A stretch of DNA of 64,000 bases from Bacillota bacterium. Its GTDB lineage: Bacteria; Bacillota; Limnochordia; DTU087; JAAYGB01. The position numbers were made by a program, and so were the translations under genes. The stretch lies in the NCBI GenBank assembly GCA_012727955.1, contig JAAYGB010000008.1, forward strand, positions 70,637 through 134,636. The letters run 5' to 3'. A model generated the notes under the pieces. The model worked only from the letters and a program-made list of their open reading frames with translations, was not told where the DNA came from and searched no databases. Below are positions 1-64,000 of this stretch, piece by piece (positions within the stretch are counted from its first letter, which is position 1; the number at the start of each line of letters is the position of its first letter).

Positions 1-500
1 ACCAGGACCTTGCCAATATCATGCAGCAATGCGCCCATGGCAAGTTCATTGGCCATGGGAATATTAAGCCCCATCGCCAACCCGACGCTGACAGACATCA
101 CACAAACATTGACACTATGGGAGAAGGTATAGCTGTCAAAGGACATGATGCTACCCAAACCCGGCACTATATCGCGGTTTTTCACCACTTCCTCAACTAT
201 GGCCGCGGCCACGTCCTTGAGCTGACCAAAATCGATGGTTGCCCCAAGGCGAGCTGCCGAAAAGGCTTTGGCAACGGCAGCAGTCGCCTTGGCCTGAATC
301 TCCGGTGCTAGGACTTCACCTTCATAACTTTCTTCCGGATCTCCGATATAAACTGCCAAGTATCCAAGTTGAGCTAACCTACGGATATATGATTCCTGAA
401 GCACAACTCCCGTGGCCAAGAGCAATCCCCCGTCGGGACTGAACACCGGTCGAGCCAGCCGCATCCCAGGCTTCAGTTTGTCCACCCTTACTATGTGCAA
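1..500 (-). CDS. HD-GYP domain protein (c-di-GMP phosphodiesterase family), N-terminal part; C-terminus lies beyond window start
   Basis: Manual minus-strand translation from TTG at 500 gives MHIVRVDKLKPGMRLARPVFSPDGGLLLATGVVL...ELAMGALLHDIGKVL. The LLHDIGK motif and the DkLkpGm N-terminus are typical of HD-GYP proteins. RBS GAGGA lies 8 nt upstream of the TTG. Not in the ORF track because the stop codon lies beyond the window start. Confidence 0.6.
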   Translation of the reverse strand, partial: MHIVRVDKLKPGMRLARPVFSPDGGLLLATGVVLQESYIRRLAQLGYLAVYIGDPEESYEGEVLAPEIQAKATAAVAKAFSAARLGATIDFGQLKDVAAAIVEEVVKNRDIVPGLGSIMSFDSYTFSHSVNVCVMSVSVGLAMGLNIPMANELAMGALLHDIGKVL

Positions 501-513
501 TTACCATATCCTC

Positions 514-1236
514 CTACGTTTCGAATAACTGTAACTGAACCCTATCCACCGGAGCGAAGCTACGCCGATGTTCCGGTGTCGGCCCCAAATTGTCCAAAGC
601 AGCCAAATGCTCTTTGGTGCCATACCCCTTGTTGCGCTCAAACCCATAGCCAGGATACCTACGGGCCACTTCACACATGTAGTTATCCCTATGCACCTTG
701 GCCAAGATGGAAGCGGCAGAAATCGCAGCTACCCGAGCATCACCCTTAACCACACTTCTTTGCCGCCAGTTGATTCCAGGAATAACCATCCTGCCGTCAA
801 CAAGCACCAGACCTTCTGTGGCTGCGTTGGTCGGCACCGACAATCCCGCCAAGGCCCGGCGCATCGCCAGGAAGGTTGCCTGAAGAATATTCACTCGATC
901 GATCTCCCCAGCCGTAGCTTCCCCCAAGGACCAGGCCAAAGCCAGCTCCTTGATTTCCGCAGCCAATTGCTGCCGCCTTTGATGGGTAAGTTGCTTCGAG
1001 TCCCGCAGGCCCACAATGGGACGATCCGGCGATAGAACCACCGCCGCGGCCACTACCGGACCAGCCAAGGGCCCTCGCCCAGCTTCGTCGACTCCAACTA
1101 CACAGCTAACGCCAGCCCTGTTAAGCAACCAGTTCTGATAGCGGTACAACCGACGGTGCTGGAGTGTAAATTGTTCTGCTGAGTTCCTCCCCAAACACCG
1201 CAACTCCTTTCTATACCAAATAGTAAACTTTCTCAC
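514..1236 (-). CDS. rnhB: Ribonuclease HII
   Basis: [22 protein letters not shown] catalytic motif. Position downstream of rbgA as in B. subtilis. GTG start with AAGGAGGA 13 nt upstream; exact start uncertain. Confidence 0.85.
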
Positions 1237-1261
1237 ATAATGCTAGGTATCCTCCTTAAAA

Positions 1262-1297
1262 CCAAAAAAAGGCACCCTGTTTTCAACAGGACGCCCT
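1262..1297 (-). terminator. Rho-independent terminator-like hairpin followed by T7 run (minus strand) between rbgA and rnhB, immediately 5' of the rnhB RBS
   Basis: Minus strand GGCGTCCTGTTgaaaACAGGGTGCC followed by TTTTTTTGG, seen directly in the sequence. Confidence 0.4.
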
Positions 1298-1335
1298 CTA
1301 CACAAATCAAGAGCATATTGAGTTTGGTTAAGGCC

Positions 1336-2187
1336 CTAGGGTTGGTCTAAGCTCATTGGACCCAGCTTGCCGCTGCGAAAATCCTGCAGGATCAGTCGAG
1401 CGGCCTTTTCAAAATCGACCCGGCCCCCCGACATCAATAATCCCCGTCTTCTCCCAATTGCTTCGATTACTTCCACGGCTGTCGGTGGCAATTCTTCCTT
1501 CAGCTTGTAGTAGGTGGGGAGAGTCTCAGGGTAGGCCTCGCAGAGGTATTCAACCAGCCTCACCGTCACTTGTTGCCAGTCAAAGACCTCATCGCTAACG
1601 GCTCCCGTCACCGCTAGCCCAAAGGCCACCTGTGGATCCTCGAACTTAGGCCATAGGATCCCAGGGGTGTCCAAGATCAGCATTTTATTGCCAACACGAA
1701 CCCACTGCTTACCCCGGGTAACACCGGCCTTGGCGCCTACCCTCGCCTTCGCCTTGCCTGCTAAGCGGTTGATCAACGATGACTTGCCGACGTTAGGAAC
1801 TCCCGCTACCAGAATCCGTAGGGGCCGAGGTTGCCGCCCCCTCTGTCTCATCCGGTTGGCTACCCCATCGGCAATCCTTTCCAGTAGAGCCCGCAGGGGT
1901 CTCGCCCCTTGGCCACTAGTGAGGTTAAGGGCAACAACATCCTGACCTTCCCGGCGCCAATGATCGAGCCACTCCTGAGTAATGCGCGGATCGGCCAAAT
2001 CGATTTTGGTCATCGCCAAGACCAGGGTCTTTTCGCCGATCAACCCTGGTAAATCGGGATTGCGACTGCTGTAGGGAATGCGGGCATCTACGACCTCTAC
2101 GACAACATCTACCACCTTCAGTTGTTCTGAAATTATCCTCTTGGTCTTAGCCATATGCCCGGGATACCATTGAATCAATGTCGTCAA
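1336..2187 (-). CDS. rbgA: Ribosome biogenesis GTPase A (YlqF)
   Basis: N-terminus MTTLIQWYPGHMAKTKRII..., circularly permuted GTPase motifs, synteny with rnhB. Confidence 0.85.
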   Translation of the reverse strand: MTTLIQWYPGHMAKTKRIISEQLKVVDVVVEVVDARIPYSSRNPDLPGLIGEKTLVLAMTKIDLADPRITQEWLDHWRREGQDVVALNLTSGQGARPLRALLERIADGVANRMRQRGRQPRPLRILVAGVPNVGKSSLINRLAGKAKARVGAKAGVTRGKQWVRVGNKMLILDTPGILWPKFEDPQVAFGLAVTGAVSDEVFDWQQVTVRLVEYLCEAYPETLPTYYKLKEELPPTAVEVIEAIGRRRGLLMSGGRVDFEKAARLILQDFRSGKLGPMSLDQP

Positions 2188-2247
2188 TTGTCGTCACCCT
2201 ATATCCGATATTCTTGTGCCAAACAGCTAGAAATAACTGAAATAAAC

Positions 2248-2808
2248 CTACTCCAGCTCCGTGAGCACCCGGGGAATCTGTAGAATTCCAATTTCCGCTA
2301 AGGGCCAATATCGCAGCAAAGCACGACCCACTAATAATTCCCGCGGAACCAATCCCACATCATCAAACCGGCTGTCATCGCTATTGGTGCGATTGTCACC
2401 TAAGACATAATAGTGTCCCTCAGGGATTTGTACCGGCATCGTGTCACGGTAGATGGCACCAAAGGTTGGTCCGTTAATGTAGGTTTCCTCTAGCCGTTCC
2501 CCATTGACATAGACGTATCCCTGTTTGATGAGGACCTGATCTCCCGGAACGCCAATAATCCGTTTGATAAACTTGCGTCTGGGATCGCTGGGGTACCTAA
2601 ATACCACGATTTCCCCCCGCTTTGGCTCCCGAAATCGCCAAGTCAACTTATCGACCAGAAGTCGTTCACCATCATGCAGTGTTGGGACCATCGATGACCC
2701 CTGTACCAAAAAGGACTGGGCGATAAAAGTGATGATGAATAACGCGAGAACAACGGCAATCACTAAGGCTTCAACATACTCCCGAATTTCGGATTTTAGT
2801 CCCCCCAC
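2248..2808 (-). CDS. lepB: Signal peptidase I
   Basis: SSMVPTL and GDNRTNSDDSR signature motifs. GTG start preceded by GGGAGGTG. Confidence 0.85.
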   Translation of the reverse strand: MGGLKSEIREYVEALVIAVVLALFIITFIAQSFLVQGSSMVPTLHDGERLLVDKLTWRFREPKRGEIVVFRYPSDPRRKFIKRIIGVPGDQVLIKQGYVYVNGERLEETYINGPTFGAIYRDTMPVQIPEGHYYVLGDNRTNSDDSRFDDVGLVPRELLVGRALLRYWPLAEIGILQIPRVLTELE

Positions 2809-2850
2809 TAATTCACCTCCCTAGTTCATGCGAGAATTGCGCTAGGCAAT

Positions 2851-2881
2851 AAGAGAAAAAGGGACCGGTCAAAGTCCCTTT
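2851..2881 (-). terminator. Rho-independent terminator after rplS (minus strand)
   Basis: Minus strand AAAGGGACtttgaccgGTCCCTTT followed by TTCTCTTATT. Confidence 0.5.
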
Positions 2882-2912
2882 CCCACTACCGGACAAATAA
2901 AGGAGCTTCAGT

Positions 2913-3269
2913 TTAGTAAATGCTTCGCTCTTTGATCCTGGCAGCTCTTCCTCTACGTTGCCGTAGGTAATACAATTTTGCTCTGCGTACCTTACCCCGA
3001 CGAGTTACTACAATCTCTGCGATTCTCCGGGAGTGAACAGGGAAAGTCCGCTCGACACCAATACCCTGGGAAATCTTACGCACAGTAAAGGTCTCCCGAA
3101 TGCCACTACCGGAGCGGGCGATCACTACACCCTCAAAGATTTGAATCCGTTCCCGTTCACCTTCTACAACTCTGACGTGAACCTGAACTGTATCTCCTGG
3201 ACGAAAATCAGGAATGTCAGTGCGCATCTGCTCCTGCTCTAGGGTGCGGATAATGTCCATTGACTTCAA
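2913..3269 (-). CDS. rplS: 50S ribosomal protein L19
   Basis: Strong similarity across the whole protein ([11 protein letters not shown]...[14 protein letters not shown]). Confidence 0.95.
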
Positions 3270-3306
3270 AACCTCCTCTCGAAAGTCGATCTTCTGCTAT
3301 CGAAAC

Positions 3307-4062
3307 TCAATCCTCTATTTTTCCTTCGCTAAACTCAGCGATCCAGCGCAAGTCCTGTTCAGACAGCTGCGCCTTGGCCTTCTCTAACAAATCTGGCCGA
3401 CGTTGCCATGTCCTCAGCAGCGACATTTTCCGCCGCCACCGTCTAATCTTCTCATGGTGTCCCGAAAGCAACACTTCCGGAACCTCTAGTCCATGAAAGA
3501 CCCGAGGTCTGGTGTATTGGGGGTACTCTAACAACCCATCATAGAGACTATCCTCCCGGGCACTGGCAGGGTCCAAGACCCCTGGCAACAATCGAGTCAC
3601 TGCATCGACAACAACCATTGCCGGCAACTCGCCTCCGGTGAGAACAAAGTCTCCAATCGAAATCTCATCGGTAACCCATTGGCGGATACGTTCGTCAAAC
3701 CCTTCGTAGTGACCACAGATTAGGGTCATCTGAGGGAGAGTAGCCAGCGATTTGGCCATCTCTTGGTCAAAGAGCTTGCCCTGTGGGCTGAGCAGATAGA
3801 TGGGACCACCCTTGCCTAAGGCCTCAGTCACCGCTTCCTCTACCGCCGCCAGCGCCCGATACATGGGCTCGGGCTTGAGGACCATACCCGCTCCACCCCC
3901 AAAGGGTGTATCGTCAACCTGGCGGTGCTTGTCGGTAGCATAGTCCCTGATATTCCACAGCCGGATATCAACCAAGCCGGCTTCCTGAGCTCTTTTCAAG
4001 ATGCTTTCCGAAAAGGGACCGGTAAACATATCCGGAAACAACGTTAGAATATCAATCCGCAC
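3307..4062 (-). CDS. trmD: tRNA (guanine37-N1)-methyltransferase
   Basis: [12 protein letters not shown]-terminus and SPOUT fold motifs. Start chosen at GTG 4062 (GGGGTGG RBS, N-terminus aligns with homologs). ORF-track ATG at 4095 has no RBS and overlaps rimM. Confidence 0.85.
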
Positions 4063-4081
4063 CGACGCCACCCCATATACC

Positions 4082-4618
4082 CTACTCTTCGTCATCTAAT
4101 AGACCGGGCAATAGTTGAACGACCATCCGCCCTGATTCCACATCAATTTCCTTGACCACATCTTTAATGGCCGGCAGCAAAATCTGCCTGGCTGCCTCAG
4201 TTGGAGACTGAACCACATAGACATCATTGGCTCCAGGCTGCAACACGTCCTTGACTGTCCCTAGTTCTCGACCATCCACCGTTACAACCTTAAGACCAAT
4301 CAAGTCGAAAATATAATAGTGTCCCGGGGGTAGGGATACCAACTCTTCCCTCGTGACCAAAAGGTCACTTCCCCGCAATGCTTCCGCCGCCTCCATACTG
4401 TCAATATCCACCAGCTTCAGGAGCACAAAATTGTTCTGATGCCTGGCTTGAGCAATCTGATATCGTCTTGGCTCCCGATTGGGCGGACGGACAATGACGG
4501 ATTCCATCTCGAGGAACCGATCGGGAAATTGAGTGGAGGGCTCAACCTTTACCTCACCCCGTACGCCATGGGGGCGGACTATCCGTCCGATGTCAAACAG
4601 CTCAGTTCTTGATGTCAC
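4082..4618 (-). CDS. rimM: 16S rRNA processing protein RimM
   Basis: RimM N-terminal beta-barrel plus PRC domain pattern. Operon position between rpsP and trmD. Confidence 0.85.
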
Positions 4619-4648
4619 CTAAAGCTCCACTCCCCAGACGTTCTGCGG

Positions 4649-5059
4649 TTAGCCTTGACGCAGTTCAACTACTACACCATCTTTTGTCAGAATCTCCTGT
4701 CTCAGCAACTGTTCTAAGGAGGTTCCGACCTCGAGCCGGACGATGCGCTGCAGGGTGCCTCGGGTAATCTCGTCGCCGAGATTAAGGGCTTCTATCTCCC
4801 TCAGTCGAGCCTGAGCTCGTTCCTTGGCCTGTTGGCGCTTCTCCCTCTCCTCATCTAGTTGCAGTCGAACATCCATGGCCCGCTTGAGATTCTGTTTTTC
4901 CAGATCCGGTAGCATGCGTTTGGCTTGGAACTCCAGCTGCTGTAGTTCGATGTCTAGCTGTCCAATGCTACGGCGAGCTTCTTTAACTAGTTCTTCCTTA
5001 AGTCTTTCAGTAACAACGGACTTCCAAGTAATCGGTAGATTCACTGTAATGTGGTCCAC
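4649..5059 (-). CDS. ylqD: YlqD-like protein, coiled-coil
   Basis: Position between the KH protein and rimM as in B. subtilis ylqC-ylqD-rimM. Coiled-coil charged sequence. Start set at GTG 5059 (GGGGGG RBS), because the ORF-track start overlaps the upstream gene by 80 nt. Confidence 0.55.
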   Translation of the reverse strand: MDHITVNLPITWKSVVTERLKEELVKEARRSIGQLDIELQQLEFQAKRMLPDLEKQNLKRAMDVRLQLDEEREKRQQAKERAQARLREIEALNLGDEITRGTLQRIVRLEVGTSLEQLLRQEILTKDGVVVELRQG

Positions 5060-5096
5060 CAAATCCCCCCTGACACCGCCAAAAATCACCGGAGCA

Positions 5097-5327
5097 TCAG
5101 TCGATGATCTCAACGTGGACCATCTTTCCTTCTTTGGTTGCTGCGGCTTTGACGACGGTCCGAATGGCTCGGGCAATCCGGCCTCTCTTGCCGATCACTT
5201 TCCCCATGTCTTCCTCTGCCACTCGTAACTCGATGATCAGGGATTTTTCACCTTCAACTTGACTAACCTGAACATCCTCTGGTTGATCAACCAGTGACTT
5301 AACCATGAACTCAACAAGCTCTCGCAT
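5097..5327 (-). CDS. khpA: KH-domain RNA-binding protein (YlqC/KhpA family)
   Basis: 76-aa KH fold with GKVIGKRGRIARAIRTV motif, immediately downstream of rpsP. Confidence 0.8.
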   Translation of the reverse strand: MRELVEFMVKSLVDQPEDVQVSQVEGEKSLIIELRVAEEDMGKVIGKRGRIARAIRTVVKAAATKEGKMVHVEIID

Positions 5328-5348
5328 CTAGCTTACCCCCTGCTGCAC

Positions 5349-5615
5349 CTACTTGCGAGATGCAGTAAACTTCTTCATGATCCCGACTCGAGTAAGCAGT
5401 TGTTTGGCACTGTCGGACGGCTGAGCACCCTTGCGCAACCAATCCAAGGTCTTATCCTCATCTATCTGAATCTCTGCCGGTTCGGCAATCGGATTGTAGT
5501 ATCCCAACTGCTCGATAAAGGCACCATCCCTGGCAGCCCTGGAGTCGGCAACTACCAACCGGTAAAAGGGGCGTTTCTTGGCACCCATACGGCGCAATCG
5601 AATTCGTACTGCCAT
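5349..5615 (-). CDS. rpsP: 30S ribosomal protein S16
   Basis: [31 protein letters not shown]. Start at ATG 5615 with AGGAGGTG 6 nt upstream. The ORF-track start is a GTG lying inside that RBS. Confidence 0.95.
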
Positions 5616-5718
5616 CTGTGTCACCTCCTCTAAGTCTATTATTGGAAAAATCCACCAAACACCATTTGTGTATAATTAACGGTTAGGTACCGTTAATCTC
5701 CTAGCGTAACCCTTCGGG

Positions 5719-7065
5719 TTAGTTGAACATCCGGAAAAGCCCTTTCCGCTTGCGGCTAGTTCTCTCCATAGCTCCCAGTTGCTTCATCATCTGTTTTGTA
5801 TCTCGGAATTGCTTCAGCAAGCGGTTGATGTCCTGAACTCGAGTTCCACTGCCGGCAGCGATTCGCCGTTTCCGGCTGCGATCAATCATTCCCGGATTTC
5901 TTCGCTCCTGGGGAGTCATTGAGTAAATGATGGCCTCGATTCGCTTGAAATGACTCTCATCAAGCTCCAAGCCCTTTAGTCCCTTCACCTGGGACATGCC
6001 GGGAATCATTTCCATGATCTGCTCCAAGGGACCCATATTCTGCACTTGCTTCATCTGCTCGAGGAAATCATCGAAGGTAAACTCTGCCTTTCGGAACCTT
6101 TCGGCCATTTCCTTGGCCTTGGCTTCATCGATGGCCGATTCTGCCCTTTCTATCAGGCTAAGCACGTCGCCCATTCCCAAAATACGCGAGGCAATCCGAT
6201 CAGGGTGAAAGGGCTCCAATCCATCGATTTTTTCGCTCATTCCTGCATACTTGATGGGCTTACCGGTCACCGCCCGAATGGACAGTGCTGCTCCCCCTCG
6301 GGCGTCACCATCCATCTTGGTCAAGATGACACCATCGATATCAAGGCGATTGTCGAATTCCTGGGCTACATTCACTGCCTCCTGACCAATCATCGCATCA
6401 ACAACGAGTAGAATTTGATCAGGCTCAGTGGCCGCCTTGATCTCCTCCAACTCCTGCATCATATCTTCGTCAACTTGAATCATACCAGCCGTATCTATCA
6501 GGACTACATCATTGCCGTGGGTACGGGCATGCTCGACACCGGCCTTGACAATATCAACGGGACTTAGCTTGTCGCCCATTTGGAAAACCGGAGCCTCTAC
6601 CTGCTCCCCCAGCACCATCAATTGCTTGATGGCTGCTGGACGATACACGTCGGCCGCAACCAGCAGTGGCCGATGGCCCTGTTTCTTCAGCTGGTAGGCC
6701 AGCTTCGCGGCAGCAGTGGTCTTTCCTGCTCCCTGCAATCCCACCAACAACACCTTACTGGGCCCTCGACTGGATAACTCCAACCGACTGTGGGAACCTC
6801 CCATTAGTTCCGTCAGCTCATCCCGGACGATCTTGATGACCTGCTGAGCCGGAGACAGACTGGACAACACTTCCTGCCCCACAGCCCGTTCCTGGACCCG
6901 ATTGACAAAATCCCTAACAACCTTGTAGTTTACATCGGCTTCTAAGAGGGCCAATCGCACTTCCCGCAGGGCGGTCTTGACGTCTTTTTCACTTAGCTTG
7001 CCACGATCCTTCAGACCATCTAGGGCATTTTGCAGCTTTTCCGCCAGATTACCAAATATCGCCAT
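5719..7065 (-). CDS. ffh: Signal recognition particle protein Ffh
   Basis: NG domain GLQGAGKTT and DTAGR motifs, Met-rich M domain. Start at ATG 7065 (MAIFGNLAEKLQ) with GGGAGGA RBS. Confidence 0.95.
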   Translation of the reverse strand: MAIFGNLAEKLQNALDGLKDRGKLSEKDVKTALREVRLALLEADVNYKVVRDFVNRVQERAVGQEVLSSLSPAQQVIKIVRDELTELMGGSHSRLELSSRGPSKVLLVGLQGAGKTTAAAKLAYQLKKQGHRPLLVAADVYRPAAIKQLMVLGEQVEAPVFQMGDKLSPVDIVKAGVEHARTHGNDVVLIDTAGMIQVDEDMMQELEEIKAATEPDQILLVVDAMIGQEAVNVAQEFDNRLDIDGVILTKMDGDARGGAALSIRAVTGKPIKYAGMSEKIDGLEPFHPDRIASRILGMGDVLSLIERAESAIDEAKAKEMAERFRKAEFTFDDFLEQMKQVQNMGPLEQIMEMIPGMSQVKGLKGLELDESHFKRIEAIIYSMTPQERRNPGMIDRSRKRRIAAGSGTRVQDINRLLKQFRDTKQMMKQLGAMERTSRKRKGLFRMFN

Positions 7066-7107
7066 GGTCACCGTCCTCCCATAGGCCAGCCTGTACACCA
7101 AACAACC

Positions 7108-7455
7108 CTATTTCAGCTTGCTTAGATAGCTCAGCGCTCGGCGTATTTGCTCCGAACCGGGTTGATCACCCATTAGATCGAGGCTTTCTCGCAGCTGCTC
7201 TTCTACTATGGCCACAATTTCCTGCTCTTCCCGATAACGCCGAATCAAGCCGAGCTTATCTTCCATTTCCCGGAGCGACCGTTCAGCGCGATGGACCAAA
7301 TCATAGACACCTTGGCGACTGATCTGCAGTTGCTGGGCAATTTCACCCAAAGATAGATCCTCTTCGTGGTATAGTTCGAAGACCTTTTGTTGACGCTCGG
7401 TCAAAATCGCGCCATAGAAATCGAAGAGCAAATTTTTCTCTGTCAAATTATCCAT
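7108..7455 (-). CDS. ylxM: UPF0122 helix-turn-helix protein YlxM
   Basis: NLLFDFYGAILTERQ motif, position between ftsY and ffh. Start ATG 7455 with AGAGGT RBS. Confidence 0.8.
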   Translation of the reverse strand: MDNLTEKNLLFDFYGAILTERQQKVFELYHEEDLSLGEIAQQLQISRQGVYDLVHRAERSLREMEDKLGLIRRYREEQEIVAIVEEQLRESLDLMGDQPGSEQIRRALSYLSKLK

Positions 7456-7544
7456 GAGAAACAACCTCTGTTAAGCAGAATTGCTTGACAGAGGTTAGTA
7501 TACCCAAGCCATCATCGATTGTCAACTAGTTTTCTTGCTTGCCG

Positions 7545-8657
7545 CTAATCTTCCGTGGCAAAAAGGGCATCGACAAAATCCTCAGCCACAAAATCCCGCA
7601 GATCATTGTATCCTTCGCCGATGCCAATCAACTTGATAGGTAGTCCCAGCTCATGGGCAATGGCCACGACAATCCCGCCCTTGGCAGTGCTATCGAGTTT
7701 GGTCAAGGCAACGGCACTGACGGGAGTCGCTTCACTAAAGACCCGAGCTTGGGACAGAGCGTTTTGACCGGTGGTGGCGTCTACAGTCAAGATCACCTCA
7801 TCTGCAGGCCGACCCAACTCCCGCTCCACCACGCGATACACCTTTGACAGCTCTTTCATCAAGTTGGTTTTGTTCTGCAAACGTCCTGCGGTGTCGATAA
7901 TGATCACATCGGCTCCCCGGGCTCTGCCAGCCTGAATGGTGTCAAAGGCCACGGCCGCGGGATCAGAGCCCTCTTGGTGTCGGATCATATCGGCACCGGC
8001 CCGGTTGGCCCACACCTCCAACTGATCGATGGCTGCCGCTCGGAAGGTGTCCCCGGCACCGAGCAAGACCTTCTTGCCCTGCTGTGTATATCGATAGGCT
8101 AGCTTACCGATGGTTGTGGTCTTGCCAGCGCCATTCACTCCCACCACCACATAAACCGTTGGCGAGTCCTCCCGCAGAGCCAATTGTCCCGAATTAGCCG
8201 TCAAGATCTCACCGATTAGCTCTGCCAAGACGGGTCTCAACTCGTCGGCACGCTTAAGCCCCCGCTCCTTAATGGCCGTCCGAAGCTCGTCCATCAAGTA
8301 CAAAGTAGTGGACACCCCGATATCCGCCTGAACCAATAATCCTTCCAGCTCTTCCAAGATATCCTCATCGATTTCACTTCGGGTCAGCACCTGATCTACT
8401 CGACTGACAAAACCACTGCGGGTCTTGGCTAGACCTTGCTTCAGGCGGGCAAATAGTCCCCTACCGCCCCCATTGGGAGAAGACTCGTCGTCGGAGGTCT
8501 TAGCCTCGTCAGCACCGGATTTTCCGGGGGTAACTTCCTCTTGCTGAATCTCCTCTTTCTCGGCGATCTCCCGCTGGTTCTCTACCGACTGCTCCTTGGT
8601 TAGTTTTTCTTCCCTTTCGGCAGCACCCTTGCGCCGAAACAGGTTGCGCAATACCAT
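7545..8657 (-). CDS. ftsY: Signal recognition particle receptor FtsY
   Basis: Acidic N-terminal domain, then NG domain GVNGAGKTTT, DTAGR, TKLD. Confidence 0.9.
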   Translation of the reverse strand: MVLRNLFRRKGAAEREEKLTKEQSVENQREIAEKEEIQQEEVTPGKSGADEAKTSDDESSPNGGGRGLFARLKQGLAKTRSGFVSRVDQVLTRSEIDEDILEELEGLLVQADIGVSTTLYLMDELRTAIKERGLKRADELRPVLAELIGEILTANSGQLALREDSPTVYVVVGVNGAGKTTTIGKLAYRYTQQGKKVLLGAGDTFRAAAIDQLEVWANRAGADMIRHQEGSDPAAVAFDTIQAGRARGADVIIIDTAGRLQNKTNLMKELSKVYRVVERELGRPADEVILTVDATTGQNALSQARVFSEATPVSAVALTKLDSTAKGGIVVAIAHELGLPIKLIGIGEGYNDLRDFVAEDFVDALFATED

Positions 8658-8680
8658 CCTTTCCTGCCTCCCTTGCTGTC

Positions 8681-11600
8681 CTAAGTACCCACGGCTACTT
8701 CTCCCTCGGCACTGAGCCGGACGGAGACCAAGCGCGAAATGGCGTCATTTCCCATGGTCACCCCATACAGGACATCGGCCAGTTCCATTGTTCCTTGCCT
8801 ATGGGTTATCACTAGAAATTGCACGCTGTCGGTATACTCCCGCAGCAACTTGGCAAATCGCTTCAGATTAGCCTCATCTAAAGCGGCATCAACTTCATCC
8901 AAGACACAAAAGGGACTGGGCCGCTCCGATAGCATGGCGAAGAGGAAGGCGATTGCCACCAGGGTTCGCTCCCCACCGGAGAGTAGTTCAAGACTTTGCA
9001 GTTTCTTACCCGGTGGTTGGGCATACATCTCCAAACCACTTTCTTCCCATTCGCCCTCTTGGACTAAGACCAAGTCGGCATCGCCCCCGCCAAAGAGCCG
9101 ACGGAAAATGTCCCGGAAATTCTCCTTCACCCGATGCAAAGTAGCATCGAATCTCTCCTGGCAGACCCGATCCATCTCTTCGGCCACCTGCCGCAAAGAG
9201 CCTCTGGCTTCCACCAAATCATCTCGCTGTCGCCGGAGAAACTCATACCGCTCAGAAACCGCCCGATACTCCTCGGCGGCATTGAGATTGACGGGTCCTA
9301 ATTCCCGCAACTGGGTTCGCAAATACCCCACACGCCGCTTGGCCTTGGCTGCGTCGGCGGCAGGCTCCACTTGTTCTAGCAGCTGCTCTTCTGTGATTTC
9401 ATACCCCTGCCATACCTGTTCAAGAATGTGCTCCTGTTGAACAATCAAGCGTTCTTCCCGGCGCTGATAATCATGTAACCGCAGCTGCAGATCCCCGGCA
9501 GCCTGGCGGCCTTCGCCTAATTCCTCCTCCAGTGACTCCAAGCGTTGTCGGTATCTGGCAACTTCTTCCTTGATCTGCCCCTGCTTGGCCTCGGCCTGGG
9601 TGAGTAGTTGTTTTAACTCTTCCGCCTCAGACTCAAGCCTCTGCATCCGACGCCGCAACTCTTCGCCCTGTTGGGTGAGCTGCCGTAGTCGCTCTTCTTG
9701 CCCCTTCGCCGTGGAGCGAATCTCCTCCCGTCGGTGGAAAGTCTCCCGATACCGAGCTTCTATCGTTTGAGCTTTGCTCTCCAGTGCCGCCAGCTCTATC
9801 CGCAATCCCGTGAGTTCTTTTTCCACATTGCTGGTAGCCTGTCCCGCGGCAGCCAATTGGGCATCCAGTTCTGCCAGCTGCTCCTCTATCTGCTGGACTA
9901 AAGCCTGGGCCCTTGCCATCTGCTGCTGCGTCTTCCTCTGTTGGGCCACTACTTCTTCTCCCTGGCTGGCTATTTGCTCCTGCTGCTCCAAGACCCGGTG
10001 AAGGACTGCTTCGATTCGCTCATAGCTGGACTTTGCGCCGGCCAAATCCCGCTGGACTGCAGCCTGCTCCACCAACCGATGTTGCATCTGCTCCTGCAGC
10101 TTTTTTTGTTCCGACTCCCAGTTGTCTATCTCCTGAAGACACTGGGCGATGGTTTCATCGGTTCTTGCCAGCTGCCCCTTCACCTCTTGGGCCTGCACCA
10201 CCAGTTCCTCTAATTCCTGCTTGCGAGTTAACAGACCCCCAGTACGTTGCCGTCGGGGACTTCCACCGGTCATCGCTCCGCCGGGGGAAATCTGATCCCC
10301 CTCAAGGGTGACGATTCGAGAAAAGTTTCGCAGTTCGTTGGAAACAGCCACAGCGGATTTCAGATCTTCCGTAACAATGACCCGTCCCAAGAGATACTCC
10401 CGCATCGGAGCGAGCCTGTCTTCGCATCTGACCAACTCCGCGGCCACTCCCAGACATCCGGGAATTCTTGTAATTTGGTCCCGCTCCCGCTGAGATAGGG
10501 TCCCATAACGCAGGCCATCAAGGGGAAGTACGGTAATTCGTCCCCCCTTGGTCTGTTTTAGGTGTTCAATAGCTTTTTGTCCCGCTTCCTTGGTCTCGGC
10601 AACGATATTTTGCAGACCGGAACCCAAAGCGGTTTCCACCGCTGTAATCAAAGGCGCTGGGACGGTAAGCAAAGCGGCAACGGTCCCGATTAAGCCTCTT
10701 AGCGCCCCCTTTTCCCCGGCCTGCATCACCGCCTTTACTCCCCGGGAATATCCTTCGTAGTCCTCCTCCATTTCCTTGAGAACACGCCACCGGGATCGCA
10801 GGGAGTTGAGCCTCCGATCCAAATTAGCCCGAGCTTGCTGGGTCTTTTGTAACTGAGCCCTTTGCTCCTGCAGGGTTTGATCACAGACTCCTAGGGCTTC
10901 CTTTACCCGCGCAAGGTTAGCAGTCTCTTCATCGTAGCGTTTAGTCAGTTGTGCTACCCGCTGCTGAAAAACCTCTTTCTCCCGTTCATGCTCCCTTTCC
11001 TCTTGGCTCAGCTCAAGACGGCGCTGAGCTAGGTGCTCCAATCGCTCTTCCAGGCCAATGAGAACTCGAGCCAGCTCCTCAATCTCCACTCTGGCCCCTT
11101 GGTGTTGTCGTCGCAACTGGTCCATCAAGATCTGCTTGTCCTGAGCTGCCGCCCTGGCTTCATCTTGGGTCTGGATAATGGCTGCCTGCCGTTCACCGGT
11201 GGCAGCGATCTCAGCCTTAACGACAGTTAGCTCACCTTGGAGGGCATCAAGCTGCCCAGAAAGCTCCTTCTCCGAAGCTTGCAGCCGCTCCAGGTGCTTC
11301 GAGACTTCCTCAAGCTGACTGGTGGTATACTCTAGTTGAACTTCGCTCAGAGCCCGTTGATGCTGGACCTCGCTGAACCGCTGCCGATAGCCGTCCGCCG
11401 CGACAATGGTCTCCTCCAGCTTTTCCTGAGCTGCCGCTAGGATTCCCTTCTGCTGGGTGATAGTATGCTCCAGCCGGCTGTTGTCCTGCTGCAGCGCCGC
11501 TAAGTCCCTGCCAATTACAGCCGCGGATCGGCCAAGCTCCTCCCGTTGCGCCTTCAGCTCCTGGAGTTGCGCCTTGAAATAGCCTAGCTCCGTCCCCTTT

Positions 11601-12265
11601 AGCTGCTCCGTAATGGCGAGATATTCCTCAGCTCTGGCAGCCTCGATCTGCAGCGGTTCGATCCGCCCTTCCAGTTCGAGAATAATATCATTGACCCGAA
11701 GTAGGTTCTGCTCGGTATCCCTGAGCTTGCGTTGGGCTTCTAATTTGCGGGCACGATACTTGACTACCCCGGCCGCCTCCTCAATGATTCGCCGCCGCTC
11801 TTCGGGCTTGGCCGACAACACCTGGTCGATTTGACCTTGGCCAATCAAGGCATAGCTATCTCGGCCCAGGCCGGTATCCATGAACAACTCTTGAATATCC
11901 TTGAGGCGACACCGAGTACGATTAATCATGAATTCACTCTCGCCAGACCGATATACCCGTCGGGTGACAGTGATCTCACTGAAGTCCAGGGGGATGTAGC
12001 CATCGGTATTGTCCAAGGTCAGGGACACATCGGCATATCCTAGAGGGCTCTTTCCATCACTGCCGGCAAAAATGACATCCTCCATGCAACTTCCCCGCAG
12101 AGACTTGGCGCTTTGTTCACCCAATACCCATCGGACCGCGTCCGCGATATTGGATTTACCACTGCCATTGGGGCCCACCACGGCCGTGATTCCCGGCACA
12201 AATTCTAAGCGAGTCCTCACCCCAAAGGACTTAAATCCATATAGATCCAATCGTTTTAAATACAA
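8681..12265 (-). CDS. smc: Chromosome segregation protein SMC
   Basis: Walker A GPNGSGKSN, long coiled coils, hinge, C-terminal signature LSGGE...DEVDAALD. A TTG start at 12265 (GAGGGA RBS) gives an MYLKRLDLYGFKSF N-terminus that aligns with B. subtilis SMC. Confidence 0.95.
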   Translation of the reverse strand: MYLKRLDLYGFKSFGVRTRLEFVPGITAVVGPNGSGKSNIADAVRWVLGEQSAKSLRGSCMEDVIFAGSDGKSPLGYADVSLTLDNTDGYIPLDFSEITVTRRVYRSGESEFMINRTRCRLKDIQELFMDTGLGRDSYALIGQGQIDQVLSAKPEERRRIIEEAAGVVKYRARKLEAQRKLRDTEQNLLRVNDIILELEGRIEPLQIEAARAEEYLAITEQLKGTELGYFKAQLQELKAQREELGRSAAVIGRDLAALQQDNSRLEHTITQQKGILAAAQEKLEETIVAADGYRQRFSEVQHQRALSEVQLEYTTSQLEEVSKHLERLQASEKELSGQLDALQGELTVVKAEIAATGERQAAIIQTQDEARAAAQDKQILMDQLRRQHQGARVEIEELARVLIGLEERLEHLAQRRLELSQEEREHEREKEVFQQRVAQLTKRYDEETANLARVKEALGVCDQTLQEQRAQLQKTQQARANLDRRLNSLRSRWRVLKEMEEDYEGYSRGVKAVMQAGEKGALRGLIGTVAALLTVPAPLITAVETALGSGLQNIVAETKEAGQKAIEHLKQTKGGRITVLPLDGLRYGTLSQRERDQITRIPGCLGVAAELVRCEDRLAPMREYLLGRVIVTEDLKSAVAVSNELRNFSRIVTLEGDQISPGGAMTGGSPRRQRTGGLLTRKQELEELVVQAQEVKGQLARTDETIAQCLQEIDNWESEQKKLQEQMQHRLVEQAAVQRDLAGAKSSYERIEAVLHRVLEQQEQIASQGEEVVAQQRKTQQQMARAQALVQQIEEQLAELDAQLAAAGQATSNVEKELTGLRIELAALESKAQTIEARYRETFHRREEIRSTAKGQEERLRQLTQQGEELRRRMQRLESEAEELKQLLTQAEAKQGQIKEEVARYRQRLESLEEELGEGRQAAGDLQLRLHDYQRREERLIVQQEHILEQVWQGYEITEEQLLEQVEPAADAAKAKRRVGYLRTQLRELGPVNLNAAEEYRAVSERYEFLRRQRDDLVEARGSLRQVAEEMDRVCQERFDATLHRVKENFRDIFRRLFGGGDADLVLVQEGEWEESGLEMYAQPPGKKLQSLELLSGGERTLVAIAFLFAMLSERPSPFCVLDEVDAALDEANLKRFAKLLREYTDSVQFLVITHRQGTMELADVLYGVTMGNDAISRLVSVRLSAEGEVAVGT

Positions 12266-12379
12266 TGGCATCCCTCACTAACTGCCTCACCACAACAATA
12301 GCTTCTTGGTCAGCTGACGTAGAGATTCTTTCCAGTATTTCTCGTCCCGCTCGAGGTAATCCTGCGGGCCGACAAGATC

Positions 12380-12407
12380 AAAAAAGCCGCAGCAAAGGGT
12401 CTGCGGC
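12380..12407 (-). terminator. Rho-independent terminator (minus strand) downstream of the small Gly-rich gene
   Basis: Minus strand GCCGCAGacccttugCTGCGGC followed by TTTTTT. Confidence 0.6.
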
Positions 12408-12430
12408 GATGTCAAACCTGTTAGCCTGGG

Positions 12431-12847
12431 TCAAGCCTGGGCCAAGAATTCTTGTATCTCCACCACCAGGGACTCAAGGGTTGCACTCAAAGACTTGGAC
12501 GGATACCCCACCACATTTAGATTGCAGCGAGTCGTGGGAAGCAAGAATTTCTGCGCTGGACTTGCTGCCACCGCTAAGGCCATAGCTGGCGTCAACTCCC
12601 CGAACATCGAGTTGGCCGCAACAATTCCCAGAGGACCCACAATGATATCACAGGAGCTACAAGTAACGGTAATGGCATTCTCGCCGGTGGCTCCGGCGTC
12701 GGCCCCTGCCTTCAGCATCGCGGCTGTAGCAATGGCGTTGGTACCCAAGGCAATGATTTCAATGTCTGGGGATAGGGCCCGTCGCAAGGCTTCGACAATG
12801 CTTCTGCCCAGGCCGCCTCCCTGTCCGTCGATGACTGCAATCCGCAT
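12431..12847 (-). CDS. Conserved hypothetical protein, Gly-rich N-terminus (resembles DUF3842 family)
   Basis: Start ATG 12847 (GGGAGAGG RBS) gives MRIAVIDGQGGGLGRSIVEALRR. No function can be assigned. Confidence 0.45.
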   Translation of the reverse strand: MRIAVIDGQGGGLGRSIVEALRRALSPDIEIIALGTNAIATAAMLKAGADAGATGENAITVTCSSCDIIVGPLGIVAANSMFGELTPAMALAVAASPAQKFLLPTTRCNLNVVGYPSKSLSATLESLVVEIQEFLAQA

Positions 12848-12937
12848 TAGTACCTCTCCCGCTCCAAGTTGATTCTGTGACTTGTCCACCTTACTGGATC
12901 ATACGTCATCGATGAAGGGATCTCCTCTCCGAGCAGT

Positions 12938-13639
12938 CTAGTCTCCCGCCACTGCCGGCAGAGGCACGTTCAAGTATAGATCCTCACGCTTTCGCACCTT
13001 CATGGGAATATTGGGGCTGAGCAATGAGCCATATTCTAGGAGAATGCGACGCAATTTGGAACGAACTCTGGTTCTGGCGTTATCGATAGTCTTGCCACCA
13101 ACGCCGATCTCTTGCTCAATTTCACCGTTGCTGTACCCCTGCAGTAATAACGTGATTACGGCAAACTCCAGCAGTGACAAATGGTTTTTTAGCACCTCAC
13201 GAATTTGCTCGTTAACAAATTGCAGTTCCACCCAATCCTGGGGATCAATGGCAGCCTCTTCATTGGGTAATAACTCCATGATGATACGTCCGTCTTCGTG
13301 ACCCACATGACTGTAAAGGGAGATGCCTTCATTAAGTGCCCGATGCTTGTTCCCGTTACTCTGCTTGATTACATTGTAGATCTTGCGAATAATGCAGATG
13401 TAGGCGAAGGAGCTGAATTTCACGTTATACTTACTCTGATATTCATCGATGGCACTTAGTAACCCGATGGTCCCTTCCTGCATCAAATCGTCAAAGTCCA
13501 AGAAGCTGGCATAGTAATTACTGACGATGTGTTTTACCAAGGGCGTATATTTGTGAATCATTTCCTCTTTTGCCGCAGCGTCTCCGGCTCGAATCCGTTC
13601 TAATATCTGCAGGTCTAGTTCTTGATTCAGATCCTTCAC
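12938..13639 (-). CDS. Sigma-70 family RNA polymerase sigma factor, SigH (Spo0H)-like
   Basis: Region 2 (QEGTIGLLSAIDEY...FSSFAYICIIRKIYNVIK) and region 4 (LSLLEFAVITLLLQGYSNGEIEQEIG...RVRSKLRRIL) both follow the B. subtilis SigH pattern. Start GTG 13639 with AAGGAGGG RBS. Confidence 0.7.
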   Translation of the reverse strand: MKDLNQELDLQILERIRAGDAAAKEEMIHKYTPLVKHIVSNYYASFLDFDDLMQEGTIGLLSAIDEYQSKYNVKFSSFAYICIIRKIYNVIKQSNGNKHRALNEGISLYSHVGHEDGRIIMELLPNEEAAIDPQDWVELQFVNEQIREVLKNHLSLLEFAVITLLLQGYSNGEIEQEIGVGGKTIDNARTRVRSKLRRILLEYGSLLSPNIPMKVRKREDLYLNVPLPAVAGD

Positions 13640-13740
13640 AGCTTGTGCCCTCCTTGTCCATCGATCCACTTCATCTATATGCTTGTCTTGTGGATTTATG
13701 ACAAGGCCGGCAGGAAAAACAAAAAAGAGTATGACCTGCT

Positions 13741-14493
13741 CTATCCGAACAGATCATACTCGTAGTCCGCCATCTTAGCTAGGGCTTCCCTGGCAGCGGC
13801 TTGTTGGGCCAGTTTCTTGCTCCGGCCCCGACCATGCCCTAGGATTTTACCCCTCCACTGCACCACTACCTGGAACTCCTTGGCGTGATCCGGCCCCGTC
13901 TCCTTGTACACTTCATAGGTAGGTACCTCGGTGGAGAATTTTTGCAGCACCTCTTGGAGTGCGCTTTTGGGATCGATCACCGGATTGCCCGTCAATAATC
14001 TCTCGATCTCAGGAGCCAGTTGGGTGAGCACAAACTCTTGAGCTCTCTGGTTCCCCAGTGACAGATAAATTGCTCCCACCAAAGCTTCAAAGGCATTGGC
14101 TAACAGGGACTCCCGTTCCCTACCACCGGTTTTTTCCTCTCCATGTCCCAGGCGCAACAACTGACCCACTTGCAGCCCTTTGGCCTGCTTTGCCAGAGCC
14201 GGCGCACTGACCACCGCTGCCCGCAGTGATGCCAATTCTCCCTCCGGTCGATCGGGAAGAAGCTCGTACAGGTAACGGGCCACTGCCAGACCCACTACGG
14301 CATCACCGAGAAACTCCAACCGCTCATTGTGCTCTGCAGTCTCGGGATTTTCATAGGTATAGGACTTGTGGGTTAGGGCTATATCAACCAGCTCCAAGTC
14401 CACTCCATCAATTCCCACTGCCCGACAAAAGCCCTCTAGCTTCCTGGTGCGATCCCCTGTGTTCAAATCCGACTCGCCTTCCCTCTTGTTCAA
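13741..14493 (-). CDS. rnc: Ribonuclease III
   Basis: ALTHKSY, ERLEFLGDAV catalytic signature, C-terminal dsRBD. Start codon uncertain (TTG, no clear RBS). Confidence 0.9.
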   Translation of the reverse strand: MNKREGESDLNTGDRTRKLEGFCRAVGIDGVDLELVDIALTHKSYTYENPETAEHNERLEFLGDAVVGLAVARYLYELLPDRPEGELASLRAAVVSAPALAKQAKGLQVGQLLRLGHGEEKTGGRERESLLANAFEALVGAIYLSLGNQRAQEFVLTQLAPEIERLLTGNPVIDPKSALQEVLQKFSTEVPTYEVYKETGPDHAKEFQVVVQWRGKILGHGRGRSKKLAQQAAAREALAKMADYEYDLFG

Positions 14494-15735
14494 TTAATCC
14501 TGGTAGCGGGAAAACAGCAGAACTGCGTTATGTCCACCAAAGCCAAAGGAGTTGGACATCGCCACCTTCACATCGGCCTTCCGCGCTTGATTGGGAACAT
14601 AGTCCAAGTCACATCTTTCATCGGGTTCTTCCTGATTAATCGTTGGCGGAATCATGCCCTGATTGATCACCTGAATCGAGACAATGGACTCAATTCCTCC
14701 GGCGGCTCCCAACAGGTGTCCCGTCATGGATTTGGTTGAGCTGACGGGAATTTGACTTGCCCGATCGCCAAAGACCTTCTTAATGGCTAAGGTCTCGAAG
14801 ACATCATTGAGGATCGTTGACGTTCCATGGGCGTTAATGTACCCAACATCTTCCTTGGCAACTCCCGAGGCAGCCAAAGCCATGTTCATCGCCCGAATGG
14901 CCCCATCACCCTCCGGCGATGGGCTGGTGATATGATAGGCATCTCCCGTCGCACCATAGCCCACCACTTCAGCGAGAATGTTCGCTCCCCGCTCTAAGGC
15001 ATGGTTCAGTTCTTCCAAAATCAGGATTCCAGCCCCTTCCCCCATGACAAAGCCATCCCGCCTGGCATCGAAGGGACGACTGGCTCCCGCAGGATCCTCA
15101 TTATTGGTTGACAAGGTCTTGGCTGCGCAAAAGCCCGCCAAGGGTAGGAAACTAATAGGAGCTTCAGCACCACCGGTAATCATCGCCACAGCATCCCCCC
15201 GTTGAATAATTCGGAAGGCATCACCGATGGCATGGGCACCACTGGCACAGGCCGTTACGGTGCAGCTGTTGTGTCCCTTGGCACCCAACACGATAGATAC
15301 TTGGCCGGCAGCCATATCGGCAATCATCATCGGAACGGTAAAGGGGCTAACCCGAGTTGGTCCCTTTTCAACGATATTCCGGCATTGGGCCTCGAGGGTT
15401 TCGATTCCACCGATCCCTGAACCGATGAGAACACCAATCCGATTAGCCTCTTCACCTTCGATGACCAGGCCGGACTGCTCCTTGGCCATCAAAGACGCAG
15501 CCACCGCGTATTGGGTGAACCGATCCATACGCCGGGATTCCTTGCGATCGATAAAATCCAAGGGATCGAAATTCTTAACCTCCGCGGCAATCCGGGTCGG
15601 GAAGGGTGATGCGTCAAACCTGGTGATGGGACCTACTCCACTCTTGCCAGCGATGAGATTGGCCCAAAATTCGTCAATACCGATGCCCAAAGGAGTTACT
15701 GCACCCATGCCTGTTACAACTACTCGATGATTCAA
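14494..15735 (-). CDS. fabF: 3-oxoacyl-ACP synthase II
   Basis: KAS II motifs, including the active-site Cys in ACASG and HGTST. The homolog N-terminus RVVVTGMG starts at TTG 15735 (GGGGTGG RBS). The ORF-track start at 15843 adds 36 aa not seen in other FabF proteins. Confidence 0.9.
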
Positions 15736-15807
15736 TCTAAACCACCCCAAAAGCTTTCTGCAATACCAGTCGGTGTTAATAGGTCTGCTAATTAGGTAAA
15801 TGATTGC

Positions 15808-15841
15808 TAGTAAAATGGATCCTACACTGACTGCAGGATCC
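15808..15841 (-). terminator. Hairpin (possible attenuator or partial terminator) between acpP and fabF
   Basis: Minus strand GGATCCTgcagtcagtgtAGGATCC followed by ATTTTACT. Weak T-run. Confidence 0.3.
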
Positions 15842-15868
15842 ACACTAGTCGCTCAAGTTGCTGCGAGA

Positions 15869-16102
15869 TTACTCGGTCTTTTCTTTGATGTAATTCACAG
15901 CATCCTCGACAGTGCTGATTTTCTCAGCGTCTTCGTCGGGTATCTCGAAGTCAAACTCCTCTTCAAAGGCCATAATCAGCTCAACGATATCCAGGGAGTC
16001 TGCTCCCAGATCATCTATGAAGGAAGCTTGCGGGGTCACATCGTCGGACTCCACGCCCAGCTGCTCAACCACAATCTCTCTGACTTTCTCGAATACATCC
16101 AT
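15869..16102 (-). CDS. acpP: Acyl carrier protein
   Basis: [13 protein letters not shown] phosphopantetheine attachment site. Start ATG 16102 with GAGGAGGTG RBS. Confidence 0.95.
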
Positions 16103-16157
16103 GATTGTCACCTCCTCACCCTACAATTATCCAAGTGGCGACAAATGAGTCGCTGAC

Positions 16158-16895
16158 TTAAACCATTAACAAGCCACCATTAATGTTTAACACCTGGCCG
16201 GTTATGTAACGGCTGGCATCGGTAGACAAGAACCACACACCATTGGCAACATCCTCAGGAGTGCCAATCTCGCCCATAGGAATCTGCCCCTGGAGAACCT
16301 CCTTCTGCTTGTCACTTAAGGCATCGGTCATCTCAGAGGCGATGAAACCAGGCGCCACTGCATTGACGGTAATTCCTCTACTGGCTACTTCCCGGGCCAG
16401 ACTCTTGGTGAATCCTATCAGCCCAGCCTTTGACGCAGAGTAGTTGGTCTGGCCGGCATTACCCATCAACCCGACAACGGAGGCGATGTTAATAATCCTG
16501 CCGTAACGGGCCTTGAGCATCGGCCGTAGCACTGCCTTACTGCACAGATAGGCACCCTTAAGATTGACATTCAAAACGGCATCCCATTGGCCTTCATCCA
16601 TCCGCATCAATAAACTGTCCTGGGTAATACCAGCATTATTCACCAAAATATCAATGCTGCCCAAATTGGCTATCGTGGCCTCGACCCCTTGGCTGATGGA
16701 ATCAGCATTGGTAACATCTACTGGGACAAAGATAGCTTGGGCACCCTGAGCCTTCAGTTCGTCGGCTACCCCCTCGTGGTCCGCGAGATCCCAAAGGGCT
16801 ACCTTGGCGCCATCCTGGGCCAGACGACGGGCGATGGCTCGGCCAATCCCCCGGCCGCCTCCAGTCACCACTGCAGTCCTGCCTGTCAGACTCAT
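16158..16895 (-). CDS. fabG: 3-oxoacyl-ACP reductase
   Basis: SDR motifs TGGGRGIG, NNAG, YxxxK. Confidence 0.9.
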   Translation of the reverse strand: MSLTGRTAVVTGGGRGIGRAIARRLAQDGAKVALWDLADHEGVADELKAQGAQAIFVPVDVTNADSISQGVEATIANLGSIDILVNNAGITQDSLLMRMDEGQWDAVLNVNLKGAYLCSKAVLRPMLKARYGRIINIASVVGLMGNAGQTNYSASKAGLIGFTKSLAREVASRGITVNAVAPGFIASEMTDALSDKQKEVLQGQIPMGEIGTPEDVANGVWFLSTDASRYITGQVLNINGGLLMV

Positions 16896-17839
16896 ATTAC
16901 TACATCCCCTTTCTGCATTGCAAGCAATTTCTCCCAGCCTTGTGGGTCGTCAACACCGACGACAAAGGCCTTACGATCGATCTTGCGTGCAAGTCCCGTC
17001 AACACTCGTCCTGGGCCTACTTCGACGAAGCCCTTGATACCCGATTGCAGCAAATAGGACATCGTCTGTTCCCACAGCACCGGGGAACTGACCCCAGCAA
17101 CCAACGCCTCCACCAGCTCCTCCGCTGTTTGCACCGGCTTGCCTACGTAATTGGCAATCATCGGGATCTGGGGATCCTGAACATCAATAGTAGCAAAGCG
17201 CTGCCTGAGCCTATCGGCCACCGGTTCCATAAAGGGGGAATGGAAGGGCCCACTGACGGCCAGGGGAACTACCCGCCGGGCACCTCTTTCCTTGGCTGCC
17301 TCACAGACTCGGGTCACCGCCGGAGTAAGTCCGGAAACTACCACTTGTCCTGGAGCGTTGAAGTTTGCGGCCACGGCCTCTCGATTTCCCACTTCTTCGC
17401 AGATCTCCACCACCTCGGCTCCTGTTAAACCGAGGATGGCCGCCATCATACCGGTACCATCGGCGGCTGCCGCCATCAGCTCTCCCCGCAGGCGCACCAC
17501 TGAGAGGGCATCGGCAAAGGTAAGCGCCCCAGCGGCAACGGCAGCAGCATATTCCCCTAGGCTGTGTCCAGCAACGGCTCGGGGAGAAGAGCCCTTGTCC
17601 AACAAGACCCGATACCACCCGACGCTGATGGTAAACAGTGCCGGTTGGGTATTAGCGGTCTGGTCCAACTCCTCCTTCGGTCCCTCGGCAATGAGGCGAC
17701 TGAGGGGCATTGCCAAAACCCCATCGGCTTCTTCTAGAGTCTTTCTTCCCGCGGGGTACTCACTGAGAGCTTGTCCCATACCTACATACTGCGAACCCTG
17801 CCCTGGAAAGAGAAATCCCAGTGTATCTACCGTGCCCAT
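16892..17839 (-). CDS. fabD: Malonyl CoA-ACP transacylase
   Basis: FPGQGSQ and GHSLGE active-site motifs. Confidence 0.9.
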   Translation of the reverse strand: MGTVDTLGFLFPGQGSQYVGMGQALSEYPAGRKTLEEADGVLAMPLSRLIAEGPKEELDQTANTQPALFTISVGWYRVLLDKGSSPRAVAGHSLGEYAAAVAAGALTFADALSVVRLRGELMAAAADGTGMMAAILGLTGAEVVEICEEVGNREAVAANFNAPGQVVVSGLTPAVTRVCEAAKERGARRVVPLAVSGPFHSPFMEPVADRLRQRFATIDVQDPQIPMIANYVGKPVQTAEELVEALVAGVSSPVLWEQTMSYLLQSGIKGFVEVGPGRVLTGLARKIDRKAFVVGVDDPQGWEKLLAMQKGDVVI

Positions 17840-18834
17840 CTCATCACCGCACTAGCCCAGGTTAGTCCCGCTCCAAATCCCACCAGAACAATGAGATCAC
17901 CTTTGTTGATCAAGCCTGCCTCCTTGGCTTCATTCAGGGCAATGGGAATAGAGGCGGCAGAGGTGTTGCCATAGCGGTCAACGTTTACGAAAACCCGCTT
18001 TGAATCGAGTCCCAACCGTCTGGCGGCGGCGTCAATGATCCTGGTATTCGCCTGATGGGGGATAAACAGGTCAACATCATCGGCACTGAGGCCAGCCCGC
18101 TGCAGGACTTGACTAGAGGCTTCCCCCATGATCCGAACGGCAAACTTGAAAACTTCATTGCCGGACATACAAATAAAATGCTGCCGATTCCTGATGGTCT
18201 CCTCCGAGGCCGGCATACGCGAGCCACCGGCCGGCAGGTACAGCGTGTGCCCCCCGGAACCATCGGAACCCAGGTAGGTGGCTAAGATGCCGTAATCTTC
18301 TTCAACTGGTTGCACAACCGCCGCCCCGGCACCGTCGCCAAACAGAACACAGGTACTGCGATCGGTAAAGTCTATGATTTTGCTCAAGGTATCGGCACCA
18401 ATCACCAGCACAGTGCGGTACTTACCAGCGGTAACAAAACTGGCCGCTACATCTAGGGCATAGACAAAACCAGAACAGCCCGCGGATAGATCAAAGGCTG
18501 CCGCATTGGTTAATCCCAACTTATCTTGAATAATACAGGCGGTGGCAGGAAAGGCCATATCCGGAGTTATGGTTCCCACTATAACTAGATCCACATCCTC
18601 CGGCTTAACTCCGGCGTCCTCCAAGGCCTTGCGCCCTGCCTCCGCCCCTAGGTCTGAAGAAGCGATATGCGCCTCAGCAATCCGACGTTCCACAATCCCC
18701 GTCCGAGTCCGAATCCACTCATCGCTGGTGTCTACCATTCGCTCCAAATCAGCGTTTGTCAAAACTTTTTCGGGAATAGCTCGACCGGTGCCCGTTATCC
18801 CCGCAGGTAGTAGTTGTCTCACCTTATTCACCAT
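17827..18834 (-). CDS. fabH: 3-oxoacyl-ACP synthase III
   Basis: AGITGTG...LTNADLERMVDTSDEWI N-terminus and C-terminal GFGAGLTW. Start ATG 18834 with GAGGA RBS. Confidence 0.9.
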   Translation of the reverse strand: MVNKVRQLLPAGITGTGRAIPEKVLTNADLERMVDTSDEWIRTRTGIVERRIAEAHIASSDLGAEAGRKALEDAGVKPEDVDLVIVGTITPDMAFPATACIIQDKLGLTNAAAFDLSAGCSGFVYALDVAASFVTAGKYRTVLVIGADTLSKIIDFTDRSTCVLFGDGAGAAVVQPVEEDYGILATYLGSDGSGGHTLYLPAGGSRMPASEETIRNRQHFICMSGNEVFKFAVRIMGEASSQVLQRAGLSADDVDLFIPHQANTRIIDAAARRLGLDSKRVFVNVDRYGNTSAASIPIALNEAKEAGLINKGDLIVLVGFGAGLTWASAVMRWAR

Positions 18835-19825
18835 CCGCATCCTCAATGTTTGCTTGTATAGTAGAGACTACCTGATTGTCTACAGCCTCCATCGCCGCGA
18901 TCAGTGCGTTTCGAATTGCCTTGCGATTAGAGCTGCCATGGCTGATAATACTGACTCCCTTGACTCCCAACAGAGGGGCACCACCGTACTCGGTGTAATC
19001 AACTGCGGCGGCCACTCGTTTTAGTCCATCCTTGACAAGGAGCGCACCCAGTTTGCTTTTCATATCTCGAGTCAATTCTCTCTTGATCAGGGAAAACAGT
19101 CCCTTGCCCATTCCCTCGGCAAATTTCAGGACGATGTTTCCCACAAATCCATCACAGACCACGACATCGGCAGCGCCCAACAGTATGTCTCTTCCTTCGA
19201 TATTGCCAATGAAGTTAATTCCAGAGGTTTGTTCCAATAACCCATAGGTTTCCAGAACCAAATCATTCCCCTTAGTACTCTCTTCTCCAATACTGAGCAA
19301 GCCAATCCGGGGCCGGCTGATCCCCATTACCTTTTCCATATAAATACTACCCATGATTGCAAACTGCTGGAGATTTACCGGCTTACACTCAGCATTAGCT
19401 CCAGCGTCAACAATTACACTGGGACCCTGCAAAGTTGGCATTGGGCTGCCAATCGCCGGCCGATCAATTCCAGGAATTCGCCCGATGCGCAGCAGAGCAC
19501 TAGCCATGGTAGCTCCGGTGTTCCCGGCGCTAACCATCGCATCGGCTTCACCCTTTCGCACCAGATTGGCGCAGACTACCACCGAGGCATCTTTCTTTCG
19601 CCGCACTGCCTGTGCCGGATGCTCCCCCATGTCAATTACTTGCGGAGCATGAACAATACTTAGATTATTCCCCAATGGTCTGCCTTCCAGCGCCTGTTCA
19701 ATCTTAGCTTGGTCCCCCACTAAGATCACATGATGCTGCCCATGGGTTTGAACGAAGTCCCATGCCCCATTGACCATATCCTGGGGAGCATGATCTCCAC
19801 CCATCGCGTCCAGGGCAATCCGCAT
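18824..19825 (-). CDS. plsX: Phosphate acyltransferase PlsX
   Basis: MRIALDAMGGDHAP N-terminus. Start ATG 19825 with AGGAGA RBS. Confidence 0.9.
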   Translation of the reverse strand: MRIALDAMGGDHAPQDMVNGAWDFVQTHGQHHVILVGDQAKIEQALEGRPLGNNLSIVHAPQVIDMGEHPAQAVRRKKDASVVVCANLVRKGEADAMVSAGNTGATMASALLRIGRIPGIDRPAIGSPMPTLQGPSVIVDAGANAECKPVNLQQFAIMGSIYMEKVMGISRPRIGLLSIGEESTKGNDLVLETYGLLEQTSGINFIGNIEGRDILLGAADVVVCDGFVGNIVLKFAEGMGKGLFSLIKRELTRDMKSKLGALLVKDGLKRVAAAVDYTEYGGAPLLGVKGVSIISHGSSNRKAIRNALIAAMEAVDNQVVSTIQANIEDADGE

Positions 19826-19879
19826 ACTTCTCATCTCCTGACTAAATTCCGTCAACATCTCCATTCCATTGACCCAGGC

Positions 19880-20451
19880 CTACGGCGCCGGTGGATGCTG
19901 GAGTCCAACAACGGTGAATTCACCGACAAACACCAACTGGTTCTCTACTCGGCTTTCTACAAGAACTTCATAGCGGTCAGCGCGAGCAGACTTGATCACA
20001 GCCCGAGCAAAAACTCGATCCCCAACAAATACCGGCCTGACAAACTTGACCTCGGCCTTAGCTGTTAGAGCTACGGGAGCATCCACCAGGGCAATCGCCA
20101 GGGAATTACCCTGAGCAAAGACATAATGGCCTCTGACGATTCCTGTCTTCTTAAATCCCATGTCATCGGTGGTCAACAAAATCGATGACCCCGATTTCTC
20201 CAATTCAATCTCCGTCAGTTCACCAATAACTTCTCCTCCACTGACGGAACGAATTCGAGCATAAGTAGTTTCTGCCAAATGCTTGGTCCGTTCCCGCAAT
20301 TCGGGAATTCCCAGCTCCATGCGGTCTAGGCGTATTGTCTGCACACTCACATGCAGTGTGGCAGCCAATTCCTCATCGGTCATGAAGGGGTCTGAATCCA
20401 GCAGTTCACGCAGCTGTTGTTGCCGCTTCTCTTTAGCTTTGCTCCTGGCCA
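19880..20451 (-). CDS. fapR: Fatty acid/phospholipid biosynthesis transcriptional repressor FapR
   Basis: Closely parallels B. subtilis FapR (DEELAATLHVSVQTIRLDRMELGIPELRERTKHLA; thioesterase-like C-terminus). Start ATG 20451 with AAGGTGG RBS. Heads the plsX-fab operon. Confidence 0.9.
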
Positions 20452-20491
20452 TGAATTCCACCTTACTTCCGAATTTTATCTCTGTAATGAC

Positions 20492-20508
20492 TTAAGACCT
20501 GGTCATAA
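20492..20508. promoter_or_regulatory. FapR operator-like 17-bp near-palindrome upstream of fapR
   Basis: TTAAGACCTGGTCATAA matches the B. subtilis FapR box TTAGTACCAGGTACTAA at 13 of 17 positions and is palindromic around its centre. Lies 40 nt upstream of the fapR start. Confidence 0.55.
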
Positions 20509-20596
20509 ACATAGTTTACTGTATAGTCATTGGACATGCAAGGGGAACCAAGCAATTTTTGTCAGAAAATCCTGTGAAAATGGTCACTATCAACAC

Positions 20597-20629
20597 AAAA
20601 AAGCGAGAACCACTGATGGATTCCCGCTT
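20597..20629 (-). terminator. Rho-independent terminator after rpmF (minus strand)
   Basis: Minus strand GCGGGAATCCatcagtGGTTCTCGC followed by TTTTTTGTGTT. Confidence 0.5.
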
Positions 20630-20672
20630 CCTCTAGCCGGCAACGGCTCTATGATCGTATTTTTGGCCCACT

Positions 20673-20855
20673 TTACTCGTCGGCCCCAGCTGCAACTTTC
20701 TTACCGTCGTACCAGCCACAATTGCCGCATACCCGATGGGGTAGCTTTGGCTCATGGCACTGAGGACAAGCCCCCAGATTTGGAGCATTGGTCTTCCAAT
20801 TGGCTCGACGAGATCTAGTCTTTGCCTTTGACTGTCGCCTCTTTGGAACTGCCAT
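20673..20855 (-). CDS. rpmF: 50S ribosomal protein L32
   Basis: MAVPKRRQSKAKTRSRRANWK...CPQCHEPKLPHRVCGNCGWY. Confidence 0.95.
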   Translation of the reverse strand: MAVPKRRQSKAKTRSRRANWKTNAPNLGACPQCHEPKLPHRVCGNCGWYDGKKVAAGADE

Positions 20856-20901
20856 CGTCCCACACCTCCCATCACTAATAACGGATGCTGTTTTAACTCC
20901 G

Positions 20902-21456
20902 CTATTTGTCCTCTTCCAGTAATTCTTTCAACGCGGCCCATCGCAAGTCGGTATTATCTGGTTTGCAGTCACACTGCACATCGTTCTTGCTCTGGCCGCA
21001 GTTGGGACAAATCCCCTGGCAATCATCCTTACACACAATTTTCATCGGTACTGCAAGATAAAAGGCATCCCGCAGGGTATCGCTAATCTCCAGGTAAGTG
21101 TGGTCATAGAACCTCACTTCTTCCTCCACGGGGTACTCGCCGGAGCTTTCTTCACGCTCCCGCCACTGATCATAGCGTTCGCTATCCTTGGGAAGATACT
21201 CTTCAGAAAACCCACCGGACAAATGATAAGTAAAGGGCGTCAAACAGCGAGAACAGGTAAATTCCATCTGGGACTCTACCCGACCCTCCACCATGAAGGT
21301 GCGGTTGCCGATGTTGGTGATCGCTACCTTTGCCATGACAGGTCCCCGACCTTCCTCGGCGACGTCATCGAGTCCCAACTGGGAACACTCCAGGGAAAAT
21401 TCTCTCTCAATTCTAGCTCCTGTTTCGTCCTTGATTCGTGATATATCAATCCGCAT
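20902..21456 (-). CDS. yceD: YceD/DUF177 family protein (large-subunit biogenesis associated)
   Basis: Conserved position upstream of rpmF, with the CxxC...CxxC pair typical of DUF177. Confidence 0.75.
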   Translation of the reverse strand: MRIDISRIKDETGARIEREFSLECSQLGLDDVAEEGRGPVMAKVAITNIGNRTFMVEGRVESQMEFTCSRCLTPFTYHLSGGFSEEYLPKDSERYDQWREREESSGEYPVEEEVRFYDHTYLEISDTLRDAFYLAVPMKIVCKDDCQGICPNCGQSKNDVQCDCKPDNTDLRWAALKELLEEDK

Positions 21457-21505
21457 CGAGGCTCACCCCAAAATTATATTACCAGCATCGGGCTCTGTCA
21501 AGCCA

Positions 21506-22237
21506 TTACCGAGTGCGATCGCCCTGAAACCACAGGGGTGAATCGCTGTATCCGGCAGCCTCCAGGACCTTTTCCTGGTGACTGCGATGCATCGTCCCAT
21601 CTAGATGCAACCGTGATCCGAGGAAATGAACACAAAAGTGACCGCTAAAACCATTATTATTGATACTTCCACTTCCATGGGGGAACCCATTCATCGAAGC
21701 TGCAATCCTTCTGCCCCCAATCTCAAGGGCAACGGCTCTGCGCTCCCAGCTAAAGCATCCACCGTACAGGGATTTCAGCACCTTGGTGTCCGCTGCGGTC
21801 AAAGGTTCAACGTCGGCATGAAGATGGCCGTGATACCGACGGACCTGCAGGGAGCGGCCGGTAACCAAGTCCACGATGGTGGCAGCGCTGCCGTGGGGAA
21901 AAAGCAAATCTACCTCTTCCCACAACACCAGCTCTGGATCCCTCACCGGAGCCTTGGCCTGAAGACGTCTCCAGGTTTGAACTCCCACGATGCCGTCGGA
22001 AACTAGACCTTCATCCTTCTGGAAATTGACGACTGACCTTTTCGTATTAGGACCAAAGATCCCATCCACCTCTCCCGATAGGTAACCCAAGGAAGCCAAA
22101 AGGTCCTGTAGGACCACCACCTCGGGGCCCCGATGGCCTTGACGAAGCAGGGGTACATCTGCGGCAACAACAGGTGGACAGAGCAGTCCAACTATGATGA
22201 GCCAACAGCTGAAAAATCTCCATTTGGTGCTCCGCAT
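21506..22237 (-). CDS. Secreted peptidoglycan-binding (PG_binding_1) protein with YkuD/L,D-transpeptidase-like C-terminal region
   Basis: Signal peptide. PG_binding_1 pattern LLRQGHRGPEVVVLQDLLASLGYLSGEVDGIFGPNTKRSVVNFQ. C-terminal HG...SGHFCVHF resembles the L,D-transpeptidase H...SxGCxR motif but is degenerate. Confidence 0.55.
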   Translation of the reverse strand: MRSTKWRFFSCWLIIVGLLCPPVVAADVPLLRQGHRGPEVVVLQDLLASLGYLSGEVDGIFGPNTKRSVVNFQKDEGLVSDGIVGVQTWRRLQAKAPVRDPELVLWEEVDLLFPHGSAATIVDLVTGRSLQVRRYHGHLHADVEPLTAADTKVLKSLYGGCFSWERRAVALEIGGRRIAASMNGFPHGSGSINNNGFSGHFCVHFLGSRLHLDGTMHRSHQEKVLEAAGYSDSPLWFQGDRTR

Positions 22238-22384
22238 TTCCCACCCGTCCTCTCAGCCTGAGGCAGATCTGATACCTGTACTCATGGAATATCCATGCAA
22301 AGGGGCCATATATATGTATTACCTGGCTTCGCCTTCCAGCCGGGCTGTGAACCACTATCTCTTAAGGGAAAGGTGATAGATGAA

Positions 22385-23635
22385 ATGCCCACTACGTCGC
22401 GTCCCAGCAAGGCCGGGACCATTATTTTGGGCGCCGCTGCCCTCATCTTAACTATCTCTGTCATTGCTTACCCTGACGTAGCCTTCGACGCCTCATTGAA
22501 TGGGCTTCGCATCTGGTTTGACGTGGTGCTTCCTGCCCTTCTCCCCTTTTTTGCAATGTCAGAGATTATGATTGGCCTCGGAGTTGTTCACTTCATGGGA
22601 GTCTTGGTGGAACCCATCATGCGCCCGGTCTTTCGCATTCCGGGAGAAGGAGCCTTTGCGGTGGTTATGGGTCTGGCTTCGGGGTATCCCGTCGGTGCCA
22701 GAATTACAGCCCGCCTGTATCAGGAGGGAATGTGTAATTCCGTTGAGGGAGAGCGTCTCGTCAGTTTCGCCAATACCGCCGACCCGTTGTTCATGATTGG
22801 CGCGGTGGCAGTGGGCATGTTTGGACTCAGGAGCATTGGCTCAACCATAACCATCGCTCACTATATCAGTGTGGTCCTCGTAGGATTCTTGATGCGATGG
22901 CATAGACCTGCCGCAGCATCGACTCCCCCTTCTCGTCGAAAAACAAGGGGTGGCAATATGTTCTCCCGGGCTCTGTCGGCCATGCACCAAGCCAGAGCCA
23001 ACGATAATCGCTCCTTGGGTCAAGTTTTTGGAGATGCCGTTAAGGACACCTTTAACGCCCTGCTATTCGTCGGTGGCTGTATTATGATGTTTTCTGTCTT
23101 CACTGCCGTGCTGACGGCATCGGGAACCATTGACTGGCTGTCCACCCTACTCCAGAAGTCCCTGACTCTATTTGGTCTGAATGAATCCTTGGCTCCGGCG
23201 GTCCTCAAGGGGATCTTTGAAATCACCATCGGGTGTCAGGCTGCCAGTGAGGCCAGCGCCTCACTCCTGCACCGCGCAGTGATTGCCAGCGCCGTCATCG
23301 GCTGGAGCGGTTTTTCCGTCCATAGTCAAGTGGCAGCGATGGTACAGGGCACCGGAATCCGCCTGATGCCCTATATAATCGCTCGCGCCATGCATGGAGT
23401 ACTGGCTGCTATCGTTACGTACATAATAGCTATCCTCAATCCCAGCGTCTTGAGTTCCCAAGCTGCCCCAACTATCGGCTACTCTTTCATCCCAGCTGAG
23501 GGAATGACTTTTCTCACCGTGATCTCATCGGCCTCAGCGCTAGCGGGAAAAATCGCCTTGGTTATTGCAGGGCTAGTTTTCCTGGCCTGGATTCTGAGCA
23601 AAATCAAAATCGTCTCCTTCATCGTTAAGGACTAA
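22385..23635 (+). CDS. ylbJ: Sporulation integral membrane protein YlbJ (nucleoside-recognition Gate domain)
   Basis: Multi-TM protein, divergent from coaD-rsmD exactly as ylbJ is in B. subtilis. Start ATG 22385 with AAGGTGA RBS. The ORF-track start at 22295 adds 30 aa not seen in homologs. Confidence 0.7.
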   Translation: MPTTSRPSKAGTIILGAAALILTISVIAYPDVAFDASLNGLRIWFDVVLPALLPFFAMSEIMIGLGVVHFMGVLVEPIMRPVFRIPGEGAFAVVMGLASGYPVGARITARLYQEGMCNSVEGERLVSFANTADPLFMIGAVAVGMFGLRSIGSTITIAHYISVVLVGFLMRWHRPAAASTPPSRRKTRGGNMFSRALSAMHQARANDNRSLGQVFGDAVKDTFNALLFVGGCIMMFSVFTAVLTASGTIDWLSTLLQKSLTLFGLNESLAPAVLKGIFEITIGCQAASEASASLLHRAVIASAVIGWSGFSVHSQVAAMVQGTGIRLMPYIIARAMHGVLAAIVTYIIAILNPSVLSSQAAPTIGYSFIPAEGMTFLTVISSASALAGKIALVIAGLVFLAWILSKIKIVSFIVKD

Positions 23636-23676
23636 GTATGACTGTCCAAGGGCCCCGGTCCAGGCACCGGGGCTCT

Positions 23677-24183
23677 TTACTCCTGCACCTTTATCCTATC
23701 GCTGTTCTTTCCGTACAACCGGTACAGATTCTGCTCAACGTGGGGCGGTACCCAGCGAGAGACATCGCCCCCCATACTGGCTACCTCTTTGATAGCACTG
23801 GAGCTGACAAAGGAGTATTCCGTATTGGTCATCATAAAGATGGTTTCAATATCCTCGTCAAGCTGGGCGTTCATTGCCGCCATCTTAAACTCCATCTCAA
23901 AGTCCGTCACCGCTCGTAAGCCCCGCACCAAGGCCACCGCGTTTTTCCTTCGGGCATAATTAACAGCCAACCCGGAGAAGAAGTCACAGGAAACATTGGG
24001 AATGTCCTTCACCGTTTCGTTGAGCATGGCTAATCGTTCATCGACGGTAAAACTCGCTGTCTTGCTGGGGTTGACCAAAATTGCAATGTACAGCTTGTCA
24101 AAAAGGTTGGCTGCCCGGCGGATAATGTCCAAATGACCGTAAGTAACGGGATCAAAACTTCCCGGATAAACTGCGATTCTCAT
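23677..24183 (-). CDS. coaD: Phosphopantetheine adenylyltransferase
   Basis: MRIAVYPGSFDPVTYGHLDII. Start ATG 24183; alternative start ATG 24192. Confidence 0.9.
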   Translation of the reverse strand: MRIAVYPGSFDPVTYGHLDIIRRAANLFDKLYIAILVNPSKTASFTVDERLAMLNETVKDIPNVSCDFFSGLAVNYARRKNAVALVRGLRAVTDFEMEFKMAAMNAQLDEDIETIFMMTNTEYSFVSSSAIKEVASMGGDVSRWVPPHVEQNLYRLYGKNSDRIKVQE

Positions 24184-24210
24184 TCCATACACCTCTGCAA
24201 CGTTCCACTC

Positions 24211-24762
24211 TTATTGATACTGATAGAAATATAGTTCTGTGTCTCCGTAGGTCTGAGTGCGGGTAAGAGTTAGATCCCCAATTGCCTGAGGTAGGCCTGT
24301 CCCAGATTCTTGCTCACAGACCACCAGGCCATCGGGACACAAGAGTCCTTCGCTGTGAATCAGGCCCACCAAGTCCGGCACGCAATCGAGCTGGTACGGT
24401 GGATCCATGAAAATAATGTCAAACACAGCCGCCTCTTTGCCCAGAATTCTCAAAGCCTTGTCGACATCAATCCCCATCACCGTAGCCTTGTCCTCTACCT
24501 TCGTTAGTCTTAGGTTTTCTCGAATAGTTGCTAAAGCCCTGCGATTTTTTTCCACCAATACCGCAGTCTGCGCCCCCCGACTTAAAGCCTCGATGGCAAT
24601 AGCCCCTGTTCCGGAAAACAAATCCAAAAACCTGGCTCCGACAACCCTTGAAGCCAAGATAGAAAAGAGGGCCTCCTTCACCCTGTCGGAAGTCGGTCTG
24701 GTACCGCCACCTTTGACAGTCCTAAGTCGTGTTCCCCGAGCTGTACCTGTGATCACCCGCAT
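24211..24762 (-). CDS. rsmD: 16S rRNA (guanine966-N2)-methyltransferase RsmD (YlbH)
   Basis: MRVITGTARGTRL N-terminus, DLFSGTG SAM motif, DPPY. Start ATG 24762 with GGGAG RBS. Confidence 0.85.
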   Translation of the reverse strand: MRVITGTARGTRLRTVKGGGTRPTSDRVKEALFSILASRVVGARFLDLFSGTGAIAIEALSRGAQTAVLVEKNRRALATIRENLRLTKVEDKATVMGIDVDKALRILGKEAAVFDIIFMDPPYQLDCVPDLVGLIHSEGLLCPDGLVVCEQESGTGLPQAIGDLTLTRTQTYGDTELYFYQYQ

Positions 24763-24984
24763 AGCTGTCACTCCCAGTTCTCAACTAACGTCCTTGACCC
24801 CGCGCAGACAAAATTGCGACAAACCGCGCATAATGTTAGCCGGAGTGCACCATATTATGAACGTAGTAAGTCGCAACCCTCCCCAAAGGCACAGGAAGTG
24901 CCGTCAACCGTTCCGCGGGTGATACGCTCTTCCTCCGGTTTCTCCTCTCCCTGAAAGCAGCGGTCCAACTCCGCTGCTTTCTTT

Positions 24985-27045
24985 TCAGCTAAGTCTCTGC
25001 TGGATTCGAGCAGCCAGTTCCTCCTCGATGGCAGTCGAAAGTAAATAATCGGGAGGCTGTGCCTGGCCGATGATCTCCAGCGCTAGGGCCCTCGCCTTTT
25101 CCAACTCCTTGATGTCAGTAAGATCCGCAAACTTCATTTCAGGAAATCCCGACTGCTTCAGTCCCAGCAATTCCCCGGGCCCTCGGATCTTCAGGTCTGC
25201 CTCAGCGATGAGGAAGCCATCGAACACTCGCCGCATTACCGCGATTCGCTCCCTCCCTTGCTCTGTACTGGGATTGGCAAAGAGCAGGCAATAGGATTGA
25301 TGCACCCCCCGCCCGACTCGACCTCGCAGCTGATGCAGCTGAGACAACCCGAAACGCTCCGCATTTTCAATAACCATCACAGTGGCATTGGGAACATCGA
25401 CACCGACCTCAATAACAGTAGTAGTAACGAGAATATCGATGGTTCCGTTGTAAAAATTCTCCATCACTGCTGCTCGGTCCTTGTAGGGCATCTGTCCATG
25501 AACCAGCCCAACCTTTAGATCGGGAAAGACGAGCACCAGATCTTGGTAATGGGTTGTCGCTGCCTTTCCGTCAACCTCTTCGCTGGGCTCAACAAAGGGA
25601 CAAACCACATAAACCTGCCGACCCTTGGCCACCTGCCTCCGCAAAAACTCATAGACCTGGGGCCGATCCCTCTCGGCGATCCACCGGGTATCAATCGGTT
25701 TCCGTCCCATCGGCAACTGGTCCATAATGGAAACATCCAAATCCCCGTACAGGGTTAGGGCCAAGGTCCGAGGAATCGGAGTGGCCGTCATCACCAAAAG
25801 ATCCGTCTCCGGTTTGATCAGCATTTCACGCTGCTCCACCCCAAAGCGATGCTGCTCGTCGATCACTGCCAGGCCCAAGTTGCGAAATTCCACACCCTCT
25901 TGGATCAATGCGTGGGTGCCGACGACGACCTGCACCTGGCCGGACCGTAAACCCGTAAGGATTTCCCTTCGTTCCCCCGGTGGCGTTCGCCCCGTCAAGA
26001 GCCGAAAGGTGATCCCCAATTCTGCGATGGTTTTTGTCAGGGAGGCAAAGTGCTGTTCCGCTAGGACCTCCGTTGGCGCCATGAAGGCCGCCTGATACCC
26101 CCCAGCTACGGCCTTGACCATCGCGTATAACGCGACTATGGTCTTGCCTGAACCCACGTCCCCCTGCAGCAGGCGACGCATCGGGTGAGGCGACTCCATA
26201 TCAAGGCGGATGTCATTGATCGCCTGCCTTTGAGCCGCCGTTAACTGAAAGGGCAATTGGGCAAAATAACCCTGCACCAGTTCGTTGTCAACACCGTGCT
26301 CGATACCCCGGTGGTGCTGCCTTGCCTGGAGGTTTTTCCGCATCAGAATCAACTGCAGGCACAGGAGCTCATCAAAGGCCAGTCGCCGCCAGGCTTGGTT
26401 GACCTCCTCCAAGTTCCGGGGCCAATGCATTCTCCGTAGAGCTTCGGGACGAGACACAAGGCCCAACTGGTGAAGATCCGACTCTGGGATGAACTCCACT
26501 ATGTTTCCTGCGTACTTCGTCCAAGCCTGGAAGAGCAAATCCCGAATCAAGCCCTGGGTGAGCCCGTCGGTGAGGGGATAAACTGGCACGACATTTTCCC
26601 CAGGGTCCGATGGAAAGCGCACCTGTGGGGTTCTGAAGATGAGCCGCCCACCTTCCGACACCGGAGTGCCCAGCAAAGTAACCTCGGAAGCGGTGGCCAG
26701 CTTCTTGAGAAGTGGCACTTTGCCTTTATAGGCAGTGACAAACCACAGCACTCCCACCTCACCGGTTTCATCTTGGACCTGGCCAGTGATGATGGACAAA
26801 TTCCGCCTTTTCGTCCGCCGGTGGCGCACTCCGACAACTTGGCCGCGGACACAGGCACTTTGCCCATCCCTTAACTGGGCGATGGGTGTTAGATTGCTCC
26901 AATCTTCATATCTGCGGGGTGGTAACAAAAATAAGTCGGCCACAGTCTCAACACCGAGCTTCGCTAGTCGCTGGGTTCGAGCCGGGCCGACGCCTTTTAA
27001 CTCACTGACTGGTACCCTGTGTAACACTGTCAATCCACGCCTCAA
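24985..27045 (-). CDS. recG: ATP-dependent DNA helicase RecG
   Basis: Wedge domain plus helicase motifs GDVGSGKT, DEQHRFG, QLRGRVGRG. Confidence 0.95.
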   Translation of the reverse strand: MRRGLTVLHRVPVSELKGVGPARTQRLAKLGVETVADLFLLPPRRYEDWSNLTPIAQLRDGQSACVRGQVVGVRHRRTKRRNLSIITGQVQDETGEVGVLWFVTAYKGKVPLLKKLATASEVTLLGTPVSEGGRLIFRTPQVRFPSDPGENVVPVYPLTDGLTQGLIRDLLFQAWTKYAGNIVEFIPESDLHQLGLVSRPEALRRMHWPRNLEEVNQAWRRLAFDELLCLQLILMRKNLQARQHHRGIEHGVDNELVQGYFAQLPFQLTAAQRQAINDIRLDMESPHPMRRLLQGDVGSGKTIVALYAMVKAVAGGYQAAFMAPTEVLAEQHFASLTKTIAELGITFRLLTGRTPPGERREILTGLRSGQVQVVVGTHALIQEGVEFRNLGLAVIDEQHRFGVEQREMLIKPETDLLVMTATPIPRTLALTLYGDLDVSIMDQLPMGRKPIDTRWIAERDRPQVYEFLRRQVAKGRQVYVVCPFVEPSEEVDGKAATTHYQDLVLVFPDLKVGLVHGQMPYKDRAAVMENFYNGTIDILVTTTVIEVGVDVPNATVMVIENAERFGLSQLHQLRGRVGRGVHQSYCLLFANPSTEQGRERIAVMRRVFDGFLIAEADLKIRGPGELLGLKQSGFPEMKFADLTDIKELEKARALALEIIGQAQPPDYLLSTAIEEELAARIQQRLS

Positions 27046-27884
27046 TCAATGGTAGGATAGAAGGCTACTCCAGCTACTCCTGGACCGGTATGTACCCCGA
27101 TAGTTGGTCCGATTTCACTAATAGTTAATTGAGAAATCGGCACCCCGGTCTCGGCCAATCCGGCCTTTAGTTCCGCCGCGACATCAAGCCCCTCCAAATG
27201 AGCGATAGATGCCGTTACGGCATTATTGTTAGCCTCTTCACCAAAATACCGCACTATCCTTTGTAAAGCCTTGGTCTTACCTCTAGTCCGATCCAAGGGA
27301 GCCACAGTACCATCGACAATCTGCAACACGGGTTTGATCTTGAGGACGGTTCCCAACATCGACGCCGCTTTTCCGATCCGTCCATTACGCTCAAGATATT
27401 CCAGGGTGTCTACCAGCAAAGCAATACGCATCGTGTCCCGTATTTGCTGCAACTGTCGAAGAATCTCGTGACGAGTAGCACCGGCGTTGGCCATTTCTAC
27501 CGCTCGCATCACCATCAGCCCCATTCCCACCGATGCCGACAAAGTGTCAAAAACGACTACATCGTTATCCACCATGTCTGATGCCATGACAGCACTTTGG
27601 TAGGTTCCGCTTAACCTGCTAGATAGGGTCAAACACAGCACCTTATCGGCGTAGTCAGTCTCTTGATACGCCTTGACAAAGTCACCGGGCGATGGTTGAG
27701 CCGTATGGATTTTTTGTGCCGTTGGTAATCGCCGACGGAACTCCTCACGGGTCAGATCGATACCATCTTTGTAGTCTACGTTATCTATGTGAACCGATAG
27801 GGGCACGATATGCAACCCCTGCTTTGGCTGAAAGGATTCCGGCAGGTCAGCACCACTATCGGTAACGATCGCCACTTTACCCAC
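27042..27884 (-). CDS. fakB: DegV family fatty-acid binding protein (FakB)
   Basis: MGKVAIVTDSGADLP N-terminus, DegV fold. Immediately downstream of the DAK2 protein. Confidence 0.85.
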   Translation of the reverse strand: MGKVAIVTDSGADLPESFQPKQGLHIVPLSVHIDNVDYKDGIDLTREEFRRRLPTAQKIHTAQPSPGDFVKAYQETDYADKVLCLTLSSRLSGTYQSAVMASDMVDNDVVVFDTLSASVGMGLMVMRAVEMANAGATRHEILRQLQQIRDTMRIALLVDTLEYLERNGRIGKAASMLGTVLKIKPVLQIVDGTVAPLDRTRGKTKALQRIVRYFGEEANNNAVTASIAHLEGLDVAAELKAGLAETGVPISQLTISEIGPTIGVHTGPGVAGVAFYPTID

Positions 27885-27917
27885 TAGATCACTCCTACTT
27901 GCTCCACTGCCACTTAC

Positions 27918-29624
27918 CTATTCGACACCAATGATGTAGTAATAAAGTGGCTGCCCGCCGTAGTGAACTTCTACCTCCATGTCAGGGAACAACTCTTCCA
28001 ATCGCTTTCCAAAGGCCTCGCCCTGTTCACGACTCATTTCTTGTCCGTAGTACACGGCGATAATCTCTGCGTCATCGGACCTGAGTCGCTCAACCACCTG
28101 CAATCCCACTTCGTCGATATCCTCACCGGCGACAACAATTTCTCCCTCAACCAACCCAATGATGTCTTGTTCGTTGATGTCCAAGTCCCCGGCCTTTGTA
28201 CTGCGAACGGCATAGGTAACCTCACCGGTGGACACCAGGTAGACCATCTCATTCATGTTCTCGTAGTTGGTGTCGGCATCAGCCTCGGAATCAAAGGCCA
28301 TGGCTGCACTGATTCCCTGGGGAATTGTCCGAGTTGGCACTACTAGTACCGGTTTCGTGGACATTTCCGCCGCCTGACTTGAGGCAAACAACACATTCTT
28401 ATTGTTGGGCAACAGAATTACTGATTCCGCGGGTACCGCATCGATGGCCGCGACTAGATCCTCGGTGCTGGGATTCATCGTTTGACCCCCGACCACTACC
28501 TGATCGACTCCAAGACTAGTGAAAATCTCCGCCATCCCCTGCCCTACACAAACGGCAACCATGCCCACTGCCTTCTCAGGTTCAGCCGGCAAGCTTTCGG
28601 TCGACACTCCGGCGGAATCCTGCACGGCACCGTTGAACTGACTCATCTCTTTCCGCTGTCTGGCCTCTCTCTCTTCCACTGCCTGACGGTTCTGCTCTGC
28701 CATATTGTGAATTCCGATCTCAACTAAATCACCAAGCTTAGCGGCATAGGAAAGGACTCTGCCAGGATCATCGGTATGGATATGAACCTTGACCACCTGC
28801 TCATCGCCAACGACTAGCATCGAGTCTCCCCAATCACTAATCTCTCGACGAATGGTGTCGGTCAAGAGTCCAGTACCCTTAATGATGAACTCTGTACAAT
28901 ACTTGAAGGTTAGCTCTTCTGCCAGGGAAATGCCGCCAGGGGCCGCAGATTCAGGGGCACCTTCGGAAAGGGGAGCGCTGGGAACGTCTTCTCCTCGAAG
29001 GAACCCGATAACTCCCTCCAGGATAGTGACAATGCCCTGGCCCCCGGCGTCTACTACACCGGCTTCCTTGAGAACAGGAAGTAGTTCAGGAGTTTTCTCC
29101 AGGCCCCGCTGAGCCCCCTGAAACACCGCCTCGACAACCTCCCAAACGTCTGCCCCAGACTCTGCGGCCTTGTTAGCCGCATCGGCGGCGTATCGCCCGA
29201 CGGTGAGCATGGTACCCTCAACGGGCTTCATCACAGCTTTGTAGGTTGTATCCCGAGCAGCCTGAACAGCCTGAGCCAGCTCCTTTGGACCTAAGGTGTC
29301 ATGGCCTTGACAACCATCGGCAAAGCCACGGAAAAACTGGCTAAGAATCACTCCGGAGTTACCTCTGGCTCCCATTAACGAGCCCTTGGCAGCCGCGGCA
29401 GCTAGCTCTCCCACTGAATCCGACTTCGATAGCTCTACCTCCTTGGCTGCAGCCATGATAGTCGAAGCCATATTCGTTCCGGTATCTCCGTCGGGTACCG
29501 GGAACACATTGAGGGAGTCAACATACTCTTTCTGCTCACTCAATCTATTTGCAGCAGCATACAACATTGACCGAAAGTCGCTACCAGTAATTCGTTCCGT
29601 ATCCAACAACGCTCCTCCTAACAC
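27918..29624 (-). CDS. fakA: DAK2-domain protein YloV (fatty acid kinase FakA)
   Basis: NVFPVPDGDTGTNM Dak2 motif. Synteny asp23-yloV-degV-recG. Confidence 0.85.
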   Translation of the reverse strand: MLGGALLDTERITGSDFRSMLYAAANRLSEQKEYVDSLNVFPVPDGDTGTNMASTIMAAAKEVELSKSDSVGELAAAAAKGSLMGARGNSGVILSQFFRGFADGCQGHDTLGPKELAQAVQAARDTTYKAVMKPVEGTMLTVGRYAADAANKAAESGADVWEVVEAVFQGAQRGLEKTPELLPVLKEAGVVDAGGQGIVTILEGVIGFLRGEDVPSAPLSEGAPESAAPGGISLAEELTFKYCTEFIIKGTGLLTDTIRREISDWGDSMLVVGDEQVVKVHIHTDDPGRVLSYAAKLGDLVEIGIHNMAEQNRQAVEEREARQRKEMSQFNGAVQDSAGVSTESLPAEPEKAVGMVAVCVGQGMAEIFTSLGVDQVVVGGQTMNPSTEDLVAAIDAVPAESVILLPNNKNVLFASSQAAEMSTKPVLVVPTRTIPQGISAAMAFDSEADADTNYENMNEMVYLVSTGEVTYAVRSTKAGDLDINEQDIIGLVEGEIVVAGEDIDEVGLQVVERLRSDDAEIIAVYYGQEMSREQGEAFGKRLEELFPDMEVEVHYGGQPLYYYIIGVE

Positions 29625-29640
29625 CGGCCTGAAGGAAGCC

Positions 29641-30015
29641 TTACCTCTTTCGCTTGTTTTCCCTTCTGACCCTTACTCCTTCGACATGAACATTAACCTT
29701 CAGAACCTCTAATCCGCAACTGTTCTCTACGGCGTATTTGACTTGTTCCATGACGTTGTGAGCTACCTCAGAAATCTTAACGCCATACTCTACCACGATG
29801 TGCAGTTCGATTTCTACGGCCCCTTCGTGTAGGTAAACCTGAACTCCACGCTCGAGGTTTTCCCAGCCCAAGAACTCGGAAATTCCATCCTGCACATTGC
29901 GAGACGCCATACCAACCAATCCATAGCACTCAGATGCGGCTGTCCCAGCGATAATCGCAATCACCGACTCAGAGATCTCTATTCTACCTAATCCATTTTC
30001 CCTAGTGCTGGCCAC
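29641..30015 (-). CDS. Asp23/Gls24 family alkaline shock protein (YloU)
   Basis: Asp23 family pattern. GTG start with GGGGAGGG RBS. Divergent from rpmB as in B. subtilis. Confidence 0.85.
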   Translation of the reverse strand: MASTRENGLGRIEISESVIAIIAGTAASECYGLVGMASRNVQDGISEFLGWENLERGVQVYLHEGAVEIELHIVVEYGVKISEVAHNVMEQVKYAVENSCGLEVLKVNVHVEGVRVRRENKRKR

Positions 30016-30538
30016 AGACTTTCCCTCCCCAGTGTGTTTTTCGTCTTGGCCCTCCTACCTGCTCCTCAAGCAATCGCCGCAATTTGGGGTAGCGAACGCA
30101 ATGACTGATATCCTAGATCATTCCAGTTATCAAATACGGATATTCTGTGTAGCGATGACAAAATCCTCTGGCTAAAGGGCCCGAAAACATCGATTTAGCG
30201 CCTGTTTCATCGCTTTGTCATAGGATCGCTTTTCCCAGCTGGTACTAAGTATCATCGCTGAATTTCCCCGGCTAACTAACTTTACCACTATTTTCAGTTC
30301 TAGTCATCAACAAAAGCAGGATAGAAGGCAGCTGCCCAGACCACCAAAGTCTATTATTAGTATGCCCTACCACAGCAAAAAGTGGTGAGGGTTCTTGCTG
30401 TCGTTTATTTTCACACATGACGCCAAGACTAAACACAAGGATCAAAGGGCGGATCCCGACGCCCTTATCCCCAACACCGGTGCTGTTGCTGGGTCCACTG
30501 GGTTTTGCCGCGCGATTCCTTCGTTTCCCGTTGGAGTT

Positions 30539-30567
30539 GCTTGCCAAACCTGCGAGCCTGTGTTAAA
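30539..30567 (+). promoter_or_regulatory. Sigma-A type promoter for rpmB
   Basis: TTGCCA, then a 17-nt spacer, then TAAAAT, about 95 nt upstream of the rpmB GTG start. Confidence 0.5.
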
Positions 30568-30661
30568 ATTTAACCTGTGTTTGACGGAATGGGAGATGAT
30601 TGCCAACAGCTGGTAATCATTTTCACTTTGAGAGATTGGTTGCCGGTGAGGAGGTGGAACC

Positions 30662-30856
30662 GTGGCAAGAGTTTGCGTTGTGTGTAATAAAGGTACTAGG
30701 ACCGGAAACGCTGTGTCCCACTCGATGAGAGCCACTAAGCGGACTTGGCGTCCCAACTTACAGAAAATCCGTGTTACAGATAACAATGGAGCCACTCGTC
30801 GGGCTTATGTTTGCACCCGCTGCCTCAAGTCCGGTAAGGTTACCAGAGCTCTATAA
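30662..30856 (+). CDS. rpmB: 50S ribosomal protein L28
   Basis: MARVCVVCNKGTRTGNAVSHSMRATKRTWRPNLQK. GTG start with GGAGGTG RBS. Confidence 0.95.
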   Translation: MARVCVVCNKGTRTGNAVSHSMRATKRTWRPNLQKIRVTDNNGATRRAYVCTRCLKSGKVTRAL

Positions 30857-30937
30857 AGGCTGGGGTTTTGGTCAGAGCGATAGGAGCTTAGCAGCCAAGA
30901 GCTCTGCATCCGATAGAATACTGAAAGATCAATAAAA

Positions 30938-30975
30938 GGACAGTCCCGAAATTCCTCTGGGATTGTCCTTTTTGC
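30938..30975. terminator. Bidirectional rho-independent terminator between rpmB (+) and thiN (-)
   Basis: GGACAGTCCCgaaattcctctGGGATTGTCC followed by TTTTTGCTATTTG on the plus strand, with an A-run upstream that gives a T-run on the minus strand. Confidence 0.6.
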
Positions 30976-31622
30976 TATTTGTCCTGAAGATGAACCACCA
31001 AGAGCTTGCCTGCATGGATTTTCACCGTGGCTACACTTTCGATCATCCGGTTACTGTTTCCCAAGGAGGATCCAAAGGCTAGGGTTCCGTCCCGTAATTC
31101 ATAGTACAAACCGGTAGTGAATATGCCGGAAACCTCTGGGGTCAGAGGAATCAGCGACACCCAGTCCCCAACTTGACCCTGAATCTCTATCTGTGAATCA
31201 ATCACCTGCAGGCGCTGTCTGCCGGAAATAATCTGCACCTTGCGATGGGCTCCTTGGCTTAACATGAAGATATTACTGAGCATGTGATCCACTCTTCCGC
31301 CCAGCGCGCCCAAGATGACAATTTCCTCGACCTCAAGTCCCAGGGCGTAGTCTAGGGCCAGCTCCCCATCGGTCTGGTCCTTTTCCACGGGAAAGATGGA
31401 TAGCTCAACGCCCCTGTTCTGGATCTGTTGCTGGAGGATCGGGGATATGGAATCCATATCCCCGATCACTAAATCCGGTACCCATCCTAACTCACCGGCG
31501 TGTTCGGTGCCTCCATCGGCACAGATGAGAAAGTCGTCACCTTGAAGCTGAAAATCACCGATATCCAGCTCACCGTGGAGCAGGATGACTGCCCGTTTGA
31601 TCCCCGCCTTTACCTTCTTCAC
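30975..31622 (-). CDS. thiN: Thiamine pyrophosphokinase
   Basis: TPK catalytic and thiamin-binding domain pattern (GGTEHAGELGWVPDLVIGDMDS). Overlaps the thiT stop by 4 nt (ATGA). Confidence 0.85.
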   Translation of the reverse strand: MKKVKAGIKRAVILLHGELDIGDFQLQGDDFLICADGGTEHAGELGWVPDLVIGDMDSISPILQQQIQNRGVELSIFPVEKDQTDGELALDYALGLEVEEIVILGALGGRVDHMLSNIFMLSQGAHRKVQIISGRQRLQVIDSQIEIQGQVGDWVSLIPLTPEVSGIFTTGLYYELRDGTLAFGSSLGNSNRMIESVATVKIHAGKLLVVHLQDK

Positions 31623-32125
31623 TCACTTCGCTCCTTTGACCACAAACCTGTGCGCATGATCACCAGCATAATGATGATGGTCAGAACCAGCTGCGGAACC
31701 AGAAAGGTTGCATTGTAGCCAATGGAGTAGGCCCAGACGTTTTGGCCCTCAGGAGCATAGGAAGCCCAAAAGATTACTCCCGCCAAGGTATGAATCACTA
31801 ACCGACCGACACTAGCTACGACTATGCCAAGGATAGGTCGAGCTGAAAAAACCCCGGCTATTCCCAATACCGCAAAGGGCAAGGGATAATCCAACAATAA
31901 CTGAAGGGGATGAATTACATAGGCATCGCCCAACAGGTTGAGAAGCCCCAGAACAGCTCCGGCCCAAGCAGCAGGTTTCCACCCCGACCGAAAGGCCAAA
32001 TAGAAAAGGGGAACCATCTCCAAGGTAATGGAGCCCCCGTTGGGCCTCCGATACAAGCGAATCAGACTGAGGACAAAGGCAAGAGCTGCCGTTACCCCAA
32101 TCTCCGTCAACATCTTCGTCTCCAT
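31619..32125 (-). CDS. thiT: ECF transporter S component for thiamine (ThiT-like)
   Basis: About 168 aa, 5-6 TM integral membrane protein directly downstream of a TPP riboswitch. Start chosen at ATG 32125 (METKMLTEIG). The longer ORF-track N-terminus would overlap the riboswitch expression platform. Confidence 0.65.
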   Translation of the reverse strand: METKMLTEIGVTAALAFVLSLIRLYRRPNGGSITLEMVPLFYLAFRSGWKPAAWAGAVLGLLNLLGDAYVIHPLQLLLDYPLPFAVLGIAGVFSARPILGIVVASVGRLVIHTLAGVIFWASYAPEGQNVWAYSIGYNATFLVPQLVLTIIIMLVIMRTGLWSKERSE

Positions 32126-32247
32126 TTTTCTCTTCACTAAAATAATACCCCCTGTGTCGGCCGCCGGACAGGCTCCCATCCCATCGGTTGCTAACAACAC
32201 AAATGCCATCCCGTGATAGTGAAAGGATGGCATCGATAGTCAACTGT

Positions 32248-32336
32248 CCACCGCTTCCCTTCGCAGGCATTGTCCTAACAGGTTCTAAGGGTCAGGGATG
32301 AAAATCCCACTCTCAGCCAATAAGCTCCCCTAGCGG
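32248..32336 (-). promoter_or_regulatory. TPP (thiamine pyrophosphate) riboswitch
   Basis: The minus strand reads CUAGGGGAGCUUAUUGGCUGAGAGUGGGAUUUUCAUCCCUGACCCUUAGAACCUGUUAGGACAAUGCCUGCGAAGGGAAG. This matches the THI-box consensus GGGGnGC, GGCUGAGA, ACCC, GAACCUG, AAUGCCnGCG and AGGGA. Putative terminator hairpins follow at about 32141-32215. Confidence 0.85.
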
Positions 32337-32444
32337 CCAATATTTATTTTTCGGTGATTAGCGTCATCACGACGGCAATCACATCCACAGACTACTTCGC
32401 TGATGGCAGAGAATATCCTGCTAGATCGGGACCCTCTTCTTAGA

Positions 32445-33287
32445 TTATATGCCATCGCCCAGGAAAACCGGTCCTAAGAGAACCAAGAGCAAGGAGGGAA
32501 AGACAAACAGAAGTAAAGGAAACATGATTTTGATAGGTGCCTTGCCAGCCTCCCCTTCGGCAGTAGCTGACTGCTTCATTCGGCTTTGGTGGGCCACAAC
32601 CCCCAAAATACTGCCTATGGAGGTGCCCAGCTTCTGTCCCTGAATTAGAGTAAGCACAAAGGAAGTCACATCGGGATGATCAAGTCTGTCGGCCAGGGAC
32701 CTTAGTGCCTGTTCCTGGGATGTACCCAAGCGGATTTCCTGCAGCACTCGACCCATCTCCCGATACAATGGTCCCCGATCGGCAAAGCCAGCAACAACAC
32801 CGAGGGCACCCTCAAAGGATAACCCCGCCTCGGTAGCAACCAGCATCAGATCAATTACCCGGGGCAAGGATTGCTGCACCTGTCCTTGCCGTTTTCTGTA
32901 CAGGCTAGACAAATACAGATCCGGGACAAAGAACCAGATACAGCCGAACACCGCGGCCAGGATGAAGTCACCGGCTATCACTCCTAGAATGATACCCAGA
33001 AGAGCAAAGGATACCTTTGCACCCACCACCGTTGAATAGGACAAATTGCTTAACCCAGCCTTGAGGATTTGCTGTTCCACATCGGATTTTCGGGGCCACG
33101 AGAACCACCGAGTATAGTGCCGCCCTACCGAACTGGCCCAGGCCAGCAAGTAGGCTCCTAAATTGGGCCTCTGTTCCCTGTTACCCTGGACAAACCTCCT
33201 CCACCACTTGAGACTCAAGGTCCAGGCCAGGGATTGCACCACAGCGACGACAACTAGAGCTCCAGTGCAGGCAATCAGATATTTCAT
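32445..33287 (-). CDS. tadC: Tad pilus assembly inner-membrane protein TadC (T2SSF domain)
   Basis: T2SSF-type polytopic membrane protein; last gene of the tad cluster. Confidence 0.75.
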   Translation of the reverse strand: MKYLIACTGALVVVAVVQSLAWTLSLKWWRRFVQGNREQRPNLGAYLLAWASSVGRHYTRWFSWPRKSDVEQQILKAGLSNLSYSTVVGAKVSFALLGIILGVIAGDFILAAVFGCIWFFVPDLYLSSLYRKRQGQVQQSLPRVIDLMLVATEAGLSFEGALGVVAGFADRGPLYREMGRVLQEIRLGTSQEQALRSLADRLDHPDVTSFVLTLIQGQKLGTSIGSILGVVAHQSRMKQSATAEGEAGKAPIKIMFPLLLFVFPSLLLVLLGPVFLGDGI

Positions 33288-33309
33288 ACCTATTCCACAG
33301 CCTTCCCGA

Positions 33310-34137
33310 CTAGTAGCTCAACTGCGAAATTCGATGAACCATCACCAATCCCACCACCTCCAGGACTGCCGCCAGCCCAAGGAGCACTCTTCCCAGGGGC
33401 CGGTGAAACAAGGGAGCTACATATTCCGGCATCATTTTAGACATCACCATTAGCAAAATCACTGGAAGCAAAGCCACTACTACCGCGGTTAGCCGACCTT
33501 GGGCCGTCAAGCTGTGTAACTTGTCTGCCAGGCGATGGCGCTCACGGATGGTGGCAGCAACGGTTTCCAAGATTGCCGGCAGATTACCACCGGTCCTGCG
33601 CTGAATAGCTACGGCCATCACCACGGTTTCAAAGTCCTCAGACTCCATCTCCACAGCTAACTGCTCCATTGCCTCAGTCACGTCCACTCCAAGATTCACC
33701 CTGCTCACCATGGTCTCGAAGGCCGTGCCCAAGGGTTGGGGCACTTCTCTAGCCACCATCGCCAAGGCTTGCACCAGGCTAAATCCGGCGGTCATCGCAT
33801 TGCCCACCAGACCTAATGCGTCGGGAAGCTGCTGCTCCATACGCTTTTTCCGTCGGGCTGCCATCCAGGCTTTCAGAAACCTCTGACCAACGAAGCCCCC
33901 AGCTCCCAAAAGCAAAGACAGGAAGGGGCTGGCCATGACCATCCCCATGACAGCCCCCACCAGCCCAAGGGTCACAGCCAAAACCCGGTCTCGACTTAGT
34001 TTAGCTGCCAGGGATAGGCCCCTGCGATCATGCCTAGTCCCGCTCCCTTGCCGATGCCCCTTCCTAGTTCTGGCTTCCATTAGCAATAGGCTCCAAAGCG
34101 CCAATCCACCGAGACTACAAAGCAACAACCGCATCAT
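33310..34137 (-). CDS. tadB: Tad pilus assembly inner-membrane protein TadB (T2SSF domain)
   Basis: T2SSF fold. Start ATGATG overlaps the upstream stop (ATGA coupling). Confidence 0.75.
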   Translation of the reverse strand: MMRLLLCSLGGLALWSLLLMEARTRKGHRQGSGTRHDRRGLSLAAKLSRDRVLAVTLGLVGAVMGMVMASPFLSLLLGAGGFVGQRFLKAWMAARRKKRMEQQLPDALGLVGNAMTAGFSLVQALAMVAREVPQPLGTAFETMVSRVNLGVDVTEAMEQLAVEMESEDFETVVMAVAIQRRTGGNLPAILETVAATIRERHRLADKLHSLTAQGRLTAVVVALLPVILLMVMSKMMPEYVAPLFHRPLGRVLLGLAAVLEVVGLVMVHRISQLSY

Positions 34138-36269
34138 CGGGCAGACACCGAATCCCGTGTCTCGGCAGGCCAAGGCAATCCCATGGCAAGAAAGTCAGCC
34201 GCCGTTTGGCTGCGGGAACTGGTTTGAACAAAGTCTCCTTGTACACCTAACTCCTCATCATAGCCGGTCTGCTGGAACCTAAACAGCTCCCGGAGCATCA
34301 CGTGCCCCTCCTCAATGCCCGTTACTTCAGCAATGGTCAAGACCTTCCGTGAACCATCTTTGAGTCGGCTTTGGAAGATTATCACATCGATGGCAGAGGC
34401 AATCTGTTCGCGAATTGCCCGCAGGGGAAGGTCCACCCCTGCTAACAAAATCATCGTCTCCAAGCGACTGACACAGTCCTGGGCACTGTTGGCATGGATC
34501 GTGGTCAAACTTCCATTGTGGCCGGTATTCATCGCTTGCAGCATGTCGATTACTTCATCGGAACGGCACTCGCCGACTATAATCCGATCCGGTCTCATTC
34601 TGAGGGCGTTCTTCACCAGTTCCCTGATAGTTACTTCACCCTTGCCCTCGACATTGGCAGGCTTGGCCTCAAGCCGACACACATGCTCCTGCATCAGCCT
34701 CAACTCTGCCGCGTCTTCGATGGTCACAATCCTCTCATCGGCGGGAATAAACCCCGACAAAACATTGAGCAGAGTTGTCTTTCCCGAGCCGGTACCTCCG
34801 GCAATAATGATGTTTTTCCGAGCCAACACACAACACTGAATAAACTGGGCCATGGCGTCGTTGAGAGAGCCCATCGCGATCAGATCGTCGACGGTAAAGG
34901 CCTGACGGGCAAACTTGCGAATGGTCAATATGGGGCCATTGAGAGCCAGTGGCGGAATAATGGCATTGACCCTGGAACCATCGGGAAGCCTTGCGTCAAC
35001 CATGGGACTACTTTCATCGATTCTTCGGCCCAGGGGCCCGACAATTCTTTCAATTACTTGCGACACTGCCATATCGCTGGCAAAGGTCAACGGCGTCTTC
35101 TGCAATTTCCCCTTAGTCTCGATATAGATCTGTTGACTTCCATTGACCATAATCTCGGTCACAGAGTCATCGGCTAGCAAGGCCTCTAGGGGTCCCAACC
35201 CCAGTATCTCATCGGTCAACTCAGCGATTAGGTTGTTCCTTGCCTTTTCAGATAGCGCCCCCTCCTGCCCTTGTAATTCCCTCAGGCAAAGACGGCGAAT
35301 CTCATCTCGCAGCTCCTGGCTGGCCGACAACTCCTCCCATGGCACAGACAGATCCCACTGAGAGGCTAACAACTCCTGGACTATCCTCTGGTGCAACTGA
35401 GACTTTAGTGCCGGAACCCCGGCAGCCGACGACAGCGGGGTTCCTTCCTCGTCACCACGCCTTCTCAAGTTTCTTCGTCGTCGTTTGCGTCTCCGGTATT
35501 TTTCCAGGAGGGAGACGGATTTTGCCGGTCGAGGCGAGACCGCAAGTTCTTGAGTTAGATAGTCAAGACTGCGCACAATGGCCGATTTTCCATAGGTTCG
35601 AGAGAAAAGGCATCGCTTCTCCAAAGCAGTGGCCAGCAGGTCTTCATCTTCATTGGCAACCTCAAGGGATTCCACCTCCAACACCCTTTTCACCTGAGCC
35701 GCCACCTCCGACGCGGTGGACTCGGGAACTCGATTGACCACGCAAGTGATGGGACCCACACCTCCGGCCGTCAATTCCTGCAGCTGTAGAGCTGCTGCCC
35801 GCAGTGACAGGGGGCTCGGGGTCGTAACCAGGGCCAATCGATCGGTCAAACTTAGGGCAGACATGATCGGCAAACTCAACTCGTGGCCGAGATCTAGGAC
35901 TATGTAGGGGTAAATTTGACTAAGCAAGTGGATCAGCTTTTCCACATCGGCGCAGGTTGTTTGCTGCCAGACAACCTCGTCTGCCGGGCCTGACAGATGA
36001 TGAATCTTCCCATCGGCAGCGGTTACCATATAATCGGCAATGGCTTGCGTTTGCCATAGACTTTGATCCTGCCAACACTCCGTTACCGAACGACCTACTT
36101 TGATTCCCAGAACTGCCTCCATGGTCTTACCGGGATCCCAGTTCAAGGACAAGATGCAAACTGCTTCATCGCTGTGATCGCACAAGAGTCCCGCGAAGCC
36201 TGCGGCCAGAGTGGTAGTGCCCACTCCACCCTTAGCCCCCAGCCAGCCGATAATCCTTCCCAAGGTCAA
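34134..36269 (-). CDS. Fusion of a TadZ/CpaE-like ParA-MinD-type domain (N-terminal) and the TadA/CpaF secretion ATPase (C-terminal)
   Basis: The N-terminal 270 aa carry a deviant Walker A, GAKGGVGTTTLA, that lacks the second lysine. A polybasic linker RRRKRRRRNLRRR follows. The C-terminal 400 aa are a VirB11/CpaF ATPase with GGTGSGKTTLLN Walker A and Asp/His boxes. Probable start TTG 36269 with GGAGGTG RBS. Confidence 0.8.
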   Translation of the reverse strand: MTLGRIIGWLGAKGGVGTTTLAAGFAGLLCDHSDEAVCILSLNWDPGKTMEAVLGIKVGRSVTECWQDQSLWQTQAIADYMVTAADGKIHHLSGPADEVVWQQTTCADVEKLIHLLSQIYPYIVLDLGHELSLPIMSALSLTDRLALVTTPSPLSLRAAALQLQELTAGGVGPITCVVNRVPESTASEVAAQVKRVLEVESLEVANEDEDLLATALEKRCLFSRTYGKSAIVRSLDYLTQELAVSPRPAKSVSLLEKYRRRKRRRRNLRRRGDEEGTPLSSAAGVPALKSQLHQRIVQELLASQWDLSVPWEELSASQELRDEIRRLCLRELQGQEGALSEKARNNLIAELTDEILGLGPLEALLADDSVTEIMVNGSQQIYIETKGKLQKTPLTFASDMAVSQVIERIVGPLGRRIDESSPMVDARLPDGSRVNAIIPPLALNGPILTIRKFARQAFTVDDLIAMGSLNDAMAQFIQCCVLARKNIIIAGGTGSGKTTLLNVLSGFIPADERIVTIEDAAELRLMQEHVCRLEAKPANVEGKGEVTIRELVKNALRMRPDRIIVGECRSDEVIDMLQAMNTGHNGSLTTIHANSAQDCVSRLETMILLAGVDLPLRAIREQIASAIDVIIFQSRLKDGSRKVLTIAEVTGIEEGHVMLRELFRFQQTGYDEELGVQGDFVQTSSRSQTAADFLAMGLPWPAETRDSVSAR

Positions 36270-36309
36270 CACTGTCACCTCCGGCAATTTGTAGCTCTGC
36301 CTAGCTTTC

Positions 36310-38676
36310 CTACGGACCAGTGATACTGGGAGTCAAGATGATAACCAAATCTGACTGACTCGATTGATACTGCTCAGAGCGAAATAGCTGTCCCAAGATG
36401 GGCAAACTCCCCAACAATGGTACTTTGCTGATCATTTTCCGCTGCTCTTCTCCCAACAATCCACCAATGACAAGGGACTGACCGCTATCCATAAACACCT
36501 GAGTCTGTGCCTTGCGGACTCTGACCGCTGGAATTTGCACTCCATCGATGACTACGGCATTGTTCCAGTCCAGGAGACTAACTTCTGGTTCAAGCTGGAC
36601 ACATATTTTGTCCCCAACCAGTTCTCCAGAAACACTGAGCTTGACTCCATAGTCCCGCCATTCAATGACAGTCTCTTCTTCCGCCTTAACAGGAAGAGGA
36701 ATTTCTCCTCCGGCGAGAAAACTTGCAGTTTCACCGGAGGTAAAGACCAAGGTAGGAGCCGCCAGGGTACGTACTTTACCCTCTGCTGCCAGAGAGGTGA
36801 GGCTGGCCGTCAGTTCTCTGTTACCTAAAGTTAGGGGAACACTAACCGCCAACTCTCCCTCGGCAACCTGTAGCGCCCAAGAAGATGGAGGGGCACTATC
36901 GGAGGTAGCAAACCAGTTGACTCCAAGCTCTCGCAGGCTGGTGTCCTCAATTTCCACCACCCTGACCTGGACCTGAATCTGAGGCTTCACCGCAGACACC
37001 TGAATGGCACTAACCACTTTGGGAACCAACTCTTCTGCTAAGGATAGGATCCTATCCCTTTCCGCCTGGGAGCACTGTCCCGACAATAACACCATGTCAT
37101 CGACATAGGCCGCCTCTACTCCTTGTGGAAGAACGCCATTTAGATACTCCTGAACCCTCTGGTCGATGCCATCGCTGACAACGGATAGGGCATCAAGCCA
37201 CTGGGGATGAAGGTTGGAGATCACCTTGGCGACGTGGTCGTAGGTGGCCCGGGAGACCTGCCCCATGGCCAGGACCTCGCCCCCCTCAAGGTACAAGACC
37301 TCAACGCCAGTTTCTGCCAATAGCTGCTCAAGAGGTAAGCCTGCTTTCAGGGCTTTATTTTGCACCCCAACGGCATTAATGACAGGGTAGTCTAGGACAT
37401 CGACCAGCTGCTGCAATCGCTCCCGCTGTCCCTCTCTGGAAACGGTACCCAGCAAGATGACGGCTGAGTCCAGGGGCTCCACAACTACTTGCTCATACCC
37501 CCAGGTCTGGATAATTCGATTCAGTGTCTTGACAATTGACCTTTGGTCTATCCTTGGCTCCTTGGGCGATTGCACCAACAGACCATTAATCACCTTCGGC
37601 GCAAAGGCAGCGGCGATCTTCTCCGCCACCTCTGCCCGTTCCGGGCAGCTAACCTGACCATACAGTAACAGGCCTTCATCCACTACCTCGAGCTTTACCT
37701 CCGGCATCGCCAGAATCCGGGACAGGCGGGACAAATCGATACCGCCTTCCTGGCGCTGGTGATCTAACTCCCGATTCTTTCCCAACTGCCAGATCCTAGC
37801 CGGGGCAACTTCAACACCGTCTACTACAGGACCATATTGCTCCGCGGCCTTGCGCAGGGCCATCCTTTCCGCTTCGCTATCTACAGCCCCCCGGAGAACT
37901 AGCAAGTTGCCCACCCGCTGAACCCAAGCCCGAGCAAGACCCAGCTCAACGGGAAGCCGCAGTGCCTCTTGCCAGCTTTGATCCTCTACCGCCACCATCA
38001 TGACGGGGGTCAATCCCAGGTGAGTGGCCAGCTCCTTGAGTGCAGGGATATCCTCGGCCACAGCTACCGTGCCGCGGATCAACAAGACATTCTCAGCCCG
38101 CTGGAACTCTAGCTGGGGAAACAAGGAGCTGGTCAGCCGGGCAAAGGCCCCTTCCGCCGCGGCATAACTGGATTCTGCCGTAGTTGCCTTGGTAACGGTT
38201 AAGTCCAGTGTATCGGGCCACAGGGTTTGTAAGGCTTTTTCCAGCATCGAGCGACTTGACTGATCGACTTCCCCGGAGACAATCAAGGTAGTGCCTACCC
38301 ATGTAAACTGACAATCTGAGCCAACTACTTGCATCAGTTCCTCCAGCGACGGGCGGGGCTTGGGTAAGACATTGACCCGGGAACTTATCCGATCATCCCC
38401 CGTCCAGACAACCAATGTCGTTGACCCAAAGCCCTTGCCATTGAGAAGGAACTCATCCCGTCCAGACACCACCACATCGGCTACAGTCTCATCGCCGACA
38501 GCCACGGTGGTCAACCCCGGCACAGGAAAGACCTGGGACTCACCGACGATGAGCTCAATTTCTCCTGGCAGACTACTGGCTTCCGCCCAGCTGCCGGCAA
38601 TCGCTATCAAGAGACTGAGACAACTAATCAGTCTCCACAACGAAGACCTGAGAACCCCGGATGACGGTAATATCAT
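36310..38676 (-). CDS. cpaC: CpaC/RcpA-family secretin carrying seven tandem BON-like domains
   Basis: Signal peptide, then a pilus-formation N-terminal domain (IELIVGESQVFPVPGLTTVAVGDETVADVVVS...GKGFGSTTLVVW). Seven repeats of about 60-75 aa follow, with pattern VxVVxEPLDSAVILLGTVSxEGQRERLQQLVxVLDYPVINAVGV. The C-terminal secretin domain ends ...KVPLLGSLPILGQLFRS. GGGGAGGGAG RBS. Confidence 0.8.
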   Translation of the reverse strand: MILPSSGVLRSSLWRLISCLSLLIAIAGSWAEASSLPGEIELIVGESQVFPVPGLTTVAVGDETVADVVVSGRDEFLLNGKGFGSTTLVVWTGDDRISSRVNVLPKPRPSLEELMQVVGSDCQFTWVGTTLIVSGEVDQSSRSMLEKALQTLWPDTLDLTVTKATTAESSYAAAEGAFARLTSSLFPQLEFQRAENVLLIRGTVAVAEDIPALKELATHLGLTPVMMVAVEDQSWQEALRLPVELGLARAWVQRVGNLLVLRGAVDSEAERMALRKAAEQYGPVVDGVEVAPARIWQLGKNRELDHQRQEGGIDLSRLSRILAMPEVKLEVVDEGLLLYGQVSCPERAEVAEKIAAAFAPKVINGLLVQSPKEPRIDQRSIVKTLNRIIQTWGYEQVVVEPLDSAVILLGTVSREGQRERLQQLVDVLDYPVINAVGVQNKALKAGLPLEQLLAETGVEVLYLEGGEVLAMGQVSRATYDHVAKVISNLHPQWLDALSVVSDGIDQRVQEYLNGVLPQGVEAAYVDDMVLLSGQCSQAERDRILSLAEELVPKVVSAIQVSAVKPQIQVQVRVVEIEDTSLRELGVNWFATSDSAPPSSWALQVAEGELAVSVPLTLGNRELTASLTSLAAEGKVRTLAAPTLVFTSGETASFLAGGEIPLPVKAEEETVIEWRDYGVKLSVSGELVGDKICVQLEPEVSLLDWNNAVVIDGVQIPAVRVRKAQTQVFMDSGQSLVIGGLLGEEQRKMISKVPLLGSLPILGQLFRSEQYQSSQSDLVIILTPSITGP

Positions 38677-39472
38677 GTCTCCCTCCCCTTCTTGCCTCTT
38701 CTTTCTGCGATGGCACTGCTGGGGTCCCGTCTAACTGGAGCAGTGACTCCAGGGTTATCGCCGAAGTCACCCTCCCGGCTAGGGAATCAGCGGCTGATCC
38801 CAAGGAAACTACCCGCAGCTGACCAAAGGCGTCGGCCAGTGCCAAGCGATGGACGGTAACATCATCCACCGACAGAACCAGCTGAGTGGTCTCCGAAAGG
38901 CCAGGATAAGACAAAGGCGCCCCCTCACCGTAGTCACTGCCTAACACATCGACTACCTCGACTTGACTGGCAATCACTACACTCTGCTCCGAAGCATCGA
39001 TCCGGGCGGGGAAGATCCCGATGATATCCACCAACTGTCCCCGCTGGAGATGACGGGCCTGGCGGGTCGGAACAGAAACGACAAAATGCTTACCTCCTGG
39101 CAAACCGGAGGAATCCCCCTCCCGCTGGTCATCCTCATGGGCAGCAAATTCTAGATGGTCTCTGGTGAGCACCGAACCCGCCGACAAGTCGGTGGCGGTA
39201 ATCATCCCTGCTACCACCAATCCATCGATCCAGCCCAGGGGCAATTGCGCCACCGGCCGAGTCTCCAAGAGGATGTGATCCCCGGTGATTGTAGTCCCCG
39301 CGGCCACATCCTCGACCAACACTGCAACCCGAGCTACCACCCCTTCTCCCGTCGACTCCAGCTGAGCCAGGTAAAAGTAGAGCATAACCGCAAAGACCAG
39401 AGCCAACACTCCCGCTACCCAGGGTTTTCGTAGGTAGGACGGAATTCCGCGGATCAGAAGGGAAGAGGCCAT
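38624..39472 (-). CDS. cpaB: Flp pilus assembly protein CpaB/RcpC (SAF domain)
   Basis: N-terminal TM followed by a SAF-like domain (VLVEDVAAGTTITGDHI). Directly upstream of the secretin, which it overlaps by 53 nt. Confidence 0.7.
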   Translation of the reverse strand: MASSLLIRGIPSYLRKPWVAGVLALVFAVMLYFYLAQLESTGEGVVARVAVLVEDVAAGTTITGDHILLETRPVAQLPLGWIDGLVVAGMITATDLSAGSVLTRDHLEFAAHEDDQREGDSSGLPGGKHFVVSVPTRQARHLQRGQLVDIIGIFPARIDASEQSVVIASQVEVVDVLGSDYGEGAPLSYPGLSETTQLVLSVDDVTVHRLALADAFGQLRVVSLGSAADSLAGRVTSAITLESLLQLDGTPAVPSQKEEARRGGRHDITVIRGSQVFVVETD

Positions 39473-40587
39473 GGCAACTCATCTCTGATGTCAATCTCAG
39501 GCCCGGCAAAGGTATAGCCCATAATCACCGTTCCTTCTGGACCGCTGATTGCCCCAAGAAAACACACGTGGCGCTCCCGGAAGTAGACGCCAAAATCGAA
39601 GTCGGTAATTTCCCCCAGCGATTTAAGTACCTCCCGGTCCCCCCCGAATATCTGGTTAAAGCCATGCCCCATGTCCTTCAGCCGTGTTGCCGCATCCTTG
39701 AGGAGTTCAGGATTCAGGAAGGGAAGCCCCACCCAACCCTCTTGAGCCAATCGTTGCCGATACCAATGAGTGACAGCCGCAAAACTATCTCCAGACTTCA
39801 TCATGACTAAGGTTGCTTCGTTCAGAAACCCACTCCGGTTGGGAGGTCCCTCGACGCGGTCTAAAACGATTTTTAGCACGTCAGAGCCCCGTGGATAGAT
39901 AGGCAGCACCAACCTCTGCAGGTACTCTTGCGGTGGAGTCAGATGGGTACCATTTCCGGCAATGACCGTCTTTACCAAGGAGACAATCTTATCATCGTCA
40001 TCGACATCGTCGTAGTCGGGGTAGCTATCCGGCGGGAGTATGGCCCGCAGTTTCGGGTCGTGATCCGGATTGGCATACACCTGCCATTCAATGGTGTATC
40101 CAGGCCCCTTAGCCCGCCGGGAGTCCACCACTATGTAACGCATTACTTCCTTCGCCTCTTCCAGAGACAGCGGCTCGGTCAGATAGGGATCCTTTTTTGC
40201 TTGCTCGTAAATGTATTCCGCATTCTCCTCCACCCAATCATAGGCTTCTACCCGCAGTGCTCCACGGGAAAAGTGGTTTCGCCAATGGCGGGCCGCCCTT
40301 TCTGCCGGTATGGTCATGGGCATCCACAACTCATATCGCCAGACATCATCCTCGAAAAACCAGCCACCCACCGAGAAAAGCATCCCATCGGGGTGAGGTA
40401 AGTCCACGCCTAAGGGTGCTGCCATGAGTGCCTCGAAGGTTAAGCACAAAGCTATCCCCAGCGGGAAAATAAGTCTACCAAGGTACCGAGCAATGGAACA
40501 CCATAAGCGTCGGATTTCATTTCTTCCCGGAGAGCTACCTTTTCTCCCAGTAAATGCTGAAACATGGGCATAACGGGAAAGTCGCAA
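39454..40587 (-). CDS. Hypothetical protein embedded in the tad operon (single hydrophobic segment, acidic DYDDVDDDD stretch)
   Basis: Long ORF with codon usage matching its neighbours and no recognisable motif. Start uncertain: the ORF-track GTG 40626 and my preferred TTG 40587 (GGTGGTG RBS) both overlap the 3' end of the upstream tadE-like gene, by 175 or 136 nt, in another frame. Confidence 0.4.
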   Translation of the reverse strand: MRLSRYAHVSAFTGRKGSSPGRNEIRRLWCSIARYLGRLIFPLGIALCLTFEALMAAPLGVDLPHPDGMLFSVGGWFFEDDVWRYELWMPMTIPAERAARHWRNHFSRGALRVEAYDWVEENAEYIYEQAKKDPYLTEPLSLEEAKEVMRYIVVDSRRAKGPGYTIEWQVYANPDHDPKLRAILPPDSYPDYDDVDDDDKIVSLVKTVIAGNGTHLTPPQEYLQRLVLPIYPRGSDVLKIVLDRVEGPPNRSGFLNEATLVMMKSGDSFAAVTHWYRQRLAQEGWVGLPFLNPELLKDAATRLKDMGHGFNQIFGGDREVLKSLGEITDFDFGVYFRERHVCFLGAISGPEGTVIMGYTFAGPEIDIRDELPWPLPF

Positions 40588-40913
40588 GATATCACCACCC
40601 GATCCATTGAAAGAGTTCGTCTGCACACCACTTCGTAGTGCAGTCCCGGCAACGCAGAATTACTGTTGAGGAAGTTCTCGACCTGGCTAACGGCCTCACC
40701 CGCGGTCCGGCTAGCCACCAACCGAATACCTTGTCTAGCTGCCATCGCCATCAGAATCTTGGTGTGGACAATGGCACCAAACTGAATCATCGCAAAGATG
40801 ACAAACAGCAGCAGCGGCAACACTATGGCCATTTCAACCAAGGCCTGTCCATTCTCGCTCCCTGCCCTCAGACTCAACAAGAGCCCTCTCCCCTTTGTTG
40901 CTGAAATTGTCAT
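40452..40913 (-). CDS. TadE/TadF-like pseudopilin
   Basis: TadE-like N-terminus GQALVEMAIVLPLLLFVIFAMIQFG. Confidence 0.7.
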   Translation of the reverse strand: MTISATKGRGLLLSLRAGSENGQALVEMAIVLPLLLFVIFAMIQFGAIVHTKILMAMAARQGIRLVASRTAGEAVSQVENFLNSNSALPGLHYEVVCRRTLSMDRVVISCDFPVMPMFQHLLGEKVALREEMKSDAYGVPLLGTLVDLFSRWG

Positions 40914-40921
40914 GCCCAGGG

Positions 40922-41668
40922 CTAATCTTTTTCTTTGTCCTTCTCCTTGTTCTCCTGATTGAGCTTCTCGCCGAAATAATTCCTCACCCAGTCCACCCCC
41001 TCCCCAATGCCACCGGCATGGAATTTGACCAGGCTCGCCTTGAAGTCAGGCCAAACCAAGCCGCTACCGTGGACCGCTGACTCCGAGATTGCCACCATCA
41101 CCCCACCCCTATCGGACTTGTCCCTCAACTTACTAAGCAGGGGTAAAGGTTGTCTAACCGCAGCCCCACCCATAATTATGAACCGCTTGCCGTAGGGTAA
41201 GTTATGAGTTCGTCGCTGGGCGTCCACCATGTACTCCTTCCAAAACATCCACCAACGCTTTTTCGGCTCTCTCACCTCAAGATCCGGCATCGCCACCCCT
41301 CCGAGGAAATTCAACGGCACTACCACCGCGGCTCCATTGCGAAGCCCTGTTTCCGTCGCGACGAGAATGGCCAGGACAGGAGCGCTGGCGACTACCATGA
41401 TCTGCGCTTGTTTCGCCATCTCCCTGTGGGCAGGTTCGGTGGCCGAAACACGGGCCCAATTAAGCTGCACTACTAAGTTCAAACAAGAAGCTAGACAGGC
41501 TCCGCCGGCTTGGGCACTGGCGTCCACGGCATTGGCTAGCCGAATCTTAGCGACCATGGTCTCCCCGAGATAGTACACCATCACCGTGGCCAGCATCAGT
41601 ACCGCCACTGCCACCGCGGCCATCACCATCACTTGCCCATCTTTAGCTGTAATGATCTTGCTAATCAT
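40922..41668 (-). CDS. TadG-like pilus assembly protein
   Basis: N-terminal TM plus Tad_N-like segment (VMVMAAVAVAVLMLATVMVYYLGE...LANAVDASAQAGGA). Lys/Glu-rich C-terminal tail. ATGA overlap with the upstream gene. Confidence 0.5.
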   Translation of the reverse strand: MISKIITAKDGQVMVMAAVAVAVLMLATVMVYYLGETMVAKIRLANAVDASAQAGGACLASCLNLVVQLNWARVSATEPAHREMAKQAQIMVVASAPVLAILVATETGLRNGAAVVVPLNFLGGVAMPDLEVREPKKRWWMFWKEYMVDAQRRTHNLPYGKRFIIMGGAAVRQPLPLLSKLRDKSDRGGVMVAISESAVHGSGLVWPDFKASLVKFHAGGIGEGVDWVRNYFGEKLNQENKEKDKEKD

Positions 41669-42189
41669 AGGAAAAACCGTCCCAAATGCCTTAACCCGGG
41701 GATGGACTCGAAGAACCGACCGAAGATGTTGCTAGAATACATTCTGGCGTTTTCCTGGGGCAGCGAATAGGTGACCTGACTCTGTCCCGTAGCATCCTCT
41801 ACCATGGACAGCTGCAGACCAAACCAACTCATTTGGCCTGAGAAAACTCGCTTGACGGTGCTGAGTAACCAGGGCTGCGTACGAGTGACGGTGACCACAA
41901 TGTCCTTGCCCTGCTTCTTTACCGATCCCGTCAAGATCAGACCGCGAACTCCCGAGCCCCAACCGTTGATCACTCTCGCTACAGGAAGTAGATAACTTGA
42001 GGATGGATTGTGTAACACTGCTCGGCGGGCCTCCTCGTAGGCACCGTACTTGACCAGCATCCCATCCAGCAGATGCAAACTCATGGCAAATCCTCCCCAC
42101 AGGACTAACATCACTACCGGCAAGGCAATCACGAACTCCAGCACTCCCACTCCCTCTTCCGAGCGCCAACCGTACACAGCAATTGCCAC
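41665..42189 (-). CDS. TadE-like pseudopilin
   Basis: EEGVGVLEFVIALPVVMLVLWGGF TadE motif. GTG start, or alternative GTG at 42177. Confidence 0.7.
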   Translation of the reverse strand: MAIAVYGWRSEEGVGVLEFVIALPVVMLVLWGGFAMSLHLLDGMLVKYGAYEEARRAVLHNPSSSYLLPVARVINGWGSGVRGLILTGSVKKQGKDIVVTVTRTQPWLLSTVKRVFSGQMSWFGLQLSMVEDATGQSQVTYSLPQENARMYSSNIFGRFFESIPGLRHLGRFFL

Positions 42190-42194
42190 CTCCG

Positions 42195-42803
42195 TTAGCG
42201 TGATACCCCCTGAAGACTAAGGATGATAATCCCACACAAGCTGATCCAGAATCCCAGGGGAACACTAATTCCCAACACCTGGCCTTCCATACCCAAGGCG
42301 CAGGATGCCATCCGTCGCAATAACTGTTTCACCTGGCCCCGTTGCCGGGCAATTATCAGCACATGGATGCCGGAGACTATGGCACCCCATACCGCAATCC
42401 GCAGAGCAACTTCTAGTGGCACCAACACACCCAAGCAAGCCAGGAGCTTGACATCGCCTCCTCCGATGCCTCCCCAGCGATACACCACACAGAAGGGCAA
42501 GGCCAGGACAAAGCCTCGAACCAAGGCCCCAAAGCCTGCCAGCCAGCCACCATCGGCAAGGTTCAGCACCAGCCCCAGTATGAGCACCGGAGCTAGGACC
42601 CCATTGTAGATCCGCCGATACCGCCAGTCAGTATACGCGACGATGACCAAAAACCCCAGGGTCAACAGCCATAGTCCATCGAAACCACCTGCCTCACTCC
42701 CGAACTCTCCAGGGATGGAAAAAGGGGCAAAGCCAATGGCCCTGCCCCTCCAAAAGGGTGCCGAATACCGTTGCTCCATGCCCCAGGTTAACACACCAGC
42801 CAT
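42195..42803 (-). CDS. cpaA: Flp prepilin peptidase CpaA/TadV (A24 aspartic peptidase)
   Basis: DWRYRRIYN and GGGDVKL motifs carry the two catalytic Asp. The N-terminal extension in the ORF is questionable. Confidence 0.8.
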   Translation of the reverse strand: MAGVLTWGMEQRYSAPFWRGRAIGFAPFSIPGEFGSEAGGFDGLWLLTLGFLVIVAYTDWRYRRIYNGVLAPVLILGLVLNLADGGWLAGFGALVRGFVLALPFCVVYRWGGIGGGDVKLLACLGVLVPLEVALRIAVWGAIVSGIHVLIIARQRGQVKQLLRRMASCALGMEGQVLGISVPLGFWISLCGIIILSLQGVSR

Positions 42804-42880
42804 GCCCTTCGAGAGTTATGTGATTTTTTGATTTTTGTTAGATAGTCAACAACCCAACTAAGTATCAACTTACGCCATCG

Positions 42881-43048
42881 TCAACCGCCGATGGTTTCAG
42901 CTAACTGAAGGAACTTCCCCGATATACTGCTTCCCAGAACGCGGACGGCCCCCAGACCCACTACAGCAATCAGTGCCGTCAGCAGTCCGTACTCGGCCAT
43001 GCTTTGTCCGCTTTCGTCCTGCCACAGTTCTCGGAGAAATGCTCGCAT
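42881..43048 (-). CDS. flp: Flp/Fap family pilin (55 aa; below ORF-track cutoff)
   Basis: Manual translation gives MRAFLRELWQDESGQSMAEYGLLTALIAVVGLGAVRVLGSSISGKFLQLAETIGG. The G/QSMAEY Flp processing motif sits at mature positions E5 and Y6. GGGGGT RBS. Confidence 0.75.
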   Translation of the reverse strand: MRAFLRELWQDESGQSMAEYGLLTALIAVVGLGAVRVLGSSISGKFLQLAETIGG

Positions 43049-43108
43049 CATCCTACCCCCTTTCCCCGTGAACTAGCACCCTTATTGGCAAAGTAAATCT
43101 GTATTTAA

Positions 43109-43300
43109 CTAGAACACATTAACGTAGTAAATCAGCTCTAGAATCATGCGGTCACACATCTTCAGTAGTACCCCCTTCATCTTCTCCGACCACAAGACAA
43201 AGGGAATTGCCACCACAGCCAGAAGCAAGGCGTATTCAGCAACACTTTGCCCCCCTTGGTCCAGCAACAGCGAGGCTGCAGAGACCTTTATTCTTGCCAT
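43109..43300 (-). CDS. flp: Flp/Fap family pilin (64 aa)
   Basis: MARIKVSAASLLLDQGGQSVAEYALLLAVVAIPFVLWSEKMKGVLLKMCDRMILELIYYVNVF, with G/QSVAEY motif. This is the C-terminal part of ORF-track 43109..43483, restarted at ATG 43300. Confidence 0.75.
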   Translation of the reverse strand: MARIKVSAASLLLDQGGQSVAEYALLLAVVAIPFVLWSEKMKGVLLKMCDRMILELIYYVNVF

Positions 43301-43334
43301 CGCCTTCGACCTCTCTTCTTCTGGGTTCAACCAC

Positions 43335-43363
43335 ATTATACTCGGTGCGCCGTACATAGTCAA
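43335..43363 (-). promoter_or_regulatory. Consensus sigma-A promoter driving the flp-tad operon
   Basis: Minus strand TTGACT, a 17-nt spacer, then TATAAT, about 35 nt upstream of the first flp start. An A/T-rich UP-like tract lies immediately upstream. Confidence 0.6.
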
Positions 43364-43384
43364 GCGGAATTTTACTTTTTTTCG

Positions 43385-43425
43385 CAAAAAAATGCTCGGC
43401 TGGACTTCTCGTCCTCCGCCGAGCG
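43385..43425 (-). terminator. Terminator-like hairpin after rpe (minus strand)
   Basis: GCTCGGC(17-nt loop)GCCGAGC followed by ATTTTTTTGCG. Confidence 0.4.
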
Positions 43426-43445
43426 TTACTAGCAGCGCTTTCTTG

Positions 43446-44147
43446 TTACTGGTTCCCTTGACAGGCGAAACGCAGATCAGCAATGGTGCGATCCCGATGG
43501 GCGCTGCGGAAAATCGAGGAACCTGCTACCAATATGTTGGCTCCCGCTTCAACCACCAATGGAGCTGACACCAGGTCAATTCCCCCATCGACCTGAATGT
43601 CCACCTGCAGCTTCCGCTCCATAATTATTCTCCGCAATGCCCTAATCTTGGAAACCATCCCAGGGATAAACTTCTGGCCCCCAAAGCCAGGATTGACGGT
43701 CATGATCAGCACCTGATCAAGGTCCTCCAGGATATACTCCAGGACGTCCAAGGGTGTTGCCGGGTTTAGGGCAACGCCAACCCTAACGCCCAGAGCCTTG
43801 ACCAATCCCACAGAGCGGTGCAGATGAATGCAGGCTTCCGCTGACAGAGTCAAGGCAGTGGCACCGGCCTTAACAAAATCCTCAACATAACGATCGGGAT
43901 CGGCAATCATCAGGTGTACATCCAGGGGCTGATCCGTAAACTTGCCAATGGCCTCTACAACTCCTGGACCGAAGGTGATGTTGGGAACAAAGTGTCCATC
44001 CATCACATCAATATGTAACATGTCCGCTGCAGACACCGATGCGATCTCTTCTCCGAGCCGCATAAAATCCGCAGCCAGCAAAGAGGGGGCGATTTTGACA
44101 TCGGTCCCCCTCGAAGCATTATCTGAGTTAGTATCTGTTTTCTTCAT
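43446..44147 (-). CDS. rpe: Ribulose-phosphate 3-epimerase
   Basis: IAPSLLAADF...HIDVMDGHFVPNITFG...DGG motifs. Confidence 0.9.
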   Translation of the reverse strand: MKKTDTNSDNASRGTDVKIAPSLLAADFMRLGEEIASVSAADMLHIDVMDGHFVPNITFGPGVVEAIGKFTDQPLDVHLMIADPDRYVEDFVKAGATALTLSAEACIHLHRSVGLVKALGVRVGVALNPATPLDVLEYILEDLDQVLIMTVNPGFGGQKFIPGMVSKIRALRRIIMERKLQVDIQVDGGIDLVSAPLVVEAGANILVAGSSIFRSAHRDRTIADLRFACQGNQ

Positions 44148-45012
44148 ATTCGATTAACTCCTCCAGCAGAGTCACATAGTTAGCATAACGACTCTCGGCT
44201 ATGTGATGTTGCGCCACCGCCTCCCGCACAGCGCAATCCGGTTCCTTGTAGTGAAGGCACCCAGAGAATCGACACTGGGGTGCATACTTACCAAACTCAA
44301 TGAACAGTTCTTGGAGCCGGGCTCGTTCCATCTCCGGCAGTTGCAATTGACTGAATCCCGGAGTATCCGCCAAGAGTCCACCCTTGGGCAAGGGAAGCAA
44401 CTCCACGTGACGAGTGGTATGCCGGCCTCTGCCTAACCGCTCACTCACACTACCGGTCGTCAGATTCGCCCCGGGCAGGATGGCGTTAATCACCGACGAC
44501 TTACCCACTCCAGACAACCCAGCGAGCATAGAAATCTTGCCGACCAGGGCATCGGTGAGTTCTTCCACTCCTTCTTTACTCTTGGCACTGGTCAAAAGCA
44601 CAGGATAGCCTATCGACCAGTAGATGTCAACTAAGCGTCGAGCCTCATCGGTCAACCCTTGATCTACCTTGTTAAACACCAGGATAACCCCGAGATGGGA
44701 ATCCTCTGCCAGTACCACCAACCGATCGATTAGGGTCGGCGAGGGATCCGGCTGGGCCACCGATTGAACAACCACCACTTGGTCGACGTTAGCCACAGGG
44801 GGCCGAATCATTTCGGAGTGACGAGGGAGAATCTCCTCAACGACCCCCTCCTCCCCATCCTCCAGGGATACCTCGACCCGATCTCCCGGCAATACTCGCC
44901 GCTCACCCAGGCGTAGGCGACCCCGAAGGCGACATACCACTACCTCATCTTCGCCGTCAATTAGCACTGAATAGAAACCGCCAACACCTTTTAGTATGAC
45001 GCCCTTGGGCAA
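44128..45012 (-). CDS. rsgA: Ribosome small-subunit-dependent GTPase A (YloQ/CpgA)
   Basis: Circularly permuted GTPase (VFNKVDQ, AGLSGVGKSS) and a C-terminal zinc-finger Cys cluster. Confidence 0.9.
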   Translation of the reverse strand: MPKGVILKGVGGFYSVLIDGEDEVVVCRLRGRLRLGERRVLPGDRVEVSLEDGEEGVVEEILPRHSEMIRPPVANVDQVVVVQSVAQPDPSPTLIDRLVVLAEDSHLGVILVFNKVDQGLTDEARRLVDIYWSIGYPVLLTSAKSKEGVEELTDALVGKISMLAGLSGVGKSSVINAILPGANLTTGSVSERLGRGRHTTRHVELLPLPKGGLLADTPGFSQLQLPEMERARLQELFIEFGKYAPQCRFSGCLHYKEPDCAVREAVAQHHIAESRYANYVTLLEELIEYEENRY

Positions 45013-45029
45013 ACAATCACCTCACCCTC

Positions 45030-47210
45030 TTACGGAAATGCCTGCTCCGATACCAGTCGATTGCCGATGTAAACCTGGATTCTCGCGTCGCCACCTTGGC
45101 CACTGACCTGGCGAGTGACCACACTGCCACCCTTATGCACACCACGATAGGCCTCCCTGGCTCCCAAGTCATCGATCACCAGGATGACAACCTCGGTGTC
45201 TGGTCCCGGCGGGATTACAACCTGTACTTCAGCCTGTTGGAAAGAAGGTTCACCGCCAGTGGTTTCCCTTGCCTCGAGCTCCTCCTCAGCCTCAGTTTCC
45301 GGCTGCTGGGGCTCTGGCTCACCGATCTGATCCTGGGGAGGCAGCTGTTCATCCTCCCTACCACTGGGTTCTATGGGCAGTTCAGGCTCTTGTGGTGCTT
45401 CTTCAACGGCCCCTTGCCCCGGCTCCTCATCCCGGTCTTCGTCATCGGGTTCTTCGATCCCGTGGCCCTGATCCTCGTGGAGCTGGGTACCGGGACGACC
45501 TAAGCTATAGACAAAATCCACGGTATCTCCCGGGGCAACGGTGGTTCCCGGCGCCGGGTTTTGAGAAATTATGTGCCACCGGGGAATCGATATTGAGGTA
45601 TCGCCCCAAGCGTTACCCAGGACCAGTCCCAATTCAGCCAGACGCTCCTTGCTGGCCTCCAAGGTCATGTTCCGAAAATCCGGAAGGGTTAAATTACCTG
45701 TAGTAACTCTCTCACTACTGACACTGATGTTTACCGCCGAGCCCTCCTCGAGATAGGAGCCGGCCTGGGGTTCTTGGGCAATCACCTGATCCAAGGGCGC
45801 CTCAACCCCAACCACAGGAGTTTCAATGCCCACCACTAGCCCCGCCTGCGTAATGCGCAAGCGAGCATCCCGCACCGTTAATCCCACTAGCGAAGGCACT
45901 TCCACCATTCTAGGTCCTTTGCTCACAGTGACAAACACCGTGCGATACATCTTAATCCGTCGATTAGGACTGGGATCCTGGTTGAGAACCTGTCCCGCGG
46001 GAGCCTCGGTACTGTAAACCTCTCGTTCCACCGCAAGCTTCAGTCCATGCCTTTCCAACAACTCCCGGGCCTCGTTCTGCGTCCTTCCGACGACGTTGGG
46101 CACAACTACCTCTTCGGGAAAAATCAACTGGGGAATCTTGGTGGCGCCCCAGATCAACAGCCCAATAAACAATAGGGACAGCAGGACAATCGAACGCACC
46201 CGCCCCTTGCGACGCACTGGTCGTGTCTCCTTTGGTGGTTCCTCGTCCCTGATCCGCGTCTGGGCCTTGGTTTCATCGCCCAACCTATGGATCATCGTGC
46301 GACCAGTGGTCTCGGCAACGGACTCAATCAAGGTAGTGGCCTCCACTTCCGGTGACGCCATTCCCGGGTGTCTGCCAGTAGTGGTCAAGGATTCTGCCAC
46401 CCTTTGCAGATCTTGCAGCATCTCGGAAGCAGTCTGATAGCGCTCCTTTAGATCCTTGGCCAACGCCTTGACAACGATTCTGTCTAGTTCCCGCGGAATA
46501 CTGGGATTCAGCTGCCGAGGAGGTTTGATCGGCTCCTGTACGTGTTGCAGGGCGATGGCTACCGGCGTATCCCCAGTAAAGGGCAAGGTTCCCGTGAGCA
46601 TTTCATATAACAACACACCCAGGGAGTATAGGTCCGACTGCTTTGTCGCCATCCCGCCTCTGGCCTGCTCCGGGGAAAAGTATTGGGCAGTTCCCATCAC
46701 AAAACCAGTCTGAGTCAATTCAGAATAACTTGCTGCCAAAGCGATACCAAAATCCGTTACCTTGACCTGATTATCTTCGGTGATAATTATGTTATGGGGC
46801 TTAATGTCCCGGTGGACCAAATGATGACGATGTGCGTGCTCCAGGGCCATGGCCACTTGCTGGGCAATATGGACAGCAGTGCCCAAGGGAATCGATTGCC
46901 GGCGAATGATGTCCTTGAGGTTACGGCCTTCCACATACTCCATGACAATAAAATACACGTCATCTTCCTGACCCACATCGTAGATGTTGACTACGTTGGC
47001 ATGGGACAGACTGGCAGCGGCTTGGGCTTCCCGGCGAAAGCGCTCGACGAATTCCCGATCACCGGCGTACTGCTCCCGCAGCACCTTAACCGCGACAAGA
47101 CGACCCAGGAGCATATCCTTCGCTTTGTAAACCAAGGCCATGCCGCCTGCGCCAACTTTCTCTAGTATCTTGTATCGATTCGAAAGGACCTTCCCCAGCA
47201 AATTCGTCAC
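45030..47210 (-). CDS. prkC: Ser/Thr protein kinase with PASTA repeats
   Basis: Hanks kinase motifs (GAGGMALVYKA, HRDIKPHNI, DFGIA), a TM segment, three PASTA repeats, and an acidic low-complexity C-terminus. Confidence 0.9.
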   Translation of the reverse strand: MTNLLGKVLSNRYKILEKVGAGGMALVYKAKDMLLGRLVAVKVLREQYAGDREFVERFRREAQAAASLSHANVVNIYDVGQEDDVYFIVMEYVEGRNLKDIIRRQSIPLGTAVHIAQQVAMALEHAHRHHLVHRDIKPHNIIITEDNQVKVTDFGIALAASYSELTQTGFVMGTAQYFSPEQARGGMATKQSDLYSLGVLLYEMLTGTLPFTGDTPVAIALQHVQEPIKPPRQLNPSIPRELDRIVVKALAKDLKERYQTASEMLQDLQRVAESLTTTGRHPGMASPEVEATTLIESVAETTGRTMIHRLGDETKAQTRIRDEEPPKETRPVRRKGRVRSIVLLSLLFIGLLIWGATKIPQLIFPEEVVVPNVVGRTQNEARELLERHGLKLAVEREVYSTEAPAGQVLNQDPSPNRRIKMYRTVFVTVSKGPRMVEVPSLVGLTVRDARLRITQAGLVVGIETPVVGVEAPLDQVIAQEPQAGSYLEEGSAVNISVSSERVTTGNLTLPDFRNMTLEASKERLAELGLVLGNAWGDTSISIPRWHIISQNPAPGTTVAPGDTVDFVYSLGRPGTQLHEDQGHGIEEPDDEDRDEEPGQGAVEEAPQEPELPIEPSGREDEQLPPQDQIGEPEPQQPETEAEEELEARETTGGEPSFQQAEVQVVIPPGPDTEVVILVIDDLGAREAYRGVHKGGSVVTRQVSGQGGDARIQVYIGNRLVSEQAFP

Positions 47211-47234
47211 CTCATACCGTTCCCCGTCTGCTGC

Positions 47235-48647
47235 TTAATGGGAGGAGCTTAGTGCTGCCTCAATCACTCGGCGGGCAATCGGAGCAGCCACAGTCCCCCC
47301 GCCGCCCCCATTTTCCACAATCACCGCTACCAAAATCTCTGGATCATAGGCGGGAGCAAACCCGACAAACCAACCATGGGACCGTCCATGGGGATTTTCC
47401 GCTGTACCGGTCTTTCCGGCCACCTCTAGGTTAGGAACCGCAGCGGCCTTTCCAGTACCATCCTTAACCACCTTCACCATTGCCTCTCGCACAAAATTAG
47501 CCACCTGTCGAGAGATGGGATAGCCAATCATCTTGGGCCGATGAAAATAAACCAAATTGCCGGCGGAATCCCTGATAGCCTTGACCAAAATCGGTTCCGG
47601 CAAGCCTCCCTGATTGGCGATCACTGCAGTGATCAAAGCCATTTCCAAGGGAGTAACCAAAAGCTTTCCCTGTCCGATACTCTCCTCGGCTAGCTCTGTA
47701 GGGCTCATCTTGTCTGGTGCCAGTCGCCCGGAGCGATAGGGCAACCGCAGATTCAAATCTCGACCAATTCCAAACCCTTCCGCCGCGGAGCGGAGCCCTT
47801 CCTCGCCCAGCTTCTGACCGATTTCGACAAAGGCCACATTGGAAGAAACTGCTAAGGCCGAATATAGGTCCAGGTGGCCATAGGCCTTCCCGCCATAGTT
47901 TTCAATCTCATGTCCTGAGACGGTAATTTTTCCCTGATCGTTGAAGGTATAACCAAAACCAATGGCACCACTCTCCAGTGCCGCGGCTAAAATCAGGATT
48001 TTGAAGGCTGAACCCGGTGGATATAATCCTTGGATCGGGCGGTTTAGGAAGGGACTGTCGGGATGTTCCACCAAGTCTTCCCAGGTCTTGTCCACTTGCC
48101 TCAGATCAAAGCCAGGACCGGATACCATCGCCAGAATCTCTCCGGTCTCTGGCGCTAAGGCCACCACCGCTCCGGCTCTGCCACCCAGTGCCGCCTCGGC
48201 TGCAGCCTGAATCCCTAAATCGATAGTAGTATACACATCCTGGCCGGGCAAGCTTTCTCCCAAAGCTTCAGCCCGCCACCACCCTCTAAGGGTTTGTTGC
48301 TCCTTTGCACCGGAAAGCTCCTGGTTCAGAGATGCCTCCAGACCAGAAAGGCCATACCGGGAAGAAAAGTAACCGATGGTAGGAGCTAGGCCCGGCAAGA
48401 GAACCGGATAATCCCTCAGATACACTTCTCCTTCTCTATTACTGCGAGCGATAACTTCTCCACCTCGAGCGTAGATTCCTCCCCTCTGCACCCTCAGTCT
48501 ATGGGCGGTATGACGGGGATTACCGGGGTTTTCGTTGAGGCGAGGTGCCGCCAAAATCTGCCAATACACAAAGGGCAGCATGATCAGCAGTACGCCACAG
48601 GTCATCAGTTTGGCAACCTTTAGGATCACCCTTTTGTTCTTACCCAT
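47235..48647 (-). CDS. pbpA: Penicillin-binding protein (class B transpeptidase, PbpA-like)
   Basis: SAFK, SSN and KTGT motifs. Start ATG 48647 overlaps the rodA stop (ATGGGTAA). The ORF-track start is 43 codons further upstream. Confidence 0.85.
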   Translation of the reverse strand: MGKNKRVILKVAKLMTCGVLLIMLPFVYWQILAAPRLNENPGNPRHTAHRLRVQRGGIYARGGEVIARSNREGEVYLRDYPVLLPGLAPTIGYFSSRYGLSGLEASLNQELSGAKEQQTLRGWWRAEALGESLPGQDVYTTIDLGIQAAAEAALGGRAGAVVALAPETGEILAMVSGPGFDLRQVDKTWEDLVEHPDSPFLNRPIQGLYPPGSAFKILILAAALESGAIGFGYTFNDQGKITVSGHEIENYGGKAYGHLDLYSALAVSSNVAFVEIGQKLGEEGLRSAAEGFGIGRDLNLRLPYRSGRLAPDKMSPTELAEESIGQGKLLVTPLEMALITAVIANQGGLPEPILVKAIRDSAGNLVYFHRPKMIGYPISRQVANFVREAMVKVVKDGTGKAAAVPNLEVAGKTGTAENPHGRSHGWFVGFAPAYDPEILVAVIVENGGGGGTVAAPIARRVIEAALSSSH

Positions 48648-49947
48648 AAACCATCTCTGCCTTCCGCTCCGGGGAAGCCGTTGACTCTCCATCCAGGGCT
48701 GCACTATGGGAAATGTTAGCCAGCAGCCCCACCACTGCGTAGTTGGTAACCAGAGAAGTACCTCCATAACTGACAAAGGGCGTAGTGATTCCCGTCAAGG
48801 GAATCAGGCGGGTGATGCCACCTCCAACGAGAATGACTTGCAGCCACAACATTCCCGCTAGACCCACAGCCAACAGACGTCCAAACTCAGATTCCGTGGT
48901 TAAGGCAGTGTGGAGACCCTGCCACAGCAGCAATAGGAAGCAACACAACAGGACCAGAATACCCGCCAAACCCCATTCTTCCGCGATAGCCACCAAGATG
49001 AAGTCTGTTCCTACGGCCGGCACCACGTGGGCCATGCCACGACCTGGACCTACACCGGTAATTCCCCCCGCTGCGAGGCCGTAAAGGCCCTGGATCAGCT
49101 GGTACCCTCTTCCTGTGGGATCGATCCAGGGGTTAATCCAGGTACTAAACCGCACCTTGACATGATCAAAAAATCGGACCGCAGCCCAGCTACCGGCCAG
49201 TCCCGCAAGAGCCGCCCATGCCAAGTACCACCAGCTTCCTAAAGCTGTAACCAGCATCAGGACCAGGATGCCAGTAAACAAAATCGCGGCTCCCAAATCC
49301 CTCTGGGCCACCAGGGTTAACATCGCTATGGTCCACACCGCCACCGCAGGACCTAAATAGGGAAAAACATTGGCTTCCTTCCGAGAACTCTGGGTCGGTG
49401 TAGCACGGGCTTTAGTCAAATCCACCAAAATCCCAGCTAAGAAAACAACCAACAACAGCTTTCCCGGCTCGGAAGGCTGAAACTGCAAACCCCCAATGTT
49501 TAGCCAGGCTTTAGCACCACCCACCCGCTCTCCCCACAGGGCCGTTACCACCAGCAATACCAAGGTGCCTACGCCGCAGATATATCTAAGGTGACGCAGC
49601 TGTTGCCAAATCTCGCTCAAGGCCAACCCACACCAAAGGGCCAATCCCAAGATCCCAAACAATGTTTGCCTGATAACCAAAGCAGGAGCGACGGACTGCA
49701 GGGTCAGTAGTCCAATCCCATTTAAGGCAACAACCAAGGGCAAGAAAGCACCTCCGGCCCGGTACCCAATAATCCGAAAAAAGCCATGGACTGCCAAGGC
49801 GCCGGCACAAAGCAACAGGATTGGCCAAGTTGCTGACCACCAGGACTGCCCTGTATTCCATGCCATCAACAGACATCCGGCGCACAGCAGAAGGGTAATC
49901 TCACCGAGAAAGACCAGTTCTTTATTCCGCTCCCCGACGGTTATCAT
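48640..49947 (-). CDS. rodA: SEDS family peptidoglycan polymerase (RodA/FtsW)
   Basis: 10-TM SEDS topology. Located in the FHA-PP2C-RodA-PBP-STPK cluster. Confidence 0.8.
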   Translation of the reverse strand: MITVGERNKELVFLGEITLLLCAGCLLMAWNTGQSWWSATWPILLLCAGALAVHGFFRIIGYRAGGAFLPLVVALNGIGLLTLQSVAPALVIRQTLFGILGLALWCGLALSEIWQQLRHLRYICGVGTLVLLVVTALWGERVGGAKAWLNIGGLQFQPSEPGKLLLVVFLAGILVDLTKARATPTQSSRKEANVFPYLGPAVAVWTIAMLTLVAQRDLGAAILFTGILVLMLVTALGSWWYLAWAALAGLAGSWAAVRFFDHVKVRFSTWINPWIDPTGRGYQLIQGLYGLAAGGITGVGPGRGMAHVVPAVGTDFILVAIAEEWGLAGILVLLCCFLLLLWQGLHTALTTESEFGRLLAVGLAGMLWLQVILVGGGITRLIPLTGITTPFVSYGGTSLVTNYAVVGLLANISHSAALDGESTASPERKAEMVYG

Positions 49948-49984
49948 CTACCAGCACCATCCCCTTGTCTTCTCCCACCGGCGG

Positions 49985-50692
49985 CTAATCCAATCCAAAG
50001 GCAACTACCGTAATATTATCCTGGCCACCCCGCTCATTGGCTAAGTCAACCAATCGGTCCGCTGCCTCTTGTAGGTCAGGGGACTGATGGATAATCGCAA
50101 AAACTTCTGCCGTAGATACCACATCCACGAGACCATCGGTGCACAGCAGGATCACATCCCCTGGGCCAGGCTCCACCGTTGACAGGTCAACCGTCAGATT
50201 GGGCTGGGTACCCAAGGCCTTGGTTAGGACGTTTCGGTGGGGATGGCGACGAGCGTCACCTTCAGTGAGACATCCATCTCTGACTAGTTGTCCCACTACT
50301 GAGTGATCATTAGTGAGCTGTTTTCCCTCGCCCCGATGACTAACCAAATAGGCCCGAGAGTCACCGACGTGACCAATCAACACCCTCTGGTCGACTACCT
50401 TGGCCAATGTCACCGTTGTTCCCATGCCCCTTAGCTGCGGCTTTGCCTGCGCTGCCTGCCAGACGGCCTGGTTAGCCAGGGCAATCGGACGTTCAAGGTC
50501 GGCAAGGGAATGTACCAAGTCCCAATCGTAACCCACCAGGGCATCGACGGCAGTCTGACTGGCTATCTCACCGCCGTTGTGGCCTCCCATCCCATCGGCA
50601 ACAATAAACAAGCCGAGCACCTCATCGAAAAAACCCACGTCTTGATTAACCCGTCTTACTTTTCCGACGTCAGACCTGGCACCAATTCTCAT
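49985..50692 (-). CDS. prpC: PP2C-family Ser/Thr phosphatase
   Basis: DGMGGHNGGEIAS and the C-terminal DN metal-binding motif. Confidence 0.9.
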   Translation of the reverse strand: MRIGARSDVGKVRRVNQDVGFFDEVLGLFIVADGMGGHNGGEIASQTAVDALVGYDWDLVHSLADLERPIALANQAVWQAAQAKPQLRGMGTTVTLAKVVDQRVLIGHVGDSRAYLVSHRGEGKQLTNDHSVVGQLVRDGCLTEGDARRHPHRNVLTKALGTQPNLTVDLSTVEPGPGDVILLCTDGLVDVVSTAEVFAIIHQSPDLQEAADRLVDLANERGGQDNITVVAFGLD

Positions 50693-50725
50693 CTAACGCT
50701 TGCACTCCCCGTTTAACACCTTAAT

Positions 50726-51196
50726 CTAAGGCTCAATCCCTTGCGACCGATACTCCCGGTAGGAAAACCGTAGGATAGTCTCCCCCACCTTGATCACATC
50801 GCCATCAGCTAAAGCTCGTAAAGACCTGACCCTTTCCCCATTGACAAAGGTATGATTGGTACTGCCGGCATCTTCGATATAATAGCGATGATTGCGCCGC
50901 AGGATCCTGGCATGAAAGCCCGAAGCAAAGCGATCTCGCAACACCACTTGGTTCTCGGGATCCCGTCCGATTCTGATCTCGTCTCCGATAAACTGGATTC
51001 TGCTCTCGGGCCACAGATGGCCGATGCTGCCGGTCTCCTCCTCCAACTCCCCGCCGATGATTTGAGCTTCATCGGCGTCAACTACTTCTTCAAGTTGGCT
51101 AAACCCACTACGAACCACCTGGACAATGAACCAAAACATTCCCCCTAGGACCACTAGCTGTCCTAGTTTCTGCCAAATGGGGGGCATTATCCCCAC
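50726..51196 (-). CDS. FHA-domain protein (FhaB-like, membrane anchored)
   Basis: N-terminal TM. FHA pattern IGRDPENQVVLRDRFASGFHARI...YIEDAGSTNHTFVNG. Confidence 0.8.
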   Translation of the reverse strand: MGIMPPIWQKLGQLVVLGGMFWFIVQVVRSGFSQLEEVVDADEAQIIGGELEEETGSIGHLWPESRIQFIGDEIRIGRDPENQVVLRDRFASGFHARILRRNHRYYIEDAGSTNHTFVNGERVRSLRALADGDVIKVGETILRFSYREYRSQGIEP

Positions 51197-51214
51197 TCCT
51201 TTGCTGAAGGAAAG

Positions 51215-51739
51215 TCAGGACAGTACCGTCACCACCAGCTCCGTCAAACCTATCTTCACCCGGTCACCGGACTGCAACATCCTGCTCTCCACCCTCTGGC
51301 CGTTAACTACTGTACCATTGGTACTATCTAAGTCTTCTATAAAATACTGTCCGTCCCGGAAAACCACTCGAGCATGACGTTGCGACACCGTTGGGTCCGC
51401 CAAAAAAATGTCCGCGGCCTCATCCCGTCCAATCACGGCTTCGCCAGACACATTATACCTCTGACCGGGATATTTGCCTACCACTACAGTGAAAGTAATC
51501 TTAGCGGGTAGCTGGGGTCTTTTCCACCGCTGTGTGGGCTGGTCTTGGTGATCATCCCCCCCGGCCCGAACAGCGGTCCTTTCCTGCCCGATCCGGTACA
51601 GCCCAGTAACTGAATCCACCTTCGCCGGTGATTCGTCTTCCCGAGGACCGGAAGGCAATATTGGCTCCGGCTGTATCTTGGGAGTACGGAACCAACGAAA
51701 GAATAGCTCTTCCAGCCAAGCCTCTATTCGATGCAACAA
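51215..51739 (-). CDS. FHA-domain protein (FhaA-like)
   Basis: C-terminal FHA pattern IGRDEAADIFLADPTVSQRHARV...FIEDLDSTNGTVVNG. Confidence 0.75.
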   Translation of the reverse strand: MLHRIEAWLEELFFRWFRTPKIQPEPILPSGPREDESPAKVDSVTGLYRIGQERTAVRAGGDDHQDQPTQRWKRPQLPAKITFTVVVGKYPGQRYNVSGEAVIGRDEAADIFLADPTVSQRHARVVFRDGQYFIEDLDSTNGTVVNGQRVESRMLQSGDRVKIGLTELVVTVLS

Positions 51740-51788
51740 CCTGGCGATAATAGCTCACCTCCCACAAGCCTCCGACCCATGGCCTCCA

Positions 51789-52850
51789 CTAGTTCAACCT
51801 TGGTGACCCACGCAGTTGACCGCAGGCAGCCTCGATATCTGTTCCTCTTTCTTTCCTAATCGTAACCGAGACTCCTTCTTCCTCAAGGTAGCGAGCAAAG
51901 CGAACTACACTACCTTCCTTGCTGCGAGAAAATCCGGTACCACCCACCGGGTTGATCGGAATCAAATTGACATGGCAGGCTAGACCTGAGATCAACTGAG
52001 CCAGCTGAGCAGCAGACTCTAAGGAATCATTGACACCGGCAATTAGCGTGTACTCAAAGGTGATTCTGCGCCCCGTCTCTTGTACATAACAGCGACAGGC
52101 TTCGATTAATTCCGGCAACGGATAAGCCTTGGCTACAGGCATCATCTCCTGCCTGCGTCTTTGATCTGCAGAATGCAGTGAAATCGCCAACACCAGCTGT
52201 AAGCGTTCCTTCGCCAGACGATAGATGCCGGGAACGATCCCACAGGTGGATATCGTTATATGCCGCATGCCAATGGCCAAGCCCTGGGGATCGTTGAGCA
52301 AAGCGATGGACCCCAGCACCGCATCGTAATTTAGCAACGGCTCACCCATTCCCATATACACAACATTGGTAATTTGGCGTCCCGTTGCAGCCCTAGCCAA
52401 CAGAACTTGTCCCAGGATTTCCTGGGACGTCAAATTACGGGCAAAACCCAACTGACCGGTAGCACAAAAGGTACACCCCATGGCACAACCAACCTGGGTC
52501 GACACGCAGACAGTGGTCCTATTTCCCTCGGGAATTGCCACGGTCTCCACTTGGCTGCCGTCTATAGCCTCAAGAAGCAACTTAACGGTGCCATCCACCG
52601 ACCCACGTCTAATCACAATTTTCCAAGGCCAAAACCTGAAATCCGACAATTGTTCTCGCAAAGCCCGGGGAAGATTGGTCATCTCCTCCATTCCTGTGGC
52701 TTGCCTTTGATAAATCCAATGATAAATTTGCTTGGCTCGAAAGGCCTTGTGTCCTAAGCCCTGGACCAGTTCTTCTAATTCCCCCAGGGACAAACCCGCG
52801 ATCGCCCCTTGGTAGTCAATGCCAGCCTTGCCAGTGTCCACCATTACCAC
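51789..52850 (-). CDS. rlmN: 23S rRNA/tRNA m2A methyltransferase RlmN (radical SAM)
   Basis: CxxxCxxC cluster (CAMGCTFCATG) and the conserved downstream Cys. Confidence 0.9.
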   Translation of the reverse strand: MVMVDTGKAGIDYQGAIAGLSLGELEELVQGLGHKAFRAKQIYHWIYQRQATGMEEMTNLPRALREQLSDFRFWPWKIVIRRGSVDGTVKLLLEAIDGSQVETVAIPEGNRTTVCVSTQVGCAMGCTFCATGQLGFARNLTSQEILGQVLLARAATGRQITNVVYMGMGEPLLNYDAVLGSIALLNDPQGLAIGMRHITISTCGIVPGIYRLAKERLQLVLAISLHSADQRRRQEMMPVAKAYPLPELIEACRCYVQETGRRITFEYTLIAGVNDSLESAAQLAQLISGLACHVNLIPINPVGGTGFSRSKEGSVVRFARYLEEEGVSVTIRKERGTDIEAACGQLRGSPRLN

Positions 52851-52944
52851 TCACTCCATGTTACTTGTAGCTTCTGGTTCGTATCGGCTCACCTTGTCCG
52901 GTACAGACTAAGGGCAAAGAGAACCCACCGAAAGGAAGATCACC

Positions 52945-53217
52945 GTGGGTAAAAGGAACAAGGTCCACTTCTTAGCAGCCTACACAGAGTACCTACTGGA
53001 TCAAGGTATCAAGTCTGAGTACTATTACCTAGGCGATGCCAGTCGCTTCGCCCGATTCCTGTTGGCCAATGCAACGGAAGAAGACTTGAACTCATTCCTA
53101 TCTATGTCCGCCTCCAAACCCACCTATGAGAAACGCTTACGAAAGACCTTGAAAAAATTCTACCAGTTTGCCGACGAGCACCTCGGTGTCAATACTGAAC
53201 TAATCAATTTTCTGTGA
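52945..53217 (+). CDS. Small hypothetical protein resembling a phage-integrase N-terminal SAM-like (core-binding) domain
   Basis: 90 aa, GTG start with GGAAG RBS. Pattern HFLAAYTEYLL...YYYLGDASRFARFL...EEDLNSFL...LKKFYQFADEHLG resembles the integrase SAM-like fold. No catalytic domain follows. Sits 265 nt upstream of tRNA-Pro. Confidence 0.35.
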   Translation: MGKRNKVHFLAAYTEYLLDQGIKSEYYYLGDASRFARFLLANATEEDLNSFLSMSASKPTYEKRLRKTLKKFYQFADEHLGVNTELINFL

Positions 53218-53425
53218 GTATTTTCCCTCGTGAAGTCCCGATCAAACAAGGGGACAGTCAGACTACCCAAGGGCCTAGTTTGACTGTCACCCCAGCTTGT
53301 TCTCCGATCATAAATATCTTCTCAATTAACTAGGAAAAACCTGCGCAGCTAGCCAACCTGTAGAGTCATTGCACCGGACAGCTCCAACTAGACTGCGTTC
53401 CAACATACATTTCCACAAACAACAG

Positions 53426-53453
53426 TTGACAAAGGAAGGGCTGATGCTATATA
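53426..53453 (+). promoter_or_regulatory. Sigma-A promoter for tRNA-Pro
   Basis: TTGACA, a 16-nt spacer, then TGcTATATA (extended -10), about 30 nt upstream of the mature tRNA 5' end. Confidence 0.6.
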
Positions 53454-53482
53454 CTTTCTTTTGTCGATGACATTAATAGCTA

Positions 53483-53559
<77 letters not shown>

Positions 53560-53562
53560 GTG

Positions 53563-53599
53563 GGAACTGTTACCTAAGGTAACAGTTCCTTTTTTGTTT
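53563..53599 (+). terminator. Strong rho-independent terminator after tRNA-Pro
   Basis: Perfect 11-bp stem GGAACTGTTAC, loop CTAAG, GTAACAGTTCC, then TTTTTTGTTT. Confidence 0.85.
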
Positions 53600-53675
53600 C
53601 CAATAATAAAGACCGATGGTCTACTTACGCAAGTAAATCGTCGGCCTTTGTTATTTCACAGGCAACCTACCAGGC

Positions 53676-54518
53676 TCAATTGGCCACTAATTGAAAGCGC
53701 ATTCGATCCACCAGTTTTGCAATAATGAGGGAATTGGTGGGGAATTTGCCCTTGGCGGTAGAGCCGGTGAGTTCCTGCAGGTATTCTCTGTTACCGTGCT
53801 CCCATGCCGCGATCACGGCATTTCTGATGGCAGCCTCCACTCCACCGGCGGTGGTCTTGTACTTCTCCGCAAGCTTCGGGTACAATTCCTTAGTCAGTGA
53901 ACCGCCTAGGAGAGTGTTGTCCTGCACTAATAACAGCACAGCATCCCGCAGGTAGTTGTAGCCTTTAAAATGGGCAGGAATACCCATATTATGTAATAGT
54001 CTTGTCACAGCGATCTCACAATCCTGCTCCGAGGGAGGATTGTGTACCCCAGGCCAAGTCGGTTCCTGTTTCTCCAAACTTCGGTATGATTGGCTCGTTC
54101 GATAGGATTGATGAGTTGAGGTCGAGGACCGCTGTGTGCCCGAGGAGCCATCATCGGCGAATTGGCGAATTCTCTCCGCCAGGACCTCCATATCGAAGGG
54201 TTTGACAATAAAATAATCGACATCTAGCTCAGTGAAACGACGAATGATATCCTCCCTGCCAAAGGCCGTCAGCACGATGATCCGAGGCCTTTTTTCCAAA
54301 TTTAGAGTGTCTAATTTCTCCAACACCCCGATACCATCTAGATGCGGCATTGTCACATCTAAGATCACCACATCGGGCTGGTGGGCTTCAATCATCACCA
54401 GAGTCTCTTCGCCGTCGGGAGCGATGCCGACAACAGTCATTCCTGCAACTTCTACTAGAAACTGTCTTAAAGTGTTACATAAACCCAGATCATTGTCCGC
54501 TATCAGTATTTTTAGCAC
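53676..54518 (-). CDS. spo0A: Sporulation master regulator Spo0A (receiver domain plus Spo0A_C DNA-binding domain)
   Basis: Receiver region ILIADNDLG...VVILDVTMPHLDG, and a C-terminal Spo0A-specific region AIRNAVIAAWEHGN...KFPTNSLIIAKLVDRMR. Start GTG 54518, 5 nt after an AGGAGGTG RBS. The ORF-track start is 13 codons upstream and lacks an RBS. Confidence 0.9.
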   Translation of the reverse strand: MLKILIADNDLGLCNTLRQFLVEVAGMTVVGIAPDGEETLVMIEAHQPDVVILDVTMPHLDGIGVLEKLDTLNLEKRPRIIVLTAFGREDIIRRFTELDVDYFIVKPFDMEVLAERIRQFADDGSSGTQRSSTSTHQSYRTSQSYRSLEKQEPTWPGVHNPPSEQDCEIAVTRLLHNMGIPAHFKGYNYLRDAVLLLVQDNTLLGGSLTKELYPKLAEKYKTTAGGVEAAIRNAVIAAWEHGNREYLQELTGSTAKGKFPTNSLIIAKLVDRMRFQLVAN

Positions 54519-54555
54519 AAACTCACCTCCTTGCAGCATGCACCTAATATCTGGC

Positions 54556-54577
54556 AAGTCGCAATTCTGTGCGACTT
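54556..54577. promoter_or_regulatory. Perfect 8-bp inverted repeat with 0A-box-like half-sites upstream of spo0A
   Basis: AAGTCGCAattctgTGCGACTT. Each half-site resembles the Spo0A box TGTCGAA/TTCGACA at 5 of 7 positions. About 40 nt upstream of the spo0A start. Confidence 0.3.
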
Positions 54578-54654
54578 TTGATACTGTATAGGCCTTTTCC
54601 CTCTTTAGTCAGAAATTCCTTCTCTCTTAGGTAAATTTACCAAAATTCCCATTA

Positions 54655-54692
54655 TAAATAAAAGCGCCCAGCAGAATCTGGGCGCTTTTGCT
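54655..54692. terminator. Bidirectional rho-independent terminator downstream of the Zn-peptidase gene
   Basis: AAATAAAAGCGCCCAGcagaatCTGGGCGCTTTTGC. An 8-bp GC-rich stem flanked by an A-run on one side and a T-run on the other. Confidence 0.75.
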
Positions 54693-54744
54693 TAGCTGTC
54701 TATAGATCTTTGAATCCTATCCTAAACCACCGCCATACCACTGA

Positions 54745-55437
54745 TTAATCGTCTCTGGCTCCCCGTAACAGCAAGAGGCGCACTAACTGTAGCGCCGCCA
54801 TTGCCACAGCGGCAACATAGGTCAAGGCCGCGGCATTCAAGACCCGGCGGGCCTGAGGAACCTCTGAACTGGTAAGAATGCCAGTGCTGCTAAGCAGCTG
54901 AATGGCACGGTAACTGGCATTGAACTCTACCGGCAAAGTAACCACCTGAAAGGCCAAAGCTGCGATAAAGAACCAGATCCCTATGTTCATTAAAGTAGTA
55001 CTGGCAAAGATTAGTCCGATAAAAAACAAAGGAAAGGCCATCTGAGAACCAATACTGGCAATGGGAAACAGGTTATTGCGAATCCCCAAGGGCACATAGT
55101 TCTGGGCGTGCTGGATGGCGTGGCCAGTTTCATGGGCTGCTACCCCCAGGGCTGCCAAGGAAGTGCTTTGGTAAACTTCCTGGGAAAGGCGCATCACACG
55201 ACTTCTGGGATCATAGTGGTCCGTCAAACGACCACCGACCAACTCCACGGGTACATCGTGAAGCCCATGGCGATCCAGCAAGGTACGAGCAACCTGTGCC
55301 CCCGTTAACCCTGACATGGAGCGAACCCGGGAGTACCTCTGAAAAGTACTTTGCACCTTACTTTGGGCATAAAGGGCTAGAATGATGCCCGGAATCAGTA
55401 ACAGGAACGTAGGATCAAAATAGAATGGGAAAAACAT
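54745..55437 (-). CDS. Putative neutral zinc metallopeptidase, membrane-associated (COG2738 family)
   Basis: HETGHAIQH zinc-binding motif, flanked by TM segments. Confidence 0.65.
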   Translation of the reverse strand: MFFPFYFDPTFLLLIPGIILALYAQSKVQSTFQRYSRVRSMSGLTGAQVARTLLDRHGLHDVPVELVGGRLTDHYDPRSRVMRLSQEVYQSTSLAALGVAAHETGHAIQHAQNYVPLGIRNNLFPIASIGSQMAFPLFFIGLIFASTTLMNIGIWFFIAALAFQVVTLPVEFNASYRAIQLLSSTGILTSSEVPQARRVLNAAALTYVAAVAMAALQLVRLLLLRGARDD

Positions 55438-55523
55438 CTTCTCTCCTCCTTCTCATCTCTCCCTGTGAGTTCTCTCTAAAAACAATTATATACTAAGTGC
55501 CCAGAAAACTCCCTACAAATTTG

Positions 55524-56360
55524 TCACCGAGCACTTACGCTTTCCCGGTGATATTTATCACTGGGTACCTTGTCGGCTAAACGAAGAATCGCCTGCTCCA
55601 CTAGTTCCAGATTCACCGTTGTGTTATAGCAGGGCCCGTTGGGGCGCTCATTGGTAACGCCGATCACCAAGAGAGGGCGGGTATCCTGCAATCCGCTGAC
55701 CAAATCCCGCTCACAGGCAATGGCCACCACCGCTCTGGGTCTTATATCTTTCAACAACTTGCGGGCAAGGGTCCCTCCCGTGGCGATAGCAACATGGACA
55801 CCATATCGATCCTTCAAGTCCAGCAGCTTACCTACCCTACACTTACCGCAACGGACACAGTTGGTAACATCTACGGTAACCTTCCGAGGACAATCGGCCC
55901 ATTGCATGCAAATTGGGGCCAAGAGCAAAATCTTGTCGGGAGACACCTGCACCGGCAACCGCTCTGCCAACCGATTGTGCAGCTGAACAAAGGACCCTCG
56001 GATACTATCCCTGTCCACAGCCAATAGTCTCCCTAATGCCACCGCCGGCCGATAGAGTAGGTATAACGCACCACTGGCTATTTTGTACAAGGTGCCCGAA
56101 AAGCTGCCTCTACGACTCAAGAGATAGACAACCGCGATCAATCCAACAAAGGCGATGAGGGCTAATACCGCAAAGGCAACGAAGAGCGAACCCACAAACA
56201 GCTGCTCCCACCGCAAGTCCTGGACCATAACCAAGAGGCTGAGAGCCCCTAAAGTGACCAGGCCCAGACCTACTCCAGCCATAAGCTTTAGGTAGAGTTT
56301 CTCACTACTGCCATTCATTATCGACTTTATGAACCTCCGTTTGCAATGGTTTCTGCCCAA
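55524..56360 (-). CDS. DUF116 family membrane protein
   Basis: N-terminal TM pair, then a Cys-rich region (CMQWADC, CVRCGKC) typical of DUF116. Start uncertain; ATG 56318 is an alternative. Confidence 0.5.
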   Translation of the reverse strand: MGRNHCKRRFIKSIMNGSSEKLYLKLMAGVGLGLVTLGALSLLVMVQDLRWEQLFVGSLFVAFAVLALIAFVGLIAVVYLLSRRGSFSGTLYKIASGALYLLYRPAVALGRLLAVDRDSIRGSFVQLHNRLAERLPVQVSPDKILLLAPICMQWADCPRKVTVDVTNCVRCGKCRVGKLLDLKDRYGVHVAIATGGTLARKLLKDIRPRAVVAIACERDLVSGLQDTRPLLVIGVTNERPNGPCYNTTVNLELVEQAILRLADKVPSDKYHRESVSAR

Positions 56361-56366
56361 CCCTAC

Positions 56367-57317
56367 TTATGGGAGACGCTCTGCCCTAAATCTTTGTCCC
56401 GGCTCTAGGCGATACCCGTTAGCAAAGTCCACTCCCGACATCTTACTCCGATTTTCCGGTTGCACCGTCACCAGTCTCACAGATCCAGGGGCGGCCGCTA
56501 CCTCTACTCCACCGTTGTCAACCTTGACGATGGTCCCCTTCTCCACCTCGCCTAGCTCGTCCCCATCATCAGCAACCTCTACCTGCAGAATCTTCACCAT
56601 CGTATCTCCCAGGTAGGAGAAGGCCCCGGGCCAGGGCTGCATACCCCGGACGAAATCACGGATCCGGTTGGCAGGTTGATTCCAATCAATGAGTCCATCT
56701 TCCTTGCGAAGCATTGAAACATAATTTGCCTCATCATGATCCTGAGGCCTGGCGGTAACGGTGCCATCGGCCAAGCCCGCCAAGGTTCGAATCAGCAAAT
56801 CGGCGCCAAGGACTGCCAACTTGTCATGGAGAGTTCCGGCGGTGTCCTCGCCGGTGATCTCCACCGTTTCCTGCAGCAAAATATCTCCGGTATCCCACCC
56901 TTCATCCATCAGCATGGTGGTTACCCCAGTTTCTTTGTTTCCATCGATGATAGCCCAGTGAATGGGCGATGCCCCTCGATACTTGGGAAGCAAAGAACCA
57001 TGGACATTGATGCAACCGTAAGGGGGAAGGGATAGAATCGAAGGTGGGATCTTCTGCCCGAAAGCAACCACTACAATAACCTCCGGTGCCAGAGCTTTCA
57101 GCTCTTCCACTACCGCTGGGTCAGCCACCCGCTGTGGCTGTAGCACCGGAATATTGTGGGAAACAGCTAACCTTTTCACCGGCGATTGCCGTACAGACTG
57201 ACCACGACCGGCGGGACGATCTGGCTGGGTGACTACCCCGACTACTTCGTGGTGCTCCATCAATGCCTGTAACGACGGCACCGCAAAATCCGGTGTTCCC
57301 ATAAATACAGCCCGCAT
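56367..57317 (-). CDS. fmt: Methionyl-tRNA formyltransferase
   Basis: MRAVFMGTPDFAVPSL N-terminus with SLLPKYRG and HW motifs. Start ATG 57317 with GGGGAG RBS. Confidence 0.9.
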   Translation of the reverse strand: MRAVFMGTPDFAVPSLQALMEHHEVVGVVTQPDRPAGRGQSVRQSPVKRLAVSHNIPVLQPQRVADPAVVEELKALAPEVIVVVAFGQKIPPSILSLPPYGCINVHGSLLPKYRGASPIHWAIIDGNKETGVTTMLMDEGWDTGDILLQETVEITGEDTAGTLHDKLAVLGADLLIRTLAGLADGTVTARPQDHDEANYVSMLRKEDGLIDWNQPANRIRDFVRGMQPWPGAFSYLGDTMVKILQVEVADDGDELGEVEKGTIVKVDNGGVEVAAAPGSVRLVTVQPENRSKMSGVDFANGYRLEPGQRFRAERLP

Positions 57318-57321
57318 TACC

Positions 57322-57804
57322 TCACTCCCCTTCGGAATCCTCTTCAACTTTCACTTCAACTAATTTATCGATAAATAGAACTCCATCTAGATGATCAATC
57401 TCGTGTTGGAAAATTCTGGCGGGATATCCCGAGACCCGATAGCGTACCGGCTTGCCATCTTCTTGCCACCCCGAGACGACAATTTCCGTAGCCCGCTGGA
57501 CATATCCGCGCTTACCGGGGATGCTCAAACACCCCTCTACGTCAATATCCTGGTCCTGGCTCATCTCATCGATGACGGGGTTGAACAAGGCGACAATCTC
57601 ATCGCCGGTGTCCACCACAATGATCCGCTCGGAAATACCAATTTGGGGAGCAGCCAGTCCAATTCCTTCCGCGGCGTGCATAGTCTGGATCATGTCCTTG
57701 ATCAATTTCCGATGCCTCTTGGTGATCTTAGCAACGGGTTTCGCCACTTGGCGCAGAATTGGATCGCCATCCTCACGAATTTCTAGTACAGCCAAATATT
57801 GCAT
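57322..57804 (-). CDS. def: Peptide deformylase
   Basis: GIGLAAPQIG, EGCLS and QHEIDHL motifs. Start ATG 57804 after a GGAGAGGAG RBS. Confidence 0.9.
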   Translation of the reverse strand: MQYLAVLEIREDGDPILRQVAKPVAKITKRHRKLIKDMIQTMHAAEGIGLAAPQIGISERIIVVDTGDEIVALFNPVIDEMSQDQDIDVEGCLSIPGKRGYVQRATEIVVSGWQEDGKPVRYRVSGYPARIFQHEIDHLDGVLFIDKLVEVKVEEDSEGE

Positions 57805-57840
57805 CTCCTCTCCAAACTTAGCTAGCAAACCTAGCCAGTA

Positions 57841-60294
57841 TTACAGTAAAGATATCGGATCTATATCAACGGATACCCGGAGGTTCTCCTCCCTATCGTA
57901 TGCCCCATTATTGACCATGTCAAACAAATCCTCTAGCTCTGGGCGCCGGGGATGCTTCACCAGCACATGCCATCGGTAACGTCCCTTAAGCTTCGACAAA
58001 GGCGCTGGAGCCGGGCCTAAAATCTCGACCCCTTCCCCCAGACCACCTTGCACCCATCCCCGACAGCGCTGGGCGATCTCCTCCGCTCGCTGCATCGTCA
58101 GCCTTTCATCGGGACCACTGACCAAGACCCTCCCCAACAGGGTAAAGGGAGGATAGTTCAGTCGCTCCCTAAACTCCAGCTCTTGGCGAACAAACAGCTC
58201 ATAGTCATGGCCTTCAGCCGCGATAATGCTGTAGTGATCCGGTGTGTAGGTTTGTATCACCACTTCTCCGGGAACACCTCCCCGACCAGCCCTTCCCGCG
58301 ACCTGAGTGAGCAGCTGAAAGGTTCTTTCGCCGGCACGAAAATCCGGCAGGTTCAAGGCAGTGTCCGCCGTCACCACACCGACCAAACTGACTCCCGGAA
58401 AATCTAAACCCTTGGCAATCATTTGTGTCCCGACAAGAAAGTCCGCTTGCCTGCGCTCAAACTGACCCAAGATCCGCTCATGGGCTCCCTTAGTGCGAGT
58501 GGTATCTACGTCCATGCGCAGGATTCGAGCCTGGGGAAATTCCTTGGCCAATTCCGCGGTGACTCGTTCCGTCCCCGCGCCAAAGGGCCGCAGATACTTG
58601 CCACCACACTCTGGGCAATGGCTCGGAAGCAGCTCATGATGACCACAATAATGACATACAACGGAGTTTTCCAGGTGATGCAAGGTCAAAGAGACCCGGC
58701 AATTGGGACAACCCAGTACCGCGCCGCACTCACGACACAAAACAAAAGAAGCGAAGCCCCGCCGGTTAAGCAGCAGAATCCCTTGATTGCCCTCTTCAAG
58801 GCAGGCCTCGAGAGCTGAGCGCAACCTAGCGCTAAACATGCTGCGATTCCCTTGCTTCATCTCCTCTCGCATGTCAACAATCTCAACGGGAGGAAGCTGC
58901 CGACCATCAAATCGCTCTCTCATCTCCAGCAGGGTATAGGCTCCCTGTTGACTGTGCCAATAGGATTCGACGCTAGGGGTGGCACTGCCCAAAACCACCG
59001 TAGCTCCTGTGATCTGAGCCCGAAATATTGCTACATCCCGGGCGTGATAGCGAGGACTTTCCTCCTGTTTGTAGGAGGTTTCATGTTCTTCATCGATAAC
59101 AATAACCCCTAGATCGGTAAGGGGTGCGAAAACAGCCGACCGCGCGCCCACCACCACCCGCACCCGTTGATTGCGAATTCGTCGCCATTCATCGTATCGC
59201 TCCCCCAAGGAAAGCCTGCTGTGCAGGACAGCCACATCGGTCCCAAAGCGTTCCTTGAAGCGCCGTACTGTCTGTGGGGTCAAGGAGATCTCCGGTACCA
59301 AACAAATAGCTGTCTTCCTTTGTTGGAGCGCCCTTTCAATCAAGCGCAGATACACCTCGGTCTTGCCACTGCCGGTGACACCGTGTAAGAGGAAGGTCTG
59401 TCCCTTGCTCTGATCCAAACTGGCAAAGAGTTCCTCCAAAGCCCGTTGCTGCCAGGGGTTGGGAGTGACTTCCGGTGGACGGTGAAAGTGACGATGGCTG
59501 TAAGGGTCTCGCCTTTCCTCCTGGGGAGTGACTTTCACCAGGCCTTTATTCTTCAAGGCCGTTACCGTAGCATGGGTGGTTTCTGCCCGTCGGGCCAATT
59601 CCGTCGGTGAATACCGGCCATCGTTGGTGGCCAGAACCCGCATCACTTGGGCCTGCTTGGGAGCCTTTACTGCCAGCTGGGCAATCACCCCTTCTACATC
59701 ATCCACCCCATCGGCCAACCAGCAGCGATTAACCAATTTCGGCTTCACCTTAGGGTCAAGCCAAAGATAGTCCCAGCGTACCAGATCCCGCTGGAGCAAT
59801 TCAGCAATGGCCGGACCTTGGTTGACCAACTCTGAATGGACAATCCCATCGGGATGCTCCTTGAGATACTCCAGCAGCTGGTTTGCCCCATCGGCGATAT
59901 CCTTGGGAATGTCGCCGGCGGCAGCGGCGTCGGTGAGCCTGAGTGCTCTTACCGCGGTAATATGAATGCCGGCAGGCACCATCGCCCTGATCCCATCGAT
60001 CAACAAGCACTGATATCGCTGCGCCATCCAGCGAGCAAGCTCCACTTGCTCCGGAGTGAGCAGAGGCTTTGCGTCAACCAGACCATGAATTTCTCTAGTT
60101 GCCGACACCCCTGGTTCTGGAGGAAAGCCAACGACATAACCGGTCACCCTTCGCCTTCCAAAGGGAACAAACACCCGGTGACCCAGCTGAATCGAATCCA
60201 CCAAGGCCTCAGGTATCTCGTAATCGAAGGGGCGATTCACCCTCCGATTGGTAACGTCAACAACTACCGACGCATATTGCTTTCTCGGCCTCAT
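57841..60294 (-). CDS. priA: Primosomal protein N' (PriA helicase)
   Basis: Helicase motifs (GVTGSGKTEVY, DEEH) and the Cys-rich zinc-binding insertion. Confidence 0.9.
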   Translation of the reverse strand: MRPRKQYASVVVDVTNRRVNRPFDYEIPEALVDSIQLGHRVFVPFGRRRVTGYVVGFPPEPGVSATREIHGLVDAKPLLTPEQVELARWMAQRYQCLLIDGIRAMVPAGIHITAVRALRLTDAAAAGDIPKDIADGANQLLEYLKEHPDGIVHSELVNQGPAIAELLQRDLVRWDYLWLDPKVKPKLVNRCWLADGVDDVEGVIAQLAVKAPKQAQVMRVLATNDGRYSPTELARRAETTHATVTALKNKGLVKVTPQEERRDPYSHRHFHRPPEVTPNPWQQRALEELFASLDQSKGQTFLLHGVTGSGKTEVYLRLIERALQQRKTAICLVPEISLTPQTVRRFKERFGTDVAVLHSRLSLGERYDEWRRIRNQRVRVVVGARSAVFAPLTDLGVIVIDEEHETSYKQEESPRYHARDVAIFRAQITGATVVLGSATPSVESYWHSQQGAYTLLEMRERFDGRQLPPVEIVDMREEMKQGNRSMFSARLRSALEACLEEGNQGILLLNRRGFASFVLCRECGAVLGCPNCRVSLTLHHLENSVVCHYCGHHELLPSHCPECGGKYLRPFGAGTERVTAELAKEFPQARILRMDVDTTRTKGAHERILGQFERRQADFLVGTQMIAKGLDFPGVSLVGVVTADTALNLPDFRAGERTFQLLTQVAGRAGRGGVPGEVVIQTYTPDHYSIIAAEGHDYELFVRQELEFRERLNYPPFTLLGRVLVSGPDERLTMQRAEEIAQRCRGWVQGGLGEGVEILGPAPAPLSKLKGRYRWHVLVKHPRRPELEDLFDMVNNGAYDREENLRVSVDIDPISLL

Positions 60295-60407
60295 AGTAAC
60301 ACCGTCTTTACTTCCACATTCCTCAACTCTCTTCCTCTTACCCGCAAACCAAGAAAAAACCTGCCTCAGCCAAGGGCTGTGACAGGTTACGTCCCTGCAA
60401 TCTGTCG

Positions 60408-60614
60408 CTATTTAATGCCTTCCCTGACCCGATGGTAGTTAACCTTCCCCTCAGCCATTTCACTGAGGGCGATGGTGACAGGTTTATTGGAGTCAACTTC
60501 CACCATGGGCTTGGACCCTTCCAGAAGCTGACGGGCTCGCTTCGCGGTGGCCACAACTAAGGTATATCGACTGTCTACGTGTTTTAGTAATTCTCCTAGA
60601 GGTGGTTGTTTCAT
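60408..60614 (-). CDS. rpoZ: DNA-directed RNA polymerase subunit omega
   Basis: SRYTLVVATAKRARQL motif. Position downstream of gmk. Confidence 0.85.
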   Translation of the reverse strand: MKQPPLGELLKHVDSRYTLVVATAKRARQLLEGSKPMVEVDSNKPVTIALSEMAEGKVNYHRVREGIK

Positions 60615-61240
60615 AAATCCTGCCCCTCCTTATCCAAAATCCTCTGCATAGAGAGATAATAATCAGTTCTGGCAACTTTACACTGTTCCGCGGTGATAAT
60701 CGCGCTGAGCTGCTGAGCGGCATCCTCTACCCGCTCATTTACTATCGCGTAGTCATAGGCTACGCCTTCCTTTAGCTCGTCATAGGCGGCGGCCAATCTG
60801 CGGTCAATGGCCTCGGAAGTCTCAGTATCCCGCCCCCGCAGTCGGGCCTCCAACTCGGTGATGGTCGGCGGCAAAAGAAACACTAGGACCGCATCAGGCA
60901 TCCGCTCTCGAATCTGCTTGGCCCCTTGGATATCTACGTCCATGACCACGACGTAACCCTTCGCCAAATGTTCTTCTACGAAGGACCGTGGTGTGCCGTA
61001 TTTGTGCCCAACGAACTCCGCCCACTCCAGGAGTTGTCCCTGCTCGATGGCGGTCTGAAAGGCTTCCTCCGACAGGAAAAAGTAATTAACCCCATCAACT
61101 TCATGGGGCCTTTTCGGACGAGTGGTAGCGGAAACCGAATAGACCAAGTCATTACGTAGTTGCATTGTTGCATTTAGTACAGTGTTCTTACCGACTCCCG
61201 ATGGTCCCGACAGGACCAGCAGAAAGCCCTTTTCATTCAA
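60611..61240 (-). CDS. gmk: Guanylate kinase
   Basis: GPSGVGKNT P-loop. Start TTG 61240 with GGGGATAGG RBS. The ORF-track ATG 61276 would overlap remA by 17 nt. Confidence 0.9.
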   Translation of the reverse strand: MNEKGFLLVLSGPSGVGKNTVLNATMQLRNDLVYSVSATTRPKRPHEVDGVNYFFLSEEAFQTAIEQGQLLEWAEFVGHKYGTPRSFVEEHLAKGYVVVMDVDIQGAKQIRERMPDAVLVFLLPPTITELEARLRGRDTETSEAIDRRLAAAYDELKEGVAYDYAIVNERVEDAAQQLSAIITAEQCKVARTDYYLSMQRILDKEGQDL

Positions 61241-61259
61241 TCGCAAAACCCTATCCCCT

Positions 61260-61532
61260 TTAGTCAATAGGCTCACCAGCGCCTTCTCGAGAATTCAGGC
61301 GGTGGGCCACTGTCTCTGGTTGAACCGCTGACAAAATAATGTGTTCGCTATCGGTAATGATTACCGCTCTGGTCCGTCGACCATAGGTGGCGTCGATCAA
61401 TCGGCCTCGCTCTCGAGCATCCTGGATCAACCGTTTGATTGGTGCCGACTCAGGACTGACGATAGCCACCAAACGGTTTGCGGCAACGACGTTGCCAAAT
61501 CCAATATTGATCAGTGTAATCAACTGCTCCAC
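61260..61532 (-). CDS. remA: DUF370 protein RemA/YlzA family
   Basis: About 90 aa, highly conserved pattern ([30 protein letters not shown]). Position upstream of gmk as in Bacilli. Confidence 0.8.
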
Positions 61533-61581
61533 TGCTCCCTTTCACAAAAGCGGTAATAACTATCCAGCTCTTGATACCTAT

Positions 61582-62451
61582 CTATTCTATATTCTGGACT
61601 TGTTCACGGATTTTCTCCAATTCCGCCTTCCCCTCAACCACCAGCTGAGATGCCGTCGAGTCGTTGGCCTTTGATGCAGTGGTGTTTAGTTCCCGTTGAA
61701 TCTCCTGAATCAGAAAATCCAACTTCCGACCAATGGGGCCCTCCTGTTGGAGAATGGTCCGAAACTGATTAAGGTGACTGTCCAGTCTAACCAGTTCCTC
61801 CGTCACGTTGGTCTTGTCAGCAAAAATCGCCACCTCAAGGGCCAAACGCTCCTCATCAACGGGCACCTGCTGCACCAGCTCTGCCACCCGCTCCTTGAGC
61901 TTCTGGTGGTAACTGGCCACTACCTTGGGAGCCTGTTCCCGCAGCTGCTGCGTCAAGGCTTCTAGTTTGGCAACCCGTTGCAGGATATCCTGGGCCAAAG
62001 CTTCACCCTCCCGGGCCCGCATCGCCAACAGGTTATCCAAAGCCCGATGCATCGCTTCCCGCAGCGTCGGTTCCACATCTTCCGGGGCCACAGATTCTGG
62101 AATCAAAACATCGGGTTGTTGTAAAATATGCTCACCCCGGGCCTGGTAATGGATCCCCAGGGTCTTCTCCAGTTCCTTCAGGGCAGCCTCATAGCCTTTA
62201 ACTAGGCCCCAATCGATGGTCACAGTTCTATTTGTGTCGGCAAAATCCTCCACGGTGACCACTATTTCCGCTCTCCCACGATGAAGACGCTGGGATACTT
62301 CTTGCCTGACCACATCTTCAAAGCTCATGAAACCCCGGGGAACTCGGATAAAAAAATCTAGGTACCGGTGATTGACCGTCTTGATCTCTACGGTCACCCG
62401 AACCTTATCCTCTGCAACCCCCATACCATAGCCTGTCATACTGAACGCCAT
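61582..62451 (-). CDS. yloC: YicC/YloC family stress-induced protein
   Basis: N-terminal MTGYG...VEIKTVNHRYLD motif, C-terminal coiled domain. Confidence 0.8.
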   Translation of the reverse strand: MAFSMTGYGMGVAEDKVRVTVEIKTVNHRYLDFFIRVPRGFMSFEDVVRQEVSQRLHRGRAEIVVTVEDFADTNRTVTIDWGLVKGYEAALKELEKTLGIHYQARGEHILQQPDVLIPESVAPEDVEPTLREAMHRALDNLLAMRAREGEALAQDILQRVAKLEALTQQLREQAPKVVASYHQKLKERVAELVQQVPVDEERLALEVAIFADKTNVTEELVRLDSHLNQFRTILQQEGPIGRKLDFLIQEIQRELNTTASKANDSTASQLVVEGKAELEKIREQVQNIE

Positions 62452-62618
62452 TAGCTACATCACCTTACAAAGTCGACGGAAGGACCCAATAGGAATCCCT
62501 TGGTTCCCATTGAGCCCCCTTTGCCAACAAAAATACGTACTCTAAGTACCAATGTGGACCTAAGGAGCACAAACAATGCTTAGTGTAAGATTTCCCCAAT
62601 CGTGCTGGCCTTTCCTGC

Positions 62619-64000
62619 TCATTTGAGGACTTCCTGCCCCACCGTCACCGTCGCCACCCGACGGGAAAACAAAGAACGGATCCCCCGCAGGATAATATCG
62701 GCAACAATCGACCAGCCAGAGAAAATCAAGACGATCTGCCAATGCTGCCAGCCAAGGGCAACGGTCTTAAACACCGGCTGCAGCCAGGGTAAGTACATCA
62801 CAGCTATTTGCATACCTAGAGAAATTAGAACCGCGATCACTAGGTAAGGATTAGTGAAAAGGCCGACCTCTAGAATTCCTCGATCTTCAGACCGGCACTG
62901 AAAGACAAAAAAGAGCTGGGACATTACCAAGGTGGTAAAGGCCATCGTCCGGGCAATATCCAGGTCACGTGAATTCATGAAAAGCTCATAGACAAACACC
63001 AACAAGGTACAGGTTCCAATGAGAAAGCCTCGAACCAGGATTTTTACATGCAAACCCCGAGAAAATACTCCTTCATCGGCATCACGGGGTGGGCGCTGCA
63101 TCACCGAAGGATGCACCGGGTCAACGCCTAAAGCGATTGCGGGAAGACCATCGGTCACCAGATTCATCCACAGAATCTGAATCGGCACCAAGGGCAAGGG
63201 CAAGGACAGCATTGTCGCCAGGAACATGGTCAAGACCTCACCAACGTTGCAGCCCAGCAGGTAACGGATAAACTTGCGGATGTTATCGTAAATTCCTCGA
63301 CCTTCTTCCACAGCCGCGACGATGGTAGCGAAGTTGTCATCGGCCAGTACCATATCCGACGCCTCTTTAGTCACATCGGTACCATTAATTCCCATACTCA
63401 CACCGATATCCGCTTCCTTGATGGCTGGAGCATCATTGACCCCATCACCGGTCATAGCTACCACTTCACCGTCGGCCTTCAAGGCTCTGACTATCCGTAG
63501 TTTGTGCCGAGGGGAAACCCGGGCAAATACCGATGTTGTCCGCAGTACCTGCCGCAGCTCTTCATCGCTCATGGCATCGATGGCTGTTCCGGCCAGGCCC
63601 CTTTGTCCCGACTTGATCAGACCCAACTGGAGGGCAACGGCTTCCGCGGTCTGGAGATGATCACCGGTCACCATGATGGTGCGAATTCCCGCCTCAGCTG
63701 CAACTCTAATCGCCTGTCTAGCCTCTGGTCGCGGTGGATCTATCATACCCACTAGCCCAACCAATACCAGCTGCGATTCCACCTCTGATTCCACCCAATC
63801 CCGTCTTCTGCTCCTGTCGGAGGGAAGCTCTCGATAGGCTAAGGCCAAGACCCGAAGGGCTCCCTGAGCCATGGATTCATTAATCCGGCGCATCTGCCTC
63901 AGATCACTGGCAGTGATGGGACGGACTCGCCCGCCATCCTGAACTCGATTGCACAGCGGAAGGATCACGTCAGGGGCACCCTTGACCCAAGCCAATACCC
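62619..64000 (-). CDS. Cation-transporting P-type ATPase (Ca2+-ATPase, YloB-like), C-terminal part; N-terminus beyond window end
   Basis: MVTGDHLQTAEAVALQLGLI, GDGVNDAPA and VSPRHK motifs, plus C-terminal TM helices. The ORF continues past position 64000. Confidence 0.85.
   Translation of the reverse strand, partial: VLAWVKGAPDVILPLCNRVQDGGRVRPITASDLRQMRRINESMAQGALRVLALAYRELPSDRSRRRDWVESEVESQLVLVGLVGMIDPPRPEARQAIRVAAEAGIRTIMVTGDHLQTAEAVALQLGLIKSGQRGLAGTAIDAMSDEELRQVLRTTSVFARVSPRHKLRIVRALKADGEVVAMTGDGVNDAPAIKEADIGVSMGINGTDVTKEASDMVLADDNFATIVAAVEEGRGIYDNIRKFIRYLLGCNVGEVLTMFLATMLSLPLPLVPIQILWMNLVTDGLPAIALGVDPVHPSVMQRPPRDADEGVFSRGLHVKILVRGFLIGTCTLLVFVYELFMNSRDLDIARTMAFTTLVMSQLFFVFQCRSEDRGILEVGLFTNPYLVIAVLISLGMQIAVMYLPWLQPVFKTVALGWQHWQIVLIFSGWSIVADIILRGIRSLFSRRVATVTVGQEVLK

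Follow-up and report, generated by a model that had tools for sequence, protein, structure and literature searches.

The 64,000-nucleotide stretch of DNA analysed here (the window) contains, at 32445-43300 on the minus strand, twelve genes in the same direction that form a complete Tad/Flp set behind a near-consensus promoter. We consider it quite probable that these genes code for a working type IVc (Tad, tight-adherence) pilus that has been inherited vertically in a diderm lineage of the Bacillota with sporulation genes, most probably belonging to Limnochordia sensu lato. The locus is set apart by the seven tandem BON domains of its secretin and by clade-specific traits: the fusion of TadA to a TadZ that has lost its receiver domain, an additional Flp and one orphan gene. 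An earlier note had described the region as a complete locus of twelve co-oriented genes, and this description is borne out by the family matches and by the minus-strand ORFs, all twelve of which are present at the coordinates first assigned to them. The note did not point out what is most unusual, namely the sevenfold BON array of the secretin and the absence of the receiver domain from TadZ. Judged from its sequence, the operon is intact and includes a true secretin. Gene identities were obtained by Pfam and NCBIfam profile searches with family cutoffs applied; for TadE1, TadG, RcpC and the TadZ part the matches fall below the curated family cutoffs, and these putative assignments come partly from synteny. 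The sigma-70-type promoter upstream of flp1 (43335..43363; all features of the locus are on the minus strand) reads TTGACT-17 nt-TATAAT, with 11/12 consensus matches, as had been proposed. It is the best-scoring site within 31500-44000, but the total of promoter-like sites in that interval is not above shuffle expectation, so it is to be taken as a consensus match only.

The cpaC/rcpA-type secretin (36310..38676) is a protein of 788 aa consisting of a signal peptide, a beta-sandwich, seven BON domains and an N3 plus secretin core. Its C-terminal outer-membrane pore domain (residues 629-785; 36322..36792) matches positions 2-167 of the 169 in the PF00263 profile (E = 1.2e-37) and is therefore complete; it structurally matches GspD, PilQ and RcpA-TadD (8odn). 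Directly upstream lies cpaB/rcpC (38624..39472), whose product is an alignment protein of the periplasm with a TM helix at its N-terminus (SAF 1.3e-6, RcpC 1.8e-4; TIGR03177 6e-10, below its cutoff), and the proposed pairing of CpaB with a CpaC secretin thus stands on the SAF/RcpC and PF00263 matches. At the other end of the secretin, residues 38-99 (38380..38565) form a pil_N / VirB9-like beta-sandwich (PF13629, T2SS-T3SS_pil_N, 7e-14), which resembled the N-terminal domain of VirB9/TrwF in Foldseek searches (TM 0.51-0.53 normalised to target). Between the two, residues 108-562 (36991..38355) hold seven tandem BON-type domains (Pfam BON 5.6e-10), seen by DSSP as seven alpha-beta-beta-alpha-beta units, in a block with pLDDT mostly about 60-83. 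The repeats can be aligned with one another, and Foldseek matched them structurally to OsmY, DolP and BonA and to the T3SS ring-building domains of YscD, CdsD and PrgH. Ordinary CpaC/RcpA proteins have one or two BON domains. Among the best 150 secretin representatives, 26 have at least four BON repeats, and every source-named member of this poly-BON group (4-11 repeats) comes from Limnochordia, Firmicutes or Bacillota MAGs. This type of secretin appears to be so far undescribed; "BON + secretin" is among the architectures listed in PMC7806268 (Table 1). Because the AF2 prediction describes a monomer and its confidence is modest (pLDDT 62, pTM 0.31), any arrangement of the BON domains as stacked rings remains conjecture.

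The tadZ-tadA fusion (34134..36287) codes for 717 aa and matches T2SSE (4.9e-66) and the TadA-family TIGR03819 (4.5e-101). Residues about 10-250 correspond to a ParA/MinD-like TadZ ATPase domain from which the receiver domain is absent, residues about 340-710 to the TadA/CpaF ATPase, and the basic linker RRRKRRRRNLRRR lies between the two parts. Intactness of the core ATPase was checked: the ORF is unbroken and Walker A is readable as GGTGSGKTT, while by reading of the translation a GECR segment was taken as Walker B and MNTGHNGSLTTIHAN as the His box. Residues 10-708 are collinear with the separate TadZ and TadA of a Limnochordia locus (L008), and the same fusion occurs in two related loci, L001 and L002, at 710 and 721 aa. 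The platform proteins are coded by tadB (33310..34137; T2SSF 5.4e-19), whose most likely start is the ATG at 34137 in an ORF open to 34173, and by tadC (32445..33287; T2SSF 1e-14).

Of the two flp genes that had been claimed, flp2 (42881..43051; 56 aa, motif G/QSMAEY) is confirmed by a match above cutoff to PF04964 (Flp_Fap, E = 3.9e-9) and is 74% identical to its counterparts in relatives. The divergent prepilin gene flp1 (43109..43300; 63 aa, MARIK...) had no match in the Pfam search, but it carries the processing motif G/QSVAEY and is conserved at the same position in L002 and L003 with 52-53% identity. The prepilin peptidase coded by cpaA/tadV (42195..42803) is an A24 enzyme without the methyltransferase domain (PF01478, Peptidase_A24, 2.9e-15), with a GGGD motif readable in the translation. 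It is followed by the genes of three pseudopilins: tadE1 (41665..42189; TadE 1.8e-4, 22.0 bits against a cutoff of 22.9; 44-59% identity in relatives), a tadG-like gene with an N-terminal Tad/TadG motif (40922..41668; PF13400 6e-4, slightly below cutoff; 48-58% identity to relatives' versions) and tadE2 (40452..40913; TadE 9.1e-13, NF041390). The gene between tadE2 and cpaB (39454..40425; GX030_02565, 323 aa by the NCBI call) has an uncertain start, since its ORF is open to 40626 and a hydrophobic N-terminal segment lies directly upstream of the called start. It had no match in Pfam, NCBIfam or PDB, matched only itself in a 5.8-billion-protein search, and gave an unusable single-sequence AF2 model (pLDDT 39). 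Syntenic homologues in L001 and L002 are 26-31% identical, and this orphan probably codes for a periplasmic accessory protein specific to the clade.

The Tad systems of Caulobacter crescentus (cpa), Pseudomonas aeruginosa and Aggregatibacter (tad/rcp) share with this locus Flp with the G/xxxxEY motif, an A24 peptidase without methyltransferase, TadE/TadG, CpaB/RcpC, TadZ/CpaE, TadA/CpaF, TadB and TadC. Their secretins have only the beta-sandwich and N3, whereas seven BON domains are added here; in addition, TadZ is here without its receiver domain and joined to TadA, and the locus has an orphan and two Flp genes and is without the TadD/CpaO pilotin, RcpB, CpaD and CpaI. Assembly of the Pseudomonas secretin requires a pilotin (TadD). 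The CpaC/RcpA proteins of these systems likewise start with a VirB9-like beta-sandwich, and the gene order found here is typical of the family (PMC13170226, PMC10499894). Loci of Negativicutes and Limnochordia were compared, as had been suggested. The Tad systems of Negativicutes and Halanaerobiales also combine a secretin with an outer-membrane Bacillota host (Denise et al. 2019, PMC6668835), and the Tad secretins of diderm Firmicutes were said there to have "lacked distinctive domain architecture"; in a CpaC of Acidaminococcaceae (Negativicutes; L006, 562 aa) a single BON repeat can be detected, against seven here. The mainstream Limnochordia locus (L008/L009) has the same core order, flp-cpaA-tadE-tadG-cpaB-cpaC-tadZ-tadA-tadB-tadC, and its secretin (P0155, annotated as "BON domain-containing protein" or "CpaC") is also poly-BON and collinear over residues 16-787, but with only 27% identity. 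It differs in that TadZ is a separate gene with its REC domain kept, there is no orphan or second flp, the TadE family is represented by a single gene (no tadE1 counterpart), and the locus lies at a different genomic site with a DUF192 gene after tadC. OsmY and DolP have the same alpha-beta-beta-alpha-beta fold as the repeat unit, but they are soluble proteins or lipoproteins with two BON domains that bind phospholipid, while here seven are fused to a pore. The PilQ proteins of Thermus thermophilus and Deinococcus are T4aP secretins whose periplasmic part includes many ring domains in a stack. They offer an analogy only: their hosts are Terrabacteria diderms with OmpM/SlpA tethers and their N-terminal arrays are long, but they belong to T4aP rather than Tad and have other N-domain types. 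PilQ of D. radiodurans traverses both membranes (PMC9388160).

Based on the Caulobacter, Pseudomonas and Aggregatibacter systems, CpaA would process both Flp prepilins as well as the TadE/TadG pseudopilins by cleavage at G/xxxxEY, and a hexameric TadA ATPase would drive the TadB/TadC platform so that Flp is polymerised into a filament. CpaB would form an alignment ring anchored in the inner membrane, and the multimeric CpaC pore in the outer membrane would be the filament exit. In Caulobacter, CpaE dimers ring CpaF and CpaI/CpaD have bridging roles (PMC13170226); the fusion of TadZ, a positioning ATPase of ParA/MinD type, to TadA may make this CpaE-CpaF association covalent. As a conjecture, a stack of the seven BON domains could build an extended conduit through the periplasm, or a stalk that anchors to peptidoglycan or membrane, from the outer-membrane pore to CpaB, and could replace the bridging by CpaI, CpaD, TadD or RcpB of other systems, none of which is encoded at the locus. 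The role in the cell is likely adhesion or aggregation in anaerobic-digester-type communities.

The neighbours of the locus were confirmed as rpe (1.5e-78), ThiT (2.7e-50) and TPK (4.5e-31), and the proposed B. subtilis-like backbone is present, with the priA...rnhB order and an encoded Spo0A. In 20 metagenomic loci prkC-rsgA-rpe is directly followed by thiN, without tad genes, and by this gene-order comparison the Tad locus is an insertion relative to a widespread Firmicutes adjacency. It had been called an accessory insertion, and a recent, horizontally acquired island between rpe and thiN would agree with the common state of those 20 other Firmicutes-like loci, with the frequent transfer of Tad loci (PMC6668835) and with the location of the tad locus elsewhere in mainstream Limnochordia. 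Only the insertion itself holds, however, as all twelve genes, their order and the rpe|thiT site are alike in two diverged relatives, L001/L003 (Limnochordia MAG) and L002. Identities to these relatives (TadZA 67-71%, CpaC 47-55%, TadB 58%) show the tad proteins to be about as diverged as the flanking housekeeping proteins (about 63-71%; Rpe, RsgA and PrkC 63-66%). Since site, order and fusion are shared and the divergence is alike, the insertion should be older than the split of these lineages. The GC content of the locus shows no anomaly, no integrase, tRNA or repeat was found at its borders, and a recent island is unlikely. A fragment from an independent metagenome (L010) is 98-100% identical to the locus.

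The remaining alternatives concern the envelope and the use of the machine. In a monoderm host, the secretin-like protein would channel thick peptidoglycan or the forespore/mother-cell double membrane in sporulation. BON and ring-building motifs are also known from sporulation channel proteins, and the window codes for Spo0A (53676-54557; Spo0A_C 2.2e-28), the one member of a proposed sporulation set that was confirmed; the "SigH-like" factor matched Sigma70_r2, with GerE and Sigma70_ECF only below cutoffs, and the "ylbJ" candidate matched only a Gate domain. On the other hand, the pore domain is complete and typical, the secretin gene, overlapping cpaB, is part of a canonical tad operon with a vegetative-type promoter, and all named homologues come from Limnochordia/Bacillota MAGs. 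That Limnochordia are diderm is documented by TEM and an OM gene cluster (cited in PMC11456536); OmpM-type tethers are known from them (PMC9388160), and for L. pilosa the term "Gram-negative spore-former" has been used (cited in PMC7924749). We regard a monoderm host as the least probable of all readings. A diderm, sporulation-gene-bearing lineage fits the closest named relative, a Limnochordia MAG, and the labels of the secretin homologues; the class assignment comes from the NCBI label of the former and the taxonomic labels of the latter, a neighbour-joining tree of Spo0A having left the class unresolved. The earlier suggestion of such a lineage therefore agrees with our results, but not its view of the outer membrane as unexpected: since Limnochordia have been documented as two-membrane Bacillota carrying sporulation genes, a secretin in their Tad locus is expected, and inferring the membrane from it rediscovers known biology. 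Secretin-bearing Tad systems in diderm Firmicutes are also on record (PMC6668835). Use of the machine for secretion or contact-dependent killing, comparable to Myxococcus Kil or Bdellovibrio Tad, would be in line with descriptions of Tad-like systems repurposed for prey killing (PMC8460266; bioRxiv 10.64898/2026.07.08.737194) and with the unusual additions to the locus, namely the orphan, the divergent extra Flp and the length of the secretin. We regard such a use as very improbable, because genes for effectors, toxins or Kil accessories of the FHA type were not detected within the locus by Pfam and NCBIfam searches, and the pilins, pseudopilins and peptidase are those expected of an ordinary Flp pilus.

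The pilus genes are chained in the manner of a single operon, and the three overlaps reported before were all found. These are an ATGA between tadE1 and tadG, 53 nt between cpaB and cpaC (50 and 53 nt in the counterparts of L001 and L002), and, between tadZA and tadB, an ATGA with the ATG start at 34137 or 40 nt with a TTG start at 34173. The orphan and cpaB overlap by a further 19 nt.

The tad locus is real, intact and conserved, and its gene content, open reading frames, conservation and domain architecture are all matters of direct observation. HMM searches assigned nearly all of the twelve ORFs at 32445-43363, every one of them on the minus strand, to Tad/Flp components, and the proposal of the earlier note that they form a complete twelve-gene Tad/Flp locus is borne out by Pfam and NCBIfam profile matches and by the intact ORFs. 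The platform proteins TadC and TadB match T2SSF (PF00482, 1e-14 and 5e-19, respectively), the prepilin peptidase is an A24 enzyme of the TadV/CpaA type with 202 aa and no methylase domain (PF01478, 2.9e-15), and the pseudopilins comprise two TadE-like proteins and one TadG-like protein. Flp2, a pilin with the G/xxxxEY motif, scores over the cutoff (PF04964, 3.9e-9); the upstream Flp1 has no Pfam or HMM match and carries a G/QSVAEY processing motif, and it is conserved in relatives. The CpaB/RcpC alignment protein is above the cutoff for SAF and below it for RcpC (21.8 vs 28.8) and TIGR03177 (38.7 vs 71), and its syntenic homologues in relatives and in the mainstream Limnochordia tad locus (L008/L009) match RcpC. 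Profile searches of the ORFs of 32445-43363 found no TadD/CpaO TPR pilotin, RcpB, CpaD or CpaI.

A near-consensus promoter, TTGACT-17-TATAAT, lies upstream of the first gene at 43363-43335, and the gene junctions show ATGA overlaps and others that are longer, among them one of 53 nt between cpaB and cpaC, which recurs in the relatives (50 and 53 nt); site scan and junction inspection agree on both counts with what had been read from the sequence earlier. Between the tadC stop and thiT there is a TPP riboswitch (RF00059, 66.5 bits) at 32239-32341 (-), and its position directly before thiT indicates that the thiT-thiN pair has a control of its own. The tad genes are predicted to form one transcript, from about 43330 to about 32445, whose end is expected within the ~100-nt gap ahead of the riboswitch.

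The distinctive part of the locus is its secretin, the 788-aa CpaC protein encoded at 36310-38676 (-). The secretin domain, on whose presence the earlier note had made its reading depend, was found there over nearly the full profile (PF00263, 129.5 bits vs a cutoff of 27.5, E = 1.2e-37, profile positions 2-167 of 169), together with T2SS-T3SS_pil_N in the N-terminal part (7e-14) and a BON match (PF04972) of 39.8 bits vs a cutoff of 27. In an AF2 model built from a 4-sequence alignment (pLDDT 62), residues 39-104 form a beta-sandwich and residue 566 to the end the N3/secretin core, and DSSP delimits seven alpha-beta-beta-alpha-beta units at 108-164, 165-232, 233-290, 313-370, 376-440, 445-501 and 503-562. 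These seven repeats align with each other and share the core hhhxGxV...(E/D)R...A. Foldseek matched the pore to GspD, PilQ, RcpA-TadD and pIV, the beta-sandwich to the N-terminal domain of VirB9, and the repeats to OsmY, DolP and BonA as well as to the ring-building domains of YscD, CdsD and PrgH. Canonical CpaC consists of a beta-sandwich, N3 and barrel (PMC13170226), whereas the secretin described here has seven BON domains in addition.

An HMM built from the seven repeats and run on the best 150 secretin representatives detected 4-11 copies in 26 of them, which are 717-1437 aa long, while ordinary CpaC proteins of 370-540 aa had one or two copies and an Acidaminococcaceae CpaC (Negativicutes) had one. 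All of the poly-BON secretins, meaning those with at least four repeats, that carry a source name come from Limnochordia, Firmicutes or Bacillota MAGs, and their annotations read only 'BON domain-containing protein' or 'CpaC'. Among 1.84 billion library representatives, only three full-length close relatives of the secretin studied here were found, with 55, 47 and 42% identity. For Negativicutes and Halanaerobiales, Denise et al. found Tad secretins that 'lacked distinctive domain architecture' (PMC6668835), and 'BON + secretin' is among the listed architectures (PMC7806268). No description of a poly-BON Tad secretin was found in the literature searched. The Limnochordia-type Tad secretin is built differently from those of Proteobacteria and Negativicutes, with a long BON/ring-building array and no recognisable pilotin, and in one sub-lineage of this type the positioning ATPase is joined to the motor.

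By analogy with characterised Tad systems, the A24 peptidase would process Flp together with the TadE/G proteins, polymerisation on the TadB/C platform would draw its power from the fused TadZ-TadA motor, CpaB would align the machine and the filament would leave via the CpaC pore in an outer membrane. The role of the seven BON domains is a matter for speculation; they might form stacked rings or a stalk anchored to peptidoglycan or membrane, and such a structure would span the periplasm, replacing the absent pilotin and bridging proteins. It is conceivable, though we consider it rather doubtful, that the seven domains of each subunit stack as rings into a continuous tube of ~15-20 nm from the outer-membrane pore to the CpaB ring, a pilotin-independent, periplasm-spanning Tad conduit that evolved in Limnochordia-type diderm Firmicutes for an OmpM-tethered, wider or peptidoglycan-rich periplasm. 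If this tube exists, the number of repeats, 4-11 in the family, would track envelope thickness, and the tube and the covalent TadZ-TadA motor together would set these Tad machines apart as a structurally distinct subclass. For learning how secretins span atypical periplasms, the poly-BON secretin offers a tractable cryo-EM target.

The TadZ-TadA fusion is encoded at 34134-36287 (-) and has 717 aa. Its C-terminal part is a TadA/CpaF ATPase (T2SSE, 4.9e-66; TIGR03819, 4.5e-101, 338 bits vs a cutoff of 373) with a readable Walker A, GGTGSGKTT, and a GECR segment that we read as Walker B; the ORF is intact, and the core ATPase is neither frameshifted nor pseudogenised, a possibility that had been raised against the earlier reading. 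The N-terminal part is ParA/MinD-like with weak matches (AAA_31, 22.9 bits vs 27; TIGR01969, 7.8e-10) and aligns collinearly with L008 TadZ. It starts straight at a deviant Walker A, GAKGGVGTTT, and therefore has no receiver domain, unlike L008 TadZ. The two ATPase modules meet at an extremely basic stretch, KYRRRKRRRRNLRRRGDEEG, at 35400-35540 (-), about residues 250-295 of the fusion. Since a C-terminal membrane-targeting helix has been reported for CpaE, this stretch could be a remnant of such a helix, or it could be a flexible linker. All three clade members have the fusion (717, 710 and 721 aa), and it is not present in L008 or in L004, a comparison locus with separate tadZ and tadA. For L004 a fusion had been considered after one tblastn HSP spanned both genes, but these are two same-frame ORFs with a stop between them. 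In Caulobacter, the CpaF hexamer is ringed by six CpaE dimers (PMC13170226), and a covalent TadZ-TadA protein fits that contact, offering natural 'Rosetta-stone' support for what cryo-ET has shown there. No description of a TadZ-TadA fusion was found in the literature searched.

The gene between tadE2 and cpaB (GX030_02565, minus strand, called start 40425) belongs to no family and is conserved only inside the clade, with 26-31% identity to its homologues in the two relatives. A word-index homology search returned only the protein itself, profile searches of PDB and Pfam were empty even at E = 10, and a single-sequence AF2 model had a pLDDT of 39. The ORF is open 175 nt into tadE2 (40426-40626, minus strand, overlapping the tadE2 3' end), and a hydrophobic, signal-like segment lies just 5' of the annotators' start in all three genomes. 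Because this segment is upstream of the NCBI-called start, the true start is uncertain, and so is export of the protein, which depends on which start is used. Neither this protein nor the secretin could be classed as a lipoprotein, as both lacked a canonical lipobox with a sufficient h-region and Cys was not conserved among homologues. The locus is set apart by its family of poly-BON secretins, by the fusion of a receiver-less TadZ to TadA and by this orphan component; it is not categorically new, and it reveals no new envelope type and no new kind of system.

The locus is flanked by rpe on one side and by the TPP riboswitch and thiT-thiN on the other, within a backbone of the order priA...prkC-rsgA-rpe-thiN...recG...smc-ftsY-ffh...rnhB, which is also the order in B. 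subtilis. Scanning metagenomes with Rpe yielded 20 loci where thiN comes straight after prkC-rsgA-rpe, in many cases with asp23-fakA next, and none of these 20 contains tad genes. In these empty-site loci rpe and thiN are neighbours and thiT is missing, which makes thiT and the riboswitch another departure from the common order. The view of the earlier note that the locus is an accessory insertion holds relative to this common Firmicutes order, but the insertion is ancient. Two relatives, the contig of a Limnochordia MAG (L001/L003) and a second genome (L002), carry the full set of twelve tad genes, likewise ordered and likewise placed at the rpe|thiT site, and identities to these relatives of 67-71% for TadZ-TadA, 58% for TadB, 56-59% for TadC and 47-55% for CpaC match the divergence of the flank proteins (Rpe 65%, RsgA 63-64%, PrkC 65-66%, FakA 71%). 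The GC content of the locus is unremarkable, and neither mobility genes nor a tRNA were found at its borders. A 2.7-kb rpe-to-tadG fragment from an independent anaerobic-digester metagenome (L010, LSQX01249592.1, 1-2748) is 98-100% identical to the window, with 97-100% at the protein level, and a 355-aa fragment in the protein library is 100% identical to its secretin, which indicates that the same species recurs in other samples.

The mainstream Limnochordia tad locus (L008/L009) lies at a different site, between a DegS/DegU-like pair and flgM-flgN-flgK, and its secretin cluster occurs in 99 or more contig-index blocks and in many 'Limnochordia bacterium' MAGs. It has a separate TadZ that keeps the REC domain, in contrast to the receiver-less TadZ fused to TadA; given this location and the separate TadZ, the version at the rpe site is a sub-lineage-specific arrangement. 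Adjacency to flgM-flgN-flgK suggests that pili and flagella are co-regulated in the L008/L009 genomes. At 7017-17278 of L008/L009, a DUF192 gene follows the tad locus, and the two-component pair together with an HD-domain gene precedes it.

The host probably belongs to the class Limnochordia, judging from the label of the nearest named genome and those of the secretin homologues; the contig of the closest secretin relative is labelled 'Limnochordia bacterium'. Spo0A, which the earlier note had recognised in the window, is confirmed (Spo0A_C, 2.2e-28) and is 100% identical to NLV91281.1, with 54% identity to Geochorda, Carboxydochorda and Limnochordales vs 51% to Syntrophothermus. A Spo0A neighbour-joining tree is unresolved, with the named Limnochordia scattered and the window clade beside a group with Syntrophothermus. 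Limnochordia have been described as diderm, with an OM gene cluster in all 46 UBA genomes (Taib et al. 2020, as cited in PMC11456536), TEM has been reported for Geochorda and Carboxydochorda (PMC11456536), the class carries OmpM-type tethers (PMC9388160), and Limnochorda pilosa is a Gram-negative spore-former according to Watanabe 2016 (as cited in PMC7924749). An outer membrane in the host itself is inferred only from these relatives. With a host in or near a Bacillota class already known to be diderm and sporulation-competent, a secretin is to be expected; the suggestion that the secretin points to an outer membrane in a spore-former fits diderm Limnochordia, but this was already known, and the surprise is largely a rediscovery. 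The debate on how the outer membrane was lost or retained in bacteria has diderm Firmicutes at its centre, yet apart from Veillonella their envelope-spanning machines have hardly been studied.

Other features of the window were observed alongside the locus. At 45030-51739 (-), two FHA genes, a PP2C phosphatase, FtsW/RodA, a PBP transpeptidase and a PASTA Ser/Thr kinase follow each other just as in the actinobacterial fhaA-fhaB-pstP-rodA-pbpA-pknB cluster, here within Bacillus-like synteny. There is a 137-nt overlap between the FtsW and PBP ORFs, and their counterpart in L002 is called as a single 915-aa FtsW-PBP fusion. The factor at 12938-13669 (-) that had been called SigH-like has a DUF3842 gene and rnc as its neighbours and a Sigma70_r2 match, with GerE and Sigma70_ECF below their cutoffs. 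The gene at 22295-23635 (+) that had been called ylbJ, the only large plus-strand gene of the window, has a Gate domain as its sole match. A lone tRNA-Pro (CGG) is located at 53483-53559 (+), between rlmN and spo0A, on the strand opposite to the one that carries nearly every gene of the window.

Follow-up and report, generated by a model that had tools for sequence, protein, structure and literature searches.

A TadZ/CpaE-Type ATPase Domain Fused to the CpaF/TadA Motor in a tad Operon of an Uncultured Bacillota Bacterium

A Single Reading Frame in the tadZ-tadA Position

A single uninterrupted open reading frame (ORF) at 34134..36287 on the minus strand joins a ParA/MinD-fold domain of TadZ/CpaE type to a complete CpaF/TadA secretion ATPase. 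Our overall explanation, which we consider likely, is that the gene encodes the motor of a Tad (Flp, type IVc) pilus, within a complete operon on the chromosome of an uncultured Bacillota bacterium. The analysis rests throughout on sequence and prediction, and its source is a metagenome-assembled genome (MAG), of which 64,000 nucleotides (the window) were analyzed. A first-pass annotation of the window had proposed this single polypeptide, and the continuous ORF, the domain matches, and the orthologs that share its frame bear the proposal out; its coordinates also hold, with the addition of the strand, which it left unstated.

The ORF is listed with 717 aa (reported as 717 codons including the stop) from a mechanically assigned TTG start at 36287 to a TGA at 34136-34134. 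A Shine-Dalgarno sequence, GGAGGTG at 36282-36276, precedes GTG 36272 and TTG 36269, which are therefore the likelier starts. The ENA gene call begins at GTG 36272 (712 aa, P0135) and the ortholog P0007 aligns with a start at TTG 36269; the Walker A-like motif described below is intact under all three. Upstream lies a secretin gene of the rcpA/cpaC type (36310..38676, minus strand, 788 aa), which ends 22 nt before TTG 36287. Downstream, the probable ATG of tadB (T2SSF; 33310..34137, minus strand) at 34137 overlaps the TGA of the fusion gene as ATGA, an overlap that fits translational coupling, and tadC (32445-33287) follows. The order is thus secretin, fusion, tadB, tadC, with the fusion filling both the tadZ and the tadA slots. 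No separate tadZ/cpaE gene lies between secretin and motor, and a tblastn search of the whole 64-kb window turned up no further ParA-like gene.

The CpaF/TadA Motor Half

Pfam T2SSE matches residues 363-639 (E = 4.9e-66; 223 bits, cutoff 24.9), and the family profile matches the CpaF structure 9E24 with E = 2.8e-172. NTD2 and the C-terminal ATPase domain (residues 366-701; 34185..35192, minus strand) carry the catalytic columns that are invariant in alignment A2. These comprise, all on the minus strand, the Walker A motif GGTGSGKTT (residues 497-505; 34773-34799), the Asp box ERIVTIEDAAEL (34701-34736), the Walker B motif RPDRIIVGECR (34563-34595), and the His box TGHNGSLTTIHAN (34488-34526). 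They are preceded by a three-helix bundle (residues 287-362; 35202..35429, minus strand), with helices predicted by AlphaFold2 at 287-308, 320-339, and 347-362, which corresponds to the NTD1 described for Caulobacter CpaF. As in C. crescentus CpaF (9E24, 8RKD), residues 287-701 therefore comprise NTD1, NTD2, and CTD with all catalytic boxes, and a disordered NTD0 lies before NTD1; in contrast, NTD0 is here not a free N terminus but an Arg-rich tether to a ParA-fold domain of 250 aa. With every catalytic box intact, the C-terminal 430 residues are by sequence a fully competent CpaF hexameric ATPase, which would power pilus extension and retraction via TadB/TadC.

The N-Terminal ParA/MinD-Fold Domain

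Residues 10-250 (35538..36260, minus strand) form a domain predicted by AlphaFold2 with a mean pLDDT of 94.7. Its best match in the PDB by both sequence and structure is the ParA-family ATPase 3EA0 of Chlorobium tepidum (phmmer E = 2.9e-10; Foldseek E = 5e-18, TM 0.76-0.83), followed in Foldseek by FlhG, MinD, and FleN. 3EA0 likewise lacks the P-loop lysine (KGGDGGS), but it is a stand-alone, single-domain protein of ∼245 aa from structural genomics and has an Asp at the position of Ser47. The domain searches suggested by the first-pass annotation gave a strong T2SSE match and a sub-threshold AAA_31 match (residues 11-164; E = 8.8e-5, 22.9 bits, cutoff 27), yet the fold is solid by AlphaFold2, Foldseek, and phmmer. 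CbiA (18.3, cutoff 25.4) and CpaE_hom_Actino (25.5, cutoff 154) also score low; the N-terminal domain passes no curated family threshold in the Pfam and NCBIfam searches, which counts against assigning it to TadZ/CpaE.

When 1.84 billion cluster representatives were searched exhaustively with phmmer, the nearest relatives were mostly proteins of 375-430 aa, matched from about residue 125-160 onward, which is the REC+ATPase architecture of CpaE. A word-indexed search returned REC+ParA proteins with the motif G[AS]KGGVGTT[TA], two of them named “pilus assembly protein CpaE.” The TadZ of E. rectale (3FKQ) was recovered by profile search only (E = 7e-15) and is absent from the 50 Foldseek matches listed, all of them generic MinD, FlhG, FleN, and Soj proteins. 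The fusion lacks the receiver-like domain by which crystallized TadZ and Caulobacter CpaE are defined, because the Walker A-like motif starts at residue 17 and leaves no room for it. Only the ATPase half of TadZ/CpaE is present in the fusion, so that the earlier description of a TadZ/CpaE-like module holds for fold and type but not for the receiver-like half.

The Nucleotide Site

The Walker A-like motif GAKGGVGTTT (residues 17-26; 36210..36239, minus strand) retains the signature lysine, Lys19, and has Thr24 in place of the P-loop lysine; K19, G20, G21, V22, and G23 are invariant or nearly so in the alignment. The identical decapeptide occurs in the orthologs P0007-P0010 and in stand-alone REC+ATPase proteins of the CpaE type. 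Of the 147 nearest cluster representatives, 48 have T in place of or at the P-loop lysine, 41 K, 17 A, and 15 V. The first-pass annotation was correct that Thr replaces this lysine, but the motif is no new degeneration, since it is typical of the TadZ/CpaE family, whose published consensus is K/RGGXGXS/T. Its proposal of a non-catalytic module is plausible, although this does not imply a nucleotide-free one: TadZ, with its atypical Walker A, reportedly still binds ATP while its ATPase activity is low.

The switch-I region SLNWDPGKT (residues 47-55; 36123..36149, minus strand) was placed by alignment with E. coli MinD and 3EA0 and by the clade sequences, in which S[LF]NWDPG[KR]T is conserved. 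Ser47 and Asn49 occupy the positions of MinD Asp38 and Asp40, the E. coli MinD sequence serving for residue mapping only. The Walker B-like strand YIVLDLGHE (35880..35906, minus strand) keeps Asp132, nearly invariant in alignment A1, and VVNRV (35727..35741, minus strand) holds the conserved Asn185-Arg186 position of ParA/MinD-type ATPases, which we take to act in base binding (N185 nearly invariant in A1, R186 in A2). Because K19, the glycine loop, T25/T26, Asp132, and N185/R186 are kept but T24 replaces the P-loop lysine and S47 and N49 the switch-I aspartates, the domain probably binds ATP and forms nucleotide-sandwich dimers, with little or no hydrolysis. It would then be a built-in assembly and positioning scaffold rather than a second motor. 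Against this, the loss of both the P-loop lysine and the switch-I aspartates means that even Mg-ATP binding is not assured.

The Arg-Rich Inter-Domain Segment

The two halves are connected by a flexible segment, SPRPAKSVSLLEKYRRRKRRRRNLRRRGDEEGTPLS (residues 251-286; 35430..35537, minus strand), whose 36 residues include 14 Arg/Lys and 4 Asp/Glu. AlphaFold2 gives pLDDT 45-58 for residues 251-290, with a low-confidence helix at 260-278. The segment contains RRRKRRRRNLRRRGDEEG (residues 265-282; 35442-35495) and an Arg-rich amphipathic motif, SLLEKYRRRKRRRRNLRRR (residues 259-277; 35457..35513, minus strand), conserved in the clade with the consensus SL[LI]E[KR]YR[RQ]R.[RL]RR. The first-pass annotation saw a polyarginine linker here, a view we abandon: the match to CpaF starts identifies the segment not as a de novo linker but as CpaF’s own disordered N-terminal NTD0, made Arg-rich. 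From Val258 onward it corresponds to the N terminus and NTD0 of stand-alone CpaF, 12 of 20 of which begin MSL[LK]xR[LI] (MSLLERL or MSLLKRI, for example), and VSLLEKY of the fusion corresponds to MSLLERL. The codons for S-L-L-E agree at 10 of 12 nt with the cpaF start of a related locus (L013), the spacing from this motif to the LKxxhHxRhV helix, counted by eye, is ∼36 residues in both fusion and stand-alone CpaF, and GTC (Val258) now stands where cpaF once started. The NTD0 of Caulobacter CpaF is disordered, and retraction is reduced when it is deleted.

The Arg-rich helix has a net charge of +9 over 18 residues and aligns with the membrane-targeting sequence of MinD; stand-alone CpaEs end in comparable tails (KKGFFQRFFNR, KPSLLSRYWGG, GLFSRLMSGMRKVK). 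Its position is that of the membrane-targeting helix in MinD and CpaE, and it may interact with anionic lipid of the membrane or with a partner protein, much as RomR is bound by the TadZ-plus-linker part of Bdellovibrio TadZA. As the hydrophobic face is small (V, L, L, Y), a membrane-binding role is a guess, and the derivation of the motif from the CpaF N terminus, rather than from a CpaE tail, argues against it.

Origin of the Fusion and Alternative Readings

In related Bacillota loci, the operon position of the fusion is taken by separate cpaE and cpaF genes, the order being rcpC, secretin, cpaE (REC+ParA), cpaF, tadB, tadC, with a cpaE-cpaF gap of 1-20 nt in two of three loci. The fusion gene probably arose by in-frame joining of adjacent cpaE/tadZ and cpaF/tadA genes, in which the receiver-like half and C-terminal tail of CpaE would have been lost and the cpaF start codon would have become Val258.

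A sequencing or assembly error that removed a stop or added a frameshift between tadZ and tadA could create such a frame artificially, and the source is a MAG, NCBI annotates the identical sequence as NLV91261.1 (576 aa), without the fusion, and another assembly of the same gene (P0134/P0136) carries a frameshift. That frameshift, however, lies within the CpaF C-terminal domain (near residue 565), away from the junction, and the NCBI start, Met142, falls within the ParA fold and would halve it. Re-inspection for frameshifts, as the first-pass annotation advised, revealed no artifact: the same continuous frame is found in four diverged ortholog clusters, P0007-P0010 (710-722 aa; 62%-71% identity over 97%-98% of the query), from one NCBI MAG and several independent Logan assemblies with syntenic tad operons, as well as in the ENA 712-aa call of this very sequence, and the clade as a whole conserves the junction peptide SL[LI]E[KR]YR. 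An artificial fusion is in effect already refuted. The ORF could instead yield two products, the full fusion and a separately initiated free CpaF, a reading suggested by the purine-rich stretch GAGGAAGGA in the linker (∼35442-35450) and by the internal start chosen by the NCBI gene caller. This is very improbable: that start is the same Met142 inside the ParA fold, the codon at which cpaF once started has become GTC, and the linker contains no in-frame ATG or GTG, its in-frame TTGs have no upstream Shine-Dalgarno-like sequence, and only a CTG follows the purine-rich stretch.

The TadZ label would be wrong if the N-terminal module were a MinD/FlhG/ParA-type ATPase recruited independently of TadZ/CpaE. 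Among NCBIfam models, archaeal MinD scores best (TIGR01969, E = 4e-11) and the CpaE homolog model lower (7e-6), the top folds are 3EA0, FlhG, MinD, and FleN rather than TadZ 3FKQ, and the receiver-like domain is absent; the domain shares with MinD, FlhG, and FleN its fold (TM ∼0.75) and the signature lysine, and the Arg-rich helix lies at the position of the MinD membrane-targeting helix. All NCBIfam matches, however, are far under the family cutoffs, the exhaustive search puts proteins of CpaE architecture nearest, GAKGGVGTTT recurs exactly in stand-alone CpaE-like proteins, and the ParA/MinD superfamily itself includes TadZ/CpaE, as a branch assigned to the FleN subfamily. Moreover, MinD, FlhG, and ParA need for their ATPase cycle the P-loop lysine and switch-I aspartate missing here, the domain fills the cpaE slot, and no MinC/MinE or flagellar genes were seen in the gene neighborhood (24-46 kb of the window). 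Independent recruitment is thus unlikely, if less so than a decaying, functionless cpaE remnant fused by accident to a CpaF that alone matters, to which we give little credence. Decay would fit the lost catalytic residues (T24, S47, N49), an evolutionary rate of the N-terminal domain about double that of the CpaF part (dN 0.29 versus 0.16), and an isolated lineage with only two cluster representatives below 1e-30. Yet none of five diverged sequences has a stop or frameshift, amino-acid identity is 51%-65% while dS is saturated (>2.6), giving dN/dS of at most ∼0.11, the predicted fold is compact, and GAKGGVGTTT, S[LF]NWDPG[KR]TME, and ECWQD are strictly conserved in the clade. The N-terminal domain is under purifying selection.

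Relation to Known Tad Proteins

The TadZ/CpaE-type domain shares with stand-alone TadZ/CpaE (E. rectale TadZ 3FKQ, C. crescentus CpaE, A. actinomycetemcomitans TadZ) the ParA/MinD fold, a K/RGGxGx[S/T] motif without the P-loop lysine, and a gene position directly upstream of tadA/cpaF, and its nearest sequence relatives have the CpaE architecture. In contrast, it has neither a receiver-like (ARD/REC) N-terminal domain nor a free C-terminal amphipathic tail, it is covalently joined to the motor, and 3FKQ is a distant relative. In the in-situ model of the Caulobacter machine, six CpaE dimers per CpaF hexamer (12:6) are bridged by REC domains, whereas the fusion would fix a ratio of 6:6 without a REC domain. 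The earlier suggestion that fusion makes placement factor and motor stoichiometric therefore stands in that the ratio is fixed, but relative to Caulobacter this is a change of ratio and not a simple fixing. The covalent tether of ∼36 residues would hold six TadZ-like domains around each CpaF hexamer, an arrangement that would replace the separate REC-linked CpaE ring modeled in Caulobacter.

The rarity of TadZ-TadA fusions implied by the first-pass annotation, which called for a survey, is contradicted by the databases: the architecture recurs in more than 70 further clusters at 90% identity, and at least 74 of the top 120 matches are fused clusters. The P-loop lysine (KGGVGK[ST]) is kept in 67 of 74 other motif-bearing fused proteins and is Thr in the present clade. 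A July 2026 preprint describes TadZA of Bdellovibrio bacteriovorus HD100 as a TadZ region, a flexible linker, and TadA, with TadZ plus linker binding the polar hub RomR (bioRxiv 10.64898/2026.07.08.737194). That fusion, compared here by its description, is likewise encoded in the tad locus directly upstream of tadB, but the present host belongs to another phylum, the linker is Arg-rich, and the present protein is not known to have a RomR partner. The fused architecture is conserved and frequent in sequence databases and has a described precedent in Bdellovibrio, so ours is a new example and not a new kind. The clade itself is distinguished by a Thr in place of the P-loop lysine, a switch-I region that has lost its aspartates, the Arg-rich segment, and the Bacillota host. 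KilF of Myxococcus xanthus (FHA-CpaF) also carries a regulatory or positioning domain on the N terminus of a Tad motor, but there it is an FHA domain and not a ParA/MinD ATPase; three homologs in our set (P0095, P0105, P0107) have this FHA+T2SSE arrangement.

A gene fusing a TadZ-like domain to CpaF within a tad operon

The tad operon, which is complete, lies on the minus strand at 32445–43483; the insertion has rpe on one side and the thiamine transporter/thiamine pyrophosphokinase genes on the other. It comprises, in order, two Flp pilin genes, a prepilin peptidase gene, TadE-like, TadG-like and TadE-like genes, an unassigned ORF, cpaB/rcpC, the secretin gene, the fusion gene, tadB, and tadC. 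A separate tadZ/cpaE is missing, and a tblastn search with ParA-like queries gives no further ParA-like gene in the 64-kb window. The wider neighborhood reads prkC, rsgA, rpe and, beyond the insertion, rpmB, asp23, a DAK2/FakA-like gene, degV, recG, rsmD, and coaD, the classic Firmicute arrangement; the insertion is syntenic in relatives at 62%–71% identity (loci L009–L012). The secretin (36310–38676, minus strand; 788 aa) has T2SS-T3SS_pil_N, BON, and Secretin domains and, in a genome labeled Bacillota, implies an outer membrane and thus a diderm Firmicute lineage. Secretins of the related loci span 743–819 aa, and in Halanaerobacter (L014) the pil_N and Secretin domains are encoded by two short genes.

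The reading frame at 34134..36287 (minus strand; 717 codons counted from TTG) ends in a TGA at 34136–34134 and encodes a single polypeptide in which a TadZ-like domain is joined to TadA/CpaF, confirming a proposal of the first-pass annotation that was right in outline. The two motifs and the Arg-rich segment on which that proposal drew are all present in the ORF, on the minus strand: GAKGGVGTTT at 36210–36239 (residues 17–26), RRRKRRRRNLRRRGDEEG at 35442–35495 (residues 265–282), and GGTGSGKTT(LLN) at 34773–34799 (from residue 497). A strong Shine-Dalgarno sequence, GGAGGTG (36282–36276, minus strand), sits inside the first codons of the ORF, so GTG 36272 or TTG 36269 is the likelier start. 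The ENA gene call (P0135, 712 aa) begins at GTG 36272, the start of the orthologous cluster P0007 coincides with the TTG 36269 position, and the Walker A-like motif is downstream of all candidate starts. The NCBI protein with the same sequence, NLV91261.1 ("Flp pilus assembly complex ATPase component TadA"), has only 576 aa and starts at Met142 (about 35862–35864, minus strand), inside the ParA-like fold, so that the fusion is concealed in the NCBI annotation. This short start is an annotation choice and no argument against the fusion. An internal translation start inside the linker was also sought, and the linker DNA holds no credible candidate. At the 3′ end, the tadB start (ATG ATG CGG...) overlaps the TGA of the fusion gene as ATGA (34132–34137, minus strand), which suggests translational coupling; extension of the tadB ORF to an upstream TTG at 34173 is purely mechanical.

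The possibility that a sequencing error had created an artificial fusion, raised by the first-pass annotation, is answered by the relatives: the same unbroken frame occurs in four clusters of orthologs (P0007–P0010; with the fusion protein, "the clade") and in the syntenic loci, and the fusion is therefore real. These orthologs, of 710–722 aa, are 62%–71% identical across 97%–98% of the query, and they come from the NCBI MAG GCA_041687495.1 and several independent Logan assemblies. Their loci match gene for gene, flanks included (prkC, rsgA, rpe, the tad locus, thiamine transporter, thiamine pyrophosphokinase). The N-domain has dN = 0.29 with dS saturated at >2.6, and the CpaF part dN = 0.16; at the divergence of the clade dS is saturated or undefined, which leaves dN and, for a single pair, an upper bound as the usable quantities. 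On these values the N-domain evolves faster than the CpaF part, yet is clearly under purifying selection. In another ENA assembly (79,856-bp contig), the same gene is split by a frameshift into P0134 (435 aa) and P0136 (136 aa). This frameshift is not at the domain junction but inside the CpaF C-terminal domain, where the sequences diverge after ...ALRMR near residue 565, and reflects either an assembly error or a strain-level pseudogene.

The N-terminal domain probably corresponds to the ATPase half of TadZ/CpaE

In an AlphaFold2 model built on a 62-sequence alignment, the N-domain adopts a clean ParA/MinD fold (mean pLDDT 94.7). Foldseek against the PDB returns the Chlorobium tepidum ParA-family ATPase 3EA0 (E = 5e-18), followed by FlhG, MinD, and FleN (down to 1e-12). 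The best PDB match by sequence is also 3EA0 (E = 2.9e-10), whose P-loop, KGGDGGS, is likewise without the lysine. The domain search suggested in the first-pass annotation (AAA_31/CpaE and T2SSE) gave a clear T2SSE match, whereas AAA_31 and CbiA are sub-threshold on the N-domain (22.9 versus a cutoff of 27 bits and 18.3 versus 25.4 bits). TIGR03815 (CpaE_hom_Actino) reaches 25.5 bits against a cutoff of 154.45, and among NCBIfam models residues 1–276 draw only weak matches to archaeal MinD, BcsQ, ParA, MinD, and the actinobacterial CpaE homolog, all far under their cutoffs.

The family assignment comes from closer relatives. A word-indexed search with residues 1–261 recovered REC+ParA proteins of 380–430 aa with G[AS]KGGVGTT[TA], two of them named CpaE by JGI; one relative, P0126, reads GAKGGVGTTTLAVNFAGLLG where the window protein has GAKGGVGTTTLAAGFAGLLC. 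Because a word-indexed search is biased toward the motif, the search was repeated exhaustively with phmmer against 1.84 billion cluster representatives. This gave 1430 matches at E ≤1e-3, of which two, both from the protein's own clade, were at ≤1e-30. The next-best matches are mostly 375–430 aa long and align from approximately residue 125–160, that is, they have the CpaE/TadZ architecture. Of 147 of these next-best relatives, 48 carry T at the position of the P-loop lysine, 41 K, 17 A, 15 V, 9 R, and 6 S; a non-lysine residue is thus found in about two-thirds of the nearest relatives, and in the TadZ/CpaE neighborhood Thr is an ordinary residue here. The degenerate Walker A motif described in the first-pass annotation is present, with Thr24 in place of the second lysine, but is typical of the family rather than unusual. 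Among fused proteins the distribution is different: the lysine is kept in 67 of the 74 that bear the motif, and Thr occurs only in this clade and in P0109.

The MinD/FlhG/ParA signature, with both lysines of xKGGxGK[ST] and the switch-I Asp, is absent from the N-domain of the fusion protein. The switch-I aspartates are replaced in the clade by Ser47 and Asn49, within a conserved S[LF]NWDPG[KR]T, at the positions of MinD D38 and D40. Retained are the signature Lys19, the glycine loop, Thr25/26, the Walker B Asp132, and Asn185/Arg186. KGGVGTT (residues 19–25) fits (K/R)GGxGx(S/T), lacking the P-loop lysine; the Bdellovibrio preprint (bioRxiv 10.64898/2026.07.08.737194) gives the TadZ motif as K/RGGXGXS/T. 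The atypical Walker A of TadZ is reported to keep ATP binding with low ATPase activity (summarized by Denise et al., 2019), and the deviant motif is reported to bind ATP for dimerization (mBio 2026 Caulobacter paper). From this residue pattern we infer that the N-domain is probably an ATP-binding, dimerizing, and essentially non-hydrolyzing module.

The receiver (ARD/REC) domain is absent from the fusion protein: Walker A starts at residue 17, and 22 nt separate the ORF from the upstream secretin stop codon. The stand-alone relatives carry PF00072 within their first ∼130 residues. Other fused proteins also have the Walker A-like motif within the first ∼35 residues, so the fused architecture generally uses the ATPase half of TadZ only.

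The C-terminal half is an intact CpaF motor

PF00437 (T2SSE) matches residues 363–639 with 223.3 bits against a cutoff of 24.9 (E = 4.9e-66), and a family profile matches the solved CpaF structures 9E24 and 8RKD at E = 1e-170 to 1e-172. The Walker A GxxGxGKT, Asp box, Walker B, and His box are intact; in a 57-sequence alignment, G497, G498, G500, G502, K503, T504, and T505 lie in invariant columns, as do E524, E528, D567, E573, H590, and H598. TIGR03819, the NCBIfam model for a conjugal-transfer-associated TadA family, scores 338–340 bits (E = 1e-101), below its cutoff of 373, but as it covers a specific subfamily this shortfall carries no weight on general CpaF membership. The genomic setting agrees: the CpaF half adjoins tadB and tadC, in a locus that also encodes Flp pilin, prepilin peptidase, RcpC/CpaB, and the secretin, an order kept in the orthologous loci. 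The full-length model (pLDDT 87) consists of two well-folded halves separated by a low-confidence segment, residues 251–286, which includes a low-confidence helix at 260–278. The three-helix bundle of NTD1 follows, with helices at 287–308, 320–339, and 347–362, and then the NTD2/CTD fold.

The junction probably coincides with a former cpaF start

Three related Bacillota loci with separate genes (L013–L015, from Halanaerobacter jeridensis and two Firmicutes MAGs) have the order rcpC, secretin, cpaE, cpaF, tadB, tadC. Their cpaE genes encode REC+ParA proteins of 400–437 aa, and in two of the three the gap between cpaE and cpaF is 1 and 20 nt. The N-domain of the fusion protein sits exactly in the cpaE slot, after the secretin gene and directly upstream of the cpaF part.

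The tether could derive from either side of this gap, as the retained membrane-targeting tail of CpaE or as the N terminus of CpaF. A guided alignment places the Arg-rich helix (259–277) exactly on the membrane-targeting helix of MinD, at an equivalent distance past the ATPase core. However, the CpaE tails of L013–L015 are amphipathic and basic, GLFSRLMSGMRKVK, GWLDKITKLLK, and ISARIFSIFTGG, and unlike the tether, whereas the cpaF starts are alike. The CpaFs of these loci begin MSLLERL and MSLKDRL; of the 20 stand-alone CpaFs in the hit list, 12 begin S[LIVMF]xx[RKQ][LIVMFY] and three more MSLLLQRL; and the window protein continues past the ParA fold as ...AVSPRPAKS-VSLLEKYRRRK.... Its S-L-L-E codons, TCC CTC CTG GAA, match 10 of 12 nucleotides of the L013 cpaF start, TCT CTC CTG GAG, and the spacing from the SLLE motif to the LKxxhHxRhV helix is ∼36 residues in both. 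Since a global MAFFT alignment put the N termini of stand-alone CpaFs at column 1, a placement that is unusable, junction homology is taken from motif counts, spacing, and direct DNA comparison. These matches mark Val258 (GTC) as the former start codon of cpaF, and we reject a retained CpaE tail. Hence the CpaE tail appears to have been lost, and the linker would be CpaF's own disordered NTD0. In Caulobacter, the NTD0 of CpaF is dispensable for extension and contributes to retraction. The polyarginine linker of the first-pass annotation is thus correct as to the Arg-rich segment, which is not a de novo linker but the N terminus of CpaF.

Within the clade, a core of SL[LI]E[KR]YR[RQ]R.[RL]RR is conserved and the remainder of the linker varies. 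Arg richness is a feature of this clade, not present in the other fused proteins inspected. The helix is weakly amphipathic, with a hydrophobic face that is small and a net charge of +9 over 18 residues. It may have a function similar to that of the CpaE tail, and an attractive candidate role for it would be to anchor the protein to the membrane through its basic residues or to bind a partner. The MSLLxR[LI] N terminus itself occurs on many of the stand-alone CpaFs in the hit list (P0075, P0089, P0097, P0100, P0113, P0115, P0116, P0120, and others), some of which are hits labeled Firmicutes, Chloroflexota, or Halanaerobacter; the same motif forms the fusion junction here. The CpaF structure paper gives no function for it.

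TadZ-TadA fusions are widespread

The first-pass annotation considered TadZ and TadA to be usually separate genes and proposed a survey of fusions; the novelty was overstated, since fusions are not rare, with at least 74 clusters and a published TadZA. Among the best 120 database clusters (clustered at 90% identity), at least 74 are ∼700–790 aa long and have a Walker A-like motif at the N terminus, ahead of CpaF, and these are 38%–45% identical to the fusion protein over >90% of its length. They are annotated as TadA, CpaF, or MinD, and some bear the source names Omnitrophica/Omnitrophota, "Deltaproteobacteria bacterium," "bacterium," and Bacillota. A July 2026 preprint describes an "atypical TadZA fusion ATPase" of Bdellovibrio bacteriovorus, in which TadZ plus linker is both required and sufficient to bind the polar hub RomR, and according to its authors the fusion had already been noted before (bioRxiv 10.64898/2026.07.08.737194). 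Both proteins join a TadZ-like ParA/MinD region, a flexible linker, and a TadA ATPase in one polypeptide. Our counts indicate that the fusion is widespread, and not exceptional as the label "atypical" suggests.

The fusion in this clade may stem from the same event as that in the other fused proteins or from a separate one. In a neighbor-joining tree of the CpaF domain (113 sequences, 357 columns), the clade is monophyletic in 100 of 100 replicates and lies beside a large, mostly fused cluster; no sister group is supported, this being mixed in 73 replicates, entirely fused in 14, and entirely stand-alone in 13. CpaF-domain identity is the same to fused and unfused relatives, ∼55%–60%. By N-domain distance, the 25 nearest proteins outside the clade are all stand-alone and Lys-type fused proteins first appear at about rank 26, in a comparison biased by a stand-alone set that consists of the query's best hits.

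Other fused or repeated CpaF architectures appear among the homologs. P0001, P0002, and P0004–P0006 (∼1150–1160 aa) have three tandem CpaF modules per chain, with three copies of GGTGSGKTT in P0002, and outscored true orthologs through their repeated matches. A covalently linked pseudo-hexamer could arise from two chains of this kind. P0095, P0105, and P0107 (∼577–585 aa) are FHA/CpaF fusions (PF00498 + PF00437), as has been reported for KilF in the Kil system of Myxococcus; in these, too, a regulatory domain is fused to the N terminus of CpaF.

A possible arrangement of the fused motor

Of the cytoplasmic components of Tad pili, TadZ/CpaE is the one understood least, and models of where it sits around the CpaF hexamer date only from 2025–2026. 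In an in situ model from Caulobacter, six CpaE dimers form an outer ring around the CpaF hexamer, with REC domains bridging neighboring dimers and the C-terminal amphipathic helix on the membrane; an independent cryo-ET study also proposes CpaE in an outer cytoplasmic ring. In the fusion protein, each CpaF protomer would carry one tethered TadZ domain without REC, giving six domains, or three dimers at most, per hexamer. The covalent tether would take over the part that REC plays in forming the ring, and the Arg-rich helix might substitute for the lost membrane-binding tail. A more far-reaching proposal is that the clade represents an independent second TadZ-TadA fusion, in which a hydrolysis-dead TadZ without REC is tethered 1:1 and the SLLxR[LY] helix has become a polybasic membrane or partner anchor that replaces both the CpaE tail and the REC ring; we regard this combination as rather unlikely. 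If true, the clade would have a minimal Tad motor that positions itself, at a stoichiometry of 6:6 instead of 12:6, and the N-terminal motif of stand-alone CpaFs, so far without explanation, would gain a function.

More generally, natural fusions show that the ATPase domain, and not the receiver domain, must adjoin the motor, and they also bear on stoichiometry. By combining the fusion with a lysine-less TadZ motif and an Arg-rich tether, this Bacillota sub-lineage offers comparative material for Tad machines. The fusion protein is a genuine, somewhat derived representative of an architecture already described, and does not change the picture of how Tad machines work.

Additional features of the locus

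Some 18 kb from the tad operon, at 54198–54512 (minus strand), the REC part of a CpaE-like query gives a weak receiver-domain match in tblastn (E = 5e-5), which presumably belongs to an unrelated response regulator. The tandem Flp-type pilin genes (42881–43051 and about 43109–43300, minus strand) encode the G/xxxxEY processing motifs GQSMAEYGLL and GQSVAEYALL; the second pilin has no Pfam call in the orthologous loci. Between the TadE-like gene and cpaB, the ORF at 39454–40626 (minus strand) encodes up to 390 aa with a hydrophobic segment and no Pfam hit. The orthologous loci have an unannotated gene of 296–314 aa at the same place, and this ORF may be a lineage-specific Tad component.

Follow-up and report, generated by a model that had tools for sequence, protein, structure and literature searches.

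A Predicted Tad-type Secretin with Seven Tandem BON Domains from a Limnochordia-like Diderm Firmicute

Introduction

The closest described counterparts of the protein considered here are RcpA of Pseudomonas aeruginosa (structure 8odn) and CpaC of Caulobacter crescentus, which, like it, have a β-sandwich N-domain and a secretin core and are encoded in a Tad locus beside cpaB/rcpC. P. aeruginosa RcpA consists only of the N-domain, a 20-residue linker, and the secretin domain, and other homologs have an additional N3 domain (PMC10499894); in Caulobacter CpaC, N3 and a secretin domain are combined with an N-domain that resembles VirB9 (PMC13170226). In Pseudomonas, the C-terminal β-hairpin of RcpC completes the sheet of the RcpA N-domain (PMC12307814). 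Neither RcpA nor CpaC has an array of BON domains, whereas the secretin described here has seven.

The combination "BON + secretin" is a recurrent BON architecture (cluster 4 in Table 1 of Bryant et al. 2020, PMC7806268). In the secretin 8jvb from Acidithiobacillus caldus, a BON domain directly follows the pilus N-domain, and this structure aligns through the N-domain and first repeat of the present protein; single-BON secretins have one copy and about 420–560 residues, as compared with seven copies and 788 residues here. Outside the secretins, DolP, OsmY, and BonA each have two BON domains and are lipoproteins or soluble periplasmic proteins that function in phospholipid binding or chaperoning and form no channel. 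To our knowledge, the best characterised BON proteins, DolP and OsmY, are not ring formers.

It is already established from PilQ of Thermus thermophilus that a secretin can be fitted to a wider periplasm by additional periplasmic rings; this protein has six stacked N-domain rings and is 350 Å long, and it was concluded by its authors to span a wide periplasm (PMC5745081). Although much is understood about the secretins and Tad pili of Proteobacteria, the fitting of these machines to diderm Firmicute/Terrabacteria envelopes is largely unexplored. Limnochordia is one of three diderm Firmicute lineages and has OmpM-type outer-membrane tethers (bioRxiv 10.1101/2021.05.31.446380).

Results

Tad Locus and Genome Context

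The window, the 64,000-nucleotide stretch of DNA analysed here, contains a complete Tad locus at 32445–43051, in which Flp pilin, A24 peptidase, CpaB/RcpC, CpaF/TadA, TadB, and TadC are all present (Table 1). The order of the genes is TadC, TadB, TadZ-CpaF, secretin, CpaB/RcpC, an unassigned 390-residue ORF, three TadE/TadG-like genes, A24 peptidase, and Flp pilin; TadZ and CpaF are fused in the clade of the window but are separate genes in L008. No gene for a TadD pilotin or a CpaD-type peptidoglycan anchor was recognised in the Tad locus. The C terminus of the window CpaB is a strand-turn-strand-like segment, ITVIRGSQVFVVETD. The locus is flanked by rpe and thiT/thiN and forms an insertion in a gene block that is typical of Firmicutes (priA ... 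prkC-rsgA-rpe ... thiN-yloV-recG ... smc-ftsY-ffh), and a Limnochordia metagenome-assembled genome (MAG) contig has the same arrangement, including the overlap with cpaB and a secretin that is 55% identical. The host is a Limnochordia-like diderm Firmicute, and its pilus machine of the Tad (Flp, type IVc) kind is complete. The locus also contains a second Flp-like ORF.

Table 1. Positions in the window of the Tad genes and of the parts of the secretin (aa, residues of the secretin or of the product named; H, helix; E, strand)
Feature	Position	Strand	Basis or remark
TadC-like platform protein	32445..33287	-	PF00482 T2SSF
TadB-like platform protein	33310..34173	-	PF00482 T2SSF
TadZ-like ParA/MinD domain fused to CpaF/TadA ATPase, 717 aa	34134..36287	-	AAA_31/CbiA aa 11-206; T2SSE aa 363-639
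Whole secretin gene, CpaC/RcpA type, 788 aa plus stop	36310..38676	-	ORF list, Pfam, solved relatives
N3-like domain and secretin core, aa 563-788	36313..36990	-	PF00263; RcpA 196-372 alignment
BON repeat 7, aa 502-562	36991..37173	-	leave-one-out 29.1 bits; H-E-E-H-E 502-559; best Pfam BON stretch 517-560
BON repeat 6, aa 441-501	37174..37356	-	leave-one-out 16.4 bits; H-E-E-H-E 446-498
BON repeat 5, aa 371-440	37357..37566	-	absent from ortholog P0003
BON repeat 4, aa 314-370	37567..37737	-	leave-one-out 34.4 bits; H-E-E-H-E 314-367
Variable linker/hinge between repeats 3 and 4, aa 292-313	37738..37803	-	pLDDT <50 for 292-311; 9% ortholog identity; length varies among orthologs
BON repeat 3, aa 232-291	37804..37983	-	leave-one-out 24.3 bits; H-E-E-H-E 233-285
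BON repeat 2, aa 165-231	37984..38184	-	leave-one-out 11.0 bits, shuffle maximum 10.3; H-E-E-H-E 166-229
BON repeat 1, aa 106-164	38185..38361	-	leave-one-out 10.8 bits, shuffle maximum 7.0; H110-117 E121-126 E129-136 H138-151 E155-161
Pilus N-domain (β-sandwich), aa 34-105	38362..38577	-	PF13629 51.7 bits; AF2 all-β
Signal peptide, aa 1-33	38578..38676	-	LSLLIAIAG core, WAEA before likely cleavage site; pLDDT low 1-36
CpaB/RcpC-type alignment protein, 282 aa, N-terminal TM helix	38624..39472	-	SAF and RcpC Pfam
Three minor-pilin-like genes	40452..42189	-	TadE-like 40452-40913, Tad/TadG-like 40922-41668, TadE-like 41665-42189; PF07811, PF13400
Prepilin peptidase (A24)	42195..42803	-	PF01478, 57 bits
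Flp pilin, 56 aa	42881..43051	-	PF04964 Flp_Fap, 36.6 bits

Domain Organization of the Secretin

The ORF that had been designated a secretin in the original prediction matches exactly, being on the minus strand and encoding 788 residues. The Pfam models for the pilus N-domain, BON, and Secretin all score above their own thresholds. The first of these (T2SS-T3SS_pil_N, PF13629) covers residues 38–99 (51.7 bits, cut-off 23); this region aligns with RcpA residues 42–98, and the domain stands in the place of the classical N0. The Secretin model (PF00263) covers residues 629–785 (129.5 bits, cut-off 27.5) and places the protein in the secretin superfamily, and the alignment of the NCBIfam GspD and SctC models with the protein starts at residue 563. 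By sequence, the closest solved structures are RcpA 8odn (3.5e-51) and the Tad-type secretin 8jvb (4.3e-45), with solved GspD and PilQ matching at 1e-24 or weaker. The gene product is almost certainly a secretin of the Tad type that contains seven BON domains.

Several other assignments were considered and rejected. Every NCBIfam model for PilQ, GspD, SctC, HofQ, and MshL scores below its own cut-off; in the case of the elongated PilQ of the Thermus/Deinococcus type, the PilQ model gives 102 bits against a cut-off of 284 and the locus is Tad, not type IVa pilus, and PilQ is an analogue only. Signal peptide cleavage is likely to take place after WAEA, as inferred from sequence. A possible lipoprotein signal, L-I-S-C at residues 16–19, was discounted; the hydrophobic core and the AxA site lie after the cysteine, and the cysteine itself varies among orthologs.

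The Seven Repeats

The repeat units were delimited at residues 106–164, 165–231, 232–293, 294–370, 371–440, 441–501, and 502–562. In a leave-one-out test, in which each repeat and 500 shuffled versions of it were scored with an HMM built from the other six, all seven repeats scored higher than every one of their own shuffles (10.8–34.4 bits, as compared with shuffle maxima of 5.6–11.7), the weakest being repeats 1 and 2 at about 11 bits. The full-length AlphaFold2 (AF2) model likewise has seven consecutive helix-strand-strand-helix-strand units in residues 110–559, followed by the N3/secretin part, and the proposal that seven BON-like repeats lie between the N-domain and the secretin core is borne out by both approaches; the three peptides that had been quoted as examples are present in repeats 5, 3, and 7, respectively. 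It should be noted that this model, a monomer computed from a four-sequence alignment with a mean pLDDT of 59 and a pTM of 0.28, was used for secondary structure only; within the repeat region the pLDDT is mostly 60–80 per 10-residue block and is lower at the linkers between repeats, most of which are 4–9 residues long in the model. The internal periodicity exists in the protein alone and exceeds chance for all seven units at the level of the profile HMM, but was not apparent in simpler searches; self-BLASTP of the protein gave no off-diagonal matches and Tandem Repeats Finder found no repeats in the DNA of the gene. The repeats were missed by these programs because they are too diverged, being 11–30% identical to each other (mean 20%), and hence profile-based tests were used.

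The ORF could be a miscalled or fused reading frame, or a decaying repeat region that has no function. Its start is overlapped by the 3′ end of cpaB over 53 nucleotides, and Pfam alone picks up only three stretches of BON (PF04972, 39.8 bits, cut-off 27), and both observations favor such a reading. However, three full-length orthologs of 45–54% identity have the same start region, repeat order, and uninterrupted frame as the window secretin, the overlap and synteny recur in the Limnochordia MAG, every repeat is predicted to fold, and arrays are kept in dozens of related clusters. This explanation, which is extremely improbable, is effectively refuted by the conservation data.

Relationship of the Repeats to BON and Ring-building Domains

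The repeats have the α-β-β-α-β order and the conserved glycine that characterize BON domains, one glycine being invariant in 29 aligned units from the secretin and five homologs. A profile of these 29 units matches OsmY at 7.6e-8 and OmpATb, BonA, and DolP more weakly. Comparison of the repeat unit with other proteins gave figures of 9.2 for DolP, 9.0 for CdsD and YscD, 8.4 for OsmY, 7.8 for BonA, and 7.6 for 8jvb, with a lower group (PrgK, EscJ, PrgH, SpoIIIAH/AG, and FliF) at 5.2–6.0; the repeat units are therefore BON domains. They also have the wedge fold that is common to PrgH/YscD, PrgK/EscJ, FliF, and SpoIIIAG/AH, and the BON fold and the ring-building motif found in the rings of secretion systems belong to one fold class. 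In YscD, CdsD, and PrgH, by contrast with the present protein, the periplasmic domains are three modules on an injectisome inner-membrane protein, outside any secretin. All seven repeats are acidic, with net charges of −1 to −6 and pI values of 4.1–5.2.

Conservation of the Array

Each repeat is most similar (31–68%) to the repeat in the same position of the orthologs P0001, P0002, and P0003, which indicates that the array already existed before these species diverged and did not arise by recent amplification. Identity to the orthologs is highest in the N-domain (67%), followed by N3 and the secretin domain (61%) and repeats 1–4 (46–59%), and is lowest in repeats 5–7 (25–37%). In P0003, repeat 5 has been lost as a clean deletion of a whole module.

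Copy Number among Relatives

A word-indexed homolog search gave 13 matches, three of them full length, and a second search of this kind gave 20 matches and a family alignment; it was an exhaustive HMMER search, with a profile built from the four long orthologs, that brought the multi-BON family to light. BON copies were then counted by means of an iterated BON HMM in the best 150 hits of this search, in the homologs found earlier, and in the window secretin. In this set, which is enriched for long forms because the best 150 were ranked by score, counts of 0–11 and 16 were found, the commonest being one (64 rows). Exactly seven BON domains are present in 12 rows, comprising the window secretin and eleven cluster representatives, and more of the long forms in the counted set have seven copies than any other number; at least 40 cluster representatives have four or more, and the longest array is one of 16 in a protein of 1437 residues. 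Nevertheless, only a small fraction of all 2,543 clusters with E ≤ 1e-30 are long forms. The original prediction that typical CpaC/RcpA proteins have at most one such domain thus holds in that one is the commonest count, but the rarity of longer arrays was overstated, as copy number forms a continuum from 0 to 16. A seven-repeat architecture is not the norm for CpaC at large, RcpA and CpaC being without a BON array.

In proteins with at least four copies, the median start-to-start period is 68 residues, 81% of the values falling within 55–85, and the arrays are tight and head to tail. All forms with six or more BON domains for which an organism is given (a minority) are from Limnochordia or from MAGs named "Bacillota bacterium" or "Firmicutes bacterium"; one 4-copy form is from Armatimonadota. 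No description of multi-BON secretins and no experimental study of multi-BON CpaC-like proteins was found in the searchable literature. The window secretin is one member of a sequenced but unstudied class of multi-BON Tad secretins that is typical of Limnochordia-like bacteria, and its architecture is a trait of the lineage.

Discussion

The best supported mechanism, to which we assign a probability of roughly 0.55, is that the BON array acts as a periplasmic spacer or stacked-ring stalk. By this mechanism, 12–14 secretin protomers would assemble into the outer-membrane pore and, by analogy with RcpC and RcpA, the ring of N-domains would dock onto the C-terminal β-hairpin of the CpaB/RcpC ring, which is anchored in the inner membrane. 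The seven BON domains with their short linkers would give rise to an extended stalk in the periplasm, most probably in the form of rings stacked about the path of the pilus; a rod or stacked-ring arrangement appears most likely because the fold is a ring-building one, the linkers are short, and the array has a position equivalent to that of the N1–N2 rings of other secretins. Because the array lies between the point at which CpaB would dock and the gate in the outer membrane, it would set the distance between them, which may be roughly 20 nm at about 3 nm per tier, although it should be noted that this value for seven tiers is a rough one derived from the structure of Thermus PilQ. Copy number (0–16) could then act as a length adjuster, whole modules of about 68 residues being gained or lost in keeping with the envelope of each host lineage.

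The BON domains might instead be beads on a string, a flexible leash that tethers the N-domain, and hence CpaB, to the barrel and tolerates a variable or loose outer membrane, with neither rings nor a conduit. The N-domain and linker of P. aeruginosa RcpA are too flexible to be seen in the purified protein (PMC10499894), and in diderm Firmicutes dramatic detachment of the outer membrane is possible upon loss of tethers (bioRxiv 10.1101/2021.05.31.446380). A flexible arrangement is also consistent with the unconserved, low-confidence 22-residue linker between repeats 3 and 4, the poor conservation of repeats 5–7, and the dispensability of repeat 5 in P0003. However, the shortness of most linkers and the tight period throughout the family speak for a rod and against a floppy chain, the repeats have the fold of known ring builders, and the positional identity that they keep across orthologs suggests position-specific contacts; a leash is considered unlikely.

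It should be recognized that several comparisons count against the spacer or stacked-ring mechanism. DolP and OsmY, which are the nearest BON relatives of the repeats, are not known to form rings. The Negativicute homolog L005 (Acidaminococcaceae) has a single BON despite an OmpM-type envelope, which indicates that such an envelope alone does not demand a long stalk, and counts of 5–16 among apparently related Bacillota are hard to explain by the width of the periplasm alone. No dimensions for the envelope of Limnochordia were found in the searchable literature. The domains could also be binding or anchoring modules with a ligand in the cell envelope, such as phospholipid (as in BON2 of DolP), a secondary wall polymer, or peptidoglycan, or could serve as an assembly chaperone built into the secretin, and in this way replace the TadD pilotin and the CpaD-type anchor. 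The acidic character of all seven repeats is a poor fit to anionic lipids or wall polymers, and seven to sixteen regularly spaced copies resemble a length element and not a binding site, although both of these are mild arguments; in addition, the single BON of ordinary CpaC homologs occupies the same position in the stalk. A binding or anchoring role thus appears quite improbable.

If the array is a stalk, the closest analogue for the way in which the window secretin may work is Thermus PilQ, which is also a secretin lengthened by additional periplasmic domains. The two differ in that PilQ functions in the type IVa pilus and DNA uptake and has N-domains of β-α-β-β-α order, whereas the repeats of the window secretin are α-β-β-α-β. 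As a tentative extension of the stalk mechanism, it may be that in Limnochordia and some other Terrabacteria it is the Tad secretin, and not the CpaB/RcpC ring, that builds the trans-periplasmic conduit, as a tube of 7 (and up to 16) stacked BON rings in which gain and loss of whole modules would act in evolution as a ruler that matches length to a diderm envelope of unusual width or wall thickness. If so, the solution found in Thermus PilQ would have been invented a second time, independently and with a different domain, and this would be the first example of BON domains as a ring-forming secretin stalk.

The family of multi-BON Tad secretins also favors the idea that the outer membrane of Limnochordia is functional and carries appendages that depend on a secretin. 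In practical terms its significance is modest, since the architecture already stands unremarked in the annotation of many MAGs, in which the long forms are automatically labelled "BON domain-containing protein" or "CpaC", and since the use of additional rings in a wider periplasm is known from Thermus PilQ. Tad secretins that vary by one BON at a time, from 0 to 16, represent a natural series for relating the machine to the width of the envelope and for studying ring formation by BON domains. Multi-BON CpaC-like proteins from MAGs, including MGI6037024.1 and MBI2914855.1 (11 copies each), NLY52488.1 (8 copies), and the cluster of MDI9450830.1 (7 copies), have the architecture and Tad gene order of the window secretin but differ in copy number (5–16), and the same Tad gene order is found around the 11- and 16-copy proteins. 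In one 11-copy relative, P0017, a faint match to OmpA was not taken for a peptidoglycan-binding domain, since it overlaps a BON unit.

Repeat Number and Locus Organization

In P0003, a full-length ortholog (743 aa) of the window secretin, exactly repeat 5 (aa 371-440 of the latter) is missing, a clean deletion of a whole module, and contigs of up to 317 kb carry P0003 and the members of its cluster, which are of identical length. The largest array seen is that of P0037, in the Tad locus L007, where the BON units are regularly spaced at 65-76 aa; the CpaB adjoining P0037 has 368 aa, whereas that of the window is shorter (282 aa).

The Tad locus of the window is flanked by rpe (43446-44147) on one side and by genes for a thiamine transporter and thiamine pyrophosphokinase (30975-32233) on the other, having been inserted in the prkC-rsgA-rpe-thiN block that is conserved in Firmicutes. 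In L001, a Limnochordia MAG contig, the Tad locus is inserted at exactly this point, and the TadZ-CpaF fusion is likewise present (710 aa); in the locus L008, by contrast, CpaF and TadZ, the latter carrying a receiver domain, are encoded by two distinct genes, and the TadZ gene in the partial L007 locus is unfused. The annotated secretin start in the window shares 53 nt with the 3' end of cpaB (38624-38676), and the gene calls of L001 show a similar overlap of 50 nt (between 9187-10050 and 10001-12424); the comparable overlaps suggest that cpaB and the secretin gene are translationally coupled.

Features of the window and of a related Tad locus
Feature	Size	Location	Strand
Tad locus with flanking genes		30975-44147	-
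TadZ-like ParA/MinD domain and CpaF/TadA ATPase, single ORF	717 aa	34134-36287	-
ORF between TadE-like gene and cpaB	390 aa	39454-40626	-
Small Flp-like ORF upstream of Flp pilin gene		43109-43300	-
PrkC-like Ser/Thr kinase	726 aa	45030-47210	-
P0037, 16 BON units	1437 aa	L007, 3079-7392	

Additional Open Reading Frames

The 390-aa ORF has no match in Pfam or NCBIfam, and the gene at the equivalent position in L001 (314 aa) likewise has no Pfam match; the ORF may represent a lineage-specific Tad component. Because its listed start, a GTG, produces an overlap of ∼175 nt with the upstream gene, the true start is probably further downstream. The small Flp-like ORF has no Flp_Fap match in Pfam and contains the Flp-like motif G-x4-EY (GGQSVAEYALLLAVV); it may encode a divergent second pilin.

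Nearly all large ORFs of the window are on the minus strand, and the GC skew is negative in all 2-kb bins. Among the few large plus-strand ORFs is that of the sporulation membrane protein YlbJ (22295-23635), the only one not inside a longer minus-strand ORF, and its presence suggests that the host is a spore-former. The PrkC-like kinase has a long, very acidic Glu/Pro-rich segment (approximately aa 560-650) ahead of its C-terminal end; PASTA domains are present in its L001 counterpart.
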